The notes under the pieces: generated by a model
Database searches by the model: none
What the model saw: only the letters and a program-made list of their open reading frames with translations
Told to the model about the DNA's origin: nothing
Position numbers and translations under genes: made by a program
In this document: positions 1-64,000 of the stretch, piece after piece
Position numbering within the stretch: the stretch's first letter is position 1
How the letters are laid out: each line of letters starts with the position of its first letter
Assembly (NCBI GenBank): GCA_964444755.1
Contig: CAYUIF010000007.1
Span: 54,249-118,248 of the forward strand
Origin: an uncultured Alphaproteobacteria bacterium
Lineage (GTDB): Bacteria; Electryoneota; RPQS01
Length of the DNA: 64,000 nt
Reading direction: 5' to 3'

Positions 1-637
1 AGCGGCGGGCTTTTGCAGCCAGATTCGTCGGACGGTGAGTCGTAATCACGACCGCCGTGCCGCGGGCGTGAACCGCTGCCAATAATGATTCGGCCGCGAT
101 CGCGGATTCGGGATCCAAATGCGCAAACGGCTCGTCCGCCAAGACCAAATACGGCTTATGAATCAAGGCTCGCGCAATCTGTAACCGCGCTTGCTCGCCT
201 CCCGAAAGTTGCAAAGGCTTTTTGCGCGCGCATCCGGCTAAGCCCACGTCCACTAACGCCCGCGTTCCTTCCGCTCGGCACTTGCGGGGTGGTACTCCGC
301 CGATCAGCAGCGGCACGACGGCATTGGTAAGTACGTTTTCCTGATTCAAGAACGGTGCAAACTGAAAGATCACCCCGATCCGGCGGCGCAATCGTTCCAA
401 TTCAGATGATGTCGAGCGCAGTAAATCCGTATTCAATACCTTCGCGTATCCCGATTGCAGTGGTTGCGCGCCCAATAGCGTACGCATCAGCGTGGTTTTT
501 CCGGCTCCGGTCGCGCCTTCGATGATCACCAATTCACCGCGTGCCACCGATAGTGATACTCCCGATAGCACATTGCGATTTGGAAATCCAGTCACAACAT
601 TAGATAGTTCGATTACGACGTTGCCCGGATCGGCCAT
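1..637 (-). CDS. FtsE/LolD-like ABC ATP-binding protein, 3' end runs off the window (not in the ORF track)
   Basis: Manual translation from ATG at 637: MADPGNVVIELSNVVTGF...; Walker A GATGAGKT, Q-loop IGVIFQ, signature LSGGEQ, Walker B LVLADEP, H-loop VVITTH; no stop before base 1. Confidence 0.9.
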   Translation of the reverse strand, partial: MADPGNVVIELSNVVTGFPNRNVLSGVSLSVARGELVIIEGATGAGKTTLMRTLLGAQPLQSGYAKVLNTDLLRSTSSELERLRRRIGVIFQFAPFLNQENVLTNAVVPLLIGGVPPRKCRAEGTRALVDVGLAGCARKKPLQLSGGEQARLQIARALIHKPYLVLADEPFAHLDPESAIAAESLLAAVHARGTAVVITTHRPTNLAAKARR

Positions 638-725
638 GTTTCCTCAAAATTTCGCTAAAATTCATGTTCATTTTAGTGCATGGAAGAATTTATTTCTTCT
701 ACAGCTAATTATAACAATTCAACAC

Positions 726-754
726 TTGACCTTCGAGGTAGGATTTCTTATATT
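726..754 (+). promoter_or_regulatory. Putative sigma70 promoter of hppA
   Basis: TTGACC (726-731), 17-bp spacer, TATATT (749-754), about 110 bp upstream of the start. Confidence 0.55.
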
Positions 755-867
755 GAAAGGTTGTTCTTGGTTCAATTTGTTGAAATTTATGGATTTCTAT
801 ACCAAGAACGCCGCTTTGTGCCGACTCAAGAAACTCATTTCAGCCCACAAAATCAAGGAGATTCAGA

Positions 868-2856
868 GTGAATCCCGGTGTTCTCTCACTGGTGTTCGGA
901 GCGGCTGGACTTTTAGTGGCGCTCGTGATCTATCTGAGCGTTAAAAAGCAGCCTGCCGGTACCGCCGAAATGCAAGCCCTCGGCGATACCATTCATCGCG
1001 GTGCGATGGTCTTTCTCAAGAATGAGTATCGGATTATCGCAATCTTCGCGGTGGTGATCTTCCTTCTGCTGTTTTTCTTCCATGCGCACCATGAAACCGC
1101 CTATGCCTATCTGGGCGGCGCCGCCTGTTCCTTGCTGGCCGGTTATTTCGGAATGAACGCCGCCACCAAAGCCAACACGCGCACGTCGTGGGCGGCCAAA
1201 GAAAAGGGTCAGGGCGCCGCGCTGGTGACCGCGTTTTCCGGCGGTGCGGTCATGGGACTGGCCGTGGCCTCGCTGGGTCTCTTAGGGCTGGGAGTCTTTT
1301 ACACACTGTTCAGCGGTTTCCAACCGGCGAATCTGTCGGAAGCCATTGTCGGGTTCTCCATGGGCGCATCATCGATTGCGCTCTTCGCCCGGGTCGGCGG
1401 CGGAATCTATACCAAGGCGGCTGACGTCGGTGCCGATCTCGTGGGCAAGATGGAATACGATCTCAATGAAGACGATCCGCGTAATCCCGCCGTGGTGGCC
1501 GATAATGTCGGCGATAACGTCGGCGACGTCGCCGGAATGGGTGCCGACCTATTCGAAAGTTACGTGGGAGCGATTGTCGCGGCGATTGCCATTGCCGCCA
1601 CCGCTACCCAGTATGCTTCTCTTCGCACCGAATACATGAGCTTGCCGCTGCTTCTGGCGATTGCCGGTTTGATTGCCTCGATTGTGGGAATCGTCGCCAT
1701 TCGCTTCTTCCAAAAGGGCGATCCCGCCACTGTACTGCGGGCCGGGACCGTTATTGCCGGGGCCCTCTTCTGGGTTTTCGGTTACTCGGTCAATCACTAT
1801 TTGGGACTGCCCACCAATGTCTTCTGGGCTTTAGTGGCAGGGTCCCTTTCCGGCATTATTATCGGCTTCCTGACCGAGTATTACACGTCGGCCAAGCCCA
1901 TCCGCGATATTGCTGAAGCTTCCGAAACCGGCGCGGCTACCACGATTATTTCGGGATTGGCTGTCGGCTTGGAATCGGTTGTATTCCCGATCCTGATGAT
2001 CTGCGCCGCGATTTGGGTCGCCTTTGCGCTGAACGGTCTTTACGGTATCGCCATTGCCGGTTTGGGAATGCTGGCTACCGTCGGGATTGTGATGGCAGTG
2101 GATGCTTACGGCCCCATTGCCGATAATGCGGGCGGTATCACTGAACAATGCCATCTGGGCGCGGACGTGCGCAAGATTACGGACAAGCTGGACAGTCTCG
2201 GCAACACCACCGCTGCCATGGGTAAAGGATTCGCCATCGGCAGCGCCGCGTTGACCGCCTTGGCTTTATTCTCGGCTTACACATCAGCCGCGGGGATCAC
2301 AGCCATTGACCTGACTAATGCCAACGTCGTCATTGGATTGCTCATTGGTGGTATGTTGGCATTTCTGATTGCTGCTCTGACCATGAAGGCGGTCGGTCGC
2401 GCCGCCTCGAAAATGGTCGCCGAGGTGCGCCGTCAATTCACCGAGATCACCGGCCTCTTGCAGGGCAATGCCCAGCCGGATGTCGAGCGGTGTGTGGCGA
2501 TTTCCACCCACGGCGCATTGCGCGAAATGCTCTTTCCCGGTGCGCTGGCCATAGTCGCGCCGATTGCAATGGGCTTCATCGCCGGGCCCGAAGCGTTGGG
2601 CGGACTGCTGGCGGGAGCGACCGTAGCCGGTGTGCTGATGGCGCTGTTTATGGCGAATGCCGGCGGTGCGTGGGATAACGCCAAGAAATACATCGAAAGC
2701 GGTGCGCACGGCGGCAAGGGCTCCCCCGCCCACAAGGCGGCGGTTGTCGGCGATACCGTGGGCGACCCCTTCAAGGATACCTCCGGGCCTTCGATGAACA
2801 TTCTCATTAAGCTCATGGCTATCGTCGCGCTGGTGCTCGCTCCGCTGATCCGGTAA
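868..2856 (+). CDS. hppA: Membrane-bound pyrophosphatase, K+-dependent type (probably Na+-translocating)
   Basis: 662 aa; motifs [50 protein letters not shown]; GNTTAA has Ala at the K+-dependence determinant. Confidence 0.97.
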
Positions 2857-2877
2857 TCTACTTCAGATACGCAAATG

Positions 2878-2910
2878 AATCGGGCAGTCATTATTGACTG
2901 CCCGATTTTT
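2878..2910. terminator. Intrinsic terminator between convergent hppA and GT-C gene
   Basis: 13-bp stem AATCGGGCAGTCA/TGACTGCCCGATT followed by a T-run. Confidence 0.85.
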
Positions 2911-2916
2911 TACTTG

Positions 2917-4377
2917 CTACAATCGCTGATAAAGCGCAGCCCCATGCCATCGAGTTCTGAATGACTTCCGAAATTCGTACCGCTCTTTGAACCACTCCTC
3001 ATAAACCATATCCTCGACTCCCGGCATTGCCGGATCCTGAAAGAGGAGATAGTCCGGCCGGAAGTAATGAACGTACCACGCGAAATCCCGCGATCGCAGG
3101 TGTACGATTACTTCCGGAGTTACTAATCCGGCCCCGTCAATCACCGTACCCTTTTCATAGTGAAAACGAAGCACTCCGATGCAATTCGTTCCCACAGAGG
3201 AACCGAGATCGGCATTATTATTTAGCCACTCGGCGGCATTCCGATAGTTCTCTTCAGGAGCCGATTTCGGCTGTTTCATCCCGATGATCGGAAATATAAA
3301 TCCCACGGCAATTAGCGTCGTATAGATCAACGGAATGAGTAACTTGTGAGGGACTTGAAGTTGTATCAACCGGTTGTCGACTTCAACGATTGGTAAAGCG
3401 ATGATCAGTGTCATACTTAAGGCCAAGGGAGCGTAATACCATTCATAAGCCGGTGCTTGCAGAATGAATCCATACACGATCAGGTATAGTGTATTCCAGA
3501 ACAGGATAATCTGAAAGACCGGATGCTGGAAAAGACTCCATTGTTTCCATCGCATTATTGCTACAGCCACACCTAACGATAGTATCACTACAGCTATTTG
3601 TGCGATTGTACTGCCGCCAAACCACGCATTTCCGGAAGTTAAACCGATGATGAAGACCGGACCCGGACCCCACAATCCGATTTTCGGTTGGATCAGTTTT
3701 GCTTCGAATGTTGAAGGTAGTAAACCACCAAAATAGAATCCACTGAACACCAGCCAAGTCGCGATGGGAACAATAAAAAGAGCGAGCATTCCTAATGTGG
3801 GGAAGCGGCGATAGCGGACGACATCATAGACTGCCAACACAATGGCTAATAAAAGCATATCCGGTCGCGCCAAGGCCGCCAGCGAAACGATTAATGCCGC
3901 CGATCTCAAGCGATGTTGGGAATAATAAAACAGCGAGATTATCCCCAGCATCATCGCCAAGTACATTTCCATTCCCACCGCCTGCGGCAACAACGGACTG
4001 GTCAATAGTATCAACGGCACCAAAAACGGAAAAAGCGAGCTGCGCTCGCTTTTAAAGGATAACATCAGAAACCAGCACATGCCTATCAGACTGACCGCTC
4101 CGATCACCTGACCGATCAGCGGAATTGTGATACCGGGAATGGATCGCGATATATACAAGAACAGTGCCAACAATAGTGTGTAAAGCGGCGAAGTTGTGGC
4201 ATTGACTCGTTCATCGGGATTGAAAACGTATCCGTTTCCGTTCGCCAAGTTCTTCGCATACGAGTAAAAAATATGGGCGTCATCCGCCTGCATGAATTGA
4301 TATCCATACAGCATTGCCGCCGCGATAATCGCACATGTAAAAATCGTGATTATTGACAGGTAGCGATGCTCCGGCAT
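2917..4377 (-). CDS. GT-C fold membrane glycosyltransferase (AftB/ArnT-like), 486 aa; true start 4377, not 5412
   Basis: MPEHRYLSII... start 15 bp after the EamA stop; DDAHIFYSYAKNLANGNGYVFNPDERVNATTSPLY luminal DD motif, ARPD motif, about 10-12 TM segments, C-terminal soluble domain. Confidence 0.8.
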   Translation of the reverse strand: MPEHRYLSIITIFTCAIIAAAMLYGYQFMQADDAHIFYSYAKNLANGNGYVFNPDERVNATTSPLYTLLLALFLYISRSIPGITIPLIGQVIGAVSLIGMCWFLMLSFKSERSSLFPFLVPLILLTSPLLPQAVGMEMYLAMMLGIISLFYYSQHRLRSAALIVSLAALARPDMLLLAIVLAVYDVVRYRRFPTLGMLALFIVPIATWLVFSGFYFGGLLPSTFEAKLIQPKIGLWGPGPVFIIGLTSGNAWFGGSTIAQIAVVILSLGVAVAIMRWKQWSLFQHPVFQIILFWNTLYLIVYGFILQAPAYEWYYAPLALSMTLIIALPIVEVDNRLIQLQVPHKLLIPLIYTTLIAVGFIFPIIGMKQPKSAPEENYRNAAEWLNNNADLGSSVGTNCIGVLRFHYEKGTVIDGAGLVTPEVIVHLRSRDFAWYVHYFRPDYLLFQDPAMPGVEDMVYEEWFKERYEFRKSFRTRWHGAALYQRL

Positions 4378-4391
4378 GGCTGATTTAATTC

Positions 4392-5276
4392 CTACGTCTG
4401 TTCTCCCGCCGGTGGAATCTCTCGCTCGAATACAATGAACAAAATACAGATGATCACAACCGCCCCGCCGATTAACGTCTGCACGGTCGGAAACTCGTTG
4501 AAGAAAATCGCCGCCAGAATCGTTGCCCCGATCGGCTCGCCCAGAATCGAAGCATTCACCACAAAGGCTCGCAAATGGCCGATGGCATAGGTCAGCAAGG
4601 AATGCCCGACCAGTGTCGGCAACAATCCCAGCAGGATCAAGCCCAGCCAGGTCTTGTCGGAATAATCTCCCAGATTGGTTCCGAGAATGAGTCCCAATAT
4701 TCCCAAAAAGATCGCCGATGAGACATTCACCACGACCATAAACGATACAATCGGCGTGCTCTGCCGCAGTTTGCGCGCCGCCAGTGAGTACAGCGAGGCC
4801 AAGATCGCCGCCGCCACCGCCAGCAGATTTCCCCACAATGCGCTTTCGGTCGGTTTGGAAAGCGTGATAATCGCCATTCCCACCAGCGCGCCTCCCAAAG
4901 CCAGAAAGGCTCGCAAGCTGACTCGTTCCCGAATTAACCATCCCCCCAACAATGCCGTCCAGACCGGTTGGGTACTGGTCAAAAAGGTCGAAGCCGCAAT
5001 GGAAGTCAGACTGAGGCTGGTAATAAAACAGATTTGATGAACGGAGATGATCATCGTGGCTAAAGCAATCGTCCCGATCCGCGACCACGAAACCGACCGG
5101 AATTCCCGCCGATAAACCGGAAATAGAAAAACTCCCAGCAACGCGATCCCGGCGACCGCCGACCTCCAAAAGGCCGCCCCCATCGGCGGAGCCGCTGCAT
5201 ACCGGACAAAGATCGAGGCTGTCGAGACCGAAAGCACCGCCGGAAGAAGTGAAAAACGGGCGCGGGAAATGCTCAT
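4392..5276 (-). CDS. EamA/DMT family transporter
   Basis: 294 aa, about 10 TM segments in two EamA repeats (STQPVWTALLG; ILGEPIGATILA). Confidence 0.92.
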   Translation of the reverse strand: MSISRARFSLLPAVLSVSTASIFVRYAAAPPMGAAFWRSAVAGIALLGVFLFPVYRREFRSVSWSRIGTIALATMIISVHQICFITSLSLTSIAASTFLTSTQPVWTALLGGWLIRERVSLRAFLALGGALVGMAIITLSKPTESALWGNLLAVAAAILASLYSLAARKLRQSTPIVSFMVVVNVSSAIFLGILGLILGTNLGDYSDKTWLGLILLGLLPTLVGHSLLTYAIGHLRAFVVNASILGEPIGATILAAIFFNEFPTVQTLIGGAVVIICILFIVFEREIPPAGEQT

Positions 5277-5914
5277 TTGATCCCGTGTTGTTTTTTATAG
5301 TCCAACCAATTCCGCTTAAGTTCAACAAAATGCTCAAAATCCGGCTGAAGCAGGAACGGGTTTTGCGTTTTCTCATCTCTAATGGTGGAGACCGGACGAA
5401 CCCCCACATCATGCCCTGGATATACCTTCGTATCGTCAGGTAATTTCAAGAGTTTATCGTGAAGGGCAAGGTATTGTTGACGGGCCCCGGACCCGAAATC
5501 GGTTCCGCCCACTTTCTCGACAAACAGGGTATCTCCCGTGAAAACTGCGCCCGGAACATACAAACAAATGCTGTCGGGGGTGTGGCCGGGGGTATGAATC
5601 ACTTGAATTGTGATTTCGCCGCAGGGTAGAGTCTGGCCGTCTTCCAAAGATACATCATGGGGCAGCATGGCTTCGGAATGTAAGGCAATCGGAGCCTCAT
5701 AGTAGCCTTTCAGTTCCCGCGCCCCGGTCATATGATCCGAATGATAGTGGGTGCCGATGATCCATCGCAGTTTCAAAGATTCCGTATTGATCCATCCGAC
5801 GAATCGTTGCGGGGCACCGGACGGATCAATCACAACGCATTCCTTGGATGTCTCATCGGTGATCAAATAGCCGAAATTGCGATCACCGGCCGTTAGGATT
5901 TGTTCGATACGCAT
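5273..5914 (-). CDS. MBL-fold metallo-hydrolase (glyoxalase II/ETHE1-like)
   Basis: THYHSDH, HTPGHT, FTGDTLF, YPGHD motifs; 4-bp overlap with the EamA start. Confidence 0.93.
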   Translation of the reverse strand: MRIEQILTAGDRNFGYLITDETSKECVVIDPSGAPQRFVGWINTESLKLRWIIGTHYHSDHMTGARELKGYYEAPIALHSEAMLPHDVSLEDGQTLPCGEITIQVIHTPGHTPDSICLYVPGAVFTGDTLFVEKVGGTDFGSGARQQYLALHDKLLKLPDDTKVYPGHDVGVRPVSTIRDEKTQNPFLLQPDFEHFVELKRNWLDYKKQHGIK

Positions 5915-6072
5915 AAACCATCAGTCATTTGTGTTTTGGCAATATACGAAAGGCGGCTTTCGGGCGCAAGCTTAAGCCGCCGGTATAGCCATCCACTCGG
6001 CTTGCAACTCGCTTAAATCTTTAGTACTTTGCTGTGGCCACAGGCGTTTGGACTACCAAACCGAAAGGCATT

Positions 6073-7311
6073 ATGAAACGCTACATTCCCTTCATAATCG
6101 CGGTTTTCGCGTTTGCATCTGCAACAATCATCCATGCTCAGAGTCTTGAATTCCAGAGCATGCAAAATCTCCCCGGACGAACTTGCATCGCTGCGGTGGA
6201 AAACTATGTTTACACCGCCGGGAACAACCACTTTGCCATCGTAGATGTGACGCGTCCGGCGTCGCCCGTATTGCGGGGACAACTTACACCCAATGCGTCT
6301 ACGATCAACGCGGTTGCGGTTGATGGAGACTATGCTTATTGCGCGGGCAATGCCACCGGATTGGTCGTCATTGATGTCTCCAATCCCGCCTCACCGGCTT
6401 GGACATCGGTTTTAACGACCGGCGCCCCCGCGCTTGGTGTGGCGGTTCACGATACGCTGGTGGCGGTGGCCGGTTCCAACGGTGTTACTCTGGTGGGCGT
6501 GCGCTCTACCGCCCACCCTCACTTCCTGACTCGCCACACGTCGGCGGCAACTTGGGTGGAATTCGATCCTTCGGGAACCTTAATTCACGTGGGTAGTAAT
6601 CAAGGAGCGCGTTTGCTGCAAATCAATACCTCCGTATCCGGTGGAGATACGACCTTCTCCCTGCAGCAAACCCATACCTACGGCACCGAGCACATGACTC
6701 CGCTGGACTTGACTGCCTCCTACGTGGATGCCGCGAATCTGGCCACGTTGACAGTATTGAATCGGACGAACTATTCGCTGGCGGGAACCTATACCGCTCC
6801 CGCCGCCATTCGTGCGATTGCCGGCGGCAGCAATGTCAGTTTCTTGGGATTGGCCAATGCCGCCGTCTATTGCATTAACCAGCAGACCGCTTCGCCGCAA
6901 TTTGCGATGGGCGTAACCACTCCCGGCGCACCGACGGGCGTGGCGATGGCATCCGGCGGCGGGTTATCTCTGGTGGTGGTTTCTCATAGCGTCGGAGTTT
7001 CAATCTATTCCTATATTCCGTTGTCGTCATCGGAAACTCCAACTCATGCTGTTCCCGATAATATCACGCTGTCGGCCTATCCTAATCCGTTCAACTCGGC
7101 GGTTACGGTGCAAATGACTATTCCGCGTGACGGAGTATACACGCTTGCGATCACCGATCTGCTCGGTCGCTTGGTTTCTACTGAAGAATTGACACTGTCC
7201 GGATCAACTTCGCACCGACTGGATTTTTCGAATCACACCGCCGGAGTCTATCTGGCGCGCTTAAGCGGTACGACCGGCACCCAGTGTATTAAACTACTCT
7301 ATTTGCCCTAA
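6073..7311 (+). CDS. Secreted LVIVD-repeat (beta-propeller) protein with T9SS type A C-terminal domain
   Basis: Signal peptide MKRYIPFIIAVFAFASATIIHA; LVVIDVSNPASP repeats; tail AYPNPFN...DLLGRLV...GVYLARL...KLLYLP. Confidence 0.8.
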   Translation: MKRYIPFIIAVFAFASATIIHAQSLEFQSMQNLPGRTCIAAVENYVYTAGNNHFAIVDVTRPASPVLRGQLTPNASTINAVAVDGDYAYCAGNATGLVVIDVSNPASPAWTSVLTTGAPALGVAVHDTLVAVAGSNGVTLVGVRSTAHPHFLTRHTSAATWVEFDPSGTLIHVGSNQGARLLQINTSVSGGDTTFSLQQTHTYGTEHMTPLDLTASYVDAANLATLTVLNRTNYSLAGTYTAPAAIRAIAGGSNVSFLGLANAAVYCINQQTASPQFAMGVTTPGAPTGVAMASGGGLSLVVVSHSVGVSIYSYIPLSSSETPTHAVPDNITLSAYPNPFNSAVTVQMTIPRDGVYTLAITDLLGRLVSTEELTLSGSTSHRLDFSNHTAGVYLARLSGTTGTQCIKLLYLP

Positions 7312-7607
7312 TGAAGTTTCTGCATCTCCTCGTTGAAGCGCTGCTCTATTATGTGGCGTGCATGCTGGTCGCCCGCAAGCGCGAAGAAGCGCCCGGTCTG
7401 ATACGGGTCTTGATCACCGTGATCATTCTGGCGTTCATCTCCGGCGGCGTGCACAACGTCATCGGCCATTTCTGGCTATCCAATGCCATCGTCTTCGTGA
7501 TAAACTTCTTTGTACTCTGGATTGGTCTGGGCATCGGCTTCTTCCGCACGATCTTGGCGGCGATCATTGTCATCGTGCTGCGTATGCTCCTCGAACAAGT
7601 GTTTTGA
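7311..7607 (+). CDS. Small hypothetical membrane protein (about 3 TM)
   Basis: 98 aa, hydrophobic; TAATG coupling with the upstream gene. Confidence 0.65.
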   Translation: MKFLHLLVEALLYYVACMLVARKREEAPGLIRVLITVIILAFISGGVHNVIGHFWLSNAIVFVINFFVLWIGLGIGFFRTILAAIIVIVLRMLLEQVF

Positions 7608-7669
7608 GCGATCTGCCTGCATTCTTCTTGCCCGTCTTTACCGATCAATCATCCGTGATACCTATCCTT

Positions 7670-8905
7670 ATGCTGAACCGCTGTCGAATTTTCTTCATTC
7701 TCGTTCTATTTCCGTTGGCATCGCTGGCGGCTGATCAACCGTGGCTCCTCGCATTTCCGGAAATCGCTCATGATTCCCGCTATGTGTATTTTCTGGGACC
7801 GAAATGGACGGCGATCTATTTATCGCCCACCGCTTCACTGACCACGATTCCCCGCGACTCACTGCAAACTCCACCGCCGGAAGTGCCGTCCGCCACCGCC
7901 GAGTTGTGGAATATCGTCTATCAATGCAACGGCAACCGGCTCCATTCCTCGGAAGCTTTTGGTCGCGACAGTGCCCGCGTTCTGCCACCACCGACTCGTG
8001 ATGCGATTCAATGTCTACCCCTTCGAGCCGGACCGCTTCCCAATCCGCTGGATTTGGTTGAAGTGATCGGCCCCCTGAAATCGCGCTACGAAAAGGTGTG
8101 GTTCGGTCTGCAATTGACTGATCCGGCCACCAACGCATCGGTCGGCGGAGTCGGTTGGTTCGATGCCGCCCTCGATCGTTTCGGTCGTCTGTATACTCCG
8201 TCCCTCGCCGGTTTTCGTCCGAGCTGGATCGGTGCGCGCAGCGATTCGATCTATGTTCTCTTTGACAAATACCGCGATACCGTTCAGGTAGCTTCGCGCT
8301 TGGTCGCTGTTTCCGCCGCCAATGGCGGAATGAATGAGATTAACTGGCAGGCGGAGGGCATTCTTGGAAATACAATCATCGCCGCCGCCCAATGGGGCGA
8401 CACCCTGCTATTTTCCACCGAACGCGCCATTGCCTTGTGGAAACCGCGCAGTCAACCTCAAGTGTGGGAGTCCCGGGCCTACGCCGCGCCGCAAAGCTGC
8501 TGGATCTATCTCAAAACTTTCCCCGACGATAATCCCGACCACGGCGAGTTGGTGAAATTCATGGTCTTGAAATCCAACACTCCCGCCGACGTTCGCGCGA
8601 AAGTCGGCGGTTGGTATCAAATCATTGCCCCGGTCGGCATTGAAGGCTATGTCAATCGCGACGATTGGGGTCGGCATGCGGGAATCTGGTCGCGCTGGCG
8701 ATGGGGGTGTGATGAACCGTGTTTTGCCCGCATCACTGTTCCCATGCGGGGTGAAATGGAAGTCGGCGATTTCATGAATGTGAAACTCACCTATTTGGAT
8801 TTCGACAACAACGGTGTCAAGGTCGGATTTCGCGCAGCCTGGGCTCGCGAGGAAGATCTCGCTCCGGTGATGATGATTCCGATTGATGACAGGGATATGG
8901 AATGA
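7670..8905 (+). CDS. Exported hypothetical protein, possible C-terminal SH3b-like region
   Basis: Start reassigned to MLNRCRIFFILVLFPLASLAA (signal peptide); KVGGWYQIIAPVGIEGYV resembles SH3b; ATGA overlap with next gene. Confidence 0.6.
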   Translation: MLNRCRIFFILVLFPLASLAADQPWLLAFPEIAHDSRYVYFLGPKWTAIYLSPTASLTTIPRDSLQTPPPEVPSATAELWNIVYQCNGNRLHSSEAFGRDSARVLPPPTRDAIQCLPLRAGPLPNPLDLVEVIGPLKSRYEKVWFGLQLTDPATNASVGGVGWFDAALDRFGRLYTPSLAGFRPSWIGARSDSIYVLFDKYRDTVQVASRLVAVSAANGGMNEINWQAEGILGNTIIAAAQWGDTLLFSTERAIALWKPRSQPQVWESRAYAAPQSCWIYLKTFPDDNPDHGELVKFMVLKSNTPADVRAKVGGWYQIIAPVGIEGYVNRDDWGRHAGIWSRWRWGCDEPCFARITVPMRGEMEVGDFMNVKLTYLDFDNNGVKVGFRAAWAREEDLAPVMMIPIDDRDME

Positions 8906-10404
8906 TGAAAAGAATCGTGCTCGGAGCTTCGTGCCTGACTACGCTTGTTGTTCTTTTGTGCCTCGCGGCTTCTTCCGTTTTTGCTCAGACCTCAGAATCC
9001 GCGGTTACCATTGCGGGAAATCTGGACAGTCTGAAAAACGCGGCTCAGACGGCTTTGGACAACTCCCAAGCTGAAGAATTATATGTATTTGCGCCCAAGA
9101 GTTATCGCCGGGCAAAGGATTCCTTTGCCGAAGCATTGCGGCTGTTGGATACGGGCCGCGAATCCGATCTCGCTGCGATTAAACTTCGGCTGTCTTTGGA
9201 TGCTCTAACCGATGCCCGCCGCGCCGCCGCCGGTGTACGCAAAGTTTACGGACCGCTTCTGCTCGAACGCCGACAGGCACGTTCGTCCGGAGCGGACACG
9301 TTAGCCTTCGATGCATGGCGCCGCGCCGAAGATCAGTTCCGCGAGAATCTCCGGCAATACGAACGCGACCCGGCATCAGTTACCGCTTCCGGAATGGAAG
9401 ATATCGCCGGAACCTATCGCGCTGCCCGTCGTGAAGCGTTGCGGACGCAATTGCTCGGCGATGCCCGCGCGCGGCTGCGGGAAGTCGAGCAGCGCGGCGG
9501 AGATAAAATCGTTCCGACGCTGCTGCTGCGGATCCATCAAGCGATCAGCCGTGCCGAGGCGCAATTAGCGCAGGAAAATATTGAATCCGCCCGGTTGAAT
9601 GCCGACGAAGCGCTGGCATGGGCGGATCATGCCCGCGCGATGATTCTCTATATCGAGCAGGCTCAAAAAGCGAAAACTCCGTGGGAGGCCGCGTTGCTTC
9701 CCTACGATGATATGCTGCTGGTTATTGCTTCGTATTTGGACGGCACGTTGGATTTGTCGGAAGGCGGTTCTGCCAGCGGTCCGCAACTGATTGCACTGAT
9801 TGATGCGCAATCCGATTCATTAAAAACGGTTATTGCCGCCCAGGATTCGCTGCACACCGCGCTGGAAGATTCCATCGAAGTGCTGCAGTCGTTGCTGACG
9901 GAGGCGCAGAACCGTATTGCCGATCTGGAGGGCGGCTCGGCTGATTCCGATTCCGGCGACACGTCCATGTCTCCCGATGAGCTGGCCCGTCGCATCACTC
10001 GCGCTCAGGAGGCTTTCAAACCCGGCGAAGCCATCGTCGTCCAAAATCCCGATGGCACCGTCGTGATCCGGCTTACCGACCTTCAATTCGCGACCGGTGC
10101 AACTAAACTGAATAAAATCCATCAAAGAATATTAGAACGAGCCATTGTCGCCATCGCGCAGTTCAAAAACGCTAAGGTGCGGGTGGAGGGCCACACGGAT
10201 AATTCCGGCGGTGCGGATATCAATGAAATGCTGTCCCATTCCCGTGCCCAACAAGTTGCCGATTTTATCGCCAAGCGAATGCGGCTTCCCGACGAACAAA
10301 TCGAATCCGTCGGTTTGGGTGAGACTCAACCCATCGCCTCCAACGAAACCGCCGACGGCCGCGCACGCAATCGCCGCATTGATATCGTGCTCACGCTTCC
10401 TTAG
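8902..10404 (+). CDS. OmpA family peptidoglycan-binding protein with helical/coiled-coil N-terminus
   Basis: Signal peptide; C-terminal LQFATG, VEGHTDNSG, LSHSRAQQV, GRARNRRIDI. Confidence 0.9.
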   Translation: MMKRIVLGASCLTTLVVLLCLAASSVFAQTSESAVTIAGNLDSLKNAAQTALDNSQAEELYVFAPKSYRRAKDSFAEALRLLDTGRESDLAAIKLRLSLDALTDARRAAAGVRKVYGPLLLERRQARSSGADTLAFDAWRRAEDQFRENLRQYERDPASVTASGMEDIAGTYRAARREALRTQLLGDARARLREVEQRGGDKIVPTLLLRIHQAISRAEAQLAQENIESARLNADEALAWADHARAMILYIEQAQKAKTPWEAALLPYDDMLLVIASYLDGTLDLSEGGSASGPQLIALIDAQSDSLKTVIAAQDSLHTALEDSIEVLQSLLTEAQNRIADLEGGSADSDSGDTSMSPDELARRITRAQEAFKPGEAIVVQNPDGTVVIRLTDLQFATGATKLNKIHQRILERAIVAIAQFKNAKVRVEGHTDNSGGADINEMLSHSRAQQVADFIAKRMRLPDEQIESVGLGETQPIASNETADGRARNRRIDIVLTLP

Positions 10405-10428
10405 TTCATTGATTCTTGAGGTAATACT

Positions 10429-12948
10429 ATGATTCCCGCCTATCGTATTTTTTCCATCGTTTTGCTGGCATTGTTCATCGCTCACGGAGCAATGGCGCAA
10501 GGAAACCGTTCCGACCTTCCCAACTATGGAGACGGCAGTCAAGCCTTAACCGCTACTCCGGGAACTCAAGGAGGCGCAGCGGCCGGTTTCTGGAATCCGG
10601 CCGCGTGGGCGGCGATGCGGGAATTTGAAGCCAGTTTTCTCTGGAATGACAATAATATCACTTCCAAACGAATGGATAATTGGGCGTTGTTCACCGGGGG
10701 ACACGGAATCGGCTTTGCCATGCGCCACAATACCTATCGCTACGAGGATACGCAGGCATACCATGTCAATGATTACCAGTTGGCTTTATCCGGCGGAGAC
10801 CGCGATGATTATTGGGGCGTGGCTTACAACTGGTCCAAAGGCGACACTCGCGGGCTAAAGCGCGACAGCTATTTCACGCTCTCCAATATCTACCGTCCCT
10901 ATCGTTTCTTATCCATCGGCAATGCCGCCTCGCTGGCGCTACATGGCGATTATCGCGGCATCAGCGATGTCGGTCTGCGTCCCTTTAGCAATCATCGCGT
11001 GACGTTTTTCGGCGATGCCGCCTATGGTCGTTATGATAATTTCAATTCGCTGCAGTGGGGAGTCGGGCTGGAAGTACGGCCCTTCGATGGAATCCGACTC
11101 GCCGCGAAAATGTCAAAGCCATTGGGACAATATCAGGATAAAATCTATTCCATCAGCATGGGCATCTCCGTGGACGGCACGGGCTTCCACGTGATTCCGC
11201 ACTATGATAAGGATTCGGAACGTATCTCCACCAGCTATCTCATCCGCGTCGGATCGCAGGAACCCACCTTCAATCCGCGCCGGTTGATCAATCCCGATCC
11301 GCAATTGGTTACGGTCTCCATGAAGGGACAATTGGGATACCGCAAGGCGCGTTGGTTCGACCGCGACCGCATGGCGCTGCTCGATATGATCGAACTCATT
11401 GAGAACGCCAAAAACGATCCGGCCATCGAAGGCATTGCCTTCAATCTCTCCGGAATGTATGCGCCCCGCGAACTGCTGTGGGAAGTGCGGGAAAAGCTTA
11501 AAGAGTTCAAGGCGGAAGGAAAGATTGTCTACATGTACGCGGATCGTCTCGGCATGGAGTCCTACTACTTCGCCACCGTCGCCGATTACTTGTGGATGGA
11601 TCCCTCCGGCGGAGTCATGCTGCCCGGTTATGTGGCCGGTCGCACGTTCTGGAAAGGCTTCTTCGAAAAGATCGGACTCGGCGCGGAAGAGTGGCGGTAT
11701 TTCACCTATAAATCCGCCTTCGAATCTTTCTCCCGCAAGGAAATGTCCGAAGCGGATCGCGAACAGCGTTTAGCCTTGATTACCGATTTCTATGATGAGT
11801 GGCAAACCACCGTTTCCGAATCGCGCAACGTTGCTCCGGATATGCTCCGCTCCAGTCTGGATTCGACCGTGATCTTCCTGCCGGAGGAAGCGCTGGCTGC
11901 CGGATTGATTGATTCCATTGCCAATTGGGATGACGTCAAAGAACTCGTGGAAGGAATTACCGGCGAAGAGCCGGAATTGATCAGCGCGAAAGACGTGGAA
12001 GCCGACGAATATGCCGATCCCTACTGGGGCGAACCGCCGAAAATCGCCATCGTCTATGCCATTGGCGAGTGCGACATGGACAGCGGTATTCGCGGTCGTT
12101 ACACCTCGCGGGTGTTGCGTAAGCTGGCCAAGCGCAGCGACGTGAAAGCCGTAGTGCTGCGGGCTGATTCTCCCGGCGGCGATGCTTTGCCGTCCGACTT
12201 GGTGGCGCGGCAGATGACCACGGTTTCCAGTAAAAAACCGATGATCGTTTCGCAGGGCAGTCTGGCCGCTTCCGGCGGGTACTGGATCAGCATGAACGGC
12301 GACCGGATTTTCGCTTCGCCCTATACGCTCACCGGCTCCATCGGCGTCATCGGCGGCTGGGTGTGGAATAACGGATTCTCGGACAAGACCGGCTTCTCCT
12401 ATGATCACGTGCAAATCGGCGAGCATGCCGATCTGTCGCGCGGCGTTACGCTGCCCTTGATCGGCGTCACCATTCCCGACCGCAATCTTAGTATGCCCGA
12501 AAAGCAGCGCGTCGAAAAACTGCTGAAGGCTTACTACAAAGATTTCACCGGCAAGGTGGCGATGGGGCGCGGCTTGGAAGAGAGCTACGTGGATTCCATC
12601 GGTCAAGGTCGGGTGTGGTCCGGCACGCGCGCGCTGGAATTGGGGTTGGTGGACGAAATCGGCGGCTTGGATCGCGCCGTGACCTATGCTCGCGCTGCCG
12701 CGAAGCTTCCCACCAAAGGTCGCACCGTTGAGATCATCGAGTTCCCGCGTCGCAGTTGGGTCAATCCCGGCGATTTTATGTCGTCGCCGTCTCCCATCAG
12801 CGAGTTCGCCCGCTGGCTGGGCTTGAAGGAAGCTCCGGCCAATTTGGCGGACGATTACGAGCTGTCCTTCTATAAACGGATCAGCGCTAATCCGGGAGTT
12901 CCGCTCTATATGGTCGCCCCCGCCGACATTCCGGCAGAGGATAAGTAG
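10429..12948 (+). CDS. sppA: Signal peptide peptidase SppA (S49, two-domain) fused to an N-terminal predicted beta-barrel
   Basis: YKSAFE (Lys), RADSPGG, LAASGGY (Ser), TLTGSIGV, QGRVWSG; the first ~280 aa carry FWNPAA and alternating aromatic strands after a cleavable signal peptide. Confidence 0.88.
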   Translation: MIPAYRIFSIVLLALFIAHGAMAQGNRSDLPNYGDGSQALTATPGTQGGAAAGFWNPAAWAAMREFEASFLWNDNNITSKRMDNWALFTGGHGIGFAMRHNTYRYEDTQAYHVNDYQLALSGGDRDDYWGVAYNWSKGDTRGLKRDSYFTLSNIYRPYRFLSIGNAASLALHGDYRGISDVGLRPFSNHRVTFFGDAAYGRYDNFNSLQWGVGLEVRPFDGIRLAAKMSKPLGQYQDKIYSISMGISVDGTGFHVIPHYDKDSERISTSYLIRVGSQEPTFNPRRLINPDPQLVTVSMKGQLGYRKARWFDRDRMALLDMIELIENAKNDPAIEGIAFNLSGMYAPRELLWEVREKLKEFKAEGKIVYMYADRLGMESYYFATVADYLWMDPSGGVMLPGYVAGRTFWKGFFEKIGLGAEEWRYFTYKSAFESFSRKEMSEADREQRLALITDFYDEWQTTVSESRNVAPDMLRSSLDSTVIFLPEEALAAGLIDSIANWDDVKELVEGITGEEPELISAKDVEADEYADPYWGEPPKIAIVYAIGECDMDSGIRGRYTSRVLRKLAKRSDVKAVVLRADSPGGDALPSDLVARQMTTVSSKKPMIVSQGSLAASGGYWISMNGDRIFASPYTLTGSIGVIGGWVWNNGFSDKTGFSYDHVQIGEHADLSRGVTLPLIGVTIPDRNLSMPEKQRVEKLLKAYYKDFTGKVAMGRGLEESYVDSIGQGRVWSGTRALELGLVDEIGGLDRAVTYARAAAKLPTKGRTVEIIEFPRRSWVNPGDFMSSPSPISEFARWLGLKEAPANLADDYELSFYKRISANPGVPLYMVAPADIPAEDK

Positions 12949-13026
12949 TCGGCAGGTGAATTTGGCTAACCTTCCAATTATTTGTTTATAATTGGCATAG
13001 CCGGATTGCCGAGTCAGTCCTCCGGC

Positions 13027-13055
13027 TTGACTTGGATTGAATATTTTAATAAATT
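13027..13055 (+). promoter_or_regulatory. Putative sigma70 promoter of the small ORF-tRNA-Val-tRNA-Asp transcript
   Basis: TTGACT (13027-13032), 17 bp, TAAATT (13050-13055). Confidence 0.5.
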
Positions 13056-13094
13056 AAGTGTCTTATTTGGATCGTTGAACGGAAGGACAGTACC

Positions 13095-13394
13095 ATTTCC
13101 GCCAAAGCAAAACAAAAGGGTCCCGTCAAGGCCGCCGACAAGCCGCGGGAAGCGGAACGGACGGCGCCGCGTTTTACGGTTCCTTTCACGCGCAAAAACT
13201 ACATTGCGTTCGCCGTCGGGTTGGCGCTGGTGGTCTTCGGGTACGTTTTCTTATCCCAGCCGCCCGCCGAGGGCTTCTTGAGTCTTACGCTGGCGCCGAT
13301 CATGCTTGTGATTGGCTACTGCGTGGTCTTTCCTTATGCGATTATGGCTCGCGACAAGAAATCCGAGCCGACGGTCGCACCCAAGGGCGATTAG
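13095..13394 (+). CDS. DUF3098-like two-TM small membrane protein, 99 aa, apparent ATT start (not in the ORF track)
   Basis: Manual translation (M)SAKAKQKGPVK...FTVPFTRKNYIAFAVGLALVVFGYVFLSQPPAEGFLSLTLAPIMLVIGYCVVFPYAIMARDKKSEPTVAPKGD*; GGAAGGA at 13081-13087; no in-frame ATG/GTG/TTG between TAA 13050 and the first TM. Confidence 0.72.
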   Translation: MSAKAKQKGPVKAADKPREAERTAPRFTVPFTRKNYIAFAVGLALVVFGYVFLSQPPAEGFLSLTLAPIMLVIGYCVVFPYAIMARDKKSEPTVAPKGD

Positions 13395-13462
13395 CTCAGC
13401 TGGTCCAGAGCGCCTGCTTTACACGCAGGATGTCGGCGGTTCGAATCCGTCATCGCCCACCA
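13385..13462 (+). tRNA. tRNA-Val (anticodon TAC), CCA encoded
   Basis: Acceptor GGGCGAT/ATCGCCC, anticodon arm CCTGC-TTTACAC-GCAGG, T-loop TTCGAAT, ends ACCA. Confidence 0.97.
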
Positions 13463-13520
13463 TACGGGCGGCGAGCCGCCTGTTGGTTTGACTTTTTAAG
13501 TTTAAGTTTTCTCGTTTGTC

Positions 13521-13597
13521 GGGGTCGTAGTTCAGTTGGTTAGAACGCCAGCCTGTCACGTTGGAGGTCGCGGGTTCGAGCCCCGTCGGCCCCGCCA
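13521..13597 (+). tRNA. tRNA-Asp (anticodon GTC), CCA encoded
   Basis: GGGGTCG acceptor, anticodon arm CCAGC-CTGTCAC-GTTGG, T-loop TTCGAGC, ends GCCA. Confidence 0.97.
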
Positions 13598-13638
13598 AAG
13601 TTATAACGGTCAGAGTCTACTCTGACCGTTTTTCTTTT

Positions 13639-14100
13639 CCGCCGTGGCGGGTCTTGATCGCGGCGGCGAATCCCCAGATTCGCCCCGTCTTTGCCGAGGC
13701 TCCCGTCCCCGGGTGCCCGGAATGTCTTACTCGTCGAGGAGGGGGTAGCTTTCCCCCTGCTTCAGCGGGGGGATGCAAGGGGGGTATCTGGTCTCCCTCC
13801 GTTCACGGGGGGACGGAAGGGGGGGTCTTCTTTCAGCGTTTCAGCCTTTTCTTCTCGCGGGGGGATCAAAGGGTGGTGATTCTCGAGGCTCCCGTCCCCG
13901 GGTGCCCGGAATGCCTTTGTCGCCGTGGCGGGTCCGTGACCCGACCGGCGAAATGCGGGTCTCCCCCGACCTGAAAGCGGAATGAATATGGAGATCAGCG
14001 GGAGTGGTTTCCGTCACTCCCCTTCCGGGCAGATCGGGGATCTGCCTCGGCGATCAGATCAAATGCGTGAAGGGGTGACTCGGGAGAGTCACCACAGGGG
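13639..14100. repeat. REP-like palindrome cluster A
   Basis: Identical 30-mer at 13695-13724 and 13884-13913; CGCCGTGGCGG at about 13640 and 13921; hairpins at 14025-14048 and 14073-14095 recur at 46.8 kb and 45.1 kb. Confidence 0.8.
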
Positions 14101-14126
14101 CTAACGGCGATTTCAGTATTTAACAT

Positions 14127-14157
14127 CAACGGCCAGAGCATCATGCTCTGGCCGTTG
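14127..14157. terminator. Hairpin downstream of katA (probable terminator)
   Basis: 14-bp stem CAACGGCCAGAGCA/TGCTCTGGCCGTTG. Confidence 0.7.
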
Positions 14158-14193
14158 TTCGTTTCGTAATCCTCATTTGTGAAGGCGGCGGCG

Positions 14194-15627
14194 CTATCCC
14201 TTCAAAGCCTTGCGCACGCCGTCCGCGTAGGCGGGATCGGCCTTCTGAAAATGACCGAGCTGCCGTTCGATGATGTCCTGCGGCACTCCGCCCATCGCCT
14301 TAGCGATAGCGCGATGCAGCCGTTCCCGTTCCGCCGCCGAGAACAACCGATAAAGATTGCCCGGCTGCGTGTAGTCGTCGTTGCCGTCCCGATGATTGTA
14401 GCGGTCCGCGTCTCCCGAAATCCGCAGCGGCGGTTCGTTCAAACTTGGATCATCCTGCGGACCGCCGAAGCTGTTGGGCTCATAATTCACCGCGCCCCCG
14501 CCATTTCCGTCGAAGCGCATGGTGCCGTCTTTGTAGTAGGTATGCACCGGGCAGCGGGCTTTGTTGACGGGCAGACTTTCGTAGTTGACGCCCAATCGAT
14601 AACGGTGCGCATCGGCATAGGAAAAGATCCGCGCCTGCAGCATCTTATCCGGACTATGGCCGATCCCCGGTACGACATTGGCGGGCGAAAAGGCGGCCTG
14701 TTCCACTTCCGCAAAATAATTCTCCGGATTGCGGTTGAGTTCCATAATGCCGACTTCCATGAGCGGATAATCGCCGTGCGGCCAAACCTTCGTCAAATCG
14801 AAGGGATTGTAGGGCGTTTTTTCGGCGTCGGTTTCCGGCATGATTTGCACTTTGACCGTCCACTGCGGAAACTCTTTACGCTCGATGGCTTCGAATAAAT
14901 CGCGCTGATGGCTTTCCCGGTCGGTGCCGATAATGCGCTCGGCCTCCTCATCCGTCAGATTCTGGATGCCCTGCCGCGTCTTGAAATGAAACTTCACCCA
15001 GTAGCGCTTTCGATCCGCGCTGATGAAACTGTAGGTATGGCTGCCGTAGCCGTGCACGTGCCGGTAGCTTTTCGGCAAACCGCGATCCGAAAACAGAATT
15101 GTTATCTGGTGCAGACTCTCGGGCGAAAGCGACCAGAAATCCCACATCGCCTTATTGCAGCGCAGGTTGGTTTTCGGGTCGCGCTTCTGCGTGTGGATGA
15201 AATCGGGAAACTTGTACGGATCCCGAATGAAGAACACGGGCGTGTTGTTGCCGACCAAATCCCAATTGCCTTCTTCCGTATAGAACTTGATCGCAAATCC
15301 GCGCACATCCCGTTCCGCGTCGGCGGCGCCGCGCTCCCCGGCCACCGTCGAAAAACGCAGAAAGCACTCGGTTTTCTGGCCGATGCCCGCGAAGATTTTC
15401 GCCCGGGTATACTTGCTGATGTCATGGGTAACCGTGAACGTGCCGTAAGCGCCCGAACCCTTAGCGTGGACCACGCGTTCGGGAATCCGCTCCCGATTGA
15501 AGTGCGCATGTTTCTCCATCAACAGCCAATCTTGCACCAGCAGCGGTCCGCGTGGACCCGCCGTCAATGAGTTTTGAGTATCGGCGGCAGGAATCCCCGC
15601 GGCCGACGTCAGCTTGTTTCTCTTCAT
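14194..15627 (-). CDS. katA: Monofunctional heme catalase, small subunit (clade 3-like)
   Basis: [15 protein letters not shown] (distal His), [32 protein letters not shown] (proximal Tyr); 477 aa. Confidence 0.98.
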
Positions 15628-16064
15628 GGCGGTCTCCGTTTATAGCGAATAACGGGTATAACGATTGTTCGATCCCCCGGAGAAATCACCGCTAAACCAT
15701 ATATTCTTCAGAAGCATATAATGAAATAAATGATCTTGCTATAACATCGTGAATTTCTGCATCGTTGTCAAGTGCTCACCCTTACCCACAATTAATCTCC
15801 CGGTTTTCGTTCGCTTGTTACGGTACCGCAGGGAGAGCGGCAACTGCGAATTCTGTTTTACGAACGAATATAGGCAGTCGGAGACCGCCATTAGTCTAGG
15901 TGGGGTTTCATCCTTCATCCCTCATCCTTTCTCGCTTAATCTCTGCGCGCTCTTCTTCACCGCGCGCAGATATGTTCCCCCGCTTTCAAAGCAGGTGCAA
16001 CCTTCCGCCTCGTTCCGGATTCCAACTGATAAATCCTCCGTTGGTTTAACCTCCGGGACTCCCT

Positions 16065-17396
16065 ATGTCTTCTGTTTTAAATTGTTTAAAAATCAGCATC
16101 GGGATTAGCCTCCTGCTGCTGGCTTGCGCGTCCGCCTCCGCCCAGCCTCCGCAACCCCCCGTGACCGCCGCGCAAAAAACCGCCATCGTGGACAGCGCCG
16201 CCCGCATCTACATCGAGCAATACGTTTTCCCTGACGTGGGCAAAAAGATGGCTGACCGCATCCGCAAGCAGAACAAGCAGGGCGCGTACAAGGACATCAC
16301 TCTGCTGAGAGAATTCACCGAGCGATTGACCGAAGACCTGCGCTCCGTCTCCCACGATCTGCACATCCGCATGCTGGTCGCGCCGCCCGAACCGCAAGGG
16401 GAAGCCCCCGAAGATTCGGTAGCCCAGCATGAGCGCGAAGTTGCAAACGCCCGCCGCTTCAATTTCGGTTTCCAAAAAGTGGAATGCATGCGCGGCAATA
16501 TCGGCTACCTCAAATTGAACCAGTTCTATGCGGCGGAAGACGCCGGAGCGACGGCCATCGCCGCCATGAATTTCCTCGGCCACTGCGATGCGTTGATCTT
16601 CGATCTCCGCGACAACGGCGGCGGCGATCCGTCCATGATTCAATTGCTCACGAGTTATCTATACGAGGAACCGAAATTCCTCAACATGTTCGAAGTCCGC
16701 GATCAGGAACGACCCGATCAGTTTTGGTCGCTGGCTTACGTGCCCGGTCCGCGGCTGCCGCGCGTGCCCGTTTTTGTATTGACCAGCGATAACACCTTCT
16801 CCGGAGCCGAGGAATTCTCCTATAATCTGAAAAACCTCAAACGCGCTACGATCGTCGGCGATACCACCGGCGGCGGTGCGCACCCGTGCAACTTCATCCC
16901 CATTCGCAGTCTGGGCGTGGCCGCTATTGTACCTTACGGCCGTGCCGTAAATCCAATCACTGGTACCAATTGGGAAGGCACCGGCGTGTACCCCGATATC
17001 GTTGTCCCGCAGGAGCAGGCGCTCGATGTCGCTCACTTGGAGGCGCTGAAGCCGCTCTATGAAAAAGAAACCGATCCCATGCTGAAGAACGCGTTGGAAT
17101 GGTTGGTGGTCGGTCTCGAAGCGAAGCTCCGTCCCGTACAGCTATCTCCCTATGAACTGCAGCCGTTCGTCGGCACCTACGGCCCGCGCGTCATTACTCT
17201 CGAAAACGATACGCTGTATTATCAGCGCGGCGAGAATGCCAAACATCGCTTGATTCCGTTCGGGAAAAATATCTTCGGGATGGATGACTTGGACTACTTC
17301 CGCGTTAAATTCACCGCCGATGCATCCGGCCAAATCACCGAAATCATCGGCTGCTACGATAACGGCATGACCGACCGGAACGCTCGCGATCAATAG
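16065..17396 (+). CDS. Exported S41 family peptidase (IRBP-like) with C-terminal accessory domain
   Basis: Signal peptide; NIGYLKL, LIFDLRDNGGG, TFSGAEEFSY, GDTTGGGAHP, WEGTGVYPDI. Confidence 0.92.
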   Translation: MSSVLNCLKISIGISLLLLACASASAQPPQPPVTAAQKTAIVDSAARIYIEQYVFPDVGKKMADRIRKQNKQGAYKDITLLREFTERLTEDLRSVSHDLHIRMLVAPPEPQGEAPEDSVAQHEREVANARRFNFGFQKVECMRGNIGYLKLNQFYAAEDAGATAIAAMNFLGHCDALIFDLRDNGGGDPSMIQLLTSYLYEEPKFLNMFEVRDQERPDQFWSLAYVPGPRLPRVPVFVLTSDNTFSGAEEFSYNLKNLKRATIVGDTTGGGAHPCNFIPIRSLGVAAIVPYGRAVNPITGTNWEGTGVYPDIVVPQEQALDVAHLEALKPLYEKETDPMLKNALEWLVVGLEAKLRPVQLSPYELQPFVGTYGPRVITLENDTLYYQRGENAKHRLIPFGKNIFGMDDLDYFRVKFTADASGQITEIIGCYDNGMTDRNARDQ

Positions 17397-17469
17397 CTTC
17401 ATCCTTGACAGAGATATTTCTTTGTCGTAGATTGACGATGATACGACTATCTCAGATCCGGGAGATCCC

Positions 17470-18129
17470 ATGAAGAACCTTCGGCTTGCCGCTTTGCTAT
17501 CGGTTTTGATCATTGGCTTTGCGGCACACCTTCACGCCGGCGACAAGCCCGCCCAGCTGGCGCTCTGGAATCCAGTGCAGCTTTTCGGTGCGGATCAATC
17601 CATTACCGGTCTGCGGTTGAGCATTCTCTATGGCGAAAACGCCAACCTGACCGGCGTAGATTGCGGCTTGGTCAACTACACCGGCGGCAATCAGATCGGA
17701 TTGCAATTCGGCGCGGCGGGAATCGTCAAGGGGGATGCATCCGGGCTGCAATACGGGATTCTGAATATCGCGGGCACCATGAGCGGTATGCAAGCCGGAC
17801 TGATCGGCATCTCCGGCGATTTCGAGGGCGCGCAGATGGCCGCGCTGAATTTCACCGGCACCGCCACCGGATTGCAACTGGGCGGGATCAATGCATCGGG
17901 CGATGCCGAAGGCATCCACTTCGGCGGTTTGAATTTCACGGGCACCATGAACGGAATTCAGATCGGCGTTATCAACGCGACGGGCACTTTGGAAGGTCTG
18001 CAGTTGGGACTCTTCAATGCCACGGGACAAGCGCACGGTCTGCAGTTCGGCCTTATCAATCGCATCGAAAAAGGCGGCTGGCTGCCCATCTGTCTGATTA
18101 TCAACGGCTCCTCCGGGAAGAGCAAATAA
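17470..18129 (+). CDS. Exported LA_2272-like surface repeat protein
   Basis: Signal peptide; LSILYGEN followed by about ten ~15-aa GxQxGxxNxxG repeats. Confidence 0.75.
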   Translation: MKNLRLAALLSVLIIGFAAHLHAGDKPAQLALWNPVQLFGADQSITGLRLSILYGENANLTGVDCGLVNYTGGNQIGLQFGAAGIVKGDASGLQYGILNIAGTMSGMQAGLIGISGDFEGAQMAALNFTGTATGLQLGGINASGDAEGIHFGGLNFTGTMNGIQIGVINATGTLEGLQLGLFNATGQAHGLQFGLINRIEKGGWLPICLIINGSSGKSK

Positions 18130-18206
18130 CCATAGCCCCTTCTCCCTTCCCGATTCCTTGTCCAAATTCCGGTTGCATCTGACTGCGGCATTGAACATCT
18201 TATGTC

Positions 18207-19283
18207 ATGCCGCGGTTATCCCATGATGCCAAACTGAAAGCCTTCTACGAGCGCAACCAAGCCTATGCCGGGTTGTTCTATATCGGCGTGAAAACCACCG
18301 GGATTTTCTGTCGTACAGGCTGTACCGCTCGCGCTCCCAAACCGGAAAATATCCAATTCTTCGACACCGCCAAGGAAGCGCTCGATGCCGGCTTCCGTCC
18401 CTGTAAAGTCTGTCGACCCCTCGAATGCGTCGGCGAAACTCCGCCGGAAATCCGCAGCCTGTTGGACGAAGTTCACGGCTCGCCCGCTTCCCGCATCTCG
18501 GATGGCGAGTTGCGTTCCCGCGGAATTCCCCCGGCTACGATTCGCCGCTGGTTCAAGAAACATCACGGCATTACTTTTCAGGCTTATCAGCGATATATCA
18601 AGATCGGCACCGCCGTCAAAAAACTGCAAACCGGTGAACGCGTCACCGACGTCGCTCTCGAAAACTACGATTCCCTAAGCGGCTTTCAGGATTCCTTCAA
18701 GAATGCTCTGGGAGTGTCGCCTGCACAAAGTGCGGGTAAGACCGTGATTCTCGTGACTCGCATTCCCACTCCCCTCGGTCTGATGATGGCGGCGACCGTG
18801 AATGACGAACTCTGCCTGCTGGAATTCTGCGACCGCCGCATGCTCGCCACCGAACTCGATCAGATCCAATCCCTCACGAAGGGGGTGCTCATTGCCGGGC
18901 ATTGCGCGCTGTTCGATGAACTGCGGCGGCAGTTGGCGGACTATTTCGTAGGCACCCTCACGCAATTCACAGTACCGATGATGTTTCTCGGTACACCGTT
19001 TCAGCAATCCGTTTGGCGAGCGTTAGTCACTATTCCTTACGGCAAGACTCGTTCGTATAAACAGCAAGCGGAGATGATCGGCCAGCCCGATGCCGTACGC
19101 GCCGTAGCTCGTGCCAACGGCCAGAACCGCATCTCGATCATCATCCCCTGTCACCGCGTAATCGGATCCGATGGCGGACTTACCGGCTACGGCGGCGGGT
19201 TGGAACGAAAAGCTTGGCTGCTCAACCACGAGCGGGAACACGAACCCTTCGGCACCCACCAAACCTCTTTTCTCCACTCCTAA
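18207..19283 (+). CDS. ada: Bifunctional Ada regulator / O6-methylguanine-DNA methyltransferase
   Basis: Zn site CRTGC...RPCKVC, AraC-type HTH, C-terminal IPCHRVIG. Confidence 0.96.
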   Translation: MPRLSHDAKLKAFYERNQAYAGLFYIGVKTTGIFCRTGCTARAPKPENIQFFDTAKEALDAGFRPCKVCRPLECVGETPPEIRSLLDEVHGSPASRISDGELRSRGIPPATIRRWFKKHHGITFQAYQRYIKIGTAVKKLQTGERVTDVALENYDSLSGFQDSFKNALGVSPAQSAGKTVILVTRIPTPLGLMMAATVNDELCLLEFCDRRMLATELDQIQSLTKGVLIAGHCALFDELRRQLADYFVGTLTQFTVPMMFLGTPFQQSVWRALVTIPYGKTRSYKQQAEMIGQPDAVRAVARANGQNRISIIIPCHRVIGSDGGLTGYGGGLERKAWLLNHEREHEPFGTHQTSFLHS

Positions 19284-19436
19284 ACTTCCGTTGTTCAATG
19301 TAAGTTATTGTATTTATTATTTAGACATTCGGATGAATCTTGAATCTGGATACGTAAGTCAGGATCAATTCCCCTAATTCGGCGTTTAATGAATATCTGA
19401 CAACAATCGTCATATTCAAATCATCGAGAGGATAAG

Positions 19437-20387
19437 ATGGCTGACAAGAAGATTATTGCCGTAACCGGAGCAACCGGAGCCCAGGGTGGTGGTTTAGTGC
19501 GGGCGATTCTGGAAGACAAGAGCGGTGAGTTCACCGTGCGCGCGTTGACCCGTGATGTCCATTCCGAAAAAGCGAAAGCCTTGCAAGCGCTCGGCGCTGA
19601 AATGGTGGCCGCTAATGTGGACGATGTCGAGAGCCTGAAGCATGCCTTTTCGGGCGCCTACGGTGCGTTTTGCGTCACGTTTTTCTGGGAACATTTCTCG
19701 CCGGAAAAAGAACTGACCGAAGCCAGCAACATGGCGGAAGCCGCGAAAGCTGCCGGAGTGCAGCATGTGATTTGGTCCACTCTTGAAGACACCCGCAAGT
19801 GGGTACCGCTAAGTGATACTCGTATGCCCACCTTGCAGAACAAGTACAAGGTCCCACACTTCGACGGCAAGGGCGAAGCGAATCAAGCATTCATTCGCTT
19901 AGGCGTGCCCACGACGTTTTTGCATACGTCGTTCTACTGGGACAACTTCATTTATTTCGGAATGGGACCCAAGCCGGGACCGGACGGTACACTTACAATA
20001 ACAATGCCCATGGGCGATAAAAAATTGCCCGGCATCGCTGCCGAAGATATCGGCAAGTGTGCCTACGGCATTTTCAAGAACGGTGATAAATACATCGGGA
20101 AGAGTGTGGGCATCGCCGGCGGGCACTTGACGGGATCGCAGATGGCTTCCGCGTTTTCGAAGACCTTGGGCAAGGATGTGCGCTATAATGCCGTGCCGCC
20201 GGAAGTCTATCGCAGTTTCGGTTTCCCCGGCGCGGACGATTTGGGAAACATGTTCCAGTTCAAGCGTGATTTCGAACAGGAGTTCTGCGGCGCACGTGAT
20301 CTGAGCTTCTCACGTTCCTTGAACCCATCATTACAAACTTTCGAAAACTGGTTGTCGCACAACGCGGAACGCATTCCCCTCGAATAG
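19437..20387 (+). CDS. NmrA/HSCARG family NAD(P)-binding protein
   Basis: GATGAQGG, VRALTR, VPHFDGK, SFYWDNF. Confidence 0.93.
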   Translation: MADKKIIAVTGATGAQGGGLVRAILEDKSGEFTVRALTRDVHSEKAKALQALGAEMVAANVDDVESLKHAFSGAYGAFCVTFFWEHFSPEKELTEASNMAEAAKAAGVQHVIWSTLEDTRKWVPLSDTRMPTLQNKYKVPHFDGKGEANQAFIRLGVPTTFLHTSFYWDNFIYFGMGPKPGPDGTLTITMPMGDKKLPGIAAEDIGKCAYGIFKNGDKYIGKSVGIAGGHLTGSQMASAFSKTLGKDVRYNAVPPEVYRSFGFPGADDLGNMFQFKRDFEQEFCGARDLSFSRSLNPSLQTFENWLSHNAERIPLE

Positions 20388-20603
20388 CACGTTCGCCTAA
20401 CGGGCTTGCTGTTCTGACCGGAATATCTTTCGCCGCGCGAGGTGTCCTTGCCCCGCGCGCTTGTTTTTCTCCGTAGAGTAAAGCGTGTGTGCTAAATATG
20501 TTTGTCGGGTGAGTCCGCAGATTGACCAGCAGTATGCGGATTTCCACTGCTTCAGCATGGGACCAGGCGAAACCGTTATTTTTCATTCCTTGTCATATTC
20601 AGC

Positions 20604-20632
20604 TTGACTTTCTCCAAATATTTTTGTACATT
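20604..20632 (+). promoter_or_regulatory. Putative sigma70 promoter
   Basis: TTGACT (20604-20609), 17 bp, TACATT (20627-20632). Confidence 0.5.
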
Positions 20633-20950
20633 TGTTCAGCATGATTGGATTTCATCTATTCCGACCGCGTCGTCGGTTTTTTCGTCTAATGGCATTAATA
20701 TTATTGGGTAATCGAGTTCGTTTGGTCAAAAAATATTTCCCCGCTTTCACTGGAATTCATCGTTACTCATGCACTACATTATCGGCTCTATTGAAACATT
20801 CCGCCCGTATACCAATCCCATAACATAGCGCCTGTCACCCGTGCGGCCCGGCTGTTTCCCGCCGCCGTCATTCCCCGTTGTGACTCATTTCGCCAATCGC
20901 TATATTCCAGAGTTCAACTTCTCCTGCAACCCATCAATTCGGAGGCTCCG

Positions 20951-22915
20951 GTGATGCATTTTCGCTATGTGTTTGTCCTGATTTTAACCGCTGTGCTGTG
21001 CTCGCAGGCTGTGGCAACTCGTCCGAAGTATGATCGCCTCCAGCCCCCTCCGCCGAAAGCGGACTGGGTGACACCGTCCCCCTTAACTCCCGTGATCAAT
21101 CCCGATCGCATGGTCCCGCGCGCGAGCCTCGATGATCCCATCGGCCCGGTGGACACCGCCGGAACGACGTGGTACGACGAACAACAGTATACCACCCAAG
21201 GCAAACAAATCGCCGTGGATCCCTTCGGCTTCGTTCACCATGTGTGGACCAAGAGCCTCGGTTCCGATCAGGCCCAGCGGCATATTCAATACAATGTCTG
21301 GAGCAATGATGACGGCTCCTTCATTCTCCCCGATGCCAGCCGTCCCGTCGGCGTGACCGTAGATAACGCCATCCGCGCCGGCTACGTCAACGTCTGTGTG
21401 AACCGCGACGGCTTCGCCTTCCCCGCGTTTCATCAAACGGCGCAAGGCGCCACCGCGCCCCACTCCGTCGTCGGCATTGACGTTTCTCCCGGTCTCGGCG
21501 GATTTACCATCAACGAGATTCCCTTCCCCGAAGATCGCCGCATTATCTATCCCAAAATCGTCGCCGATATCACGGATCATCTGCACTGCACCGCCACCCA
21601 CGGGCTACCCAATAATTTCGGTTTCTACGCGCGCGGCACGGCCTATTATACGGACGGCTTCGGCGACAGCACCAATTGGGGACAGGGCTTTCTCCCCATG
21701 GATTCCACCTACTGGCTGACCCGCGATATCGCCGCTTCGTTCCACAGCAATCGCATCGCCACCGTATGGCTGTTCTACGACTATCGCGGTGACATCGGCA
21801 ACAACGTTTACCTGCGTACCTCCGACGACGGCGGCGTGACCTGGAACGATCCCATCAACATCACCAACTTCACGCCCATTGATACCAACTGCGTGAGCAG
21901 CGGCGGCGATGTCGTCACCTGCAACATGGATACGTTGCGCCCCGCCTACGATGTCACCGTGGCATTTGATCAGAACGATGTCATCCACGTTGTCTTCACG
22001 ACCCGCGGTGTATTCTATTGGGACGAAACCGGTGAAGTCGGCCCGTGGATTCACAACGATTGCGCCAGCATGCTTTGGCACTGGGACGAGCAGAATCAGG
22101 AATTCAACATCGTCGCCGATCATTACTACGGCACACTGAATTATAACTATGGTCTGGCCCAGGTCATTTGTCAGCGGCCCAATCTGGCGGTGGACACCAC
22201 CAATAACTTCCTCTATTGCTCCTATCAGCTCTACGACACCAATCAATACAGCGAAGCGGGCTACTTGCAGTCCGATGCATGGGTCACGGTCTCCATGGAC
22301 GGTGGCCGCACATGGGCCCTCAGCACCAACGTCACCAATACCAACGGCGGACAAAACGCCATCGCCGGCAGTTGCCGCTCCGAACGCGATATCAGCGTTG
22401 CGCAGTTCGTGACCAACGGTACGCTCCATATGCAGTATCAGTTGGATCTCGATGCCGGGACCGGCATCAATTCCACTTCCGAAGGGTCCATCACTCTCAA
22501 TCCCATCATGTACCAGCGCATCCCTGTGAACCAGATTCCCACGCGCCCGTACCTCAATCCCTATCGCGCGCTGCGCTACGACTCCACCGGCTATCCCTTC
22601 GACTTGGATACCACGTTGGCGGTCAACGACTATCCGCGCTTGGCTCCCGGCGAATTCGCGCTCTATCAGAACTATCCCAATCCCTTTAATCCGGGCACCA
22701 GCATTCAGTTCGATCTGGCCGCCGACATGCGCGCCAACTTGCGGGTATTCGATGTGCTGGGTCGCGAAGTTGCTTTGCTCTACAACAACGCGCTGCTGAC
22801 CGCTGGAACTCACATCGTCGAATTCGATGCTTCGCATTTGGCGTCGGGTGTCTACTTCTGCCGTCTGGAGACCGCCAACCGCACCCAAACCCGCAAGATG
22901 ATTCTCATGCGCTAA
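20951..22915 (+). CDS. Secreted protein (BNR/Asp-box propeller-like) with T9SS type A C-terminal domain
   Basis: Signal peptide, Pro-rich pro-region, Asp-boxes SDDGGVTW and SMDGGRTW, tail QNYPNPFNP...GVYFCRL...RKMILMR. Confidence 0.82.
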   Translation: MMHFRYVFVLILTAVLCSQAVATRPKYDRLQPPPPKADWVTPSPLTPVINPDRMVPRASLDDPIGPVDTAGTTWYDEQQYTTQGKQIAVDPFGFVHHVWTKSLGSDQAQRHIQYNVWSNDDGSFILPDASRPVGVTVDNAIRAGYVNVCVNRDGFAFPAFHQTAQGATAPHSVVGIDVSPGLGGFTINEIPFPEDRRIIYPKIVADITDHLHCTATHGLPNNFGFYARGTAYYTDGFGDSTNWGQGFLPMDSTYWLTRDIAASFHSNRIATVWLFYDYRGDIGNNVYLRTSDDGGVTWNDPINITNFTPIDTNCVSSGGDVVTCNMDTLRPAYDVTVAFDQNDVIHVVFTTRGVFYWDETGEVGPWIHNDCASMLWHWDEQNQEFNIVADHYYGTLNYNYGLAQVICQRPNLAVDTTNNFLYCSYQLYDTNQYSEAGYLQSDAWVTVSMDGGRTWALSTNVTNTNGGQNAIAGSCRSERDISVAQFVTNGTLHMQYQLDLDAGTGINSTSEGSITLNPIMYQRIPVNQIPTRPYLNPYRALRYDSTGYPFDLDTTLAVNDYPRLAPGEFALYQNYPNPFNPGTSIQFDLAADMRANLRVFDVLGREVALLYNNALLTAGTHIVEFDASHLASGVYFCRLETANRTQTRKMILMR

Positions 22916-22941
22916 GCGCCGTCAGATTTGCCGCAATGGAA

Positions 22942-22972
22942 AGGCGGTCAACCGAAATTCGGTTGACCGCCT
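22942..22972. terminator. Hairpin between convergent genes
   Basis: 14-bp stem AGGCGGTCAACCGA/TCGGTTGACCGCCT. Confidence 0.75.
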
Positions 22973-22998
22973 CCTGCATTCTCCTGTAGAATTGTTCG

Positions 22999-23616
22999 TT
23001 AGTTGTTGACTCTGCGACCGATGATATAGCGGCTGAAATGGTCGGTCCACGCTATATACTGCCGAGCATTCTCATCGACATAGCCCCAGTACGGTACCAG
23101 TTGGCCGTTGTCGTCGAGATAGAACATCTGAATTTGCCACCACTGCATTCCCGGAGGCAGCTGTACGTACCGCAAGTCAATCCAGATCTTCACGTGGCCG
23201 TTGAAGCGATAGGGATGCGGATAGAAATCCACGATCGCATAGCCCGGATTCGGCGTAGATACCGTCACCGTGCGATCCTCCCATAGCTGCCACGCCCCGA
23301 TCTGTACTCCGCTATTGTTATTCTCTACCGTACCGCCAATCGTACGGCGAATGAACCGCGACGTCTGATCGTCCAACACGGCGTGATAAGCCCGTTCATC
23401 CACTTTCAACACTTCGAAACCGGGAATCAGAGTCTCAATCTGTTCATCGGTCCAAACCGGGAGGGGAGACTCCGCCGGTTGTGTAGTAATCGTTTCGTGA
23501 TCCGGAGTGGACGAAGCCGTCGTTTGATTAAACTCGGTCGAACAACCGGTTATACCGAACATCATTATAACGCTGAAGACCAGTATCAGAACCATAGCGA
23601 AAGTTGTCTTCTTCAT
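22999..23616 (-). CDS. Lipoprotein with ZU5-like beta-sandwich ending in an HFS motif
   Basis: Lipobox ITGC at residues 22-25; IRRTIGGTV domain start; C-terminal WTDHFSRYIIG. Confidence 0.7.
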   Translation of the reverse strand: MKKTTFAMVLILVFSVIMMFGITGCSTEFNQTTASSTPDHETITTQPAESPLPVWTDEQIETLIPGFEVLKVDERAYHAVLDDQTSRFIRRTIGGTVENNNSGVQIGAWQLWEDRTVTVSTPNPGYAIVDFYPHPYRFNGHVKIWIDLRYVQLPPGMQWWQIQMFYLDDNGQLVPYWGYVDENARQYIAWTDHFSRYIIGRRVNN

Positions 23617-23969
23617 CGTTATTCTCCTTTAATTCATCTCTTGATCATCTCTCAGGCCATGTCTACGAACAGCAACACATATGCCAACTATAGTAAGACT
23701 GTTAGCGCAAGCTGTAATAGTTTATAATTACTGTTGTTAATTGAAGTCTTAAGGACAGGATTTCAAATCACCAGGTTACTTAAATCAAAGTGAGTTTGGT
23801 TGATTTGACGATGAGCACCAACCGGATGGTTGAAAAGACGCAACGTAGGGTTTCCTCGTCCGTCATCCAACCGGCCGCACACCTGAAACAAAGTTCCTTC
23901 TGCTCACTCACAGTTAATAGATAAACCGTTGGCATTTAATACTTGCATATCCTAAATCCAACCTCGCCG

Positions 23970-23998
23970 TTGACAATTCAGACTTCGTCTTCCATAAT
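23970..23998 (+). promoter_or_regulatory. sigma70 promoter of pepF
   Basis: TTGACA (23970-23975), 17 bp, CATAAT (23993-23998), 40 bp before the ATG. Confidence 0.75.
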
Positions 23999-24037
23999 TC
24001 CCCATTGCTCGTTTCGTTTTCGATTCAGGAGTTCACC

Positions 24038-25936
24038 ATGCGCACTTTCCCACTAAGCTTTTCATCACTGCTGCGTTTCATTAGTTTACTCTCCATCGCA
24101 GCTTCTTTCACAATTACCGCACCGGCCCAAGACTTGAAGGAACGGGATCAGATTGCTGATAAGTACAAATGGAACTTGTCGGACATCTACAAATCCGATC
24201 AGGCTTGGGAAAATGATGTCGCTGCTATCGAGAAAATGATTCCGTCGGTGAAAGCCTTCGAAGGCAGAATCAGTAAATCGGCGGATGACCTGTTGGCATT
24301 CTACAAACTCAGCGAACAAATCAACAAGAAAATCGAGAATGCTTTAGTCTATGCCGGAATGTCGTTCGATCAGGATACCCGCAATCAAAAATACACAGGC
24401 TATCGGGATCGGATATCCACCATTTCTTCGCAGTATTCCGAAGCCACGTCGTGGTTTACACCCGAACTGGTTTCAATTCCCGACGCCACCTTTGAAGCAT
24501 GGTTTAAAGCCAATTCGGAGTTGGCCGTCTATAAGCATTCGATCGACGACGCCCTCCGCACCCGCGCCCATACCTTGAGTCCGGCCGAAGAGCGGATTAT
24601 TGCTTTGTCAGGAAAGGTTTCGGGAGCGCCCTCCCGCGCTAATGCGGCACTCCGCAATACCGATATTATCTTCCCGACCGTCCAAGACGAGAACGGGAAC
24701 GAGGTGCAGCTATCGGAAGGCCGGATGCGAATGCTGCTGGAGAGTCCGGACCCGCGCGTCCGCCGCGATGCCTCCTTCGGAATGCTGAATACCTATAAGC
24801 AGTTCGAAAACACCGCCGCCGCTTTGATGACCGGTAACATTGACGGCGATATCTACTATGCCCGCGCCCGCAACTACAATTCCTGCCTGCATTCGTCGCT
24901 GGATAACGATAACATTGACACGACGGTCTTTCTGAATCTGGTGGCCACGGTAAAGAAGCATGCCGACGTGATCCAACGTTATGCGGATTTGCGCCGCCGT
25001 GCGCTGGGGCTCGATTCGATTCACTTCTACGATATGTCGGCACCACTCGTTGAAGAAAGCCGCGAAGAGATATCCTACGATGATGCGGTAAAGACCATTC
25101 AAACTGCGATGGCACCGTTGGGAACGGACTACAACGAAGCCATGATGGCCGGTTTCAACGGCGGTTGGGTGGATGTATATGAGACCAAAGCCAAGCGCAG
25201 CGGCGCTTATTCGTGGAGCAGCTACGAAAGCCATCCCTATATGCTGCTTAATTACAATAACACGATGGATGATATGTTTACAACGGCTCACGAAATGGGT
25301 CATTGTATGCATACGTGGCACAGCAAGAAAAACCAGCCGTACGTCTATTCAGGTTATACGTTATTCAATGCCGAAATTGCCTCCACGCTTAACGAAGCGC
25401 TGCTCATGGATTATCTGCTCAAAAATGAGAAAGATCCCGACAAGCGGCTGAAACTGATCAATCAATACATTGATAACATTCGCGGCACGGTGATCACGCA
25501 GGTGATGTTTGCCGATTTTGAGTTGAAAATGCATCGCGCCGGCGAAGCCGGCGAACCGCTGACCGCCGAGAGTCTTTCGGATATGTACATGGAGACGATG
25601 TTGTCCTATTACGGCAATAGCGTGGTTGCCGATCGCGAATATGCATCCACCTGGATTCGCATTCCGCACTTCTACCGCAACTTCTATGTCTATAAGTATG
25701 CGACGTCCTTCTGCGCCTCGGAAGCAATCGCCCAGAAGATATTGAAGGGTGAAAAGGGCGCGCGGGAAGCAATGATTCGTTACCTATCCAGCGGCTCTTC
25801 GAAATATCCGTTGGAGTTGGTCAAAGATGCCGGAGTGGATCTGTCATCTCCCGCTCCCATCGAAGCCACCATGCAAAAGCTGGCGAGTCTGGTGGACGAG
25901 ATGGAGAAGCTGCTCAAACAAACCAAGCGCATCTAA
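24038..25936 (+). CDS. pepF: Oligoendopeptidase F (M3B) with N-terminal signal peptide
   Basis: KYKWNLSDIY, KRSGAYS, HPYMLLNY, AHEMGHCMH, AEIASTLNE, IPHFYRNFYVYKYATS; start after AGGAG at 24038. Confidence 0.95.
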   Translation: MRTFPLSFSSLLRFISLLSIAASFTITAPAQDLKERDQIADKYKWNLSDIYKSDQAWENDVAAIEKMIPSVKAFEGRISKSADDLLAFYKLSEQINKKIENALVYAGMSFDQDTRNQKYTGYRDRISTISSQYSEATSWFTPELVSIPDATFEAWFKANSELAVYKHSIDDALRTRAHTLSPAEERIIALSGKVSGAPSRANAALRNTDIIFPTVQDENGNEVQLSEGRMRMLLESPDPRVRRDASFGMLNTYKQFENTAAALMTGNIDGDIYYARARNYNSCLHSSLDNDNIDTTVFLNLVATVKKHADVIQRYADLRRRALGLDSIHFYDMSAPLVEESREEISYDDAVKTIQTAMAPLGTDYNEAMMAGFNGGWVDVYETKAKRSGAYSWSSYESHPYMLLNYNNTMDDMFTTAHEMGHCMHTWHSKKNQPYVYSGYTLFNAEIASTLNEALLMDYLLKNEKDPDKRLKLINQYIDNIRGTVITQVMFADFELKMHRAGEAGEPLTAESLSDMYMETMLSYYGNSVVADREYASTWIRIPHFYRNFYVYKYATSFCASEAIAQKILKGEKGAREAMIRYLSSGSSKYPLELVKDAGVDLSSPAPIEATMQKLASLVDEMEKLLKQTKRI

Positions 25937-25955
25937 GCGTCCTGCCATACGAACG

Positions 25956-25987
25956 AAAGAGCCGGATCAACGATCCGGCTCTTTGCT
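25956..25987 (+). terminator. Intrinsic terminator of pepF
   Basis: 13-bp stem AAAGAGCCGGATC/GATCCGGCTCTTT. Confidence 0.8.
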
Positions 25988-26232
25988 TTAGGCAAATGAG
26001 GCAAACTTCACGCTAATCAAGTCCCAAACTGGATATACCTGCTAACGTTTTGATATATAAACATATATAAAAAGGACTGAAGAATGAAAACGGATGATTC
26101 GGGCATTTCATGTTTAGGTTCACGCAGTTTTTACTTGTTTTGTCGAAAAAGTGCCTTAGATTTATAGTTATTCCACTTCTGGTCTTCCCTGTTATGCTGT
26201 TCGGCCATTCTCATTCTGTTGGAGGATATGAA

Positions 26233-27678
26233 ATGAGATGTGTCATTCCCATCGCTTGTCTTCTGATTTTCTATTCATCCGCATTCGCTCAGACCTTTAC
26301 CGATTTCATCAATCGCGCCTATTCACTTCCAGCCGGCGAACGGCCCGCATTGGTGGACAGCTTTATGGACGCGGTGGAGTCGTTCCCGTTTATCGAGTTC
26401 GACACGGTGGCTCACTATATCTATCGCGGCAACGCGACGCGAGTCAACGTACCCGGCGACGCGAACAACTGGAATGCGAACGAATATCCGATGACGAGTC
26501 TTTCCGGGACGAATTTTTGGTATTATACCCACCTATTTGAGGCGGATGCCCGGCTGGATTACAAATATGTCATCAGCAACAGTACTTGGATCCTCGATCC
26601 GCTTAATCCGTACACCTGCACGGGCGGCTTTGGTCCCAATTCGGAGTTGCGGATGCCGGCTTATGTGATGCCGCCGGAAATCGAATATCGCCCCGCTATT
26701 CCGCACGGATCGCTGCAGGATACCATGTTTGCCAGCACGTACTTGGGCAACACCCGCCGGATTCGCGTTTATACTCCGCCGGATTACGATGCGCTGCCGG
26801 GGATCCGCTATCCGATGATTCTGTTTCATGACGGACTGGAATATGTTACACTGGCCAATGCGAATAATGTGCTGGATTACCTGATCTGGCAGCAACGCAT
26901 CGAGCCGGTCATTGCCGTATTCGTTCCCCCAGTGAACCGCACATCCGAGTATGCCGGTGAACAGCAGAATGCGTTCACGAACTTTATCGTACACGAGGTC
27001 ATTCCGTGGGTGGATGGTCGTTTTCTAACACAGCCCGATGCGGCACACCGCGCGATGCTCGGCGCATCGTACGGCGGAAATATTTCGCTATGGCACGGGC
27101 TGCAGCATCCGGAAGTGTTCGGCAAGATTGCCGCGCAGTCGGCCTATGTGCAGCCGTCAATTCAAACAGGCTTCGCGAGTGGACCGGTGCTCGATCTGAT
27201 GTTCTATTTGGACATGGGAACTTACGATATTCCTTCCCTGCCGCCGTTGGTGGATCAGTTGGCGGCAACGCTGGAAACGCGGGGCTATTCCTATCAATAT
27301 GAAATCTATCACGAGGGACATAGTTGGGGGAATTGGCGGGCGCATATTGATAACGCCCTGGAAAGGTTCTTCCCGTACACGGTATCCGCACCGCACAATC
27401 CGCCATCCTCCGTTCCCGGCGAATGGCATCTGAAGATATTTCCCAATCCATTCAATGCGACGACCCAATTAACGTTTGTACTTCCCGCTCCCGGACGAGT
27501 CACGGCTCAGTTATACGATATTTCCGGGCGGCTGGTGCGGACTTTGACCGCAGGCTATTACAGCGGCGGCAACCATGATCTGACGATTGATTCAACCGGA
27601 TTGACATCTGGATTGTATTTCGCCCGTTGCAATTACAACCAGAACGTTCGCACCCAAAAACTTCTGCTGATCAAGTAA
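26233..27678 (+). CDS. Secreted CE1/Fes-like esterase with CBM48-like domain and T9SS type A C-terminal domain
   Basis: GGAGG then MRCVIPIACLLIFYSSAFAQ; VPGDANNW...LDYKYV...LDPLNP (CBM48-like); GASYGG nucleophile; GHSWGNW; tail IFPNPFN...QKLLLIK. Confidence 0.85.
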   Translation: MRCVIPIACLLIFYSSAFAQTFTDFINRAYSLPAGERPALVDSFMDAVESFPFIEFDTVAHYIYRGNATRVNVPGDANNWNANEYPMTSLSGTNFWYYTHLFEADARLDYKYVISNSTWILDPLNPYTCTGGFGPNSELRMPAYVMPPEIEYRPAIPHGSLQDTMFASTYLGNTRRIRVYTPPDYDALPGIRYPMILFHDGLEYVTLANANNVLDYLIWQQRIEPVIAVFVPPVNRTSEYAGEQQNAFTNFIVHEVIPWVDGRFLTQPDAAHRAMLGASYGGNISLWHGLQHPEVFGKIAAQSAYVQPSIQTGFASGPVLDLMFYLDMGTYDIPSLPPLVDQLAATLETRGYSYQYEIYHEGHSWGNWRAHIDNALERFFPYTVSAPHNPPSSVPGEWHLKIFPNPFNATTQLTFVLPAPGRVTAQLYDISGRLVRTLTAGYYSGGNHDLTIDSTGLTSGLYFARCNYNQNVRTQKLLLIK

Positions 27679-27690
27679 ACGGAGAGCCTC

Positions 27691-30126
27691 ATGAGCCTGA
27701 CTCGACGGCATGGATGGGTAATTCTGAGTCTCACACTTTTTCACATATCTTCAGCTTGTGCCAATTACGAATTTCTGGGACGGGTGGACTCGATCCGACA
27801 ACAGGATCGCGCTTTTTCCTTCTATTGTGAAGGTCAGCAGCAATTGGATATCCGGTTCATTACGTCGCGGATAGTCCGGATTACTTTCAATCGTGCCGGG
27901 CTTGCGGAACCGTTATTGGATTACAGCCTAATTCCGTTGCCCGACTATGCGGTGCAAGCGAGTATCATCGAGTCCGACAGCATTTATCGCATCAACAGCA
28001 GCGAACTGGAAGTGCTGATCTCGAAATACCCTTGCCGGATTACCATTCGCAACCGGCAAGGCGAGGTCATTTGCGCGGATGATCCGGGAATGGGGATCGG
28101 TTGGGAAGATTCGGAAGTTCGCTGCTGGAAGAGCATCGCGAACGATGAGCGGTTCTTCGGTTTGGGAATGAAAGTCGGCGACGTGAACAAGCGCGGCCGC
28201 GAGTGGGTCATGTGGAACAGCGACGTTCCGGCTTACGGATGGCAGAGCGATCCGCTCTATGAGAGCATTCCGTTCTTTGTCGGCCTACGCGACGATTTAG
28301 CCTATGGAATTTATTTCAACAACAGCTATCGCACCCGTTTCAATATGGGGGCGGGTAATCTGCGCTATTATTCGTTTGCGGCGGAAGACGGACCGCTGGA
28401 TTATTTCTTCTTTTACGGTCCCGAAATCGCGCGTGTTGTCGAGGATTATACCGCAATAACTGGACGAATGAACCTTCCGCCGCTTTGGGCGCTGGGATAT
28501 CAGCAGTGCCGATGGAGCTATTATCCCGAAAGCGAAGTTCGCGAACTCGCGCGCGCGTTTCGCGAAAAACAAATTCCGGCCGACGCGATCTATCTCGATA
28601 TTCACTATATGGACGACTACCGGGTGTTCACGTGGCATCCGGAACGATTTCCCAATCCGCAAAAACTGCTCAACGATTTAGCGAAGGATGGCTTTCACGT
28701 GGTGACGATTGTGGATCCGGGAGTTAAAGCGGATTCACAGTATGCCGTCGCCCGCGAAGGACTGGAACACGATTATTTCGTGACGTATCCGGACGGGCAG
28801 ACTTATATTGGTGAAGTGTGGCCGGGACCGTCGTTTTTCCCCGATTTCAGCAATCCCGAAGCCGGAAAGTGGTGGAGCGGGCATATTCAGGACTGGTTGA
28901 AAACGGGAGTGAGCGGAATTTGGAACGATATGAACGAACCGGCGGTGTGGGGATCAGCGTTTCCTTTAGAGACGATTTTTAATGACGACGGACGATACTC
29001 GTCGCACAAGAAAATGCATAATCTCTATGCCCTGCTGATGGCGAAAACAACCTATGAGGGGGCATTAGCGGCGTATCCGAACCGGCGGCCGTTCATTCTC
29101 ACCCGTGCGGGATTCGCGGGTATTCAGCGCTACAGCGCCGTGTGGACCGGTGATAACATCGCCAGTTGGGATCACTTGGCGCTGGGCATTCGCATAATGC
29201 TGGGAATGGGACTGTCGGGAGTGCCGTTCGTCGGTACGGACGTGGGCGGATTTATCGGTACACCGTCCGGCGAATTGTATGCGCGCTGGCTGCAAGTGGG
29301 CGCGCTGTCGCCGCTGTTCCGCACGCATTCGGAGTACAACACGAACTTACAAGAGCCGTGGTCTTACGGCCAGAATCCCGAAGATATCAACCGCCGCTAT
29401 ATCGAGTTGCGTTACCGCTTGCTGCCGTATTTCTATTCACTGTTCCATGAAGCCGCACAGACCGGCACGCCGATCCTGCAACCGCTATTCTGGAATGACC
29501 AGCACGACGCGCGATCCTACGACGGCTATTTCCAGCACCAGTTCTTCGTCGGTTCCAAACTGATGGCAGCGCCGGTGATCCAAGAGGGACAATCTCTCAA
29601 AAAGGTCTATTTGCCCGCCGGGAAATGGTTGGATTGGAATACCGAAACGATCTATTCCGGTCCGGCGGAAGTTATTGTTGACGCGCCGCTGGAGCGGCTG
29701 CCGCTGTTCCTGCGCGAGGGGGCGATCATTCCCAGTTGCGATGTAATCCAATATGTTGGCGAGAAACCAATGAGCCGGCTTTATATAGACATATTTCCTT
29801 CCGAATCACTGTCGGCATTCGATTTCTACGAGGATGACGGAGCAAGCCTGCGCTATCAGAACAGTGAATACCGCTTGACACAGTGGACTTGCCGCAACAA
29901 CCACGGCGAAATCGAATTCCGGCAACAACGAACGCACGACGGCTATCGTCCAACGGACCGCACGATTGAACTGCGAATCCACGGACAAATCGACGAACCT
30001 TCGTCGGTACTGCTGGATAACGTTCCGCTGCACAAAGATGCTGATTTTCATTACGATTCAGATACGAAAATTCTCACCGTGACCTTCGAAGATAACCGGA
30101 GTGACCGCAGTCTGACAATTCGCTGA
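27691..30126 (+). CDS. GH31 alpha-glucosidase family protein, exported
   Basis: WNDMNEP nucleophile, WTGDN acid/base, DVGGF, FRTH, LRYRLLPYFYS; N-terminal signal peptide. Confidence 0.95.
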   Translation: MSLTRRHGWVILSLTLFHISSACANYEFLGRVDSIRQQDRAFSFYCEGQQQLDIRFITSRIVRITFNRAGLAEPLLDYSLIPLPDYAVQASIIESDSIYRINSSELEVLISKYPCRITIRNRQGEVICADDPGMGIGWEDSEVRCWKSIANDERFFGLGMKVGDVNKRGREWVMWNSDVPAYGWQSDPLYESIPFFVGLRDDLAYGIYFNNSYRTRFNMGAGNLRYYSFAAEDGPLDYFFFYGPEIARVVEDYTAITGRMNLPPLWALGYQQCRWSYYPESEVRELARAFREKQIPADAIYLDIHYMDDYRVFTWHPERFPNPQKLLNDLAKDGFHVVTIVDPGVKADSQYAVAREGLEHDYFVTYPDGQTYIGEVWPGPSFFPDFSNPEAGKWWSGHIQDWLKTGVSGIWNDMNEPAVWGSAFPLETIFNDDGRYSSHKKMHNLYALLMAKTTYEGALAAYPNRRPFILTRAGFAGIQRYSAVWTGDNIASWDHLALGIRIMLGMGLSGVPFVGTDVGGFIGTPSGELYARWLQVGALSPLFRTHSEYNTNLQEPWSYGQNPEDINRRYIELRYRLLPYFYSLFHEAAQTGTPILQPLFWNDQHDARSYDGYFQHQFFVGSKLMAAPVIQEGQSLKKVYLPAGKWLDWNTETIYSGPAEVIVDAPLERLPLFLREGAIIPSCDVIQYVGEKPMSRLYIDIFPSESLSAFDFYEDDGASLRYQNSEYRLTQWTCRNNHGEIEFRQQRTHDGYRPTDRTIELRIHGQIDEPSSVLLDNVPLHKDADFHYDSDTKILTVTFEDNRSDRSLTIR

Positions 30127-30169
30127 TTCTGCCGACTCGGCGCTTAGGTGAAGTTGAGGAGATATTCTC

Positions 30170-31771
30170 ATGATGCTGAATATCGCAAACACGGATCTGC
30201 TCATTATCGGCTGCTATTTCCTAATTGTATTGGGAATCGGCCTTTATTTTTCGCGTCGCCGCAAGAATTCGACTGAATACTTCCTGGCGGGACGGCATGT
30301 CGGATGGTTCGCCATCGGAGCGTCGCTCTTTGCAACCAACATTTCCAGCGAGCATTTCATCGGTCTGGCTGGATCGGGCGCGGCGACAGGGATGGCGGTC
30401 GGTCATTTCGAGTGGTTGGCCTGTCTGATCGTTTTGATTCTGGGATGGGTGTTCGTGCCGTTCTATTTGAAAAGCGGCGTGTTCACGATGCCGGAATTCC
30501 TCGAACGCCGCTACAACAGCGCCAGCCGCTGGTATCTGACGACGGTTTCGATTCTCGGCTATGTGCTCACAAAAATTTCTGTTACGCTGTTCGCCGGAGG
30601 ACTACTGCTCCATCAAGTTCTCGGCTGGGACATGTACACGTCAGCGATCGTACTGGTCATCGCCACCGGAATCTACACGATTGCGGGTGGATTGGCAGCG
30701 GTGATCTATACCGAACTGGTGCAGATGTTCGTACTCATCGGCGGCGCGCTGGTGCTAACGATTCTCGGTATGAACGAACTGGGCGGCGTGGGAGCGCTTA
30801 AGCAATCCGTTCCTCCGGAGTTCTTCAGCATGTTTAAACCGATGAGCGATCCCGATTTTCCATGGACGGGCATCGTGTTCGGCGCGCCGATTTTGGGAAT
30901 TTGGTATTGGTGTACGGATCAGTATATCGTGCAGCGCGTGCTCAGTGCCAAGAATATCCATCATGCCCGTACCGGAACGATCTTCGCCGGATATCTCAAA
31001 ATCCTGCCGGTATTCATTATGGTCATGCCGGGAATCATCGCCCGCGCACTGTATCCCGATATTGCCGGAGATCAAGCGTATCCCGCGCTGGTGACGCGGC
31101 TGCTTCCCATCGGATTGAAGGGCGTCGTGATCGCCAGTTTGCTGGCGGCGTTGATGAGTTCACTGGCGGCGTGTTTTAACAGCAGTTCGACGCTATTTAC
31201 GATTGACATTTACAAGAAATTCCGGCCTGCTGCGAGCGAGCAGCGCTTGGTGTTAGTGGGACGATTGGCCACCGGAGTTTTGGTCGTACTGGGAATACTG
31301 TGGGTGCCATTCATCCGTTATATCTCATCGCAGATCTACATCTATCTGCAAAGCGTACAAGCCTACATTAGCCCGCCAATTGCGGCAGTGTTCTTGCTCG
31401 GCGTATTCTGGCCGCGGGCTAACGGCAAGGGCGCAATTGCTTCGCTGCTGACCGGACTGGTGTTGGGAGCGACGCGACTTATTGCCGAACTGATCCATAA
31501 GCAGTCTCCCATCGCATGGGAACCGCTGCGTTATCTGGCGGAAATCAATTTCCTGCACTTTGCCGTATTTCTCTTCATCATCTGCACGGGAGTGCTGATG
31601 CTCGTCAGTCAAATGAGCGCGGCACCGTCCATGTCACACGTACAAGGTCTGACCTACAAATATGCCGGTGACAGCCGCGGTTATATCGCAGGCAAGGCGC
31701 GACTCTTCAATCTGATTTTGTCGGGATTGCTGATTCTGACGGTAGTGGTGTTATGGATTATATTCTTCTGA
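30170..31771 (+). CDS. Sodium:solute symporter (SGLT-like sugar importer)
   Basis: EYFLAGR, SLFATNISSEHFIGLAG, WYWCTDQYIVQRVL, AALMSSL. Confidence 0.95.
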   Translation: MMLNIANTDLLIIGCYFLIVLGIGLYFSRRRKNSTEYFLAGRHVGWFAIGASLFATNISSEHFIGLAGSGAATGMAVGHFEWLACLIVLILGWVFVPFYLKSGVFTMPEFLERRYNSASRWYLTTVSILGYVLTKISVTLFAGGLLLHQVLGWDMYTSAIVLVIATGIYTIAGGLAAVIYTELVQMFVLIGGALVLTILGMNELGGVGALKQSVPPEFFSMFKPMSDPDFPWTGIVFGAPILGIWYWCTDQYIVQRVLSAKNIHHARTGTIFAGYLKILPVFIMVMPGIIARALYPDIAGDQAYPALVTRLLPIGLKGVVIASLLAALMSSLAACFNSSSTLFTIDIYKKFRPAASEQRLVLVGRLATGVLVVLGILWVPFIRYISSQIYIYLQSVQAYISPPIAAVFLLGVFWPRANGKGAIASLLTGLVLGATRLIAELIHKQSPIAWEPLRYLAEINFLHFAVFLFIICTGVLMLVSQMSAAPSMSHVQGLTYKYAGDSRGYIAGKARLFNLILSGLLILTVVVLWIIFF

Positions 31772-31790
31772 TCGGAGTGTCGTTTGCTTT

Positions 31791-32420
31791 ATGAGTTTGC
31801 TGTTTTTCATTCAGGCATTCGCCGCAATCTTTGCCATCACCGATCCGCTGGGGGCGGCGCCCATATTTGTCGGCATCACGTCGAATATGAATCGCCGCCA
31901 GCAATGGCGAGCGGCGATTCGCGCCTCGGTGTACTCGTTTTTCATCTTGGCGGTAGCCGGGCTATTCGGCAAGTTCATTCTTCATGCGTTCGGCATTTCG
32001 CTGCCCGCTTTTCAAGCGGCGGGCGGCTTGGTGATCGTAATGATGGGACTGGAGATGTTGCGCGGAACGCCGACCCGCGTGCAGCATGACGATCCCGAAC
32101 AACCGGAGAAAGACGATCCGATCATTATTCCGTTTGCCATGCCGCTGGTGGCGGGACCGGGCGCGATTACTACGGTTATAACATTGACGGCGCAGCATGA
32201 AGGCTGGGGCGATCATTTCACTACGCTATTGGCGATTGCCGCGGCGATGGCAATTCTGTTTGTTACACTGTTGTCTTCCGCATGGCTGTCGCAGCGGGTC
32301 AGTCCTCACGGACTGCGGATCGTACTGCGATTCCTGGGTTTGATTCTGTTAGCCATCGGCGCGCAATTGCTGTTATCCGGTATTCAACAATTCTTAGTTA
32401 CACCCGCATCCCACACCTAA
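31791..32420 (+). CDS. MarC family membrane protein
   Basis: AITDPLG, FQAAGG, PFAMPLVAGPGAIT, RFLGLILLAIG. Confidence 0.93.
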   Translation: MSLLFFIQAFAAIFAITDPLGAAPIFVGITSNMNRRQQWRAAIRASVYSFFILAVAGLFGKFILHAFGISLPAFQAAGGLVIVMMGLEMLRGTPTRVQHDDPEQPEKDDPIIIPFAMPLVAGPGAITTVITLTAQHEGWGDHFTTLLAIAAAMAILFVTLLSSAWLSQRVSPHGLRIVLRFLGLILLAIGAQLLLSGIQQFLVTPASHT

Positions 32421-32441
32421 GGTGGGCGAAGGAGCTTTCGC

Positions 32442-32975
32442 ATGGGGAATGCCATCCATGAGATCAAGGAACTGCTGAAATCGAAAATCAAACCGAAGGA
32501 AAAAACGATTCGGCTTTCGGAACTTCTGCAAAACGATACGCAACTGATCGCCGAAATACTCGGGAACTTCAGACACTTCACGGCTTCGGAGCAAGGCGCC
32601 TGTCTTTCGGCTTTGACCATCATTGCCCAGGACAACCCGAAATCGCTGGGAACGCATCTTGATTTCATTATCGCGCGGCTCGGCGATAAGCCTCCGCGAG
32701 TCAAATGGGAAGCCGGCGAGATCGTGGGCTATCTGGCTCGCGAGTTTCCGCAGCAAGTCACGCCGGCGATTCCGGCATTGCTGGCGAATACGCGCGAAGA
32801 CGGCACAGTGGTTCGCTGGAGCGCCGCTTTCGCCTTGACCGAAATCGCCAAATATAATTCACAATCTCACCGACAGCTCGTTCCGTTTTTCAAAAAGTCC
32901 GCCGACACGGAGACCGGCGGCGTAAAAACACTCTATGTGAAAGCTTTGAAGCAGCTGGCAAAAGCAGCCGGGTAA
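32442..32975 (+). CDS. HEAT-repeat protein
   Basis: Helical repeats PRVKWEAGEIVG and TVVRWSAAFAL. Confidence 0.7.
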   Translation: MGNAIHEIKELLKSKIKPKEKTIRLSELLQNDTQLIAEILGNFRHFTASEQGACLSALTIIAQDNPKSLGTHLDFIIARLGDKPPRVKWEAGEIVGYLAREFPQQVTPAIPALLANTREDGTVVRWSAAFALTEIAKYNSQSHRQLVPFFKKSADTETGGVKTLYVKALKQLAKAAG

Positions 32976-34924
32976 TGCCGTCAGCCAAGGGGGTTATCGT
33001 GCGTACCAAGACGTGGATCATGGCAGCATGTACGCTGCTGGGACTGACCGGAGGTATGAAACTGTGGCAATCAATGCGGGAGTCGCGAGATGTAGCGTCA
33101 GCCGAACGTGAAGAACGCCGTCACTCTGAAGAAACGGAGATGCCGATACGAATTTCCGATGCACCGGAGCGTTGGCTGCCCACTTCGTGGAATCGTTTGG
33201 ACGAAGTCGGAACCAATCGGCGGTGCAATCAAGATGTATTTTCGCAATGGCAAAACGAAACGCCGTGCGCAGCCAGTCCAGCCGATCCGGACGTTATTAT
33301 CGTCGGCGCTAACGATTTTTCGACGGGAAGCGTGATGGCTTCGTACTATCGAACCAGCGACGGGGGCCATTCGTGGCAGCATGCGTTCTCCGGACTCGGC
33401 CCGATCGGCAATGAATGCAGTTTTGCCGGGGATCCTTCCATCGCCGCCGATGCCACCGGAAGATTCTATGCGGTATTTTGCACATACGACTGCGAGTGGG
33501 GGCAGGGTATCTATTGCCAAACGTCCCGAGATAACGGTTGCTCGTGGGATAATCCGGTTTCCGTCGGGATTACCGGACCGGGCTATGTCGAAATTGACAA
33601 ACCGATGGTCGTGTGCGACTACGGTCCGGGATCCAGCTACGCTAATAATTGTTATGTTGTCTGGATGCAGATCATCGACGGCATGAGCGTTTACTTCTCC
33701 CGTTCAACCAACAACGGGAGATCTTTTTCAACACCGCTTCGGATATCATCTCAAAACAACTGCTGGTGTCCGAGCCTGGCCGTCGGTCCGGAAGGCCAGG
33801 TCTATGCGGCTTGGATTGGAATTGATCTGCGCAGCATTTTCTGCGACCGGTCTGTGAACGGCGGATTATCGTGGGGCAATGACATTCGGGTCACCACCTT
33901 TGCCGACAGCGTTTGGCCTGACAATCCCTGCGGAGAATTTCGAATCACTCATTATCCCGTGATTGCCTGCGACATTTCCGACAGCGACTATCGCGGTCAT
34001 ATTTATCTGTGCTGGGACATGAAAGACAACGCCGACGATGGCAATATCTATTTTTGCCGATCTACGAACGGCGGGCAAACGTGGTCGGACACCGCGCGAG
34101 TCAATGATGATGGAACCGTCCGCATGCAATGGTGGCCGTGGATCGCCGTCCATCCCCGAACCGGCGATATCGGTATTTCGTGGCTCGACCGGCGCGAGGA
34201 TCCCAACAATTGCAATTATTCCGTGTACGGCACCATCTCTACCGATGGCGGTGCAAGCTGGCTGCCGAATATGCGGATTTCCGACCAAATTCTTGATCCG
34301 TCCCGCAGCACTTTTTTAGGGGACTATACCGGCATAACCTATTCTAATCTCGGATTTGTCAGCGCGTGGACCGACACCCGTAACGACGAATGCGATGCCT
34401 ATGCCGCATGGTGGAATAACGGGGATCAATTAGCGATTCAATATCCCAACGGCGGCGAAATGTGGGGTACACAAGAAGCCTGCAGCGTGACCTGGACTTA
34501 CCGCTATGCTCCGGACACGCTGGATATTGAACTCAATCGCGACTACCCGAACGGGACATGGGAAAGGTTAGGAACCTTCCCCAGCGCCGCCGGTCAATGG
34601 ATTGGTGCTATTACCAGTGTGTGGTCCCCCACCGCACGAGTACGCATTATCGGCAATAACATACCGACAGTGGGAGATACTTCCGACGGCGATTTTTCGG
34701 TCGGTCCAATCGTACGGGGGGTTGTCGCTTCGCGGATCCGAAATGATATTCGCATCGGATGGTATAATTCCGGTGCTGCTTTCTACCGGATTTACAGTTC
34801 CCCAAGCTGCTGCGAATTCTTCACAACTCTGGAAGGCAGCACCAGCGACACGGTCTTTGTGGATTTTGGTGCGGTGTCTGAACCAGCCAAGTTTTACATC
34901 GTTCGCGCTTCAACACGACCATAA
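32975..34924 (+). CDS. Exported sialidase-like (BNR) propeller + PNGGE Ig-like domain + non-type-A C-terminal domain; start may be GTG 32999
   Basis: Asp-boxes TSDGGHSW, SRDNGCSW, STNNGRSF, SVNGGLSW, STNGGQTW, STDGGASW; FLGDY; YPNGGE; 67-aa tail ending KFYIVRASTRP. Confidence 0.82.
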   Translation: MPSAKGVIVRTKTWIMAACTLLGLTGGMKLWQSMRESRDVASAEREERRHSEETEMPIRISDAPERWLPTSWNRLDEVGTNRRCNQDVFSQWQNETPCAASPADPDVIIVGANDFSTGSVMASYYRTSDGGHSWQHAFSGLGPIGNECSFAGDPSIAADATGRFYAVFCTYDCEWGQGIYCQTSRDNGCSWDNPVSVGITGPGYVEIDKPMVVCDYGPGSSYANNCYVVWMQIIDGMSVYFSRSTNNGRSFSTPLRISSQNNCWCPSLAVGPEGQVYAAWIGIDLRSIFCDRSVNGGLSWGNDIRVTTFADSVWPDNPCGEFRITHYPVIACDISDSDYRGHIYLCWDMKDNADDGNIYFCRSTNGGQTWSDTARVNDDGTVRMQWWPWIAVHPRTGDIGISWLDRREDPNNCNYSVYGTISTDGGASWLPNMRISDQILDPSRSTFLGDYTGITYSNLGFVSAWTDTRNDECDAYAAWWNNGDQLAIQYPNGGEMWGTQEACSVTWTYRYAPDTLDIELNRDYPNGTWERLGTFPSAAGQWIGAITSVWSPTARVRIIGNNIPTVGDTSDGDFSVGPIVRGVVASRIRNDIRIGWYNSGAAFYRIYSSPSCCEFFTTLEGSTSDTVFVDFGAVSEPAKFYIVRASTRP

Positions 34925-34981
34925 ACCGGACACTATTTACCGTTCAGTAAGTGGACCAACTCCCGAATCATCCAGAATATT

Positions 34982-35015
34982 CAACAAAAGCCCCGGCACT
35001 GCGGGGTTTTTGTTG
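34982..35015 (+). terminator. Probable intrinsic terminator
   Basis: CAACAAAAGCCCC...GGGGTTTTTGTTG. Confidence 0.65.
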
Positions 35016-35106
35016 GTCATTCAACCTAAATGACCCTAACCGGAAGTGCGAAATCTCTGGCATATGTTTTGTACTTTAAAGTCTGAAATCTATTGCCACG
35101 AGACAG

Positions 35107-36108
35107 ATGATGTCGCGAATCCGAATTCTGACCGTTGAAGACGATACCCCCACCGCCACCCTGATCTACCGCTATCTGGACGATTTGGGGTATGACTGTG
35201 TGGGGATTGTTGCTTCCGGTGAAGAGGCGGTGATCGCCACAAGGGAAACGCAGCCAGACCTGATCCTGATGGATATCATGCTATCGGGAACGATGGATGG
35301 AATTGCGGCGGCCAAAGAAATCGAATTGCGATACGATATCCCCATCGTCTTCCTGACGGCACATGCCGATCATAATACGGTGGGACGCGCTAAACTGTCC
35401 AAAACTCACGGATACATTGTCAAACCGTTCGAGGAAAATTCGCTGCGGGCGGGAGTCGAGCTGGCATTATATCGCCACGCCATCGAAGGCGAATTGGTTC
35501 GACAACATAAGCGGCTGGATGCCACCCTGAACGGGATAGACGATTGCATAATGATCGCCGATGCCGCCGGGTCGTTGGTCTATATCAATCAAGCCGCCGC
35601 CGAATGTACCGGACTATCACCGGAAGCCGCCGAAGGTCAGCCGCTCAACGACATCATCGAATTTATCTATCGCAACGGGGGTGAACAAGTCATTAATCCG
35701 GTAGCCGAGGCATTCCTATCCGCAACTGAAAAAAAATCTCTTAAACACTATATTATGAAGACCGCCGGGGGCACGTTGGAGCATGTAGAAATGGCATCAC
35801 TGGCGTTGCGAGTGAACAACGGAATGTTATTGGGGGTTGCTCTGATCTTTCGTTTGATGCGCACCGATCTGCCCGGCGAACTTGAAGAACGAGTTCGCGA
35901 AGTCTATGGCACGGTATTCAACAATATTCAGAGTCTGGGCGGAGCCGTGGCGATCTGCGCATGGTGCAAGAAGATTAAAGACAGTTCGGGTAAATGGATT
36001 CCCGCCGACCCGTTTCTGCTGCGTTATGCCGGCCGGTGGATTACTCACGGCATTTGTCCGGAGTGCGAAGAACGGGTGATGATGGGTGAAACCGCATTGG
36101 AATCATAG
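35107..36108 (+). CDS. Response regulator: receiver + PAS + C-terminal Cys/His domain
   Basis: VEDD, ILMDIML, FLTA, VKPF receiver motifs; PAS (YINQAAAECTG); CAWCKKIKD...W...THGICPEC. Confidence 0.9.
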   Translation: MMSRIRILTVEDDTPTATLIYRYLDDLGYDCVGIVASGEEAVIATRETQPDLILMDIMLSGTMDGIAAAKEIELRYDIPIVFLTAHADHNTVGRAKLSKTHGYIVKPFEENSLRAGVELALYRHAIEGELVRQHKRLDATLNGIDDCIMIADAAGSLVYINQAAAECTGLSPEAAEGQPLNDIIEFIYRNGGEQVINPVAEAFLSATEKKSLKHYIMKTAGGTLEHVEMASLALRVNNGMLLGVALIFRLMRTDLPGELEERVREVYGTVFNNIQSLGGAVAICAWCKKIKDSSGKWIPADPFLLRYAGRWITHGICPECEERVMMGETALES

Positions 36109-36129
36109 CACATTTCAAAATCAGAAATA

Positions 36130-36162
36130 AAAAAGCGGAGCGTTTCAACGCTCCGCTTTTTC
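36130..36162. terminator. Bidirectional intrinsic terminator
   Basis: AAAAAGCGGAGCGTT/AACGCTCCGCTTTTT between convergent genes. Confidence 0.9.
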
Positions 36163-36178
36163 TTTTATCTTGAATTCG

Positions 36179-38092
36179 CTACTTACCCGCGTTGCTTTCA
36201 GCGATCCTTTGGTTCACGTAGTCGAGGATTTTCGGAATCTGCGCATCCGCCGTATCCAATTCAGCGGCATATTCCAACAACTCGCGGCCCTTATCGAGAC
36301 GGCCCTTGTCCAAGTAGCTTTGGGCCAGATAGACCAATTGGTAGGCATAATCCGGCACTTTGGCGGCCGCTTTTCGAACCAACGGCTCGGCCTCGTCCAA
36401 CCGCCCGGCCAACCGTAAAGCAACGGCATAGTTCAGTTCATAACGGATATTCCCGCTGACATCCGCCGCAGTCTTCCAGGCACGTATGCGATTTTCGAGA
36501 TCACCCACCGACTCGTAGTAGATTGCGATATTCTCCCAGCCGTAAGCCGAGCGTGAACGATCCAGATGCAGCAGCGTTTCATAGCGCTGCAGCGCCGGAC
36601 GAAGGAAAACCTGACCCAAGATATAGGGCACGGGAATCAATAGGACGAAACCCAACATCGCCGATAGAACAACATTGCGCGACGTTCCGAAATCGGCATG
36701 CGCCAACCGCCATGCTCCCCACAAAACCGTCGGCCACAAAGCCATGGCCAGTAAGTCCCAATCCCGGGCCATTCCCAAGTTGGGATTAAAGATCGCGACG
36801 AATGCCAAACCGCCCGTTGCGGCAACGGTCAGAAAACCGGATTGGACGTGCTCATAGATATTGCCGGATTTCGTGGGTCGTATCGTAAACAAGATGAGCG
36901 CAACCGGCAACAGAATCAAGACCGCCAAGTTGATCAAGTCAACGGCATGGGCCGTCGTTAGAACGGCGTAGCCGTCTTTGGACCAGTGCGGAAGGAGCGG
37001 CATGATCGAAACCCAGCCCTTCCACCCTTTCACGAAAATGTATCCACCGATACCGGCAATGGCTGATCCTGCCAAAATCCAGACCATGCGCTGGCGGGGA
37101 GCCGTTACGCGCTGTTCAGCTTCATCCGCCGCTTGAAAATGCAGATTATACAGCAAGTAGAGCAAAGCCGGCAATAGGATAAAATTCGACAGATGGAATC
37201 CGACCGCCAATCCGAAGGTGATAACGGATTTGACGGGAAATCGCCGCGGCGGAAAGGCATCGTCCAAACCGGCGATGAGAAAGGCCAGCATCGCCAGTGA
37301 CGCCCACGAGTAATTCTCGATATAACCGAAGAAGAGCAACATTCCGCTGCCGGTCAGAAGCGGAATTAAAAACTGGGCGCGGGATTCGGCAGGGAGGCGT
37401 CGCCGGGCAAACTGTAACGCCATAAAAACGAAGAGCGCACCGGCGGCAATCGAAAGATACGAATAGGTATTATACGCCACGCGTGTGAACCATTGATCAC
37501 GCCGCATATGCAGTTCTTTCGCCTGAGCGGCGGAGGTCGCCGGTGGATCAGGATTACGCATGGCCGCAGCGGCACGAAAGATCAACTCGTGCACACCCAG
37601 CTCAAGCGGTTCCTTGCGCATGAGAAAACGGGTTCCCGGAACATGCTGACCGCGCGCTTCGAACTGACCGATCCAGGCCAGCTCCTTAACCCAGAGCGGC
37701 CCGTCTCCCAAGAGCGGAACGGGGACTCGCAATAAAAGGAACACAATCGCTACAGCAATCGCCCACCAGACCGCCGAGCGGCTGATCAAGGGGCGCAATT
37801 GCACGGATAGTTTCGTAATCGTTCGCGAACCGACCGGCGTCCACAACAACAGGGCTGCAACCACTAAAGGAATACTTACCCATGCCGGCAGAAACGCCGG
37901 ATGATGGAATCCCCACACCCGCAAGTTGGGGAATACCCAAGCGATTATCACGGCCGCCGCCAGGACGAATCCGCCGATCCGCAATACAAGGAGCAGCCGC
38001 TGCGAATCGGCCGGATGGAGTGCCGCCGCAGGACGGACCGGTTTTATTTTAGCCGGGGAAATTACGGTGTGCTGTTTACGCTTCTTCGACAT
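36179..38092 (-). CDS. Multi-TM GT-C-like membrane protein with C-terminal TPRs
   Basis: About 11-12 TM segments, LLGDG and YIENYS acidic loops, RDWDL motif, terminal TPR helices. Confidence 0.65.
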   Translation of the reverse strand: MSKKRKQHTVISPAKIKPVRPAAALHPADSQRLLLVLRIGGFVLAAAVIIAWVFPNLRVWGFHHPAFLPAWVSIPLVVAALLLWTPVGSRTITKLSVQLRPLISRSAVWWAIAVAIVFLLLRVPVPLLGDGPLWVKELAWIGQFEARGQHVPGTRFLMRKEPLELGVHELIFRAAAAMRNPDPPATSAAQAKELHMRRDQWFTRVAYNTYSYLSIAAGALFVFMALQFARRRLPAESRAQFLIPLLTGSGMLLFFGYIENYSWASLAMLAFLIAGLDDAFPPRRFPVKSVITFGLAVGFHLSNFILLPALLYLLYNLHFQAADEAEQRVTAPRQRMVWILAGSAIAGIGGYIFVKGWKGWVSIMPLLPHWSKDGYAVLTTAHAVDLINLAVLILLPVALILFTIRPTKSGNIYEHVQSGFLTVAATGGLAFVAIFNPNLGMARDWDLLAMALWPTVLWGAWRLAHADFGTSRNVVLSAMLGFVLLIPVPYILGQVFLRPALQRYETLLHLDRSRSAYGWENIAIYYESVGDLENRIRAWKTAADVSGNIRYELNYAVALRLAGRLDEAEPLVRKAAAKVPDYAYQLVYLAQSYLDKGRLDKGRELLEYAAELDTADAQIPKILDYVNQRIAESNAGK

Positions 38093-39860
38093 TCACCGGT
38101 TCCGTGATTGCAGCATTGACATTCGGATCGTTAATATTTTTTCGGGCAGCCGGTTTGCTTGTGTAATCATTGATCAGCGTGTAAATCAGGAAATGTCCGA
38201 AGGCAATCGTATAAAAGAAACACCAGAATAATACGATCCAGGCCACCGGGCTGACGACGCGGTTGACAATCGAATGAAATAATGTCGAACCTACCACCAG
38301 TAATGCCAGGAAGATATATGTCTGCGGTCTCCGCCATGCGACGATTCCGCTTACGTTCAATGATTTCGGCGTAACATCGAATTTCGGAACCTTGCCCAGA
38401 AATCCGCGTACAACCGCCACCAAGTACACCGGCACGGTGTTGGCGAGAATCCCTTGAACCATCAGCATATTGCGCAACGAATAGCCCCGCAATTTCATGT
38501 GAATAAACGGGAACATCATGATCGCAACATAGAGCGGGTAGACAGACAGATACACCCACTCCAGCGGCCGTAATTGATAGTTAGCGACCAGCCCTTGACC
38601 GGTGCCGTATCTTACCGCCAACAACAACAAAATCGGCAGCGTCGCGAGCACGCCTAAAATTACCGTCATTGTATAGAATCCGGATGACCAGAGATACTCG
38701 ATCGCCACTTTTGCTGATGGCCGCTTATTCGGTTTACCGGTAAAAATCGAGCTAAGGACTTCCAGCAAAACGGTCGTTCCACCGATGGCCCAGCGGCGGT
38801 GTTGTTTCCAATAAGCGTATAAGGTCATCGGACCAACGCCGATGGCATAGGCGTGTCGAACGTACAACGAGCGCCAACCCCGGCAATGCATACGAAATGA
38901 AGTAGCCATATCTTCGGAAATGGAGCGTTCATCCCAGCCACCGACCTCATCTAAAGCACTCCAACGCATAACAAAGTTCGTACCACAGCACGTCGCCAAT
39001 TCAACCGAGCCTTTTCCCTCCAGAATCGTATCGTAATGCAGCGTTTCCTGCTGGGCCGCGGCGCGGCACACCAACGTCGAATCGGTGTTTTCATAAAGCT
39101 GCGCGGTTTGGACAAAGGCCAAGCCTTCATCCGCCTGCAGCAACGGGACAGTTCGCTCCAAAAACTCGGGTGCGACTTCCTGATCCGCGTCTAACACGGC
39201 CAGTAATTGCGGAGCCGGATTCAGCAACTTCATCGCATCGTTCAACGCCCGACCTTTGTTGCCGCGATTTCGGATGTGCATGATGTTTACGCCAAACTGC
39301 TTGCAGATCCGTTCCGCCTGTTTTTTGCTCTCCGGTTTGCGTGAATTTTCAGCCACCCATACTATCAGATTCGGGTAACGCAGCCGGCTGGCGCTGGCCA
39401 CGCTGCGTTGCAGAATATCGGGGTCCTCATCGCAGGCGGCAATCATAACGACGACTGACGGTGCCGGATTTTGCAGCGGGGGCACTTCGGGCAGGCGATA
39501 ACGCACGATTCCCCGCCAGCACTGAGTAAGAAAATGCGACCACTGAAAGAGAATCGTCAGTTCTCCAACGACGAGGATCAGCAATCCAACGGCGTGCGCC
39601 AAGTCGTGCCAACTGGAAAACACCTGCGCCGGGTTGGACAATTTCGTCGCCGCATATTTGAAAAACGGCCACCGCAGCGATTGAACAAAAATGAAAACTC
39701 CGAAAATCACACCGAACCAAAGCCCCACTGTTCGTCGCAGCGCCGCCGGACGGCGAAATTCTCTGAACGTCTCATTGATGCGGCTTTTACCGCGATAGAA
39801 AACGCCGATTAACAACGTAAAAGTCAGCAAAACGGTCAGCGGGAAAACGGAGTAGAGCAC
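38076..39860 (-). CDS. Processive GT2 glycosyltransferase, cellulose synthase-like, without PilZ
   Basis: D, DAD (LDADQ), SED and QHRRW (QxxRW) motifs; FVQTAQ, CCGTNF, VTPK; flanking TM helices. Confidence 0.9.
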   Translation of the reverse strand: MLYSVFPLTVLLTFTLLIGVFYRGKSRINETFREFRRPAALRRTVGLWFGVIFGVFIFVQSLRWPFFKYAATKLSNPAQVFSSWHDLAHAVGLLILVVGELTILFQWSHFLTQCWRGIVRYRLPEVPPLQNPAPSVVVMIAACDEDPDILQRSVASASRLRYPNLIVWVAENSRKPESKKQAERICKQFGVNIMHIRNRGNKGRALNDAMKLLNPAPQLLAVLDADQEVAPEFLERTVPLLQADEGLAFVQTAQLYENTDSTLVCRAAAQQETLHYDTILEGKGSVELATCCGTNFVMRWSALDEVGGWDERSISEDMATSFRMHCRGWRSLYVRHAYAIGVGPMTLYAYWKQHRRWAIGGTTVLLEVLSSIFTGKPNKRPSAKVAIEYLWSSGFYTMTVILGVLATLPILLLLAVRYGTGQGLVANYQLRPLEWVYLSVYPLYVAIMMFPFIHMKLRGYSLRNMLMVQGILANTVPVYLVAVVRGFLGKVPKFDVTPKSLNVSGIVAWRRPQTYIFLALLVVGSTLFHSIVNRVVSPVAWIVLFWCFFYTIAFGHFLIYTLINDYTSKPAARKNINDPNVNAAITEPVNVEEA

Positions 39861-39922
39861 GCCAAATCTCGCAGCTTATAGACTTGAAGGGACAACGGGG
39901 AAGGTTCAATATACGGTATTAT

Positions 39923-41452
39923 CTATCTTGTGTCAACAGCCGTAGCGGAATTTTCCGTATCTTCCGGAACCTGCTTCCAATAGGTGCGGAGCCGGATTTC
40001 AGCGATCCAAAAGGCACCGGGGTTGCGCCGCAGACGCTCGGTGATGTTGGTTTCGCCACCGGAAAAGTGATGATCCGAGATCCGCGCCAGCAGCGAATCA
40101 AGTCGAGTATCCGGGCGCTTGACATAGGATTCGACTAAAACGACGGACGCGGCCGTATCGATTTCCGCAGGAAATCGTTTGCCGTACTGCGGTGCAAGTA
40201 CTGTCACATTTGCGGGTTGCCGAAAATAGTAATTAAATACATCTTTCGTGTAGGGGGCGTATAAAACCACCGTGCCACCCATGCGTGTTTGTTCAGCAAC
40301 GGCTTCGGCCGTTGTCCGCCATGGATCTTTGTCCGCTAAAGCATAATATGGGTAGAGAACGTAGACAGAAAGCGCAAGAAAGACCGTTAAAACAGAATAC
40401 CGGACGTACCGCCCCAATAACGATAACGACCAGCCGATGAGGATCATCACCGCTGTCAGGGCAGGAATCGTGTAACGATCCACGTAAACGGGCGATGCAA
40501 CCAGCGATTCGAGCCACGGAACGACAACGAATCCCCCGATCACGATCAACAAAATATATATCTTCCGGCGATCCGATTTACGCCGCCAGCCGATCCATAG
40601 TCCCGCGAGAATGATCACGGCTGCTGTCATCCCCAGCGGAAATTGCATAAAGTAAGTATTGAATGTGTACAGCGGCGCAATCAGAGAAGGTTTGACAATC
40701 CAGGATGCTCTTCCGACACCGTGGATTTTTTCGATGATCGAGTTGGACTGCAAAAGCAGTTGCGGAACATAAAAAATCGCTGCGAGTACTCCGATGCGAA
40801 TGATCCGCCACGTTTCCGGTTTCGCCGCCGGAAAGGCCTCATCACTGCGCAGAACCAGCAACAGCAGCAAATGAATGGGCAGCAGCAGCGGCCCTAACGG
40901 CTGCGTGTAAAGTGCGAGAACCGTAAAGAACAGGTAGGCCGCAATCCGCCATCGGGTAATCCCCTTCAGAAGCCGCAGCAACGCCGCCAGTGAAAATGCG
41001 GTTGCAGCCAAAAACAGCGAATAAGGCCGGGCATCCTGCGAATAGAAGATCGCAAAGGGATTGACGGCCAGCAATAGGGCACTGAGTAACGCTGCATTTC
41101 GATCAAATACCAGTCGCGCAAACTGATAAACCGCTCCTACCGCGAGTATTCCGAAGATAACCGAGAGAAAACGCAGCGAAAATTCGGAAGTGCCAAAACC
41201 GCGGCACCACAACCACTCGGCGCAATAATAGGCAATCCCCTGTGTTTCGTGCCGCATCTCGGAGAGTAGCGCCATGAAGGTTCCGTGCGCCCGCCGGGCG
41301 GTGAACCCTTCATCAAGCCATAGACTTTCACTACCTAAGTCGAATATTCGCAGACCGGCGGCAAGCAGAAGAATCGCCAATAGGTAGTATCGGGAATGGT
41401 TCATAGTGACCGGAAGGACAAGTGATTCGAATAACTCGAACACATGACGCAA
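39923..41452 (-). CDS. GT39/ArnT family (PMT-like) membrane glycosyltransferase
   Basis: SLWLDEGF, SEFSLRFLS, FYSQDARPYSL, RYTIPAL, DPWR. Confidence 0.88.
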   Translation of the reverse strand: MRHVFELFESLVLPVTMNHSRYYLLAILLLAAGLRIFDLGSESLWLDEGFTARRAHGTFMALLSEMRHETQGIAYYCAEWLWCRGFGTSEFSLRFLSVIFGILAVGAVYQFARLVFDRNAALLSALLLAVNPFAIFYSQDARPYSLFLAATAFSLAALLRLLKGITRWRIAAYLFFTVLALYTQPLGPLLLPIHLLLLLVLRSDEAFPAAKPETWRIIRIGVLAAIFYVPQLLLQSNSIIEKIHGVGRASWIVKPSLIAPLYTFNTYFMQFPLGMTAAVIILAGLWIGWRRKSDRRKIYILLIVIGGFVVVPWLESLVASPVYVDRYTIPALTAVMILIGWSLSLLGRYVRYSVLTVFLALSVYVLYPYYALADKDPWRTTAEAVAEQTRMGGTVVLYAPYTKDVFNYYFRQPANVTVLAPQYGKRFPAEIDTAASVVLVESYVKRPDTRLDSLLARISDHHFSGGETNITERLRRNPGAFWIAEIRLRTYWKQVPEDTENSATAVDTR

Positions 41453-41686
41453 GATAGTCCGATCCTACCATAATTTCAAGCAGTAGGTGATAAAACACCA
41501 AGAAGATTAAGGAAATACATGAACCGATGACTTATTGCTGACTTGTCGCGAGTGAATAATCCAGAAAACAGCTTGCATTTACCGGAGATTGGAGGTATCT
41601 TTTTGCATAGTTTGTGGATGTTCGACTGCTGAAGTCTGCGCGGATCACATGTTAACCAACTTCAGCATATTCAGATATTAAGGAGA

Positions 41687-44600
41687 TTGTTTTCGATGTT
41701 CAGTCTTAAAACTCGGTCAAATCTGGGTAGTAGCCTGCAAATCTGGGTAGTGTGTCTGGCGGTATTATTCGGCCTTTCAATAATCAATCCGGCCAGCGCC
41801 CAAATCAGCGCCGGTGGTATTCCCCCATCTTTTGCCAAAACGCTGACGGCCGCGGTTCCGACCATCGCAATGCCCGCGATTGATGTGGCGGCCTATCTGG
41901 CGGAAGACGAAGCCGCCGGGAAGGATGTTGCCTATCGTTTCGGAGCACCCATTGAGGTCTCATACAACCTGAATAACTCTGGTACCTGGTCCGATCTGCC
42001 GGAAGGCGGCCGGGTTTGGCGGCTGCGCATCGAATCCAGCGGCGCTTATTCCATCGGCTTGCTCTATGATCAATGGTATATTCCCGAAGGCGGCGGACTG
42101 TTCATCTATAACGACGACCGCAGTCAGGTCATTGGAGCCTTCACGAGTTTCAACAACTGGACAGATGGCACGAACATCACGCAGCCGGTAGCTGGTGATG
42201 CTACGATTTTGGAATACTACGAACCGGCATCCGTTACTGGACAAGGTGTCCTCGCGATTTCCCGCGTGGTTCACGCTTATCGCAATTTATTCGGCAGAGG
42301 CAATCTGGATAATTACGGCGATTCCGGTTCGTGCAATAACAATGTGAATTGCCCGGAAGGAGCGGATTGGCAGCGCGAGAAGCGCGGTGTGGCTATGATT
42401 CTCTCCGGCGGATCCCGGATCTGCAGCGGTTCGCTGATTAACAACACGAACAACGATTACACACCCTATTTTCTCACTGCCAATCATTGTTTAGGCGGCG
42501 AGACATCGTGGGTGTTCATGTTCAACTATGAAAGTCCCGGTTGTACGAACCAGAACGGTCCGACCAATCAAACCGTCGCCAATGCCACACGCCGTGCGAC
42601 GGATACGCCGTCCGACTTTGCGCTGCTGCAGCTTTCGAGTTCGATTCCGCTCACATATAATCCGTACTTCAACGGCTGGAATCGCGTAGATTCCGCCGGC
42701 ACCAATTCAGTTGGCATCCACCATCCATCGGGCGACATCAAGAAGATCAGCTTTGATGACAATCCGCCGGTGAGCGATCGTTATTTAGGTTCCTCCGGGG
42801 TCGCGAACTCCCACTGGAAGATCGTGCGCTGGGATGACGGCACCACCGAAGGCGGCTCCTCCGGTTCGCCGCTGTTCGATCAGAATCATCGCATTATCGG
42901 CCAACTGCACGGCGGCTATGCATCCTGCACGAGCTTGACTCCCGATTGGTACGGAAAATTCCAAATGTCGTGGGCCTACGGCAGCAGCCCTTCCACCCGC
43001 CTGCGGGATTGGCTCGATCCGGGCAATCTGGATGTGATGGTGCTGGACGGCGTGGATCCCAATGTTACGAGCCGGATCGGCGGAACGGTGACCGGCCAGA
43101 ATGCGCTGCCGCTCGCCGGCGTTCGGGTGGGCGTAATTGGCGGAACGCGCGAAACCTATACCGATTCATCGGGCAACTACTTGCTGGGAATGGTCGAAGG
43201 AACTTACAACATCGAATTTACCAAGTTCGGTTATGAACGCGTGGTCGTCAATAACGTGGTGGTCATGGAAAATGACACGACATGGGTAGACGCAACGCTG
43301 AACGCCGTTCCGGAAGGCGTGCTGCGGGGCACGGTCGCCACACAAATCGGACAGGGTATTCAAGGGGCGCGGGTCTATATTCGCAACACTCCCTATGACA
43401 CGCTGACCACCGACGAGAACGGACAGTTCACCCTTGAACTGCCTGCCACCGATTTTGAAGTCTATGCGGTGGTGGTATTCAATGCCGACCCGGTAGTGGT
43501 TCTGGAAACCGATACGGTATTAACGATTGCCGCGGGCGATACGACCTTTGCCACGATTGAAATGTTCGTTGAATTCATCGAGCCGACTGATCCCGATGCT
43601 TATGGCTATCGCGGCTATGATCGCTACGACCGTGATCTGCCCGCCGATTACGAGTGGGTGGAACTCGATCCGCTATACGGCAACGAAGGCATCGAGTTCT
43701 TCTATCCGCATCAGGATTCGGCGATATTCATTCCGACGCCGTTCCCCATTTGTTTCTATGGCAACGAATCGGATACTCTGACCGTCAATGCCAACGGCTG
43801 GATGCTGCCGGGAGTGCATCATGAACCGGGTAATCGTAACTTCCCGATTCCTTACAATGCACCCACCGATCCGCCGGGTATCATCGCTCCCTTCTGGGGC
43901 GATATCCGCACCGGCTTAGGCGAGCAGCAATTTATGGAATATGACTCGGCGGGCGGTCGCTGGATTCTGGAATTCATCAATCAGCGGTTGGCATCGTCCA
44001 TGAGCCATTATCAGAATTGGGAAGTGCAATTCCTCGATCCGGCGTTCTATCCGACGCTCACCGGCGACTGCGAATTCCAATTCGTCTATGGCCAGATGGA
44101 CGGTATTTTAGGCAGCACCATCGGCATCGAAGCGCCTTCCGAGCAGACCGGAATTCAGATTGCCTATAACGGCGGTTTGAACAGCACGTGCTGGCCGATT
44201 GAAGACGGCGCGGCAATTCGCTTCACCACCGGGCACGCTGCCGAAACAGGCAGCATTGCCGGAACGTTGATTCTGCATCCCTCCACCGGCAATATCACGG
44301 GGGCGGTGGTTCGCACCGCCGGAGTTGAGATGTCTCCCAATATGGCGGGCGCGTTTTCATCCGATGCCATTCCCGCCTGTGCGGCCAGTGCATTGCTGGC
44401 GCTGCCCGGTTATGAACAGACCCGCTTGAACCATGTGCGGGTGGCGGCGGACTCGACTACGAACTTGACCATCGAAGCGTGGCGGCTCGATCCGCCCCGC
44501 GAGTTGGGTTCTTCAACCGCTGGAGATGTAGTAGGGCTATGGTGGCGAGTTCCGCTGTCCGTGGAAGACGCACCCAATCCCGACGTGCGCTACACGGTCT

Positions 44601-45043
44601 ATCGCGACGGCGAACTGATCAGCGAAATGGTGGCCGATACATTCTTTGTGGATGACAATTTCCCGGTGACGGAATCGGCCGTCTATACGGTTGTAGCCCA
44701 TTATCGTTGGGGAGTATCATTGCCTTCGGAAGGCTTAACGGTATCACTGGCAACTGATGATATTCAGACAGCCTTACCCACCGTGTTTGCGTTGAAGGCA
44801 AACTATCCCAATCCGTTCAATCCGACAACCACCATTGCCTTCGATCTGCCGCAGCGGAGCCAGGTGCGGCTGACGGTTTTCGATGTAACGGGCCGGGAAG
44901 TGGCAACGCTCACCGACCAAACCATGTCCGCCGGAAGCTATAGCGTGGTGTGGAATGCCGCCGGATTGCCCAGCGGCATGTATATGACGGTGATGGAAGC
45001 GGGCGATCACCGCTTCGTACAGAAGATGCTGCTTCTGAAATAG
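41687..45043 (+). CDS. Secreted lysyl-endopeptidase-like S1 serine protease with carboxypeptidase-regulatory-like, FN3 and T9SS type A domains
   Basis: Signal peptide, pro-domain, GDSGSCNNNVNC, TANHC, SDFALL, HHPSGD, GGSSGSP; tail ANYPNPFNP...QKMLLLK. Confidence 0.9.
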   Translation: MFSMFSLKTRSNLGSSLQIWVVCLAVLFGLSIINPASAQISAGGIPPSFAKTLTAAVPTIAMPAIDVAAYLAEDEAAGKDVAYRFGAPIEVSYNLNNSGTWSDLPEGGRVWRLRIESSGAYSIGLLYDQWYIPEGGGLFIYNDDRSQVIGAFTSFNNWTDGTNITQPVAGDATILEYYEPASVTGQGVLAISRVVHAYRNLFGRGNLDNYGDSGSCNNNVNCPEGADWQREKRGVAMILSGGSRICSGSLINNTNNDYTPYFLTANHCLGGETSWVFMFNYESPGCTNQNGPTNQTVANATRRATDTPSDFALLQLSSSIPLTYNPYFNGWNRVDSAGTNSVGIHHPSGDIKKISFDDNPPVSDRYLGSSGVANSHWKIVRWDDGTTEGGSSGSPLFDQNHRIIGQLHGGYASCTSLTPDWYGKFQMSWAYGSSPSTRLRDWLDPGNLDVMVLDGVDPNVTSRIGGTVTGQNALPLAGVRVGVIGGTRETYTDSSGNYLLGMVEGTYNIEFTKFGYERVVVNNVVVMENDTTWVDATLNAVPEGVLRGTVATQIGQGIQGARVYIRNTPYDTLTTDENGQFTLELPATDFEVYAVVVFNADPVVVLETDTVLTIAAGDTTFATIEMFVEFIEPTDPDAYGYRGYDRYDRDLPADYEWVELDPLYGNEGIEFFYPHQDSAIFIPTPFPICFYGNESDTLTVNANGWMLPGVHHEPGNRNFPIPYNAPTDPPGIIAPFWGDIRTGLGEQQFMEYDSAGGRWILEFINQRLASSMSHYQNWEVQFLDPAFYPTLTGDCEFQFVYGQMDGILGSTIGIEAPSEQTGIQIAYNGGLNSTCWPIEDGAAIRFTTGHAAETGSIAGTLILHPSTGNITGAVVRTAGVEMSPNMAGAFSSDAIPACAASALLALPGYEQTRLNHVRVAADSTTNLTIEAWRLDPPRELGSSTAGDVVGLWWRVPLSVEDAPNPDVRYTVYRDGELISEMVADTFFVDDNFPVTESAVYTVVAHYRWGVSLPSEGLTVSLATDDIQTALPTVFALKANYPNPFNPTTTIAFDLPQRSQVRLTVFDVTGREVATLTDQTMSAGSYSVVWNAAGLPSGMYMTVMEAGDHRFVQKMLLLK

Positions 45044-45063
45044 CCTTACAGTTCATTCGACAG

Positions 45064-45094
45064 AAAAACCTCGGCGCCAGCCGAGGTTTTTTTT
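45064..45094 (+). terminator. Intrinsic terminator
   Basis: AAAAACCTCGGC/GCCGAGGTTTTT plus T-run. Confidence 0.88.
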
Positions 45095-45133
45095 ATTCCG
45101 GTGAAGCGAGGATGCTCCGCTCGGCGAAAACAT

Positions 45134-45341
45134 GGGTGACTCTGGAGAGTCACCACCGGGAAAAACGATGGGGAGTGGTAAGCCGGGCAGGCTGAGAGCC
45201 TGCCGCGGCGAGAACAGTGTTCCGGGCACCCGAGGACGGGTGCCTTGGCGGCTTCGGTAGGTTGCTTGTAGCGGCGGCACGTGCCCCACGTGCCCCGCCT
45301 ACTGCGTACTGCCGTGCGGCACTACATCCGCCGTGGCGGAT
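45134..45341. repeat. REP-like palindrome cluster B
   Basis: 45134-45156 matches 14073-14095 (22/23); 45220-45249 is the reverse complement of 13693-13722 (27/30); GTAG...CTAC hairpin 45268-45302; ATCCGCCGTGGCGGAT 45326-45341. Confidence 0.8.
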
Positions 45342-45351
45342 TTCCCCAAGT

Positions 45352-46680
45352 TCACTTGGTGATGGTGATTGTCAATGTTGCTTTCTCGGTTTGGGATAGG
45401 CCAACAACGGCGAAATACTTGCCTGCAGGCAAGGGCGGCAGCCTGAGATCGCAGGAGCCGCTGCCCGCTTTTAGAGGAAGCACTGCCAGTCGTTGCCCAA
45501 GAATATTATAGAGAGTCACTTCGTTTGCGCTAACCGGCAGCCCGGATATAAAGACTCGATCCCGTGCCGGATTGGGAAATGTTATCAGCATCTGGGATGA
45601 TGCACTGGAAGCTCTTGCACCGACGGAAACTGTGTCTGCGATTGTGTAAGAGTAAATCCCTCCGATAGATGTGGTAAGCCACAGCTCTCGGTCGAGGGAC
45701 GACACGAGCGCGAGGACGTTGCTTCCCCCGATAGGCAGACCTTGGGCGAGTTCGAGCCAGCTTGCACCTCCGGAAGTCGAATGATATACGTGGGTGGTTA
45801 TCGCGGCGAATAATTCTCCCGGTGTCTGCGGGGATACTACAACTGCCTGACCGTGACCGAGATGCGGCGGGAATGTCGTATCTGGCTCGATCCAAGTTGC
45901 GCCCGTGTCGGGGGTGTAAACAAAGTTCAGGAACCTTAACACCCATATGCCATTGGGCTGAAAGGGGTCAGGAGCAATGTCGGCCACCGCATTAATATTA
46001 GGAGTCGCTCGGAACGACGATCCATTGTCGTCACTGATTTGCACTCCTTCAAGGTTATAGGAAGAGGCGTAAATCCGGTTTTCCACCAAAGAATCGTAGA
46101 AAACACGCATCAGGGTCAGCCACGGGTCCACATTGAACCAGCTCGCACCTGCGTTTGTAGTCTTATATGTCCAACCCTGTCCCATATCGCCCCGTGCACT
46201 GGCGATGACCTCGTTCGGATTGGTGGGATTGATGGCAGCGGCCACGACGGCAAAATTGTCGGGTCCACCGAGGGGCAGATTGCTGCTTCGGTTTTCCCAA
46301 TGGATTCCGCCATCATGGCTGCGAACAATACCTGCAGTACCATTTGCCAGCCATAGCGTGTCCGGATGATGAAGATCAATGTCTATGTCAAATACATTCG
46401 AGTGCCGGAATCCCAGCGTATCCCACGTCAGCCCATGGTTAGTGGTCACAAAGAGTCCACCCTCGCGCGTCGAGTCCCAGAAGACATCCAGTGCCGACGC
46501 ATAGATGGTATTCGGATTGGTTGGACTCACTTCGATATCGGTAATTTCCTCCGGTGCCAAACCCACATAAGTCCACTCGTTGATACCAGCGTTGACTTCA
46601 CTCGCAGCAAACCAATAGGAGAGACACAGAAATGTTAAAATCCCGAAGGAATATGCCTGTTGTCTATTGCTCATACACAT
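45352..46680 (-). CDS. Secreted BNR/Ycf48-like beta-propeller protein with T9SS type A C-terminal domain
   Basis: Asp-boxes TTNHGLTW, SHDGGIHW, TTNAGASW, SDDNGSSF, STSGGASW; tail TFPNPARD...YNILGQ...GKYFAVV. Confidence 0.82.
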   Translation of the reverse strand: MCMSNRQQAYSFGILTFLCLSYWFAASEVNAGINEWTYVGLAPEEITDIEVSPTNPNTIYASALDVFWDSTREGGLFVTTNHGLTWDTLGFRHSNVFDIDIDLHHPDTLWLANGTAGIVRSHDGGIHWENRSSNLPLGGPDNFAVVAAAINPTNPNEVIASARGDMGQGWTYKTTNAGASWFNVDPWLTLMRVFYDSLVENRIYASSYNLEGVQISDDNGSSFRATPNINAVADIAPDPFQPNGIWVLRFLNFVYTPDTGATWIEPDTTFPPHLGHGQAVVVSPQTPGELFAAITTHVYHSTSGGASWLELAQGLPIGGSNVLALVSSLDRELWLTTSIGGIYSYTIADTVSVGARASSASSQMLITFPNPARDRVFISGLPVSANEVTLYNILGQRLAVLPLKAGSGSCDLRLPPLPAGKYFAVVGLSQTEKATLTITITK

Positions 46681-46818
46681 AGTACTCTAAATGGCATGGC
46701 CTCGCCACCACCCGGCAGCAAGGCTTGAGAATTCTCTCTATAATTATAGGATTCCTCATAGCATCGCAATTAGTTTCAATAAGAATATAGTATCGGGAAA
46801 CAAAGAAGTCAACAAAGA

Positions 46819-46983
46819 TTCCGGGCAGATCAGGGGATCTGCCTCAGTGAAAAGCCCGGCAAGCCGGGCGCTACCCAAAAAGGGCATAGCACGCTGTGCC
46901 CCTACGGGAACGCGGCGGCATGTGAAGCCACATGCTGCCGCGCCAATCGCGGGCGGGTTCCACTGCATTCAACCCGCCCCTAC
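46819..46983. repeat. REP-like palindrome cluster C
   Basis: 46819-46845 matches 14023-14048 with one indel; minus-strand GTAGGGGCACAGCGTGCTATGCCC and GTAGGGGCGGGTT...AACCCGCCC hairpins. Confidence 0.8.
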
Positions 46984-47019
46984 CCAGATCCGGCCATAAT
47001 GAATAATGGCCCTTCTCAA

Positions 47020-47055
47020 AAACAAACACCCCGGCATAAACCGGGGTGTTTGTTT
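47020..47055 (-). terminator. Intrinsic terminator of the second protease gene
   Basis: 15-bp stem AAACAAACACCCCGG/CCGGGGTGTTTGTTT. Confidence 0.85.
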
Positions 47056-47073
47056 AGACGATAATTCGGTCGT

Positions 47074-50000
47074 TTAGGGCGTAGTGGATGAATAAACGAC
47101 GTAGAACTTGATGCCTTCGCCAACGGCGCCGGAATCGGTAAAGGTGGTTTCGTCGGCGGTGCCTTCAAACGTGGTGTACGGACCTTCCGCGACAGTGGAA
47201 CTGTATACGCGGTAATACGGCGCGCCGGTATCGTTCCAATGCAGAATGATGTCGTTGCCGCTAACCGCCGCCACCACTTCCGGGGCACTCATGGGGAAGC
47301 CGCTGACACGAATCAGGCGATTGCCCGGCCGCGCGGAACTGTGAGCCGCCAGTTCGTCTACCCACATTTCCTCGCACGGATCGTAGACCACCGACCGCCC
47401 CGCCCGCACGCTGGAGGTATCGTGCAGGAACGATTCGTACTTGCCGATCTCGGGATTGGAAACCGCCACATAAAAATCGTCTTCCAAAATCAACGGATCA
47501 CCGGCTACATCGCGGAACAGCACGGTTGCCCATGCTGCCGGATCAGCCATCAAACCGCCGATGACATTGCCGACACTGCCGATGGTCTTGGTCATCACCA
47601 ACGTGCCGGGCATATTGCCGACACCGTCCGCCAAGTATAATTCAATCGTAATCGGAGAATGCGTGGAGTCAGGATTGACCGCCGAAACGCCGATGCGGCC
47701 TTCGCATAGCATGTACGGCATGGTTCCGGCATCGAACTTCACCGCCCAGCGATAATCCACCGCATACGACCAGTTGCTGAGTTCAGCCACACCGTCGTCG
47801 TAGACTTGCTCGGTACCGCAGGCTTCGCCGACTTCAAACGTGTAAACATCAGTCGTCGCCGTCAAACCGCCGGCGTCAATCGTCCGCAGGAAATAATCGT
47901 ACTTCCCGGCGGTCAAGGAACTGATCGTGGCCGCGTACTCATCGGGATAGCCCGTGGCGCTTAAGGCGAGCGAATCGTAGGTGGCCGATGTGGTCAGCTT
48001 GTACACAAAGCGCGTCACAAAGCCGCCGAAATCATCGTAAACCATCGCGGTAACGGTGAAGGGACCGGTCTCTTGATCATCCAATTGATCATGCAGCAGA
48101 ACGGGCGTTTGATTAGCCGGGAGAATCGTGAAATTCGCATCCGATTCGTCCGTGGCCACCACATAGCTTACGCTGGAAACACGCACGCGGGCGGTGCTGC
48201 TGACGGGCAGGTTTACCAGCCACGGATATAGTCCGGTATTGGAGATGCCGCCGGCCAACACTTCCCACGTGCCGCCGGGATAGCTGCGATTCAACTCCAC
48301 ATTGACATTGCCGGATACGTTCTGCGAAGTCCACGTGATGTTATGAGTCGTACCGTCCACCCACGCCTCGCCGCCGTTGGGAGATGTGACCGTAATCGTG
48401 CGTTCGGCAATCGTGAAATTGGCGTTGGAGACGTCGCTCACGGTCGTGTGGGTCACTCCACTCACGCGAATGCGCGCCGCCGACGTGACGGGAGTGGACA
48501 CGGTCCATGAATGGGAACCGTCATCAGCCGTACTGGAAATGATCGTTTCCCACGCGCCGCCGGAGTAGCTGCGATTGAGTTCGATCTTAACATTTTCCGT
48601 AAGATACTGCGACGTCCACGTGATGGTGCCGATATCGCCCGCATACCACGTTTCGCCGCCGTTGGGAGCCGTCACCGTAATTGAACGGGCGGCAATGGTA
48701 AAGTTGGCATTGGAAATATCGGTCACGGTGGTTTGCGTCACGCCGCTGATCCGCACCCGCGCCGCCGTGGTCGTCGGCGACGTCACCGTCCACGCGTAAG
48801 AGCCGTCATTGGCCGTGCTGGCGACGATGGTTTCCCACGTTCCGCCGGAATAGCTGCGGTTGATTTCGATCTTCACATTTTCCGAAATATTCTGCGACGT
48901 CCACGTGATGTTGTAGGAATCATCCACCAGCATGGTTTCGCCGCCATTGGGCGCGGTAACGGTAATGGAAGCGACCGAGCCGTCCAAACCGTCCAGCGTG
49001 TTGGGAGCGGCATTATCGGGATCGAGCCAGTCCTTCAGACGGGTCGCAGCCGTCGAACCGTAATCCCAAGACATGGAAAACTTGCCGTACCAGTCGGCGG
49101 TCAGGCTTGTACACGACGCATATCCGCCGTGAAGCTGCCCGGTGATGCGATGGTTTTGATCGAACAGCGGCGAGCCGGAGGAGCCGCCTTCGGTCGTGCC
49201 GTCATCCCACTGCACGATTTTCCAATGCGAATTGGCAACTCCGGACGTACCCAAATAGCGATCACTCACCGCTGCATTGTTATCGAAACTGATCTTCTTG
49301 ATATCGCCCGACGGATGGTGGATGCCAACTGAACTGGTGGCGGCGGTGTTCACGCGGTTCCAGCCGTTGAAAAAAGGATTGTAGCTGGACGGCACATTGG
49401 AACCCAGTTGCAGCAACGCGAAGTCCGATGCCGTATTCGTCGCGCGCAGGGTGGCATTGGCTACGGTCTGTGTCGTGGGGCCGTTGGCGTTGGTACACGT
49501 GGGACTTTCATAGTTGAACATGAATACCCACGACGTCTCGCCGCCCAGGCAGTGATTGGCCGTTAAAAAATAGGGTGTTTGATCCTGCCGCACGTTGTTA
49601 ACAAGCGATCCCGAACAGATGCGATAGCCGCCGTCGAGAATCATCGCGACGCCGCGTTTCTGAGTCTGCCAGGTGGCGCCTTCCGGACAGTTCACATTAT
49701 TGTTGCAGGAACCAGAATCGCCATAGTTGTCCAAATTCCCATACCCGAACAGATTCCGGTAGGCGTGCACCACTCGCGAAATCGAAAGAACGCCTTGTCC
49801 GCGGACGGTTGCAGGTTCGTAATATTCGAGGGTTACACCGTCGCCCGGCACCGGCTGCGTGATATTCGTTCCATCCACCCAGTTGTTGAAACTGGTAAAA
49901 GCTCCGATGACAAAACTGCGGTCGTCATTATAAATGAACAGATCCGCGCCTTCGGGAATGTACCACTGGTCGTAGGTGAAACCAATAGAATAGGCTCCCG

Positions 50001-50307
50001 GCGATTGCACATGCAGCCGCCACACGCGGCCGCCATCGGGCAGTTCAGTCCAAACACCCGAATTGTTCAAATTGAAGGATACATCCAGCGGCGCGCCGAA
50101 GCGATAAGCGACATCTTTTCCGGCGGCTTCATCTTCCGCCAGGTAAGCGGCCACATCCACGGTTTGCAGGGGCGCCGTCGGCACCGTGCTGGTAATCGCC
50201 ATCTGAAAGCTGCGGGGAGTTCCACCCGCGCTGATTTGCGCAAATGACCCGTGACACAACACCAAAATCATTGCACTTGCCATTAAAAACCGAATCGCCA
50301 GCTTCAT
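47074..50307 (-). CDS. Secreted lysyl-endopeptidase-like S1 protease with three PNGGE Ig-like repeats and non-type-A C-terminal domain; start 50307
   Basis: MKLAIRFLMASAMILVLCHGSFAQ signal; TANHC, SDFALL, GGSSGSP; 3x PNGGE; tail ending KFYVVYSSTTP. Confidence 0.9.
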   Translation of the reverse strand: MKLAIRFLMASAMILVLCHGSFAQISAGGTPRSFQMAITSTVPTAPLQTVDVAAYLAEDEAAGKDVAYRFGAPLDVSFNLNNSGVWTELPDGGRVWRLHVQSPGAYSIGFTYDQWYIPEGADLFIYNDDRSFVIGAFTSFNNWVDGTNITQPVPGDGVTLEYYEPATVRGQGVLSISRVVHAYRNLFGYGNLDNYGDSGSCNNNVNCPEGATWQTQKRGVAMILDGGYRICSGSLVNNVRQDQTPYFLTANHCLGGETSWVFMFNYESPTCTNANGPTTQTVANATLRATNTASDFALLQLGSNVPSSYNPFFNGWNRVNTAATSSVGIHHPSGDIKKISFDNNAAVSDRYLGTSGVANSHWKIVQWDDGTTEGGSSGSPLFDQNHRITGQLHGGYASCTSLTADWYGKFSMSWDYGSTAATRLKDWLDPDNAAPNTLDGLDGSVASITVTAPNGGETMLVDDSYNITWTSQNISENVKIEINRSYSGGTWETIVASTANDGSYAWTVTSPTTTAARVRISGVTQTTVTDISNANFTIAARSITVTAPNGGETWYAGDIGTITWTSQYLTENVKIELNRSYSGGAWETIISSTADDGSHSWTVSTPVTSAARIRVSGVTHTTVSDVSNANFTIAERTITVTSPNGGEAWVDGTTHNITWTSQNVSGNVNVELNRSYPGGTWEVLAGGISNTGLYPWLVNLPVSSTARVRVSSVSYVVATDESDANFTILPANQTPVLLHDQLDDQETGPFTVTAMVYDDFGGFVTRFVYKLTTSATYDSLALSATGYPDEYAATISSLTAGKYDYFLRTIDAGGLTATTDVYTFEVGEACGTEQVYDDGVAELSNWSYAVDYRWAVKFDAGTMPYMLCEGRIGVSAVNPDSTHSPITIELYLADGVGNMPGTLVMTKTIGSVGNVIGGLMADPAAWATVLFRDVAGDPLILEDDFYVAVSNPEIGKYESFLHDTSSVRAGRSVVYDPCEEMWVDELAAHSSARPGNRLIRVSGFPMSAPEVVAAVSGNDIILHWNDTGAPYYRVYSSTVAEGPYTTFEGTADETTFTDSGAVGEGIKFYVVYSSTTP
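48125..48968 (-). repeat. Three tandem 285-bp (95-aa) intragenic repeats
   Basis: NGG codons anchor at 48941, 48656 and 48371, exact 285-bp period; unit ITVTxPNGGE...ITW...ELNRSYxGGxWE...ARVR...SxANFTI. Confidence 0.9.
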
Positions 50308-50593
50308 CCGTTTCCTTTCACAACATGAATCATCTTGTCCGGAGCGGGTGCACAATGCGGATTTCACAAACAGCCGGATTCTAAATTTGGATAGTACCAT
50401 AATATAGAGACACGATCCGCGATTGTCAATTACTTTATCAGCCTCGGAAATTTAACTGCGCAGGACAATCGGCGCGGGTCATGAATGCATCTATTGAATA
50501 TCCATCATGCCTAAACCAATAAGGCTATGGAAATCAGATTCAAATGGAAAATCATTACTAACCGACCAAGAGCATGGAATAGTCAGGAGTGAA

Positions 50594-51784
50594 TTAATGC
50601 GCAAATACTGCTCGATAGGCGGCGAGGAGATAGCGGGTACTGTGTTCCCAGGAGAGTTCGCTTTTGAGGCGGGTGTGACCGGCTTCGCCCATTTGCCGGC
50701 GGCGAGCCGGATCGTCCAGCAGCGCGAGGATTTGGCGGGCGAAATCCTCTTCATCGTTATCGCGGGCAAAAACCGCGGCGTCACCCGCCGAGAATGCCGA
50801 TTCGGTGAGTCGGTAGGATACGATCGGGCGGGACATGGCCATATATTCAAGAATTTTATTCATCGTGGACTTGTCATTGAGCGGGCTGATGGGATCGGGC
50901 GCCACGCATAAATCGGCGGTGGACAATGTTTCACACACCTGCTCATTGGAAACCCGTCCGGTGAATTCGACGGCGCTGTTCAGGTCCAGTTCCGCCGCCA
51001 ATTGCCGGAGTGCCGACAGATTTTCACCGCCGCCCATCAGCGTGAATTGAATATCGTTCCGCTTCCACTCGTGAACGATAAAGCGGATGCTGCGCAGCAG
51101 ATAATCCAGACCGTCCTGCTGTCCCATCGTACCTAAATAGGAAACAAGGAACTTGCGGCCTTTTTTCAAAGCCGGATTCGGGTTCGTGGGAACGAAACGC
51201 GAAAGATCGGGCGCGCTGCGCACAACAAACACGCGTTCCGGTTGCTTGCCCCCGCGTTCCACCGCCACTTGTTTATACGATTCATTGGTGGAGATTACGA
51301 CGTTGGCGGTGCGATAGGTGCAGGTCTCCAGCGCACGGAGAATCTTCAGTAAAACTCCGCCCTTGCCGGGAAATTTGGATTCGAAGGTTTCCGGGCTGAG
51401 ATCGTGTTGATCGAACATGAACTTCACACCGAACAGCTTAAACGGCAGCGCCACCAGGAAGAACAGATCGGGAGGATTGCAGGCATGAATCACGCGAAAG
51501 CCGCGCCGCAGCGACACGTAGACCGCATAGAAAAACGTGAACAGCATCGCCCACGGATATTCGATGAAATACCCCAGCGCGCGGCGGGCCGTATACGGCA
51601 GCGGATAGCGGTAGATATGGACATCTTCCAGCCGCTCATAGGGCTTGCGATCCACCATGCGCGGACAGATCACGCTGACCCGATATCCGTTGCGAGCCAG
51701 CGTTGTCGCTTCCTGCCATACCCGCCGGTCAAAGGGTACCGACAGGTTTTCGACAAGGATCAGAACCTTACCAGCAGAAGCCAT
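50594..51784 (-). CDS. GT4 family glycosyltransferase
   Basis: VENLSVPFDRRVWQE, IHACNPPD, FDQHDL, KILEYMAM. Confidence 0.93.
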   Translation of the reverse strand: MASAGKVLILVENLSVPFDRRVWQEATTLARNGYRVSVICPRMVDRKPYERLEDVHIYRYPLPYTARRALGYFIEYPWAMLFTFFYAVYVSLRRGFRVIHACNPPDLFFLVALPFKLFGVKFMFDQHDLSPETFESKFPGKGGVLLKILRALETCTYRTANVVISTNESYKQVAVERGGKQPERVFVVRSAPDLSRFVPTNPNPALKKGRKFLVSYLGTMGQQDGLDYLLRSIRFIVHEWKRNDIQFTLMGGGENLSALRQLAAELDLNSAVEFTGRVSNEQVCETLSTADLCVAPDPISPLNDKSTMNKILEYMAMSRPIVSYRLTESAFSAGDAAVFARDNDEEDFARQILALLDDPARRRQMGEAGHTRLKSELSWEHSTRYLLAAYRAVFAH

Positions 51785-53084
51785 GATAATTCGCTTGATC
51801 GCGCGGCGGTTCGGGAACGATGCGCACTAAATCGAACAACTGCTGATGCGGCTTTGCTTTCTTTACGACCGGTACGAATTCCTCGTCGCGATTGGCGATG
51901 ATGATCACTTCGGAGTGCTTCAGAATATCGTCCACTGACGGACAGAGCAGCTCCGCCAGATGCGGCAATGCTGATTCGATGAACTTCTTGTTGGAACCGA
52001 CCAGCCGCGCCAGCGATACGTTCTTATCGTAGATCTTGATCTGATAGCCCTTGCCGAGCAGCGTTTCCACCAGTTCGACCATCGGGCTTTCGCGGAGATC
52101 GTCGGTGCCCGCTTTGAACGCCAAGCCGAGCAGACCGACTTTTTTCTTGCCCAATCCGATCACGGTTTTAATCGCGCGCTGCACGGTTTCGCGATTGGCA
52201 TTCATCAGCGAGGACAGCATGGGCGTGTTGACGTTCAAGTCGCGCGCGCACCACGTGAGCGCCCGCACATCTTTGGGCAGACACGATCCGCCGAAGGCAA
52301 AGCCGGGTTTCAGATAGTAGGGCGATAGATTCAGCTTCGTATCCTGTACGAAAATTTCCATCACCTTGTGGCTGTCCACTCCCAGTTTCTTTGCCACCGC
52401 CCCGACCTCGTTTCCGAATACGATCTTGACCGCATGGAATACGTTGTCGGCATATTTCACCATTTCCGCTTCTTCGATCTCCGTCAGGAAGAGCGGACCG
52501 GGAATCGTTTCGTAGATTTTCGCGGCGTGCTCGGCGGTTTCCTTGCGAAGGGCGCCCATTACCGTCTTGGGCGGTTCGTAGAAATCGCGAATGGCCGTGC
52601 CTTCGCGGAGGAATTCGGGATTATAGGCCAAGAAGAAGCCTTGGCCTTCTTTTTTCCCGGAGTGTTTTTCCAAGCGCGGCAGCACTTCGCGGCGGGTGGT
52701 GCCGGGAATCAGCGTACTGCGAATGACTACCGTATGCAGATGGGAAATCTTACCGAGCGCTACGCCGATTTCGGCGGCTACACGCTTGACATATTCGGTA
52801 TTCAATGCGCCCGTGTCGAGGGACGGCGTGCCGACGCAGACCAATGAGATATCCGTATTGGCAATGGCTTCATCCGCCGAGGTCGTGCCGTGAAGCGTTC
52901 CGGCCTGGGAGTACTTCTCGATAAGTTCGCCCAATTCCGCTTCGATAATCGGGCTTTGACCGTTACGAATGAAATCAACCTTGCCGGGGTCGACATCCAC
53001 TCCCCACACTTCGTGGCCGAGGTCGCAAAAGCAGGCGGCGGACACGCAGCCGACATAGCCTAAACCGAAAACACTGATTTTCAT
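51768..53084 (-). CDS. UDP-glucose/GDP-mannose dehydrogenase family, AlgD-like; start 53084 or 53111
   Basis: GLGYVG, CVGTP, NPEFLREG, GGSCLPKD, GLAFKAGTDDLRESP. Confidence 0.95.
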   Translation of the reverse strand: MKISVFGLGYVGCVSAACFCDLGHEVWGVDVDPGKVDFIRNGQSPIIEAELGELIEKYSQAGTLHGTTSADEAIANTDISLVCVGTPSLDTGALNTEYVKRVAAEIGVALGKISHLHTVVIRSTLIPGTTRREVLPRLEKHSGKKEGQGFFLAYNPEFLREGTAIRDFYEPPKTVMGALRKETAEHAAKIYETIPGPLFLTEIEEAEMVKYADNVFHAVKIVFGNEVGAVAKKLGVDSHKVMEIFVQDTKLNLSPYYLKPGFAFGGSCLPKDVRALTWCARDLNVNTPMLSSLMNANRETVQRAIKTVIGLGKKKVGLLGLAFKAGTDDLRESPMVELVETLLGKGYQIKIYDKNVSLARLVGSNKKFIESALPHLAELLCPSVDDILKHSEVIIIANRDEEFVPVVKKAKPHQQLFDLVRIVPEPPRDQANYHGFCW

Positions 53085-53731
53085 AGATGGATCGTTAAGT
53101 TGCTGGTTCATCCCGATACGGTGCAGGCAACTCGAACACTGCAGGTTCGGGGCAGAAAGATACGAAGCTCTCTTTGTAATTGCAAACTTTACACCGCAGA
53201 AAGATGACTTTAGCATCCACGAAGCCTTGGTTTTTCAATACAAACAGGTTTAACTAAATCGCTAATTATCGTCACACAGTATAAGTTTAATAAACAATAA
53301 TTTATGGAGACTTATCACATCCTTCACCAAGATTTGGGTGATTGAAGTATCCAGGCATTTTTTAGTACTTGTGTCCACATCTGGTGGCAAGTAACCACCA
53401 ATAGGGCTGTTACTGCCGTACAACCAGGACAGAATAGTCGCGATATCCGAATTCAATGGATGAGGAAATTCTGATTTAACGGTACGGTTAATGGCCCTCG
53501 AAGCCCACTCAAAATCAGTGAGAAGTCCGGCAAAAGAGGCAAACTGAATGAAGTCACTTGTGGTAGGCATTTCCGCCGAATTGTGGCCCTAAATGTCTTG
53601 TTTTTTTCGTGAAAAATTTCTATTTTATAGGATTCCGTGAAAGGGTTATTTCCATTGGCTTTCACGCGATTAATTTGGGTTAACTGCACTCGCTTTTGGC
53701 GAGCTATACTGACAAGTAAGGAAGGTCTGGA

Positions 53732-55018
53732 ATGAACAGCAAGGCATTTAATCCGTTTGAGATGGCTCAACGGCAGTTTGACGGCGTGGCCGATTTGTTG
53801 GGACTCGATTCCGGAACGCGAGAAATCCTCCGCAACCCGATGCGCGAGTTCCATTTCCTGATTCCGGTGCGGATGGATGACGGTACAGTTAAGGTTTTCC
53901 GTGGTTTCCGTGTTCAGCACAATGATGCCCGCGGTCCGAGCAAGGGCGGCATTCGGTTCCATCCCCATGAATCGATTGATACGGTTCGAGCCTTGGCCAC
54001 GTGGATGACGTGGAAGTGCTCGGTAGTGGATATTCCCCTCGGCGGCGGCAAGGGCGGCGTGATCTGCGATCCGCATAACCTCAGCGCCCGCGAGCAAGAG
54101 CAGATTTGCCGCGGCTGGATCCGCCAGTTGGCCAAGGATATCGGCCCGCTGGTGGACGTTCCGGCGCCGGACGTCATGACCAACGGCCAGCATATGTTGT
54201 GGATGCTGGACGAGTACGAGCACATTCACGGCGGCCATTATCCGGGTCTTATCACCGGCAAGCCGGTGGGCATGGGCGGTTCTCTGGGTCGCACTGAAGC
54301 CACCGGTTACGGTGTGGTCTATACGGTTCGCGAAGCTTTGAAAGAACTGAACCTCCGTCCCGAAAACACCGTTGCCTCGGTGCAGGGTTTCGGCAATGTG
54401 GCGCAATACGCCATTGACCTGTACACCCAATTGGGCGGCAAGGTGATTTCCGTATCCTGCTGGGATCAGAAGGATCAAACCTCCTACACCTACCGCAAGA
54501 AAGACGGCGTGGATCTCAAGCAATTACTAAGTATTACCGACCGGTTCGGTGGTATCGAGAAGGAAAAGGCGCGCGGTTTGGGCTATGAAGTGCTGCCGGG
54601 CGAGGCGTGGATTGAGCAGGAAGTGGATATCCTCTTCCCGAACGCCATCGAAAACCAAGTGACCGGCGAAAATGTGAACAAGATTCACAAGCGCGTCCGG
54701 TTGATCGCCGAAGGCGCCAACGGCCCCACCACCCCCGAAGCCGACAAGGTCATTCACGAACGCGGCATTTTCATGATTCCTGACTTTCTGTGCAATGCCG
54801 GCGGCGTGACATGCAGCTATTTCGAGCAAGTTCAGTGCAATATGAACTATTACTGGGAACGGGACGAAGTTCTCACCAAGCTCGATACCAAGATGACCAA
54901 CGCTTTCCATGCGGTGAGCGATCTGGCTCGTCAGCGCAAACTGTATATGCGCGATGCGGCCTATGTGATCGCGATCAACCGCGTGGCGCAGGCCTGCCGG
55001 GATCGCGGCTGGGTTTAA
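53732..55018 (+). CDS. gdhA: Glu/Leu/Phe/Val dehydrogenase, most likely glutamate dehydrogenase
   Basis: GFRVQH, GPSKGGIRFHP, GGGKGG, DVPAPD, ATGYGV, QGFGNVA, EGANGP, NAGGVTCSYFE. Confidence 0.95.
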   Translation: MNSKAFNPFEMAQRQFDGVADLLGLDSGTREILRNPMREFHFLIPVRMDDGTVKVFRGFRVQHNDARGPSKGGIRFHPHESIDTVRALATWMTWKCSVVDIPLGGGKGGVICDPHNLSAREQEQICRGWIRQLAKDIGPLVDVPAPDVMTNGQHMLWMLDEYEHIHGGHYPGLITGKPVGMGGSLGRTEATGYGVVYTVREALKELNLRPENTVASVQGFGNVAQYAIDLYTQLGGKVISVSCWDQKDQTSYTYRKKDGVDLKQLLSITDRFGGIEKEKARGLGYEVLPGEAWIEQEVDILFPNAIENQVTGENVNKIHKRVRLIAEGANGPTTPEADKVIHERGIFMIPDFLCNAGGVTCSYFEQVQCNMNYYWERDEVLTKLDTKMTNAFHAVSDLARQRKLYMRDAAYVIAINRVAQACRDRGWV

Positions 55019-55038
55019 TATTTCTTTCCGAACAAGGG

Positions 55039-55076
55039 AAGGGGCGGTTGACAAACCGCCCCTTTCTGCGTAAAAT
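55039..55076 (+). promoter_or_regulatory. Near-consensus sigma70 promoter whose -35 lies in an 11-bp inverted repeat
   Basis: TTGACA (55048-55053), 17 bp, TAAAAT (55071-55076); stem AAGGGGCGGTT/AACCGCCCCTT with loop GACA. Confidence 0.75.
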
Positions 55077-55202
55077 GGGGGAATGCTAAAATTGAGGTTG
55101 CCGGGTATATAAAATCACATACCTCGGCCAGCATTGGCGGGCACAATAAACCGTGCCCTGCGGATTGATTCCTCTCGCCATTTGGAGCTTCCTTAAACCG
55201 AT

Positions 55203-58200
55203 ATGAACCGTCCTCGCCATAAATCCCGATCCATCTTGCCCGAACAAGCCAAAGAACTGAACTGCCTGTTCCGCATCGAGGAACTCTTGCAGAATCCCGA
55301 TGCCGATCTGGATGCCGTGTTCGGCGGCGTGATCGAGGCGATTCCGGCGGGCTTCCACTATTCCGACCTCTGCCAGGCGCGGATCATCTTGGAGAATCGC
55401 GAGTGGGCGCCGGCGGGCTTCGTGGAAACGCCGTGGATGCTGTCGGCGGAGATCACGGTGCATGACGCGGCCACCGGCAGCGTGGCGGTCTTCTATACGC
55501 AAGAGCGGCCGGAAGCTGACCTGGGCCCATTCCTGAACGAAGAAAATAAACTGCTGCAAACGCTGGCGGGACGACTGGGGCAGTTCGTGCAGTATCATAC
55601 GATGCGGCGGAAGAATCTCGAATTGCAGGCCGCACCGGTGGATCACACGATGCAATCGCGGGGCGAGTGGCGGGTAGTGGTGGACTTGCTGCGGCGCACC
55701 GATCAAGCCCTCTATCGCCGCGTGCTGCGCAAGCTGTTCGTGCGGCTGCGCTCGGCGGGCATTCGCGAAGCCAACGAGATTCAGGAAAAAATGCGGGCGA
55801 ACGTGATCCCGACCACCGACGACAACCGCCCCACCCGCAAGCTGGCGAAAGACGTTTCCACGCAGTTGGGTGATGATTTGTTCGATATCGCCGCCCGCTA
55901 TTTTACCGATCAGGATATTCTGAGTTGGGTGCAAAAGTGGGTGCAGGAAGACCGGTCGAGTTTCCTCGTAGCCACGCTGGAACGGCGCAGCACACCGATG
56001 ACCGATGTCGCCGAATCCATTCGCCGCTTCCACCATATCGCCAGCGAAGGCATCGAACTGGCGCCCACCACTGAAAAAGAAGTGCGGGTGGCGCTAATCG
56101 AGCGGTTCTTCACCGATCAGCTGGAATATATCAACGTCGCCAAAGAATACGTTGACGTCAAGGATTTCTATAATCTGCTGCAGCGAATTGTGTTTCCGCC
56201 GGAAAGCCACGGCAAGTTAGGCGGCAAAAGCGCGGGCGTATTCTTGGCTTCGCGGGTGATTCGCGCCGCCGCGGAGGAACACGACATCCTGAAGAACATC
56301 AAGGTTCCCAAGACGTGGCATATCGCCTCCGACGGACTGCTGCATTTCGTCACGCACAACGACCTTGACGAACTGGTCGAGCACAAATACCGCGATATAG
56401 ACGAAGTCCGCCGCGAATACGACCGCATCGTGCAGGTGTTCAAGCATTCGAGTTTCACGCCGGAGATTGTGCAGGGGCTTTCGATGGCGTTGGATGATTT
56501 CGAGGATCGTCCGGTAATCGTACGCAGTTCAAGCCTGCTCGAAGACCGGTTCGGTGCGGCGTTCTCCGGCAAATATAAAAGTTTGTTCCTCGCCAACCAA
56601 GGTCCCAAGCGGCAGCGGCTGGAAGCGCTGATGGATGCCGTGGCGGAAGTGTATTCCTCGACGTTCGGTCCCGATCCGATTCAATACCGCGCCGAACGCG
56701 GCTTGCTCGACTTCCGCGAAGAGATGGGGATCATGATTCAGGAAGTGGTGGGCTCGCGGATCGGCAAATACTTCTTCCCCGCCTTCGCGGGTGTGGCGTT
56801 CAGCAACAATGAATTCCGTTGGTCGCCGCGCATTCACCGCGAAGACGGCTTGGTGCGTTTGGTGCCCGGTCTGGGAACGCGGGCGGTGGATCGCTTAAGC
56901 GATGATTATCCGATTTTGATGGCGCCCGGTCAGCCGGGCTTGCGCGTGAACGTGACGCCCGATGAAGTGATGCGATATTCGCCCTCGAAGATGGACGTCA
57001 TCAATCTCGAAACCAACACCTTTGAAACGGTGGATGTCAAAGAACTCTATCGTGAACATGCGCACGATATTCCGTGGCTGAATCAGGCGGTGTCCATCTG
57101 CAACCACGGACACATGCAGATTCCGGGATTCCTGGCCGATCTCAAGGAAGACGAATTCTGCATGACCTTTGAAGGCTTGGTGACTAAGACGCCGTTCTTG
57201 AAGCAGATGCAGCTCATGCTGCGGCTCTTGCAGGAGAAGTTCGGCACGCCGGTGGATATCGAATTCGCCTCCGACGGCAAGGATTTCTATCTGCTGCAAT
57301 GCCGACCGCAAGCCTATGCCGTGGGCGACGTGCCGTCCACGATCCCGCGCGACTTCCTTCCCGATCAAGTATTATTCACCGCCAAACGGTATGTGTCCAA
57401 CGGTCGGCTGCCCGATATTACGCACATCGTTTATGTGGACACGCAAAAGTACAGCGAAATCGAGAGTCTGGACGAACTGCGCGATGTTGGGCGGTGCGTG
57501 GGACGCTTGAACGGGCTGTTGCCCAAACGCCGTTTTATTCTGATGGGACCGGGACGCTGGGGCAGCCGCGGCGATATCAAGCTGGGCGTGAGTGTCGGTT
57601 ATGCCGACATCAAGAACACTTCGATGCTCATCGAGATCGCTCGCCGCAAAGGCAACTACGTGCCCGATCTCTCCTTCGGTACGCACTTCTTCCAAGATTT
57701 GGTGGAATCATCCATCCGATACCTGCCGCTCTATCCCGACGATCCGGGTATTCTGTTCAATGAAAAGTTCCTGCTGGGTTCGCATAATATTCTGCCGGAA
57801 CTGCTTCCCGACTATGCGCATCTCGCGCATACCGTCCACGTGATTGACGTAACGGCCGTCACCAACGGCAAAATTTTGCGCGTGCTGATGAATGCCGATC
57901 TCGATGAAGCCATCGGTCTGTTCTCGATTCCGTCAACGACGCAGGAAGAAGTGGTTGAATCCAAGCCGCTGCCCACCGATCTGAGCACCGAAGAGCATTG
58001 GCGGTGGCGGGTGCTTATGGCCGAACGCATTGCCGACACCCTCGATCCGCATCGCTTCGGGGTGAAGAAGTTTTATGTGATCGGCAGCGCCAAGAACGCC
58101 ACGGCGGACGCCTCCAGCGATATTGATTTGCTGCTGCACTTTAACGGCACCGCCGAGCAGTGCGAGAGTTTGCTGCAGTGGCTGGACGGCTGGAGCGCGG

Positions 58201-58373
58201 CCTTGGCCGAAGCCAATTTCCAGCGCACGGGTTATCGCTTGAGCCGCTTGTTGGACGTCCATTTAATCACTGACGAAGACATCGCCGCCAAGAACAGCGA
58301 ATACGTGACCAAGATCGGCGCGATTACCGACGCCGCCCGCGAAATCCCCTTAACCGTCGGGCGCAGCGCGTAA
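55203..58373 (+). CDS. GAF-like sensor + PPDK_N/PEP-synthase-type ATP-grasp + C-terminal Pol-beta-type nucleotidyltransferase domain protein
   Basis: KELNCLF...GPFLNEENKLL N-domain; GKLGGKS, VRSSSLLED, FSGKY, IQEVVG, GLGTRAV, DIEFA...LLQCRP; C-terminal YVIGS...SDIDLLLH...LDVH. Confidence 0.88.
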   Translation: MNRPRHKSRSILPEQAKELNCLFRIEELLQNPDADLDAVFGGVIEAIPAGFHYSDLCQARIILENREWAPAGFVETPWMLSAEITVHDAATGSVAVFYTQERPEADLGPFLNEENKLLQTLAGRLGQFVQYHTMRRKNLELQAAPVDHTMQSRGEWRVVVDLLRRTDQALYRRVLRKLFVRLRSAGIREANEIQEKMRANVIPTTDDNRPTRKLAKDVSTQLGDDLFDIAARYFTDQDILSWVQKWVQEDRSSFLVATLERRSTPMTDVAESIRRFHHIASEGIELAPTTEKEVRVALIERFFTDQLEYINVAKEYVDVKDFYNLLQRIVFPPESHGKLGGKSAGVFLASRVIRAAAEEHDILKNIKVPKTWHIASDGLLHFVTHNDLDELVEHKYRDIDEVRREYDRIVQVFKHSSFTPEIVQGLSMALDDFEDRPVIVRSSSLLEDRFGAAFSGKYKSLFLANQGPKRQRLEALMDAVAEVYSSTFGPDPIQYRAERGLLDFREEMGIMIQEVVGSRIGKYFFPAFAGVAFSNNEFRWSPRIHREDGLVRLVPGLGTRAVDRLSDDYPILMAPGQPGLRVNVTPDEVMRYSPSKMDVINLETNTFETVDVKELYREHAHDIPWLNQAVSICNHGHMQIPGFLADLKEDEFCMTFEGLVTKTPFLKQMQLMLRLLQEKFGTPVDIEFASDGKDFYLLQCRPQAYAVGDVPSTIPRDFLPDQVLFTAKRYVSNGRLPDITHIVYVDTQKYSEIESLDELRDVGRCVGRLNGLLPKRRFILMGPGRWGSRGDIKLGVSVGYADIKNTSMLIEIARRKGNYVPDLSFGTHFFQDLVESSIRYLPLYPDDPGILFNEKFLLGSHNILPELLPDYAHLAHTVHVIDVTAVTNGKILRVLMNADLDEAIGLFSIPSTTQEEVVESKPLPTDLSTEEHWRWRVLMAERIADTLDPHRFGVKKFYVIGSAKNATADASSDIDLLLHFNGTAEQCESLLQWLDGWSAALAEANFQRTGYRLSRLLDVHLITDEDIAAKNSEYVTKIGAITDAAREIPLTVGRSA

Positions 58374-58479
58374 TTCACTTTCTCTAATTTCCTCACAACG
58401 CTTTTCGATAAACGACGCGCGCAATGCGACGTCGTTCCTCCTTTTTTTTCGCTGGTGTTTATCTTTGGAAGGAGACGCT

Positions 58480-59934
58480 TTGAGCAAGAAAACTCCCGTC
58501 ATGACTCAACTTCGCGGACTGCAATCCAATTTCTGGATTGCCAACTGGATGGAAGCCAACGAACGGTTGGCGTTCTTCGGCGTCCGCGCCATCGCGCCGC
58601 TGTATATGGTGGCGGCTGTCGCCAACAACGGCTTGGCGCTGTCTTATTCGGAAAAAGGGCTTATCTATACGATCTGGGCATTGGTACAATGCCTCGTGCC
58701 GATGTTCTCCGGCGGCTTTACCGACGAATACGGCTATAAGAAAAGTCTCTATGTCGCGTTCACGATTAACATCGCGGGCTATGTGACCTTTGCCTTCGCG
58801 TCCAGTTTTTGGTCGGCGCTCGCGGCCTCGTGCTTAATCGGACTCGGCACCGCCATCTTCAAACCGCCCGTGCAAGGCACCATCGCCAAAGCCTCCACCG
58901 AAGAGAACAGCTCCATCGCATGGGGATTCTTCTATTGGATGGTCAATGTCGGCGGTTTCCTGGCTCCGCTGCTGGCGGCCATCGTGCGCGGCGAAACCAA
59001 CTGGCGGTTGGTGTTCATCTGCGCGGCGGGCGTTACGCTGTTCAATTTCATTCCCGCGATCTTCTTCTACAAAGAACCGGAACGCACCAATATATCGCCC
59101 CGCAAGACCATCAAGCAGACCTTTATTGATACGATCAAAACGCTCAGCGACAAGAACTTCATGGTCTTCCTGCTGATCTTCAGCGGCTTCTGGTTCATGT
59201 TCATGCAGCTCTGGGATCTGCTGCCGAACTTTATTGACGAGTGGGTGTTCTCCCGCGATATCGCGCCGTTCTTCCACTGGCTCAGTCCGGATCTGGTGCT
59301 GGAAAGCGGCAACGTGAAGCCGGAAATGCTCATTAATATTGACAGTTTCGCGATTATCGCGTTGATGCTGCCGATTGCCTGGTTGACGGGCAAACTCCAT
59401 CCGATGATTGCCTTGATTGGCGGAATGATTATTTCGCTGGTGGGATTCTTCGCCAGCGGCTTCACCAATATCGGCTTCGTCGTGGCGATCGCTATCTTCA
59501 TCTTCGCTATCGGCGAGATGTGGTGCAGTCCCAAGTTCTCGGAGTACATCGGCCTGACCGCGCCGCCCGATAAAAAGGCGCTGTATATGGGCTATTCCAA
59601 TATCCCCTTCGCCATCGGCTGGGCGGGCGGTAATCTGATTTCCGGATATCTCTACGAGAGTTTCGGCAGCAAAGTCAACTTCGCGCGGCAGTATTTAGTC
59701 AATCAACTGGGCATGAGTCCCGCTGAAGCGCAAGCGCTGCCGCAAGAGAAGGTCATGGAGACCATGGCCTCCATGATGAACAACGGCGCAGGCGCGACCA
59801 CCGACGAAGCGACCCGCGTACTCTGGAACATGCATCATCCGTGGATGGTGTGGGCGATCCTCACCGCGGTCGGTCTCATTTCGACGATCTTTATGGTTAT
59901 CTATTATTATCGGACGCGCGCCCGCGCCAAATAA
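58480..59934 (+). CDS. MFS transporter, POT/peptide-transporter-like; TTG start
   Basis: AGGAG before TTG at 58480; ExxER motif (EANERLAFFG), FYWMVNVGG, GEMWCSPK. Confidence 0.85.
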   Translation: MSKKTPVMTQLRGLQSNFWIANWMEANERLAFFGVRAIAPLYMVAAVANNGLALSYSEKGLIYTIWALVQCLVPMFSGGFTDEYGYKKSLYVAFTINIAGYVTFAFASSFWSALAASCLIGLGTAIFKPPVQGTIAKASTEENSSIAWGFFYWMVNVGGFLAPLLAAIVRGETNWRLVFICAAGVTLFNFIPAIFFYKEPERTNISPRKTIKQTFIDTIKTLSDKNFMVFLLIFSGFWFMFMQLWDLLPNFIDEWVFSRDIAPFFHWLSPDLVLESGNVKPEMLINIDSFAIIALMLPIAWLTGKLHPMIALIGGMIISLVGFFASGFTNIGFVVAIAIFIFAIGEMWCSPKFSEYIGLTAPPDKKALYMGYSNIPFAIGWAGGNLISGYLYESFGSKVNFARQYLVNQLGMSPAEAQALPQEKVMETMASMMNNGAGATTDEATRVLWNMHHPWMVWAILTAVGLISTIFMVIYYYRTRARAK

Positions 59935-60030
59935 ACGGCCTCAACGACGATCTGATCAGCGGGTTTCGCGTTAGCGGAATCCGCTGCGTCGTTCCCGGAG
60001 GTTTAAGAAAATAGCCGGAAAACGAGAGGA

Positions 60031-63000
60031 GTGACCATGGACACGCTGCGATTGAATCGTAAGGATACCCTGTTCATCGTTGTCTGTCTGGTGATCCTGA
60101 TCGCGGGAATTCTGGTGGGAATCCGCTACTTCCATGATGCGTTTCCCGAAGCGACCATTGATTTTCGTCTGAACCGTCCCCAATCCGAACAGGTGGCGTC
60201 GGCGTATTTGAAACAACTTAATCTGGCTCCGCCCGCCGATTATCGCCACGCGGGACGGTTCGGCTATGACGGGCTGGCCAAAACCTATTTGGAAAAAGAG
60301 CTGGGAGTGGACGGCGCCCGTCCCTATTTGGGACACCCGATTCGGCTCTGGTATTGGCAGCATCGCTGGTTCAAGCCCAGCACCAAAGAAGAGTTTAGCG
60401 TATTCGTCAGCCCGGAAGGCGAGATTGTCCGGCTGCGGCACGACGTTGAGGAGAACGCCGAAGGTGTAGACCTGCCCGAAGTTGCAGCGCGTCCGTTGGC
60501 CGAGGATTTTCTGTTCCGCACCATGGAAAAGGATTCCACGCGGCTGACGTTTATCGAATCGGAACGCATCGGTCGTCCGCACCGCGCCGATTGGACCTTC
60601 ACCTATCGTATAACGGAAATCGAACCGGTCAAGGGATCGGAATATCGCTATGAAGTGACAATAATCGGCGACCGCATCGGCGGGTATCGCGAGTTCCTGC
60701 ATGTACCGGAAGCGTGGCGCGCCTCATTCAGCAAATTGCGCAGCTATAACGAAATGGCGGGAAATTTCTCCAGCATCGGATTCTTACTGACCGCCATTGC
60801 CATTGTCGCGGTGATTTTCATTCGTATTCGCCGCCGTACCGTGCAGTGGCGGATTGCGCTGGCCTTCGGCATTATCGCGGCAGCGTTGACCTTGCTTAAT
60901 CAAATCAACGATTTTCCTCTCGAACTCTACGGTTACGATACCACCGCCTCATGGTCCGGTTTTCTGTTGCAGCGGATATTGATCGGACTGATTTTTACGC
61001 TGGGATCCGGGCTGCTGATCTTCCTGCTCACCGCCTCCGCCGAAGCCATCTATCGCGAACACTACGGCCAAAAGCCGTCGCTGCCGCGCCTGTTCACCCC
61101 CGCCGGCTTACGCACGAAATCCGCATTCAAGGGAATTCTGCTGGGCGTAACACTCACGTCGTTCTTCTTCGCCTATCAGATTGCCTTTTATCTGATCGCG
61201 GGCAAGTTCGGCGCGTGGAGTCCGTCGGATGTTCCCTATGATAACTTGCTGAACACGGCCATGCCGTGGCTGGCGGTGTTGGCGATCGGTTTTTTCCCGG
61301 CGGTGAGCGAAGAGTTCATGAGCCGTATGTTTTCGATTCCGTTTCTGCAAAAAGCGTTTCGCAATCGCTTGACTTGGCTGGCGCTGCTGATTCCCGCCGT
61401 GATTTGGGGATTCGGTCACGCCGGATATCCCAATCAGCCGTTCTGGATTCGCGGCGCGGAAGTGGGTTTTGCGGGAATTATCATCGGTATCATCATGCTG
61501 CGCTACGGAATTCTGGCCTGTTTGGTGTGGCACTATACAGTTGATGCGCTGTATACGGCATTTCTGCTGTTCCGCAGCGAGAATCTCTATTTCGTGATTA
61601 CCGCCGCAGTTGCCACAGGCTTGCTGGTGATTCCGCTCCTGTTGGCTGTGATTGCTTATATCCGCAAAGGATCTTTCCTGCCGGAAACCGGATTATTGAA
61701 CAACGATATTGCAGGTCCGACCGTTGCACAGCCGGAACCGGCCAAGCCGTCCGTTGAACCGGTGATCGAAACCGCGCCTGCCTATCAGCCGCTACCCTCG
61801 CGTAACCGAGTATTGGCATTGGCGTTTTTCGCAGCGGGAGTCGTCGCAGTGCTGATTCCGGTGAGCAAGATCGGCGATTTTCTGGAATATCCCATCAGCC
61901 GTGAAGCCGCGATTCAAGCCTTTTCCGATACCTTGCGCGCCACCGGTTGGGCGGACCCCGACACCCTGCAAAAAATCGCCGTAATTGACGATGCGGACAG
62001 CAGAGGAGTCGCTTTCGTCTACCTATTAAAACACTCCTCATCCATTGATGAATTCAACCGTGTCGCCGACCAAACGCTGCGGCGCGGCGGCTGGCGCGTG
62101 CAGGAATGGGTTCCCGAAAATCGGCTGCGGTTTTCCGGAGTAGTGCACGGGCGCACCGGCGAAGTGCTCAGCGTCAAACCGTGGCTGCCGGAAGAAATGC
62201 CGGGCGACAGCCTGAGCGAAGACAGTGCGCGGGCGATGGTGGAAGCGATTCTGAAGGCGCGCGGGGTTGATCTTTCCGCGTTAACGATGAAAGAGCATCA
62301 CGAATCGGCGCGGCCGCATCGCTTGGATCATGACTTCATCTATGAAGCCGTGGACGACGATCCGCGTCACATCGCCGAGGCCAAATATCGTATTGCATCA
62401 AGCATAAACGGCGATTGGGTCACGGTCTTTACGCGCCCCTTCTATAAAATACCCGAAGAATGGCAGCGCGCTCGCGAAGCGACGACCGCGCCGCGAGCGA
62501 TTATGCATGGCTTAAATCTCATCGCGTTCTTCGGATTAGGTTTATGGGCGATCTTCTTGTTGGCATCGGTGATTCGCCGCGGATTAGTGCCGTGGAAGCG
62601 CGCCTTTCTGTTCGCCATCCCCCCGGCGGTGATTGCCGCCCTCGGATTCTTCAACGAATTCTATATCACGCGAGCGGATTATTTCTGGCAGGTCGAACAA
62701 CCATGGACGGTTTACCGAACTACCGAGATGACCAGCATCTTGGCCAGCGTACTGGGAGTGTATATCTTCTTCGCCGTTGTGCTGGCATTATTGGGCGGAC
62801 TATTCCACGAGCAGATCAAAGCGCTGAATCGCCGTGAGCGCAAACCGGTTGTATTAGATGCAATCATCGCGATTCTCGGCGGTATCGGCTTCATGCTGAT
62901 TTGGCGCTCTGCTAATGCCTGGGCAAACGCTGGGTTTCCGCACGGAATTATATTTATGGATTGGGATATTCCCGAATGGATGGCGACATCATGGCCGGTG

Positions 63001-63411
63001 TTCAGCATGGCTAGTTCCATGTTAGTGCGAGTGTTTGGCGCAGCGCTGATGATCGGCGTTTTGGCCTATCTATGGAACGGTCCGGCGCGAAAGCCGATCT
63101 TGCGAACCGTGCTCGTACTCGGCATACTTTTCATTTTCATGCCTGCTACTGCGGTTGAACCTGCCGAATGGTTAATGGGCGCAAGCATGGGTGCGGTATT
63201 CATTGTCTTGGCGTTTGTGTTCCTAAGATTCTTCATCAACGGGCGGGCCATTCTGTTTGTGGCGGCGATACTCGGCGCAAATCTATTCGATTACGCATCT
63301 AAGGCGATAACCTTCGGCAATTGGTGGATCATGGTCAACGGCTGGATGTTCGCGATCATTGCCGTAATTCTGATGTTGTTCTGGCTGTTCCCGCGCGGCA
63401 AGACCAACTGA
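60031..63411 (+). CDS. Large internally duplicated CPBP (Abi/CAAX type II) intramembrane metalloprotease
   Basis: SEEFMSR, WGFGHAGY, WHYTVD motifs in the first half; second half repeats the soluble domain and TM layout without these motifs. Confidence 0.85.
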   Translation: MTMDTLRLNRKDTLFIVVCLVILIAGILVGIRYFHDAFPEATIDFRLNRPQSEQVASAYLKQLNLAPPADYRHAGRFGYDGLAKTYLEKELGVDGARPYLGHPIRLWYWQHRWFKPSTKEEFSVFVSPEGEIVRLRHDVEENAEGVDLPEVAARPLAEDFLFRTMEKDSTRLTFIESERIGRPHRADWTFTYRITEIEPVKGSEYRYEVTIIGDRIGGYREFLHVPEAWRASFSKLRSYNEMAGNFSSIGFLLTAIAIVAVIFIRIRRRTVQWRIALAFGIIAAALTLLNQINDFPLELYGYDTTASWSGFLLQRILIGLIFTLGSGLLIFLLTASAEAIYREHYGQKPSLPRLFTPAGLRTKSAFKGILLGVTLTSFFFAYQIAFYLIAGKFGAWSPSDVPYDNLLNTAMPWLAVLAIGFFPAVSEEFMSRMFSIPFLQKAFRNRLTWLALLIPAVIWGFGHAGYPNQPFWIRGAEVGFAGIIIGIIMLRYGILACLVWHYTVDALYTAFLLFRSENLYFVITAAVATGLLVIPLLLAVIAYIRKGSFLPETGLLNNDIAGPTVAQPEPAKPSVEPVIETAPAYQPLPSRNRVLALAFFAAGVVAVLIPVSKIGDFLEYPISREAAIQAFSDTLRATGWADPDTLQKIAVIDDADSRGVAFVYLLKHSSSIDEFNRVADQTLRRGGWRVQEWVPENRLRFSGVVHGRTGEVLSVKPWLPEEMPGDSLSEDSARAMVEAILKARGVDLSALTMKEHHESARPHRLDHDFIYEAVDDDPRHIAEAKYRIASSINGDWVTVFTRPFYKIPEEWQRAREATTAPRAIMHGLNLIAFFGLGLWAIFLLASVIRRGLVPWKRAFLFAIPPAVIAALGFFNEFYITRADYFWQVEQPWTVYRTTEMTSILASVLGVYIFFAVVLALLGGLFHEQIKALNRRERKPVVLDAIIAILGGIGFMLIWRSANAWANAGFPHGIIFMDWDIPEWMATSWPVFSMASSMLVRVFGAALMIGVLAYLWNGPARKPILRTVLVLGILFIFMPATAVEPAEWLMGASMGAVFIVLAFVFLRFFINGRAILFVAAILGANLFDYASKAITFGNWWIMVNGWMFAIIAVILMLFWLFPRGKTN

Positions 63412-63418
63412 AACCATC

Positions 63419-63447
63419 TTGAAAAACCGCGGCAAATGTCGTATATT
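63419..63447 (+). promoter_or_regulatory. Putative sigma70 promoter of the malic enzyme gene
   Basis: TTGAAA (63419-63424), 17 bp, TATATT (63442-63447). Confidence 0.6.
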
Positions 63448-63489
63448 GCTTGCGATCAAGCCGCACGATAAACCATACTTTACCACATT

Positions 63490-64000
63490 ATGAATCGTTT
63501 TGAAATGCGCGTGGATCCGCTCACGCAGGAAATCTACTACGAAGTCCCGCTGCGCGGCTATGCGCTGATGCAGGATCCGCTGCTCAATAAGGGGCATTCG
63601 TTTCCCCGCGCCGAACGCCGCGAGCTTCATCTCACCGGACTGATGACCGAATCGGTGGGCAATCTCGAAGAGCAGGTCAACCGGGCGTATGAAATCTACC
63701 AGATGAAAACCACGCCCCTCGAGAAATATGTCACATTGATCGGTTTGTTGGATCGTAATGAGACGAATTTCTACGCGCTGCTCACGCGCCATCTCGAAGA
63801 GATGCTGCCGATCATCTATACGCCGACCGTGGGCGAAGCCTGCCTGAAGCTCTCCCATATTATCCGCCGCTATCGCGGAATCTACGTTACGCCCGGCAAC
63901 GTGAACATGATCGAACGGATATTGGAGAGCGTCGGCTTACCCAATATCTCGCTGATGGTACTCACCGACGGCGAACGTATCTTGGGCTACGGCGATTTGG
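63490..64000 (+). CDS. maeA: NAD-dependent malic enzyme, 5' part (not in the ORF track)
   Basis: Manual translation MNRFEMRVDP...DPLLNKG...LDRNETNFY...LPIIYTPTVGEAC...TDGERILGYGDL. Confidence 0.93.
   Translation, partial: MNRFEMRVDPLTQEIYYEVPLRGYALMQDPLLNKGHSFPRAERRELHLTGLMTESVGNLEEQVNRAYEIYQMKTTPLEKYVTLIGLLDRNETNFYALLTRHLEEMLPIIYTPTVGEACLKLSHIIRRYRGIYVTPGNVNMIERILESVGLPNISLMVLTDGERILGYGDL

Follow-up and report, generated by a model that had tools for sequence, protein, structure and literature searches.

In Escherichia coli, secG and the downstream tRNA gene leuU are transcribed from one promoter as a single RNA; RNase P cuts this transcript at the 5' end of the tRNA, and the half-life of the secG mRNA afterwards is less than 30 s (Mohanty and Kushner, PMC2241853). 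Overlapping or nested selB and selC genes were described in Proteobacteria and Nitrospirae in a purely bioinformatic study, and in Dyella and Luteibacter the selB stop codon was found inside tRNA-Sec (Mukai 2021, PMC8124441). The selB-selC overlap is highly conserved and not essential, and folding and processing of the tRNA were proposed to repress the full-length protein (PMC8124441). Here, we analyzed a locus in a window of 64,000 nucleotides (the whole stretch of DNA under study) in which the gene of a predicted small membrane protein of the DUF3098 family runs into a tRNA-Val gene. By kinship, the host belongs to an FCB-group candidate phylum that also includes Candidatus Tariuqbacter arcticus (Ca. 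Electryoneota at NCBI).

As in secG-leuU, the mRNA of a small membrane protein would be co-transcribed with a downstream tRNA, which is judged here from sequence patterns alone. The two loci differ in that secG starts with AUG and ends at a stop of its own, 14 nt ahead of leuU, whereas the cut would here remove the stop, and in that SecG (PF03840) belongs to another family than DUF3098. The idea, raised by this analogy, that DUF3098 is the SecG of these organisms was rejected because a normal secG (PF03840, 77.9 bits) is present elsewhere in the genome. As in the selB-selC pairs, a bacterial ORF enters a same-strand tRNA, and the same competition between processing and protein production has been proposed. 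However, those pairs combine the specialized tRNA-Sec with its own elongation factor, and their stop falls on tRNA positions 46-48 or past the end of the tRNA, whereas here a single-copy housekeeping elongator tRNA is overlapped by the gene of an unrelated membrane protein, with U8-A9-G10 as the stop.

In animal mitochondria, tRNA excision sets the ends of mRNAs, coding sequences may overlap tRNAs, and polyadenylation completes stop codons; these organelles have no tmRNA. The present locus differs in having a complete UAG within the tRNA. The infC gene of E. coli starts at AUU, a codon that IF3 discriminates against, implying low, IF3-sensitive initiation. The DUF3098 gene resembles infC in its conserved near-cognate AUU-type start and good Shine-Dalgarno sequence, but it is unlinked to IF3, its start codon drifts among AUU, AUC, and AUA, and no autoregulatory logic is evident. 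The kind of arrangement is already known; new are the gene family, the single-copy housekeeping tRNA, the depth of conservation from family to phylum, and the conserved AUU-type start. Our literature search turned up a passing mention of DUF3098 in a single paper; no publication about an ORF that ends in tRNA-Val, or about such a coupling of tmRNA and RNase P, was found.

The features of the locus, in window positions, are as follows.

13027-13055, forward strand: putative sigma-70-type promoter, with -35 TTGACT (13027-13032), a 17-nt spacer, and -10 TAAATT (13050-13055), recognized by sequence pattern.
13081-13087, forward strand: Shine-Dalgarno sequence GGAAGGA, 7 nt before the start codon, from reading the sequence and from similar sites in relatives.
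13095-13097, forward strand: probable non-canonical start codon ATT, from the Shine-Dalgarno sequence upstream and the homologous codons in relatives.
13095-13394, forward strand: DUF3098 gene, 99 codons plus stop, from Pfam PF11297 and an alignment of 20 orthologues.
13385-13394, forward strand: 10-nt same-strand overlap, in which G1 of the tRNA ends codon AAG, GGC GAT corresponds to tRNA positions 2-7, and TAG is U8-A9-G10.
13385-13462, forward strand: tRNA-Val(UAC), CCA encoded, sole copy in the genome, from ARAGORN, Rfam, and a genome-wide tRNA scan.
13521-13597, forward strand: tRNA-Asp(GUC), sole tRNA-Asp gene of the genome, from ARAGORN, Rfam (67.3 bits), and the genome tRNA scan.
13605-13640, forward strand: putative intrinsic terminator, with an 11-bp stem (13605-13630) followed by the T-run TTTCTTTTCC, recognized by sequence pattern.

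The original prediction placed a stop codon TAG at 13392-13394 and the start of the tRNA at 13385, giving a 10-nt overlap. These coordinates proved exact in the sequence, which reads AAG GGC GAT TAG at 13383-13394, and in both ARAGORN and the Rfam tRNA model RF00005 (match at 13385-13459, 69.7 bits, E = 8.6e-15), two independent callers that concur on a 5' end at 13385. The cloverleaf, the anticodon TAC, and the 7-bp acceptor stem are all present. The acceptor stem GGGCGAT/ATCGCCC, together with the discriminator A and the encoded CCA, fixes the mature 5' end at G13385, so that the overlap is exactly 10 nt. The frame into this TAG is open for 113 codons, from 13053 to 13394, and includes the DUF3098 domain. 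The locus is a genuine coding gene with its stop codon inside a mature tRNA.

The Pfam profile PF11297 matched with 27.6 bits against a cut-off of 25, spanning 13185-13352 and profile positions 2-66 of 67. The N-terminal tail of the product is basic and precedes helix 1 (~13203-13253); a short loop connects this helix to helix 2 (~13284-13346), and the C-terminal tail, which ends in K-G-D, is variable. The product contains FTRKNY, which fits the F-x-x-x-N-Y motif of the family, and the two hydrophobic helices expected of it. F31, N35, G49, S63, P68, and P80 were invariant in the 20 aligned orthologues. The sequence and the positive-inside rule predict two membrane helices in an in-in topology, with both termini in the cytoplasm. 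An orthologue comparison showed that the protein is conserved across phyla while synonymous sites vary freely. The Pfam domain, the orthologue alignment, and in-frame indels show that this ORF is a real, conserved coding gene, in keeping with the earlier reading of its product as a membrane protein, with two helices predicted from the sequence.

The ORF as first listed had the correct stop position. Its listed start, TTG 13221, falls within the first membrane helix, and the true start lies further upstream. From the in-frame TAA at 13050 up to TTG 13221, the frame contains no ATG, GTG, or TTG. Because the DUF3098 domain extends from 13185 with no canonical start upstream, and because of the Shine-Dalgarno sequence and the family-wide Ile codons, 13095-13394 was taken as the gene, with ATT 13095 as the most likely start. 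Nearly all loci of the window's own family (f1) have ATT, ATC, or ATA at the homologous start, and f1 relatives carry AAGGAG, GAGGAG, or AGGAG 5-8 nt ahead of it; in several f1 loci, an in-frame stop lies just 1-6 codons upstream. In the sister family (f2), this codon is GTG or ATG. The f1 start is conserved as non-canonical, yet it drifts among three Ile codons. One locus (L007, in G022) has CAT at the start position, where a 1-nt assembly error is possible. The conserved AUU-type start behind a Shine-Dalgarno sequence, with no canonical alternative, has the sequence features of an IF3-sensitive, infC-like start. Frameshifting from a +1-frame TTG at 13074, considered in place of the ATT, was rejected; inspection by eye revealed no Shine-Dalgarno sequence, no slippery heptamer (X XXY YYZ), and no conservation of this codon.

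Mechanical ORF calling yields only a 57-codon TTG ORF, and this result, with the missing canonical start, could suggest an artefact or chance, in which the frame is untranslated or the tRNA boundary is miscalled. We find this scarcely credible. The Pfam score exceeds the cut-off, the protein is conserved across phyla over freely varying synonymous sites, and the indels are in frame; the tRNA end, in turn, is set by the 7-bp acceptor stem and agreed on by both callers. For practical purposes, the comparative data refute an artefact.

The site at 13027-13055 is the sole forward-strand promoter-like site within 12700-14300. The pattern TTGAC[AT]-17-TA[AT][AT]TT was found in all 19 of the f1/f2 loci examined, with a promoter-to-start distance of 56-74 nt in 18 loci and 116 nt in one. 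Among the f1/f2 loci, no conserved promoter was found inside the ORF, where the best matches were weaker and inconsistent in position, and the last 25-40 nt ahead of tRNA-Val showed no conservation across relatives. The upstream gene (10429-12948) ends ~80 nt before the promoter; its product, a signal peptide peptidase SppA (Peptidase_S49, 192 bits), carries a long extension at the N terminus. One promoter ahead of the ORF, none between it and tRNA-Val, and a terminator past the tRNAs make up a layout of the secG-leuU kind, as far as promoter and terminator patterns can indicate.

These data bear on the possibility that most tRNA-Val and tRNA-Asp is expressed separately, from a promoter within or just after the ORF, with only rare read-through from upstream; the overlap would then be nearly inconsequential. 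Genes for tRNAs often have their own promoters, and weak sigma-70-like matches (6-9 of 12) do occur inside the ORFs. However, these internal matches differ in position in every genome, conservation is absent from the 40 nt that precede the tRNA, and the sole conserved promoter is upstream of the ORF in 19/19 loci. Moreover, an mRNA that contains the stop must include the 5' end of the tRNA and, without a terminator, the whole tRNA. Separate expression therefore seems very unlikely. With the only conserved promoter upstream of the ORF, mRNA and tRNA most likely form one transcript, which agrees with the earlier idea of an ORF linked to a tRNA precursor.

The genome is 98.6% complete, and its genome-wide tRNA scan gave one copy each of tRNA-Val(UAC) and tRNA-Asp; relatives likewise have a single close copy of tRNA-Val(UAC). 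Since both tRNAs are single-copy genes in the operon of the ORF, each such tRNA would be cut from an ORF-carrying transcript. The tRNA-Val set of the genome comprises UAC and CAC only, and tRNA-Val(GAC) was not found.

The stop codon lies 3' of the RNase P site, so a cut between A13384 and G13385 would split codon AAG and leave an mRNA without a stop. The original prediction of a non-stop mRNA thus follows from the stop position, and the required machinery is largely represented: the genome contains a type A RNase P RNA (300.9 bits) and encodes SmpB. A tmRNA was not found in the assembly by ARAGORN or Rfam, probably owing to an assembly gap. Among the 25 genomes searched (the host's own and 24 relatives), 17 had a tmRNA, and the tags of relatives (ANNTYALAA and ADDHSYALAA) show the canonical ...YALAA end. 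A weak match beside smpB at a contig end was rejected as a tmRNA because it turned out to be a tRNA.

It is conceivable that selection keeps the stop inside the tRNA as a dedicated coupling. The RNase P cut would give a non-stop mRNA whose tmRNA-tagged product is degraded and, equally, terminating ribosomes would delay tRNA maturation, so that the protein level would be tied to tRNA-precursor flux or translational capacity. The RNase P RNA and SmpB of the genome and the tmRNAs of the relatives are consistent with this, the predicted cytoplasmic C terminus would present the tag to proteases, and the conserved weak start codon suggests tuned expression. Against it, the cut secG mRNA is gone within 30 s anyway (PMC2241853). 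By analogy with secG, whose mRNA is destroyed after the RNase P cut despite an intact stop, a stop inside the tRNA may add little. Taking these points together with the comparative evidence below, we regard such a coupling as rather unlikely.

A Pfam search of 40 relatives gave 26 DUF3098 loci. In 24 of these, tRNA-Val(UAC) lies downstream of the gene, usually with tRNA-Asp next, and 16 of the 24 have the 10-nt overlap at the tRNA TAG. A one-genome-per-species scan gave 75 further loci, in MAGs labeled Latescibacterota, KSB1, Zixibacteria, Ignavibacteria, Gemmatimonadota, and others, and extra loci were added by fetching the region ahead of tRNA-Val in genomes missed by the Pfam search. In total, the identical 10-nt overlap was found in 36 of the 63 loci with tRNA-Val downstream. 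Within f1, 18/21 genomes and 10/11 genera have it; beyond f1, it occurs in family f8 of the same phylum, a KSB1 pair, a 13-member Latescibacterota clade, and one other MAG. The conservation in relatives that had been proposed as a check is thus borne out for these loci, and it fails in the other 27/63, which stop on their own. It had also been proposed that the prediction would fall if the ORF were untranslated or if orthologues stopped before the tRNA; neither holds in general, as most f1 orthologues stop inside it.

In the overlapping loci, the tRNA begins 35-68 nt after the conserved helix-2 proline codon; at least nine distances occur, all congruent to 2 mod 3, whereas in the non-overlapping loci the frames were split 6/9/7. 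Tails that vary in length and always remain in frame suggest that the frame to the tRNA TAG is under purifying selection and that the ORF is translated to that stop. One genome (G005, L146) carries a ~75-codon in-frame insertion in the C-terminal tail, which adds hydrophobic segments, and its ORF still ends in ...KGD at the tRNA-Val TAG. On a short and poorly resolved protein tree, the overlap state falls into several separate clades, with 7-8 changes by parsimony, at least two of which are forced by well-supported branches.

A dedicated coupling would be in line with the retention of the overlap in f1 and other clades through at least four in-frame indels (one being the 75 codons of G005), and with the absence of premature stops from the variable tails. 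The two large overlap clades show at least 76 amino-acid replacements in these tails and 0 premature stops, against ~4 nonsense events expected under neutrality from a mutational stop-to-nonsynonymous ratio of 0.057. However, selection on the tail itself could account for the missing stops; this suggestive result fits selection on the tail or on the overlap alike and does not tell the two apart. A conserved alternative RNA structure was considered as well. The MFE fold of 13300-13470 pairs the GYCVV codons with the 5' half of the tRNA (z = -2.2), and it was judged to be due to chance because the synonymous sites of these codons vary freely in 55 orthologues; in genus g10, the residues themselves differ.

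Several relatives have other layouts at the junction. The same-genus genomes G001 and G002 end in ...APKA-TAG, followed by an inserted repeat of ~110-115 nt before the tRNA, and in G004 the gene stops at its own TAA, ahead of a spacer of ~58 nt that contains repeats. The DUF3098 gene and tRNA-Val are intact in each of these genomes after junction insertions of 60-115 nt. Three close relatives have thus lost the overlap and kept both genes, indicating that the overlap is old but dispensable, and these losses, like the own stops of 27/63 loci, argue against a dedicated coupling. The junction repeats lie in L003 at 1253-1370 (G002), L144 (G001), and L145 (G004). The G001 insert includes the G-run motif tgggggaatcaaggggggatg, resembling G-run elements 3' of tRNA-Asp (window 13680-13930), and the inserts have the appearance of small mobile repeats that target the flanks of tRNAs.

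In other lineages, the DUF3098 stop lies 2-150 nt ahead of the tRNA. In three of these lineages, the distance is 2 nt and the stop is in frame with the tRNA TAG, so that a single point mutation would interconvert the two states. The gene was also observed in other FCB-group lineages directly before tRNA-Asp, before tRNA-Lys(UUU) plus tRNA-Leu(GAG), or with no tRNA; the tRNA-Asp and tRNA-Lys/tRNA-Leu layouts jointly cover L042, L060, L061, L063, L064, L059, L067, L071, L077, and L082. At L093 (2765-2779), the gene ends at a TAG at positions 13-15 of tRNA-Asp. In Latescibacterota, the DUF3098 gene has an ATG start and still ends in tRNA-Val; at L050 (357-2825), it closes, almost without gaps, what we take from reading the translations to be an rpsP-rimM-trmD-rplS operon. 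In MAGs labeled Chlorobiaceae and Bacteroidota, it follows ABC transporter genes that, judging by their translations, are presumably lolE-like and lolD-like.

Across the genome, TAG occupies positions 8-10 in 25/43 tRNA calls, which makes a reserve stop generally available. The open frames that lead into these TAGs mostly span 0-50 codons; the DUF3098 frame is the longest. Among the long frames of the genome that enter tRNAs, sequence comparison points to only one real second overlap, that of a MerR-family gene (MerR_1, 74.4 bits; contig C23, ~45390-45761), which ends in ...SGRGAAR at a TAG at positions 21-23 of tRNA-Pro(GGG). This 23-nt same-strand overlap recurs in 18/30 loci of relatives (L112-L141), the remainder stopping 2-55 nt earlier. 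The MerR copy of this genome has no ATG, GTG, or TTG upstream of its HTH domain, and its orthologues use ATG or GTG. Other candidates were rejected: frames running into tRNA-Thr(CGU) and tRNA-Gln(UUG) appear non-coding, and a 91-nt ARAGORN 'tRNA-Cys' on contig C4 is a false call within an aminotransferase-like ORF.

The MerR/tRNA-Pro case indicates that the overlap is not specific to the DUF3098 membrane protein. An unrelated gene that overlaps a tRNA alike points to a general architectural cause and speaks against a dedicated coupling. As regulation, the earlier idea of a built-in coupling to tRNA precursor flux is not supported, and it is weakened by the three losses in close relatives, the many own stops, and the MerR parallel.

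On balance, the overlap has probably been tolerated over long times as a by-product of tight co-transcription, rather than serving as a dedicated control device. The course of events that we infer comprises co-transcription, initiation at AUU, RNase P cleavage of the precursor, and a fate for the cut mRNA. The single sigma-70-type promoter (13027-13055) would give a ~570-nt transcript that ends at the terminator past tRNA-Asp, with the ORF in its 5' leader, ahead of the cell's sole genes for tRNA-Val(UAC) and tRNA-Asp(GUC). Start codons of the AUU, AUC, and AUA type are quantitatively weak in E. coli, and the weak AUU start behind a good Shine-Dalgarno sequence probably acts as a throttle on protein synthesis under a very active tRNA promoter. 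A gene that lies tightly against a co-transcribed tRNA, with its frame in register, would find a stop in that tRNA a few codons on; ribosomes would end at the RF1-read UAG supplied by the near-universal U8-A9-G10 of the tRNA.

Normal termination at this borrowed stop would be possible on the uncleaved precursor only. The terminating ribosome would cover about the first 20-25 nt of the tRNA, and translation and RNase P cleavage would thus be mutually exclusive for each molecule at any moment. Once cut, the leader mRNA would probably decay fast from its 3' end, as the secG mRNA does after leuU cleavage, and ribosomes already in transit on it would need tmRNA-SmpB. Two observations run counter to parts of this account. 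The overlap in 18/21 f1 genomes and the lack of premature tail stops could mean that the overlap itself is under selection, contrary to a by-product. In addition, the ATG start that accompanies the overlap in Latescibacterota, KSB1, and f8 does not fit the idea of a throttle.

A bolder proposal, which we consider unlikely, is that genes in tRNA leaders that end inside the tRNA (DUF3098/tRNA-Val and MerR/tRNA-Pro) form a selected regulatory class in uncultured FCB-group bacteria. On one precursor molecule, a passing ribosome would preclude RNase P cleavage and vice versa. How much tRNA-Val(UAC) and tRNA-Asp is made would then reflect how much of the protein is intact and how much carries a tmRNA tag, and the reverse would hold as well, with an IF3-sensitive AUU start tuning the system further. 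If true, translational load and tRNA supply would feed back on each other directly.

Whole families, and several candidate phyla, can retain a stop codon that a gene borrows from a housekeeping tRNA, and such stops are not confined to organelles or to selB-selC. DUF3098 emerges as a family habitually encoded directly upstream of tRNA genes, whether Val-Asp, Asp, or Lys-Leu. Genes that combine a non-canonical start with a tRNA overlap will be shortened or missed by automatic annotation. If the overlap is functional, the locus would offer a simple natural system for the competition of the ribosome, RNase P, and tmRNA on one RNA.

What the first reader, a model, noticed from the sequence alone, without database searches (positions are those of the whole stretch)
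34721..47277. Shared 67-aa C-terminal domain on two different secreted proteins: candidate second sorting signal
Seen: the last 67 residues of the sialidase-like protein (34721-34921) and of the second protease (47077-47277, minus) align without gaps, 32/67 identical by hand: VVA...NDI...W...GA..YR.YSS.......TT.EG....T.F.D.GAV.E..KFY.V..ST.P-stop. Both end at the same position and both follow PNGGE Ig-like domains, while their catalytic domains are unrelated. Neither has the YPNPFN type A tail found on five other proteins here. Established: T9SS uses interchangeable ~70-100-aa Ig-like tails (types A, B, C). Inference: an FN3-like tail acting as an undescribed T9SS CTD class or surface-anchoring signal.
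Basis: partly seen in the sequence, partly recalled or inferred. Interest (0 to 1): 0.82.

Follow-up and report, generated by a model that had tools for sequence, protein, structure and literature searches.

The report
Strictly C-terminal truncated FN3-like tail
Two unrelated secreted enzymes in this window end in the same ~70-residue module, an FN3-like domain cut off before its last strand; related uncultured bacteria always carry it at the very end of secreted hydrolases, so it is probably an undescribed export or surface-anchoring tag, though this is unproven.

Summary
In detail: the two tails are 32/67 identical with no gaps (BLASTP E=4e-14). It also generalises. A tail profile finds two classes of relatives. 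The first is a high-scoring class (59-127 bits). It holds 36 protein hits and 39 ORFs in 31 fetched loci plus the window. Every member is single-copy and ends 0-3 residues from the stop codon. The second is 1,220 internal tandem FN3-like repeats in giant proteins, all at 43 bits or less.

The tail is homologous to bacterial Fn3-like domains (PDB 3MPC, E=2e-7) but stops just after strand F, so the FG loop and G strand are missing.

None of 35 tails matches a Pfam or NCBIfam model. A profile-profile comparison with the local T9SS type A CTDs is negative.

Carriers have signal peptides and are typical T9SS-cargo enzymes (C25 with propeptide, C10, S8, M10, M14, S1, BNR). They come from MAGs labelled Calditrichaeota or KSB1 that also encode type A CTD proteins, often in the next gene. 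Two enzyme families have neighbouring paralogs, one ending in a type A CTD and the other in this tail.

A sorting or anchoring role is plausible, but it rests on architecture alone.

The parts
34715..34921 (+). C-terminal FN3-like tail of the BNR/sialidase-like protein (aa 581-649); stop codon at 34922-34924
   Evidence: 96 bits against the tail HMM, ends at the last residue.
47077..47286 (-). C-terminal FN3-like tail of the S1 protease paralog 2 (aa 1039-1108); stop codon at 47074-47076
   Evidence: 105 bits, ends at the last residue. AF2 predicts six strands, with the last ending 3 aa before the C-terminus.
32975..34924 (+). Gene for the 649-aa BNR/Asp-box beta-propeller (sialidase-like) protein: hydrophobic N-terminal signal/anchor, one PNGGE Ig-like domain (about 34430-34708), then the tail
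   Evidence: (BNR_2 at 29.6 bits, just under the cut-off). Orthologs with the same architecture are in L001, L023 and L030.
47074..50400 (-). Gene for the S1 (Trypsin_2) protease paralog 2. The likely true start is Met32 (nt 50307), followed by a signal peptide; then three PNGGE Ig-like repeats (about 48118-48966), the X module and the tail
47287..48117 (-). X module (aa about 762-1038): a conserved, uncurated Ig-like plus jelly-roll pair that precedes the tail in many carriers (motif ...C..CK.GNR[LM]IRA.G[YF])
   Evidence: 18 homologs found, and all 17 with a complete C-terminus end in the tail. AF2 gives pLDDT 90.6 and pTM 0.86. Foldseek finds generic beta-sandwich/CBM/FN3 arrays. No Pfam hit.
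41687..45043 (+). S1 protease paralog 1: about 64-66% identical to paralog 2 over the first ~560-590 aa, but it ends in a T9SS type A CTD (aa 1035-1118, nt 44789-45040)
   Evidence: (Por_Secre_tail 36.8 bits).
47018..47055 (-). Terminator-like hairpin 19 nt after the stop of protease 2
   Evidence: 16-bp stem, -27.4 kcal/mol, followed by a T run.

Best explanation
The tail is a lineage-restricted C-terminal module of about 70 aa. It derives from the bacterial 'Y-x-V-Y-R-S' type of Fn3-like repeat by loss of the FG loop and G strand. The consensus is ..P..VV..R.GNDI.L.W...GAPYYRIYS.....GPF.TLEGST.DT.FTD.GA......KFY.V.SST.P-stop.

It has been shuffled onto the 3' ends of many genes for Sec-exported hydrolases in FCB-group bacteria labelled Calditrichaeota or KSB1.

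My preferred mechanism is inferred, not shown. After Sec export, the folded six-stranded sandwich at the extreme C-terminus acts as an address tag. It would direct outer-membrane export and/or cell-surface retention, most likely through the T9SS these organisms possess, in parallel with the type A CTD. The exposed edge of strand F and the conserved terminal ...SSTxP would form the recognition surface. Paralogs with a type A CTD versus this tail would then be routed or anchored differently.
For: Shown:
1. Real similarity, E=4e-14.
2. Strict terminality. All 36 domains scoring 80 bits or more among the top 150 of an exhaustive 1.8-billion-protein search end 0-3 aa from the C-terminus, while 1,220 internal repeats score 43 bits or less. 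All 17 genome loci and all 11 metagenome loci have the tail running into the stop. All 39 locus ORFs scoring 59 bits or more end 0-2 aa from the C-terminus.
3. The tail follows at least five unrelated kinds of preceding domain: BNR propeller, PNGGE Ig, MAM-like, X module and beta-propeller.
4. The carried enzyme families are C25 with Propeptide_C25, C10, S8, M10+PPC, M14, M23, S1, EEP, Sortilin/BNR and Omp28. None has Por_Secre_tail.
5. 35/38 full-length carriers have a signal-peptide-like N-terminus.
6. Several tail proteins occur per genome or population, and tandem clusters exist (L023 has three, L001 three, L018 two).
7. Type A CTD genes lie in the same genomes, often adjacent.
8. Alternative-end paralogs exist. 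The window S1 proteases are 64% identical over 590 aa. Adjacent, divergently transcribed M10 paralogs in L005/L006/L007/L022 are 37-44% identical over ~370-480 aa. PNGGE repeats precede both kinds of end.
9. No curated family covers the tail.

Background: T9SS signals are C-terminal beta-sandwich domains of several unrelated sequence classes (PMC10202324, PMC10994853).
Against: - There is no evidence of any physical or genetic link to T9SS components. No PorV-, PorU- or PorP-like gene recurs near tail genes, and neighbours are housekeeping genes or orthologous synteny.
- There is no sequence or profile similarity to type A CTDs, and the predicted fold has six strands, not seven.
- In the protease the tail is modelled with a short linker and a fixed orientation against the X module (pTM 0.86). 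All 17 X-module homologs with a complete C-terminus carry the tail. That could mean X plus tail is one structural or binding unit rather than a detachable signal.
- Mutual exclusivity with type A CTDs is trivial, because both must be terminal.
- The score range between 43 and about 59 bits was not sampled, since only the top 150 proteins were listed.
Confidence: 0.42

Rival explanations
1. It is an ordinary accessory domain. The truncated FN3-like module would be a structural cap, spacer or ligand- or cell-surface-binding domain of extracellular hydrolases. It would sit at the C-terminus only because a G-strand-less FN3 cannot be followed by another domain. It would play no part in export.
For: - It is clearly homologous to ordinary Fn3-like domains of carbohydrate-active enzymes (3MPC/5G56, E=2e-7 and 3.5e-6).
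- Its distant relatives are internal repeats.
- AF2 packs it rigidly on a CBM-like jelly-roll.
- X module and tail always co-occur in the X-module family.
- No dedicated partner gene is seen.
Against: About 75 independent occurrences across at least five kinds of preceding domain, none internal, is unusual for a generic FN3/CBM-type domain. The end point and last residue are conserved (...FY.V.SST.P-stop). Paralog pairs in which the tail occupies exactly the architectural slot of a type A CTD occur in two enzyme families.
Confidence: 0.38
2. It is an incomplete-fold docking module. The missing G strand would be supplied in trans by a strand of an outer-membrane or surface anchor protein, or by another tail-bearing subunit. 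This donor-strand-type beta-completion would tether or oligomerise the enzymes on the cell surface, whichever secretion route they take.
For: The domain ends 3-5 residues after strand F in every member, whereas internal relatives continue with ...VNAAGESGNSNQASAT (FG loop plus G strand). Both AF2 models give six strands. The F strand and terminus are strongly conserved.
Against: This is purely structural inference. Model coordinates could not be inspected, so the F-strand edge may be covered in cis by the preceding domain. The isolated tail is still modelled as a compact sandwich (pLDDT 73). No candidate donor protein was identified.
Confidence: 0.12
3. It is an artefact. The two tails would be remnants of genes truncated by frameshift, assembly error or pseudogenisation, with the true C-terminus (for example a type A CTD) lost.
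For: One ortholog (L001) carries an in-frame TGA upstream of the tail.
Against: No CTD-like continuation exists in any frame downstream, and terminator hairpins follow both stops. The same end point recurs in about 75 sequences from independent assemblies.
Confidence: 0.01

Closest known systems
T9SS type A C-terminal sorting domain (Pfam PF18962 Por_Secre_tail / TIGR04183)
   Same: It is an extreme C-terminal beta-sandwich of about 70-85 aa on Sec-signal-bearing secreted hydrolases of FCB-group bacteria. There are several copies per genome, and the carried enzyme families are the same (C25, C10, M14, S8...). It occupies the same architectural slot in paralog pairs.
   Different: There is no HMM match and hhalign gives probability 0.4%. 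The tail has no YPNPFN-type or terminal K-x-hydrophobic-K motifs. It is predicted to have six strands, not seven (PMC10994853). T9SS dependence is untested.
T9SS type B (PF13585/TIGR04131) and type C (ChiA-like, cl41395) CTDs
   Same: They are precedents for sequence-unrelated C-terminal T9SS signals (PMC10202324).
   Different: No Pfam or NCBIfam match was found. Type B cargo genes are usually clustered with a cognate PorP/SprF gene, and no such recurrent neighbour was seen here.
Bacterial Fn3-like domains, e.g. the Fn3 of Clostridium thermocellum CtXyl5A (PDB 3MPC, 5G56) and tandem FN3-like repeats of giant surface proteins
   Same: Sequence homology is detectable (E=2e-7 over strands A-F). 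The fold is the same by Foldseek. The W / Y-x-[VI]-Y / T-x-[FY]-x-D / [FY]-Y-x-V signature is shared.
   Different: The known domains are complete seven-strand modules, usually internal or tandem. The tail lacks the FG loop and G strand, is single-copy and always terminal, has its own signature (GAPYYRIYS, LEGST, KFY.V.SST.P-stop), and scores 59-127 bits against 43 bits or less for ordinary repeats. Pfam fn3 does not detect it.

Membership tests
T9SS type A CTD (PF18962/TIGR04183) | Match to the family HMM or conserved motifs | tested here: not met
   0 hits for the 2 window tails at E<=1 and for 35 tails at E<=0.1 in Pfam and NCBIfam. hhalign against 10 local type A CTDs gives probability 0.4%.
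T9SS type A CTD (PF18962/TIGR04183) | Located at the extreme C-terminus of a protein with an N-terminal Sec signal | tested here: met
   all tails end 0-3 aa from the end; 35/38 have a signal-peptide-like N-terminus, by a heuristic.
T9SS type A CTD (PF18962/TIGR04183) | Seven-stranded beta-sandwich | tested here: not met
   AF2 models give six strands, with the chain ending 3 aa after the sixth. This is a prediction only.
T9SS type A CTD (PF18962/TIGR04183) | T9SS-dependent export, PorV binding, PorU cleavage | not testable with these tools
   This needs genetics or proteomics in a host of this lineage, or complex modelling.
T9SS type B CTD (PF13585/TIGR04131) | HMM match, and a cognate PorP/SprF gene clustered with the cargo gene | tested here: not met
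   No HMM hit. Gene families shared between non-orthologous tail loci are only response regulators, and the sampled neighbours look like housekeeping genes by inspection of their sequences. Not every neighbour was profiled.
T9SS type C CTD (ChiA-like, cl41395) | Sequence match to the ChiA-type C-terminal region | tested here: inconclusive
   No NCBIfam or Pfam hit, but I could not verify that a type C model is in these libraries.
Fibronectin type III-like domain (bacterial Fn3-like, e.g. 3MPC) | Sequence and fold homology to FN3 | tested here: met
   Profile against PDB: 3mpc_A at E=2.2e-7 and 5g56_A at 3.5e-6. The Foldseek top 50 are FN3 domains/monobodies, probability 1.0. Pfam PF00041 itself does not hit.
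Fibronectin type III-like domain (bacterial Fn3-like, e.g. 3MPC) | Complete A-B-C-C'-E-F-G seven-strand module | tested here: not met
   The alignment covers residues 13-76 of the 103-residue 3MPC chain. Internal relatives continue with an FG loop and G strand, while the tails stop after F. The models have six strands.

The most novel reading that the evidence does not exclude
The G-strand-less FN3 tail is a fourth, lineage-specific class of outer-membrane export or surface-attachment signal, either a new T9SS CTD type or the tag of an unrecognised pathway. It would be read by beta-strand completion of its open F edge by a dedicated receptor or anchor. Paralogous enzymes with a type A CTD versus this tail would be sent to different fates, for example released versus cell-bound.
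Probability: 0.3. Interest if true: 0.8.

Novelty: new variant of a known kind. Interest (0 to 1): 0.6.

Why it matters
If the tail is an address tag, it extends the repertoire of T9SS-type (or other) sorting signals beyond Bacteroidota into uncultured FCB phyla. Secretome prediction would otherwise miss a whole set of large proteases, nucleases and glycosidase-like enzymes that these sediment and subsurface bacteria probably use to degrade polymers outside the cell.

It would also be an example of a signal evolving from a common repeat domain by deletion of one strand. It gives curators a clean new C-terminal family to model.

If the tail is only a structural cap, the finding is still a well-defined new FN3 subfamily together with a new ~280-aa module. 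Its biological weight would then be modest.

Tried and rejected
- Word-indexed protein searches with the tail returned only short fragments. They were of little use for architecture, and the exhaustive search was needed.
It was repeated with 9 closer tails, so only tails containing GAPYYR[VI]YS were sampled.
- The window's BNR protein is not on record in the contig index, so no longer source contig or sample could be obtained.
- I tested whether the window's two BNR proteins (tail versus type A CTD) are a swap pair. They share only repeat-level similarity.
- I tested whether the genes downstream of protease 2 in the window and in L004 are orthologs with swapped ends. They are unrelated.
- I looked for a conserved partner gene near tail genes. 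I found only orthologous synteny, response regulators and housekeeping genes.
- Literature searches for T9SS in Calditrichota/KSB1 or for an FN3-type CTD found nothing relevant.
- Truncation or frameshift artefact was rejected.
Full report
**1. Observation**

BLASTP of the two full proteins aligns these ends without gaps: 32/67 identical, E=4e-14. tblastn finds no third copy in the window.

The stops are real gene ends. No frame continues into a CTD-like sequence, and each stop is followed by a strong terminator-like hairpin.

- The first carrier is a 649-aa BNR/Asp-box propeller protein with a hydrophobic N-terminus and one PNGGE Ig-like domain immediately before the tail.
- The second carrier is an S1 (Trypsin_2) protease with a signal peptide (from Met32) and three PNGGE repeats. 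A further ~280 aa lies between those repeats and the tail, so 'both follow PNGGE domains' is only half right.
- Five other window proteins carry Por_Secre_tail, four above threshold and one at 24 bits.

**2. What the tail is**

No Pfam or NCBIfam model matches it. This holds for the two window tails at E<=1 and for 35 tails at E<=0.1.

A profile of nine tails hits the Fn3-like domain of C. thermocellum CtXyl5A (3mpc_A at E=2.2e-7; 5g56_A at E=3.5e-6). The alignment covers residues 13-76 of the 103-residue chain, i.e. strands A to F.

AlphaFold2 gives a six-stranded sandwich:
- tail alone: pLDDT 73;
- within the last 349 aa of the protease: pLDDT 90.6, pTM 0.86, with the last strand ending 3 residues before the C-terminus.

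Foldseek's best PDB matches to the isolated tail are FN3 domains and monobodies. The tail is therefore an FN3-like domain lacking the FG loop and G strand.

**3. Distribution**

The exhaustive profile search of 1.84 billion representatives gave 3,242 hits at E<=1e-3 and 737 at E<=1e-10. Re-scoring the 150 listed proteins domain by domain shows two classes:
- 36 domains of 80-127 bits, always single-copy and ending 0-3 residues from the protein's end;
- 1,220 internal domains of 43 bits or less (median 17), in giant proteins with up to 43 tandem copies. These continue after strand F with a typical FG loop and G strand (...VNAAGESGNSNQASAT).

Caveat: only the top 150 proteins were listed, so single-domain proteins scoring roughly 43-87 bits were not seen in that search.

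Independent DNA-level sampling with the pattern GAPYYR[VI]YS found 17 loci in GTDB species genomes and 11 in metagenomes. In all 28 the tail runs into the stop codon.

An HMM scan of every ORF in the held loci plus the window (444 kb) found 39 ORFs of 59 bits or more, all ending 0-2 residues from the C-terminus. These include tandem clusters (three in L023, three in L001, two in L018). More divergent terminal FN3-like variants also turned up (L009:2-2518, L025:2-598, L004:2451-3872).

The genomes are MAGs labelled Calditrichaeota, candidate division KSB1 or just 'bacterium'. Some are labelled Alphaproteobacteria or Puniceispirillum, but their loci are syntenic with the Calditrichaeota/KSB1 ones.

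**4. Carriers**

By a simple heuristic, 35 of 38 apparently full-length carriers have a signal-peptide-like N-terminus.

Pfam identifies the following heads:
- Peptidase_C25 with Propeptide_C25
- C10
- S8
- M10+PPC
- M14 plus a MAM-like domain
- M23
- S1
- Exo_endo_phos
- Sortilin/BNR
- Omp28

None contains Por_Secre_tail.

The tail follows at least five unrelated kinds of domain. In many carriers, including the window protease, it follows a conserved, uncurated module (X). All 17 X-module homologs with a complete C-terminus end in the tail. X is modelled as an Ig-like domain plus a jelly-roll.

**5. Relation to the T9SS**

Type A CTD genes occur in the same genomes, often as the next gene (window; L005-L007, L010, L021, L022, L027).

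Two enzyme families show neighbouring paralogs with alternative ends:
- the window's S1 proteases: 64-66% identity over 560-590 aa, type A CTD versus PNGGE-X-tail;
- divergently transcribed M10 proteases in L005/L006/L007/L022: 37-44% identity over ~370-480 aa.

PNGGE repeats precede either kind of end (L027:2806-5010 is type A).

Against a direct relationship:
- hhalign of tails against local type A CTDs is negative, probability 0.4%;
- no gene family recurs beside tail genes apart from orthologous synteny and response regulators;
- known CTDs have seven strands (PMC10994853);
- the tail is modelled as fixed onto X.

According to PMC10202324, the described CTD classes are A (PF18962), B (PF13585, with clustered PorP/SprF genes) and C (ChiA-like). 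The tail fits none of these.

**6. Interpretation**

Shown: there is a new, strictly C-terminal, truncated-FN3 family on secreted hydrolases of a T9SS-type lineage, occupying the slot of a CTD.

Inferred: it acts as an export and/or surface-anchoring tag, most likely coupled to the T9SS (confidence 0.42). The main rival is a terminal structural or binding cap with no sorting role (0.38). A docking module completed by a donor strand is a mechanistic variant (0.12). An artefact is excluded (0.01).

**7. Novelty and verdict**

The tail is absent from the copies of Pfam and NCBIfam searched here, and I found no literature on it. It is best called a new variant of a known kind: a C-terminal beta-sandwich end module of secreted proteins.

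Noticed in passing
window 47287-48117 (-); also L004-L028 carriers: There is a conserved, uncurated module of about 280 aa (Ig-like domain plus jelly-roll, motifs YDDG.AE..NW, GS.GNVIGG, C...W..E, GNR[LM]IRA.G[YF]). In all 17 homologs with a complete C-terminus it is followed by the tail. The AF2 model is very confident (pLDDT 90.6). Its first domain resembles the Ig-like domain of P. gingivalis PPAD in Foldseek (ranks 44-49).
   Followed up: partly
window 36179-41452 (-): Between the two tail genes lies a cluster of envelope glycosylation genes. It holds a TPR protein with a weak, sub-threshold TMEM260-like O-mannosyltransferase match, a GT2 (cellulose-synthase-like) and a PMT_2 GT-C transferase. 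A GT4 and a probable sugar dehydrogenase (unprofiled; inferred from its sequence) lie at 50594-53216. A possible link to glycosylation of the Ser/Thr-rich Ig-like domains or tails was not examined.
   Followed up: no
L001 1-5223 (JGI Ga0265316_10015744): The ortholog of the window's BNR-tail gene carries an in-frame TGA where the window has Arg (...SSA*LRIVG versus ...TARVRIIG). The same sequence appears in three assemblies. The locus holds three BNR-tail paralogs, some apparently fragmented.
   Followed up: partly
L009:2-2518, L025:2-598, L004:2451-3872, L010:17177-18880: More divergent C-terminal FN3-like ends were found (for example on a protein whose sequence looks C25-peptidase-like). They score only 15-26 bits with the tail HMM and end within 17-29 aa of the domain match, one (L004:2451-3872) by inspection just after an F-like strand. 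The tail family may therefore be broader than sampled.
   Followed up: partly
L005, L008, L014-L016, L020: MAG records titled 'uncultured Alphaproteobacteria' or 'Candidatus Puniceispirillum' are gene-for-gene syntenic with loci from MAGs titled Calditrichaeota, KSB1 or 'bacterium'. The alphaproteobacterial labels look wrong.
   Followed up: partly
window 13385-13950: Two tRNA genes (13385-13459 and 13521-13594) are followed by a G+C-rich stretch with a 49-nt direct repeat (13695/13884) and GGGGGG-rich 21-mers. The 137-aa ORF at 13561-13974 is probably spurious.
   Followed up: no
window 47074-50400 (-), 5' end: The longest ORF of protease 2 starts 31 codons upstream of a canonical signal peptide (MKLAIRFLMASAMILVLCHGSFAQ). 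The real start is probably Met32, at nt 50307.
   Followed up: partly
window 8902-12948 (+): An OmpA-family protein (500 aa) lies next to an 839-aa S49 (SppA-like) peptidase. The peptidase has a ~550-aa N-terminal extension of unknown type that begins with a signal peptide. Neither was examined further.
   Followed up: no

Follow-up and report, generated by a model that had tools for sequence, protein, structure and literature searches.

What does a protein that joins a sensor-like domain, an ATP-grasp and a nucleotidyltransferase do when it is encoded beside glutamate dehydrogenase (GDH), and could GDH be its target? GDH connects carbon with nitrogen metabolism and is a main entry point of amino-acid catabolism in protein-degrading bacteria. 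We know of no dedicated covalent control of bacterial GDH comparable to that of glutamine synthetase by GlnE/GlnD, and our literature searches found no such system. Here we analyzed a 64-kb window (the whole stretch of DNA under study) in which gdh is followed by a gene for a 1,056-aa multi-domain protein, hereafter the long protein. Its location beside GDH, here and in at least 10 phyla, makes this protein a strong candidate for a GDH switch that has not been described before. In the searchable full-text literature we found no description of the family or of its linkage to GDH. A mention of PPDK_N in ProFaNA concerns ppsA near SelO.

The gdh locus

The gdh gene (53732..55018, forward strand) encodes a hexameric-type glutamate dehydrogenase of 428 aa, identified by the Pfam domains ELFV_dehydrog_N (E = 6e-54) and ELFV_dehydrog (E = 2e-72); its closest relative in the PDB is GDH entry 1euz (E = 5e-126). 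The long protein is encoded on the same strand by an open reading frame with an ATG start (55203..58373, forward strand). Between the two genes, we read from the sequence a hairpin (55041..55070, forward strand; GGGGCGGTT-GACA-AACCGCCCC, then TTTCTGCG), and a consensus scan identified an overlapping promoter-like TTGACA-17-TAAAAT (55048-55076, forward strand). The hairpin is possibly a partial terminator after gdh and the promoter-like site possibly the long gene's own promoter; because both lie between the genes, co-transcription of gdh and the long gene in the window is uncertain.

Among relatives the two genes belong to a larger module, described below, of which the window contains no more than gdh and the gene for the long protein. 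Neither the 584-aa short paralog nor the metallophosphoesterase often present in fuller versions was found elsewhere in the 64 kb, and a search against Rfam for riboswitches or other RNA elements near gdh returned only two tRNAs, far away. Three other window genes, encoding an MFS/POT transporter (58465-59934), a 1,126-aa protein (60031-63411) and a UDP-glucose dehydrogenase, were considered as module members and rejected, as they are not conserved beside relatives.

Domain architecture of the long protein

The long protein has five parts: a GAF-like domain, a helical region, a PPDK_N ATP-grasp, an alpha/beta domain and a minimal Pol-beta nucleotidyltransferase (AF2 model pLDDT 87.6). The open reading frame and domain inventory proposed in a first-pass annotation of this DNA proved correct by translation, Pfam and Foldseek, with the GAF-like domain a tentative assignment. 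Full-length relatives share 49–69% identity with the long protein over ~1,050 residues across phyla and are present in at least 590 species genomes. Source databases name these relatives 'pyruvate, water dikinase', 'histidine kinase' or 'CheY-like'.

The N-terminal sensor domain (residues ~5-143; 55215..55631, forward strand) is assigned by fold match only. It is modeled as a helix, a five-stranded sheet and a long helix, and Foldseek matched it to the GAF structures 3p01, 8jrc (NifA GAF) and 8w26 with probabilities of 0.99–1.0, weak E values (0.06–0.12) and a TM score of ~0.5. Pfam gave no GAF match in the long protein even at E ≤ 1, and a match in 1/26 relatives (E = 0.1), so the earlier label 'GAF-like' has support from fold but not from a Pfam profile. 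An all-helical linker or regulatory region follows (residues ~155-330; 55665..56192, forward strand), delimited by DSSP of the AF2 model; it is kept in the family and has neither a Pfam match nor a known family.

Pfam PF01326 places the PPDK_N-type ATP-grasp at residues 338-704 (56214..57314, forward strand; E = 1.9e-58), in agreement with the first-pass estimate of about 56200-57310. Motifs checked by translation and conserved in this domain are K342, R441-SSSLLED, D685-x-E687, Q699 and R701. Five of these residues (K342, R441, E687, Q699 and R701) are invariant across long and short paralogs and presumably correspond to PPDK K22, R92, E323, Q335 and R337; the predicted nucleotide- and Mg-binding residues are intact. 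Foldseek matched the domain to rifampin phosphotransferase 5hv3 (E = 4e-14), HpeI 9goj and PPDK 1dik. Among NCBIfam models, the long protein is weakly similar to PigC/RedH and PEP synthase, the latter models scoring 54–59 bits against cut-offs of 598–740 and covering the ATP-grasp only. No match to the PEP/pyruvate-binding TIM barrel (PF02896) was present in the long protein or in 26 relatives.

The C-terminus carries a nucleotidyltransferase of the minimal Pol-beta type (MNT/KNT-type; 57993..58361, forward strand), recognized by borderline Pfam matches, by Foldseek and by its catalytic triad. Translation locates the GSAKNATADASSDID motif at residues 961-975 (58083-58127, forward strand; G961-S962 and D973-I-D975) and the third carboxylate, D1018, at 58254-58256 (forward strand). 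This GS/DxD/D triad is intact in the long protein and is invariant or nearly so across the family. The Pfam profiles NTP_transf_2/Polbeta scored 19–21 bits against cut-offs of 21–27 (for the cut-off of 21, 19.3 bits with the full-length protein and 21.3 with a fragment), and were found in 25/26 relatives with a best E value of 1.4e-9. Foldseek matched the domain to 2rff, 8xeh (HEPN-MNT) and 7ae9 with probabilities of 0.89–0.99. The last of these is an MNT antitoxin with a mono-AMPylated HEPN toxin. GlnE or GlnD family profiles were absent from the Pfam and NCBIfam matches of the long protein, as were HEPN-named profiles from the Pfam matches of the long protein and its close relatives.

A new alpha/beta domain

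Between the ATP-grasp and the nucleotidyltransferase lies an alpha/beta domain of ~140–200 aa, which we call the C-domain (residues ~720-915; 57360..57947, forward strand), with a core at ~720-850 common to all relatives. Its translation contains a Gly-rich loop, GPGRWGS (residues 782-788; 57546-57566, forward strand), which does not vary among the long and short members of the family, and the sequence SFGTHFF (residues 824-830; 57672-57692, forward strand). Alignment and model place the invariant His828 (57684-57686, forward strand) at the N-terminus of a helix, and the invariant residues are N733, N770, G782, G784, R785, W786, G787, E811, S824, G826, H828, F829 and F830. The motifs GRWGS and G[ST]HFF are 40–44 residues apart in 358/360 long, short and receiver-type proteins, and the C-domain is carried by 2,002 clusters at 50% identity.

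A G-T-H motif where a helix begins, and the position of the domain, led us to suspect a cryptic PEP-utilizer swivel (GGxTSHAA) in residues 705-915. Four tests were negative: a Pfam search (including PF00391) and a PDB sequence profile gave no match in this region, a Foldseek search of the PDB with the isolated C-domain model (pLDDT 86, pTM 0.87) gave no match (best E = 0.12, probability 0.11), and hhalign against the His domains of Escherichia coli PpsA and PtsI returned a probability of 0.1%. The first-pass annotation had reported no phospho-His swivel and no PEP barrel, which these searches bear out, and had named a cryptic His domain as one finding that would count against its reading; none was detected. 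The C-domain, with no sequence or structural relative in the PDB or Pfam, is a new domain. We propose a new family of GDH-linked PPDK_N enzymes with the GRWGS and G[ST]HFF motifs, and the long protein, which has each of these features, is a member.

Conserved linkage to glutamate dehydrogenase

We surveyed the best 80 loci among relatives, of which 76 had enough flanking sequence to be informative. A GDH gene adjoined the family gene in ~70/76, and this linkage spans at least 10 phyla. Orthologues of the window's GDH (57–82% identity) lay upstream of the family gene in 69/80 loci, 67 of them on the same strand, while at one locus a GDH of a second type lay directly downstream of the long gene. 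Clear exceptions, with adequate flank and gdh not nearby, numbered four.

Fuller versions of the module run in the order gdh, 584-aa paralog, long protein, often with a metallophosphoesterase. The 584-aa short paralog consists of an ATP-grasp and the same new C-domain and lacks the nucleotidyltransferase. Its stop codon overlaps the start of the long gene by 4 or 8 nt in 34/55 loci, and fused short–long proteins of ~1,630 aa exist, showing that the two forms are translationally coupled or fused. In a sister family a receiver domain replaces the GAF-like domain and the nucleotidyltransferase is missing; GDH was directly upstream in 3/3 sampled loci, one of them far from any main module. One to three copies of the GAF-like domain precede receiver-type relatives, and the sensor arrangements across relatives include GAF-like, receiver, and three GAF-like copies plus receiver. 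All three families (long, 584-aa short and receiver-type) sit beside GDH genes, and the core of ATP-grasp and C-domain is universal.

The metallophosphoesterase gene adjoins in 38/80 loci, mostly in convergent rather than co-oriented arrangement; in one case it shares its strand with the receiver-type gene and overlaps that gene's stop codon. GDH, the paralogs and this Metallophos gene were the only neighbors that recurred across loci. No GDH fusion was present among the best 150 representative proteins with the C-domain.

These results bear on several points that the first-pass annotation had raised. The gdh linkage of homologues, which it had suggested for other anaerobes and had marked for neighborhood analysis, is conserved across many phyla far beyond chance. 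The signal-responsive, regulatory role that it had proposed fits the interchangeable sensor domains and the recurrent metallophosphoesterase neighbor; domains that are swapped and multiplied in this way are typical of signaling rather than pathway enzymes. Its GlnD/GlnE-style mechanism centered on the nucleotidyltransferase is not supported, given that the GDH-linked receiver-type and 584-aa relatives lack that domain and that no GlnE/GlnD profile was matched. Because those relatives dispense with the nucleotidyltransferase while the ATP-grasp and C-domain occur throughout, this pair, with its invariant His, is more likely to be the catalytic core. The synteny itself points to functional coupling and, taken with domain logic, suggests that GDH may be modified.

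Proposed mechanism and alternative explanations

Our preferred reading, to which we give a little less than an even chance, is that the long protein is an ATP-dependent modifying enzyme that is gated by a signal and works either on the neighboring GDH or together with it. The enzyme would be switched by ligand binding to the GAF-like domain or, in the sister family, by phosphorylation of the receiver. In every characterized PPDK_N enzyme known to us, the ATP-grasp uses ATP to phosphorylate a histidine. In the long protein the acceptor would most likely be His828 of the C-domain, placed where the PPDK swivel stands; by analogy, its invariance, its position and the chemistry of the family suggest that it may serve as phospho-carrier. 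GDH itself, or a partner bound to it, could then receive the phosphoryl group; AMP may also, or instead, be added by the nucleotidyltransferase of the long form. Either addition would alter GDH activity, and the metallophosphoesterase is a candidate eraser that would reverse the mark. The complete scheme, a widespread and hitherto unrecognized GDH writer/eraser system with a sensor-gated ATP-grasp, a new His-carrier fold, phosphorylation, AMPylation by the MNT domain of the long form and reset by the metallophosphoesterase, is more speculative, and we consider it, as a whole, less likely than not.

An unlikely but serious alternative is that the long protein acts on small molecules or makes a signal, with GDH as a pathway neighbor or indirect target rather than a substrate. 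Its ATP-grasp/His core might phosphorylate a metabolite connected with the reaction of GDH. Alternatively, its nucleotidyltransferase might produce a nucleotide signal, which would be sensed by the GAF-like domain and broken down by the metallophosphoesterase. Small molecules are the substrates of most characterized PPDK_N enzymes, and the nearest structures (rifampin phosphotransferase, HpeI and PPDK) and weak NCBIfam similarities (PigC/RedH and PEP synthase) agree with this. Some Metallophos enzymes are nucleotide phosphodiesterases, cyclic nucleotides and 2-oxoglutarate are common ligands of GAF domains, and one matched GAF structure is that of NifA. However, the long protein has no recognizable substrate-binding domain of known dikinases, short and receiver-type relatives remain GDH-linked without a nucleotidyltransferase, sensor-domain swapping is unusual in pathway enzymes, and no other pathway genes are conserved nearby. 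Less probable again is a non-covalent regulator, one that would bind to GDH and adjust its activity in response to ATP/AMP or to the regulator's own phospho-His state without group transfer; the precedent is VadK, for which such a mode is proposed with the methylcitrate enzymes. The high conservation of both partners (57–82% for GDH and 49–69% for the long protein) would fit a conserved protein–protein interface, and module GDHs carry clade-specific invariant residues and a small insertion. Against this reading, the conserved phosphoesterase neighbor and the intact triad of the nucleotidyltransferase suggest group transfer paired with an eraser.

That gene order is conserved without shared function, through hitch-hiking or a horizontally moving cassette whose target is unrelated to GDH, seems very improbable. 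The four loci with no gdh nearby would suit it, as would the hairpin and promoter-like site separating the two window genes, but the linkage recurs in at least 10 phyla, in two diverged family/GDH pairs and in differing gene orders, while the remaining neighbors are not conserved. We give almost no credence to a conventional PEP synthase or pyruvate phosphate dikinase: the source name 'pyruvate, water dikinase' and the PPDK_N match suggest one, but the NCBIfam scores fall far below their cut-offs and both the PEP-utilizer domain and the PEP/pyruvate barrel are lacking. Just as implausible is a toxin–antitoxin or anti-phage defense component of the HEPN-MNT kind. The C-terminal MNT fold would be expected of one, and PADLOC reported weak matches to small MNT-like proteins (PDC-S09, E = 6e-6); these span only ~40 residues around the nucleotidyltransferase motif, however, no HEPN-named profile was among the Pfam matches of the protein or its close relatives, and the gene keeps its place beside a core metabolic gene from phylum to phylum.

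If the complete writer/eraser scheme is correct, nitrogen catabolism would be under a GlnE/glutamine synthetase-like layer of control in Calditrichota, Ignavibacteria, Zixibacteria, Acidobacteriota, Planctomycetota and other phyla. If the preferred reading is correct, the family would provide a new output domain for bacterial signaling, show another way for dikinase-type ATP-grasp enzymes to carry phosphate, and offer a directly testable switch by which abundant lineages of sediment and soil balance nitrogen against carbon. The module is tied to GDH in hundreds of mostly uncultured species and its sensor inputs, including a two-component receiver, are interchangeable. Recognition of the family would also correct many of the database names given above.

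Comparison with known systems

Several characterized systems share parts of this design. GlnE (glutamine synthetase adenylyltransferase) and GlnD (PII uridylyltransferase) are also Pol-beta nucleotidyltransferases; guided by metabolite signals, they control proteins of nitrogen assimilation by covalent modification, the functional analogy that the first-pass annotation had proposed. In contrast to theirs, the nucleotidyltransferase of the long protein is a minimal MNT type of ~110 aa joined in one polypeptide with an ATP-grasp, and GDH-linked sister families do without it. MNT antitoxins such as MntA have the same minimal fold and GS/DxD/D triad; they differ from the long protein, which has no HEPN profile, is not a small stand-alone protein and occurs in a housekeeping metabolic context. 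Protein AMPylation by an MNT fold has a structural precedent, because 7ae9 shows the toxin in mono-AMPylated form, presumably on a tyrosine. A precedent for switching off GDH in this way is SelO, whose AMPylation inactivates mammalian GDH (GLUD1; PMC12375108), although SelO has a pseudokinase fold, is mitochondrial, acts on the antenna of animal GDH and is not homologous to the long protein.

The dikinase-type enzymes (rifampin phosphotransferase, PEP synthase, PPDK and HpeHI) resemble the long protein in ATP-grasp structure and invariant residues, and HpeHI also in that a two-polypeptide form is possible, as with the short and long proteins. The long protein differs from them in lacking the PEP-utilizer swivel, the GGxTSHAA motif, a rifampin- or pyruvate-binding domain and any recognizable small-molecule domain. 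VadK (Rv1127c) of Mycobacterium tuberculosis is a PPDK-derived, autophosphorylating His kinase that binds neighboring metabolic enzymes (PMC13400623). Like the long protein, it has a PPDK-type ATP-grasp without a PEP/pyruvate domain and is encoded beside metabolic enzymes proposed as its targets; it is regulatory rather than part of a pathway, as the long protein would be. While VadK has a canonical central His domain (His422) and neither a sensor nor a nucleotidyltransferase, the long-protein family would combine an unmatched fold for its candidate His domain with GAF-like or receiver inputs and GDH as its partner.

Conserved linkage to glutamate dehydrogenase

The long gene (55203-58373, + strand; ORF call with an ATG start and 1056 codons) lies directly downstream of gdh (53732-55018, +), which encodes a 428-aa hexameric-type glutamate dehydrogenase (GDH) whose nearest solved relative is GDH entry 1euz. 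When one genome was scanned for each species, at least 590 species proved to encode a relative of the long protein. Full-length relatives of ~1060 aa with 55-69% identity are plentiful, and a partial protein from a 'Calditrichota bacterium' (P0001) aligns with 69% of the query at 99% identity, which makes a Calditrichota origin of the window very probable. For neighborhood analysis we used the loci of the best 80 of these at least 590 relatives (49-63% identity over the whole length), which are the nearest members of a far larger family and come from Zixibacteria, Ignavibacteria/Melioribacteraceae, Calditrichia, Acidobacteriota, Planctomycetota, Gemmatimonadota, Eisenbacteria, Aminicenantes, Myxococcota, Spirochaetes, Bacteroidota, Fermentibacteria and Krumholzibacteria. 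Database names for these proteins ('PEP/pyruvate-binding domain-containing protein', 'pyruvate, water dikinase' and 'predicted nucleotidyltransferase') are generic or wrong, and full-text literature searches returned no description of the family, its new domain or its GDH linkage.

Using tblastn with the window GDH, we found a GDH with 57-82% identity just upstream of the long gene in 69 of the 80 loci, on the same strand in 67. Among the other 11, the upstream DNA is too short in five (L006, L055, L078, L008 and L061), and L050 carries a GDH of a second type directly downstream, with none upstream by the same search. Four exceptions were counted: the long gene stands alone without gdh in L004 and L051, and L065 has the short paralog, long gene and phosphoesterase without gdh, all three being clear cases, while L076 has only ~3.7 kb of upstream flank, with gdh absent there and downstream. 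Apart from GDH, paralogs and a metallophosphoesterase, no conserved neighbors were found across the loci. As judged from gene order, the linkage is robust, which confirms and extends the synteny that the first-pass annotation had put forward.

Module-linked GDHs (n = 63) share residues that differ from both the second GDH type and 1euz, including H115 (Lys elsewhere), H154, Y285, W293 and, within a small insertion, W244. Positions 115, 154, 244, 285, 293 and others may form an interface or a modification site.

A short paralog and a candidate eraser

In 56 of the 80 loci, a gene of 581-585 aa is inserted between gdh and the long gene (for example, L003:8217-9962 (+) and L011:8203-9960 (+)). 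This short paralog consists only of a PPDK_N ATP-grasp and a GRWGS/GSHFF domain and is 29% identical to residues 320-843 of the long protein. Its stop codon overlaps the long start by 4 nt in 23 of 55 loci and by 8 nt in 11, and short-long fusions of ~1630 aa also occur (P0025, P0028, P0361 and P0362); from these overlaps and fusions, the two proteins almost certainly act as a complex. In 38 of the 80 loci, the next gene after the long gene, mostly in convergent orientation, encodes a calcineurin-like metallophosphoesterase of ~290 aa (for example, L043:13329-14198 (-)). This phosphoesterase has no curated name and no sequence relative in the PDB, and is a candidate for the eraser of a modification. 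Neither short paralog nor phosphoesterase is found anywhere in the 64-kb window, which thus represents the minimal two-gene form, gdh plus long gene, seen in about one-fifth of loci.

Surroundings in the window

The intergenic stretch that separates gdh from the long gene contains a GC-rich hairpin of 9 bp, its T-tail weak, and overlapping this hairpin a near-consensus promoter-like site, TTGACA-17-TAAAAT (55041-55076). These elements could allow high gdh and lower regulator expression, and they make co-transcription of the two genes in the window uncertain. Long minus-strand ORFs also overlap the long gene (55086-56036 and others; 316, 146, 157 aa and more); we take them to be shadow ORFs that arise from GC-rich coding sequence and not to be genes. 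Downstream lie an MFS/POT-type transporter (58465-59934, +) and a protein of 1126 aa whose sole match, to DUF4901, is weak (60031-63411, +); neither is conserved beside relatives of the long protein, so both are probably outside the module, and a peptide transporter beside gdh may make local sense. Further ORFs (868-2856, 10429-12948, 24005-25936, 41687-45043, 47074-50400 and 20951-22915) include an H+-pyrophosphatase and several peptidases (S49, M3 oligopeptidase and two trypsin-like proteins of >1100 aa), and Por_Secre_tail (type IX secretion) sorting domains occur in three scanned window proteins, one of them trypsin-like. This gene content is consistent with a life by protein degradation, for which GDH is a central enzyme. 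Two tRNA genes (13385-13459 and 13521-13594, +) are the sole Rfam matches in the window.

Domain architecture of the long protein

We modeled the long protein with AlphaFold2 from 116 aligned relatives (mean pLDDT 87.6, pTM 0.71), and the model confidently divides it into five predicted parts. The N-terminal domain (residues ~5-143; helix, five-stranded sheet and long helix) was matched by Foldseek to GAF structures 3p01 (Nostoc response regulator), 8jrc (NifA GAF) and 8w26 (phytochrome GAF-PHY fragment) with probability of about 1, yet weak E-values of 0.06-0.12, and a Pfam search did not detect GAF. Support for the GAF-like domain proposed in the first-pass annotation therefore comes from fold and not from a sequence profile. 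It is followed by an all-helical region without known relatives (residues ~155-330) and by the ATP-grasp (residues 338-704; PPDK_N, Pfam E = 1.9e-58), whose top Foldseek matches are rifampin phosphotransferase 5hv3 (E = 4e-14), HpeI and PPDK. K342, R441, E687, Q699 and R701 of the ATP-grasp are kept in long proteins and short paralogs, and we take them to correspond to PPDK K22, R92, E323, Q335 and R337. An alpha/beta domain (residues ~720-915) precedes a disordered linker and a minimal nucleotidyltransferase (NTase; residues ~931-1053), for which Foldseek returned 2rff and the MNT antitoxins 8xeh and 7ae9, while Pfam gave only borderline matches to minimal Pol-beta NTase models near residues 930-990. 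The NTase catalytic triad is retained in the family. GPGRWGS (residues 782-788), GSAKNATADASSDID (961-975) and D1018 are all present in the translation, as first annotated, and the earlier coordinates deviate by no more than some tens of bases.

A conserved domain in place of the canonical His domain

The alpha/beta domain appears to be new and, from alignments of long proteins and the 29%-identical paralog family, is the most conserved portion of the long protein, with N733, N770, G782, G784, R785, W786, G787, E811, S824, G826, H828, F829 and F830 invariant. Across three related families, 358 of 360 proteins carry both of its motifs, which in the long protein read GPGRWGS and SFGTHFF (residues 824-830), at a spacing of 40-44 residues, and a profile of the domain recovered 2002 clusters at 50% identity from 1.84 billion representative proteins. 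The histidine of SFGTHFF follows a strand and loop at the N-terminus of a helix, at a sequence position matching that of the swivel domain in PPDK, and T827-H828 recalls the T-S-H of GGxTSHAA. A cryptic PEP-utilizer His domain, which the first-pass annotation had named as evidence against its own reading, was nevertheless ruled out as a detectable homolog: Pfam gave zero matches on 31 domain sequences, a domain profile found no sequence relative in the PDB, the isolated domain model (pLDDT 86, pTM 0.87) matched no PDB fold (best E = 0.12, probability 0.11) and hhalign against the His domains of E. coli PpsA and PtsI gave a probability of 0.1%. From these four tests, the absence of a recognizable swivel holds.

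A receiver-type sister family

Several Acidobacteriota loci encode a second, 33%-identical GDH beside a second relative of the long protein. In L027 (14017-18879 (-)) this relative comprises a receiver (REC), a helical region, an ATP-grasp and the same new domain, without the NTase. It belongs to a large family of ~990-aa proteins, named 'CheY-like' or 'histidine kinase' in databases, whose helical region has a weak DUF5752 match and whose genes directly follow the second GDH type in Acidobacteriota, at times back to back with the main module (also L050:6689-14678). GDH is directly upstream on the same strand in all three members sampled (L081, L082 and L083), one of these loci lacking the main module; in L083, the metallophosphoesterase (8961-9824 (+)) follows the receiver-type gene, its start overlapping that gene's stop.

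Other representatives of the new domain carry three tandem copies or one copy of the GAF-like domain ahead of a receiver-type body (P0439, 1557 aa; P0429, 1524 aa; P0427, 1145 aa), so that the GAF-like domain behaves as a mobile sensor module. Two ~920-aa proteins (P0368 and P0392) resemble long forms without the NTase and are possibly truncated. Because the sister family repeats the GDH-linked pattern, the recurring unit, on comparative grounds, is GDH plus a [sensor]-ATP-grasp-new domain protein, with NTase and phosphoesterase as frequent additions.

Proposed mechanism and alternatives

To our knowledge, in every characterized PPDK_N enzyme, among them PPDK, PEP synthase, rifampin phosphotransferase, glucan water dikinase, PigC, HpeHI and VadK, a histidine takes up a phosphate from ATP and hands it on to an acceptor. 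His828 is the best candidate for the phospho-carrier, since it is the sole invariant histidine near the ATP-grasp and has beside it a Gly-rich loop as well as Arg, Glu, Ser and Asn residues that are likewise invariant. We favor a signal-gated covalent modifier of GDH, in which a signal would gate the enzyme through its sensor domain, GDH would be phosphorylated via His828 and, in the long form, GDH would also be AMPylated via the MNT domain.

Mere synteny would leave GDH and the long protein functionally unconnected, as the clear exceptions without gdh might suggest, but with the pairing recurring in the sister family we consider functional coupling very likely. That the sensor domains are interchangeable and that a candidate eraser exists speaks for a regulator over a pathway enzyme, which we regard as probable; both features strengthen the regulatory reading of the first-pass annotation, although its emphasis on the NTase should shift to the ATP-grasp/His-domain core. 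The 'PEP synthase' reading found in databases is effectively excluded, as is a role in toxin-antitoxin systems or defense. We rate the long protein as a probable dikinase-derived, sensor-gated enzyme regulator. GDH is the only conserved partner able to be the target, and we propose covalent modification of GDH tentatively, as somewhat short of probable. The rivals of this reading are an enzyme producing a small molecule or nucleotide signal, and a regulator acting non-covalently in the manner of VadK.

Comparison with known systems

VadK is the closest system in logic: a PPDK that has lost the PEP domain, it phosphorylates its own His and has interaction partners among the enzymes encoded beside it (PMC13400623). 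However, VadK keeps a canonical His domain and has neither sensor nor NTase, whereas the long protein has both and lacks the canonical His domain. Rifampin phosphotransferase is structurally nearest to the ATP-grasp. GlnE and GlnD offer a functional analogy for nitrogen enzymes, although their family profiles are not among the matches to the long protein. The MNT antitoxin of 7ae9, solved with a mono-AMPylated HEPN toxin, ties protein AMPylation to the minimal NTase fold, and SelO AMPylates GLUD1, showing that GDH can be controlled by AMPylation (PMC12375108).
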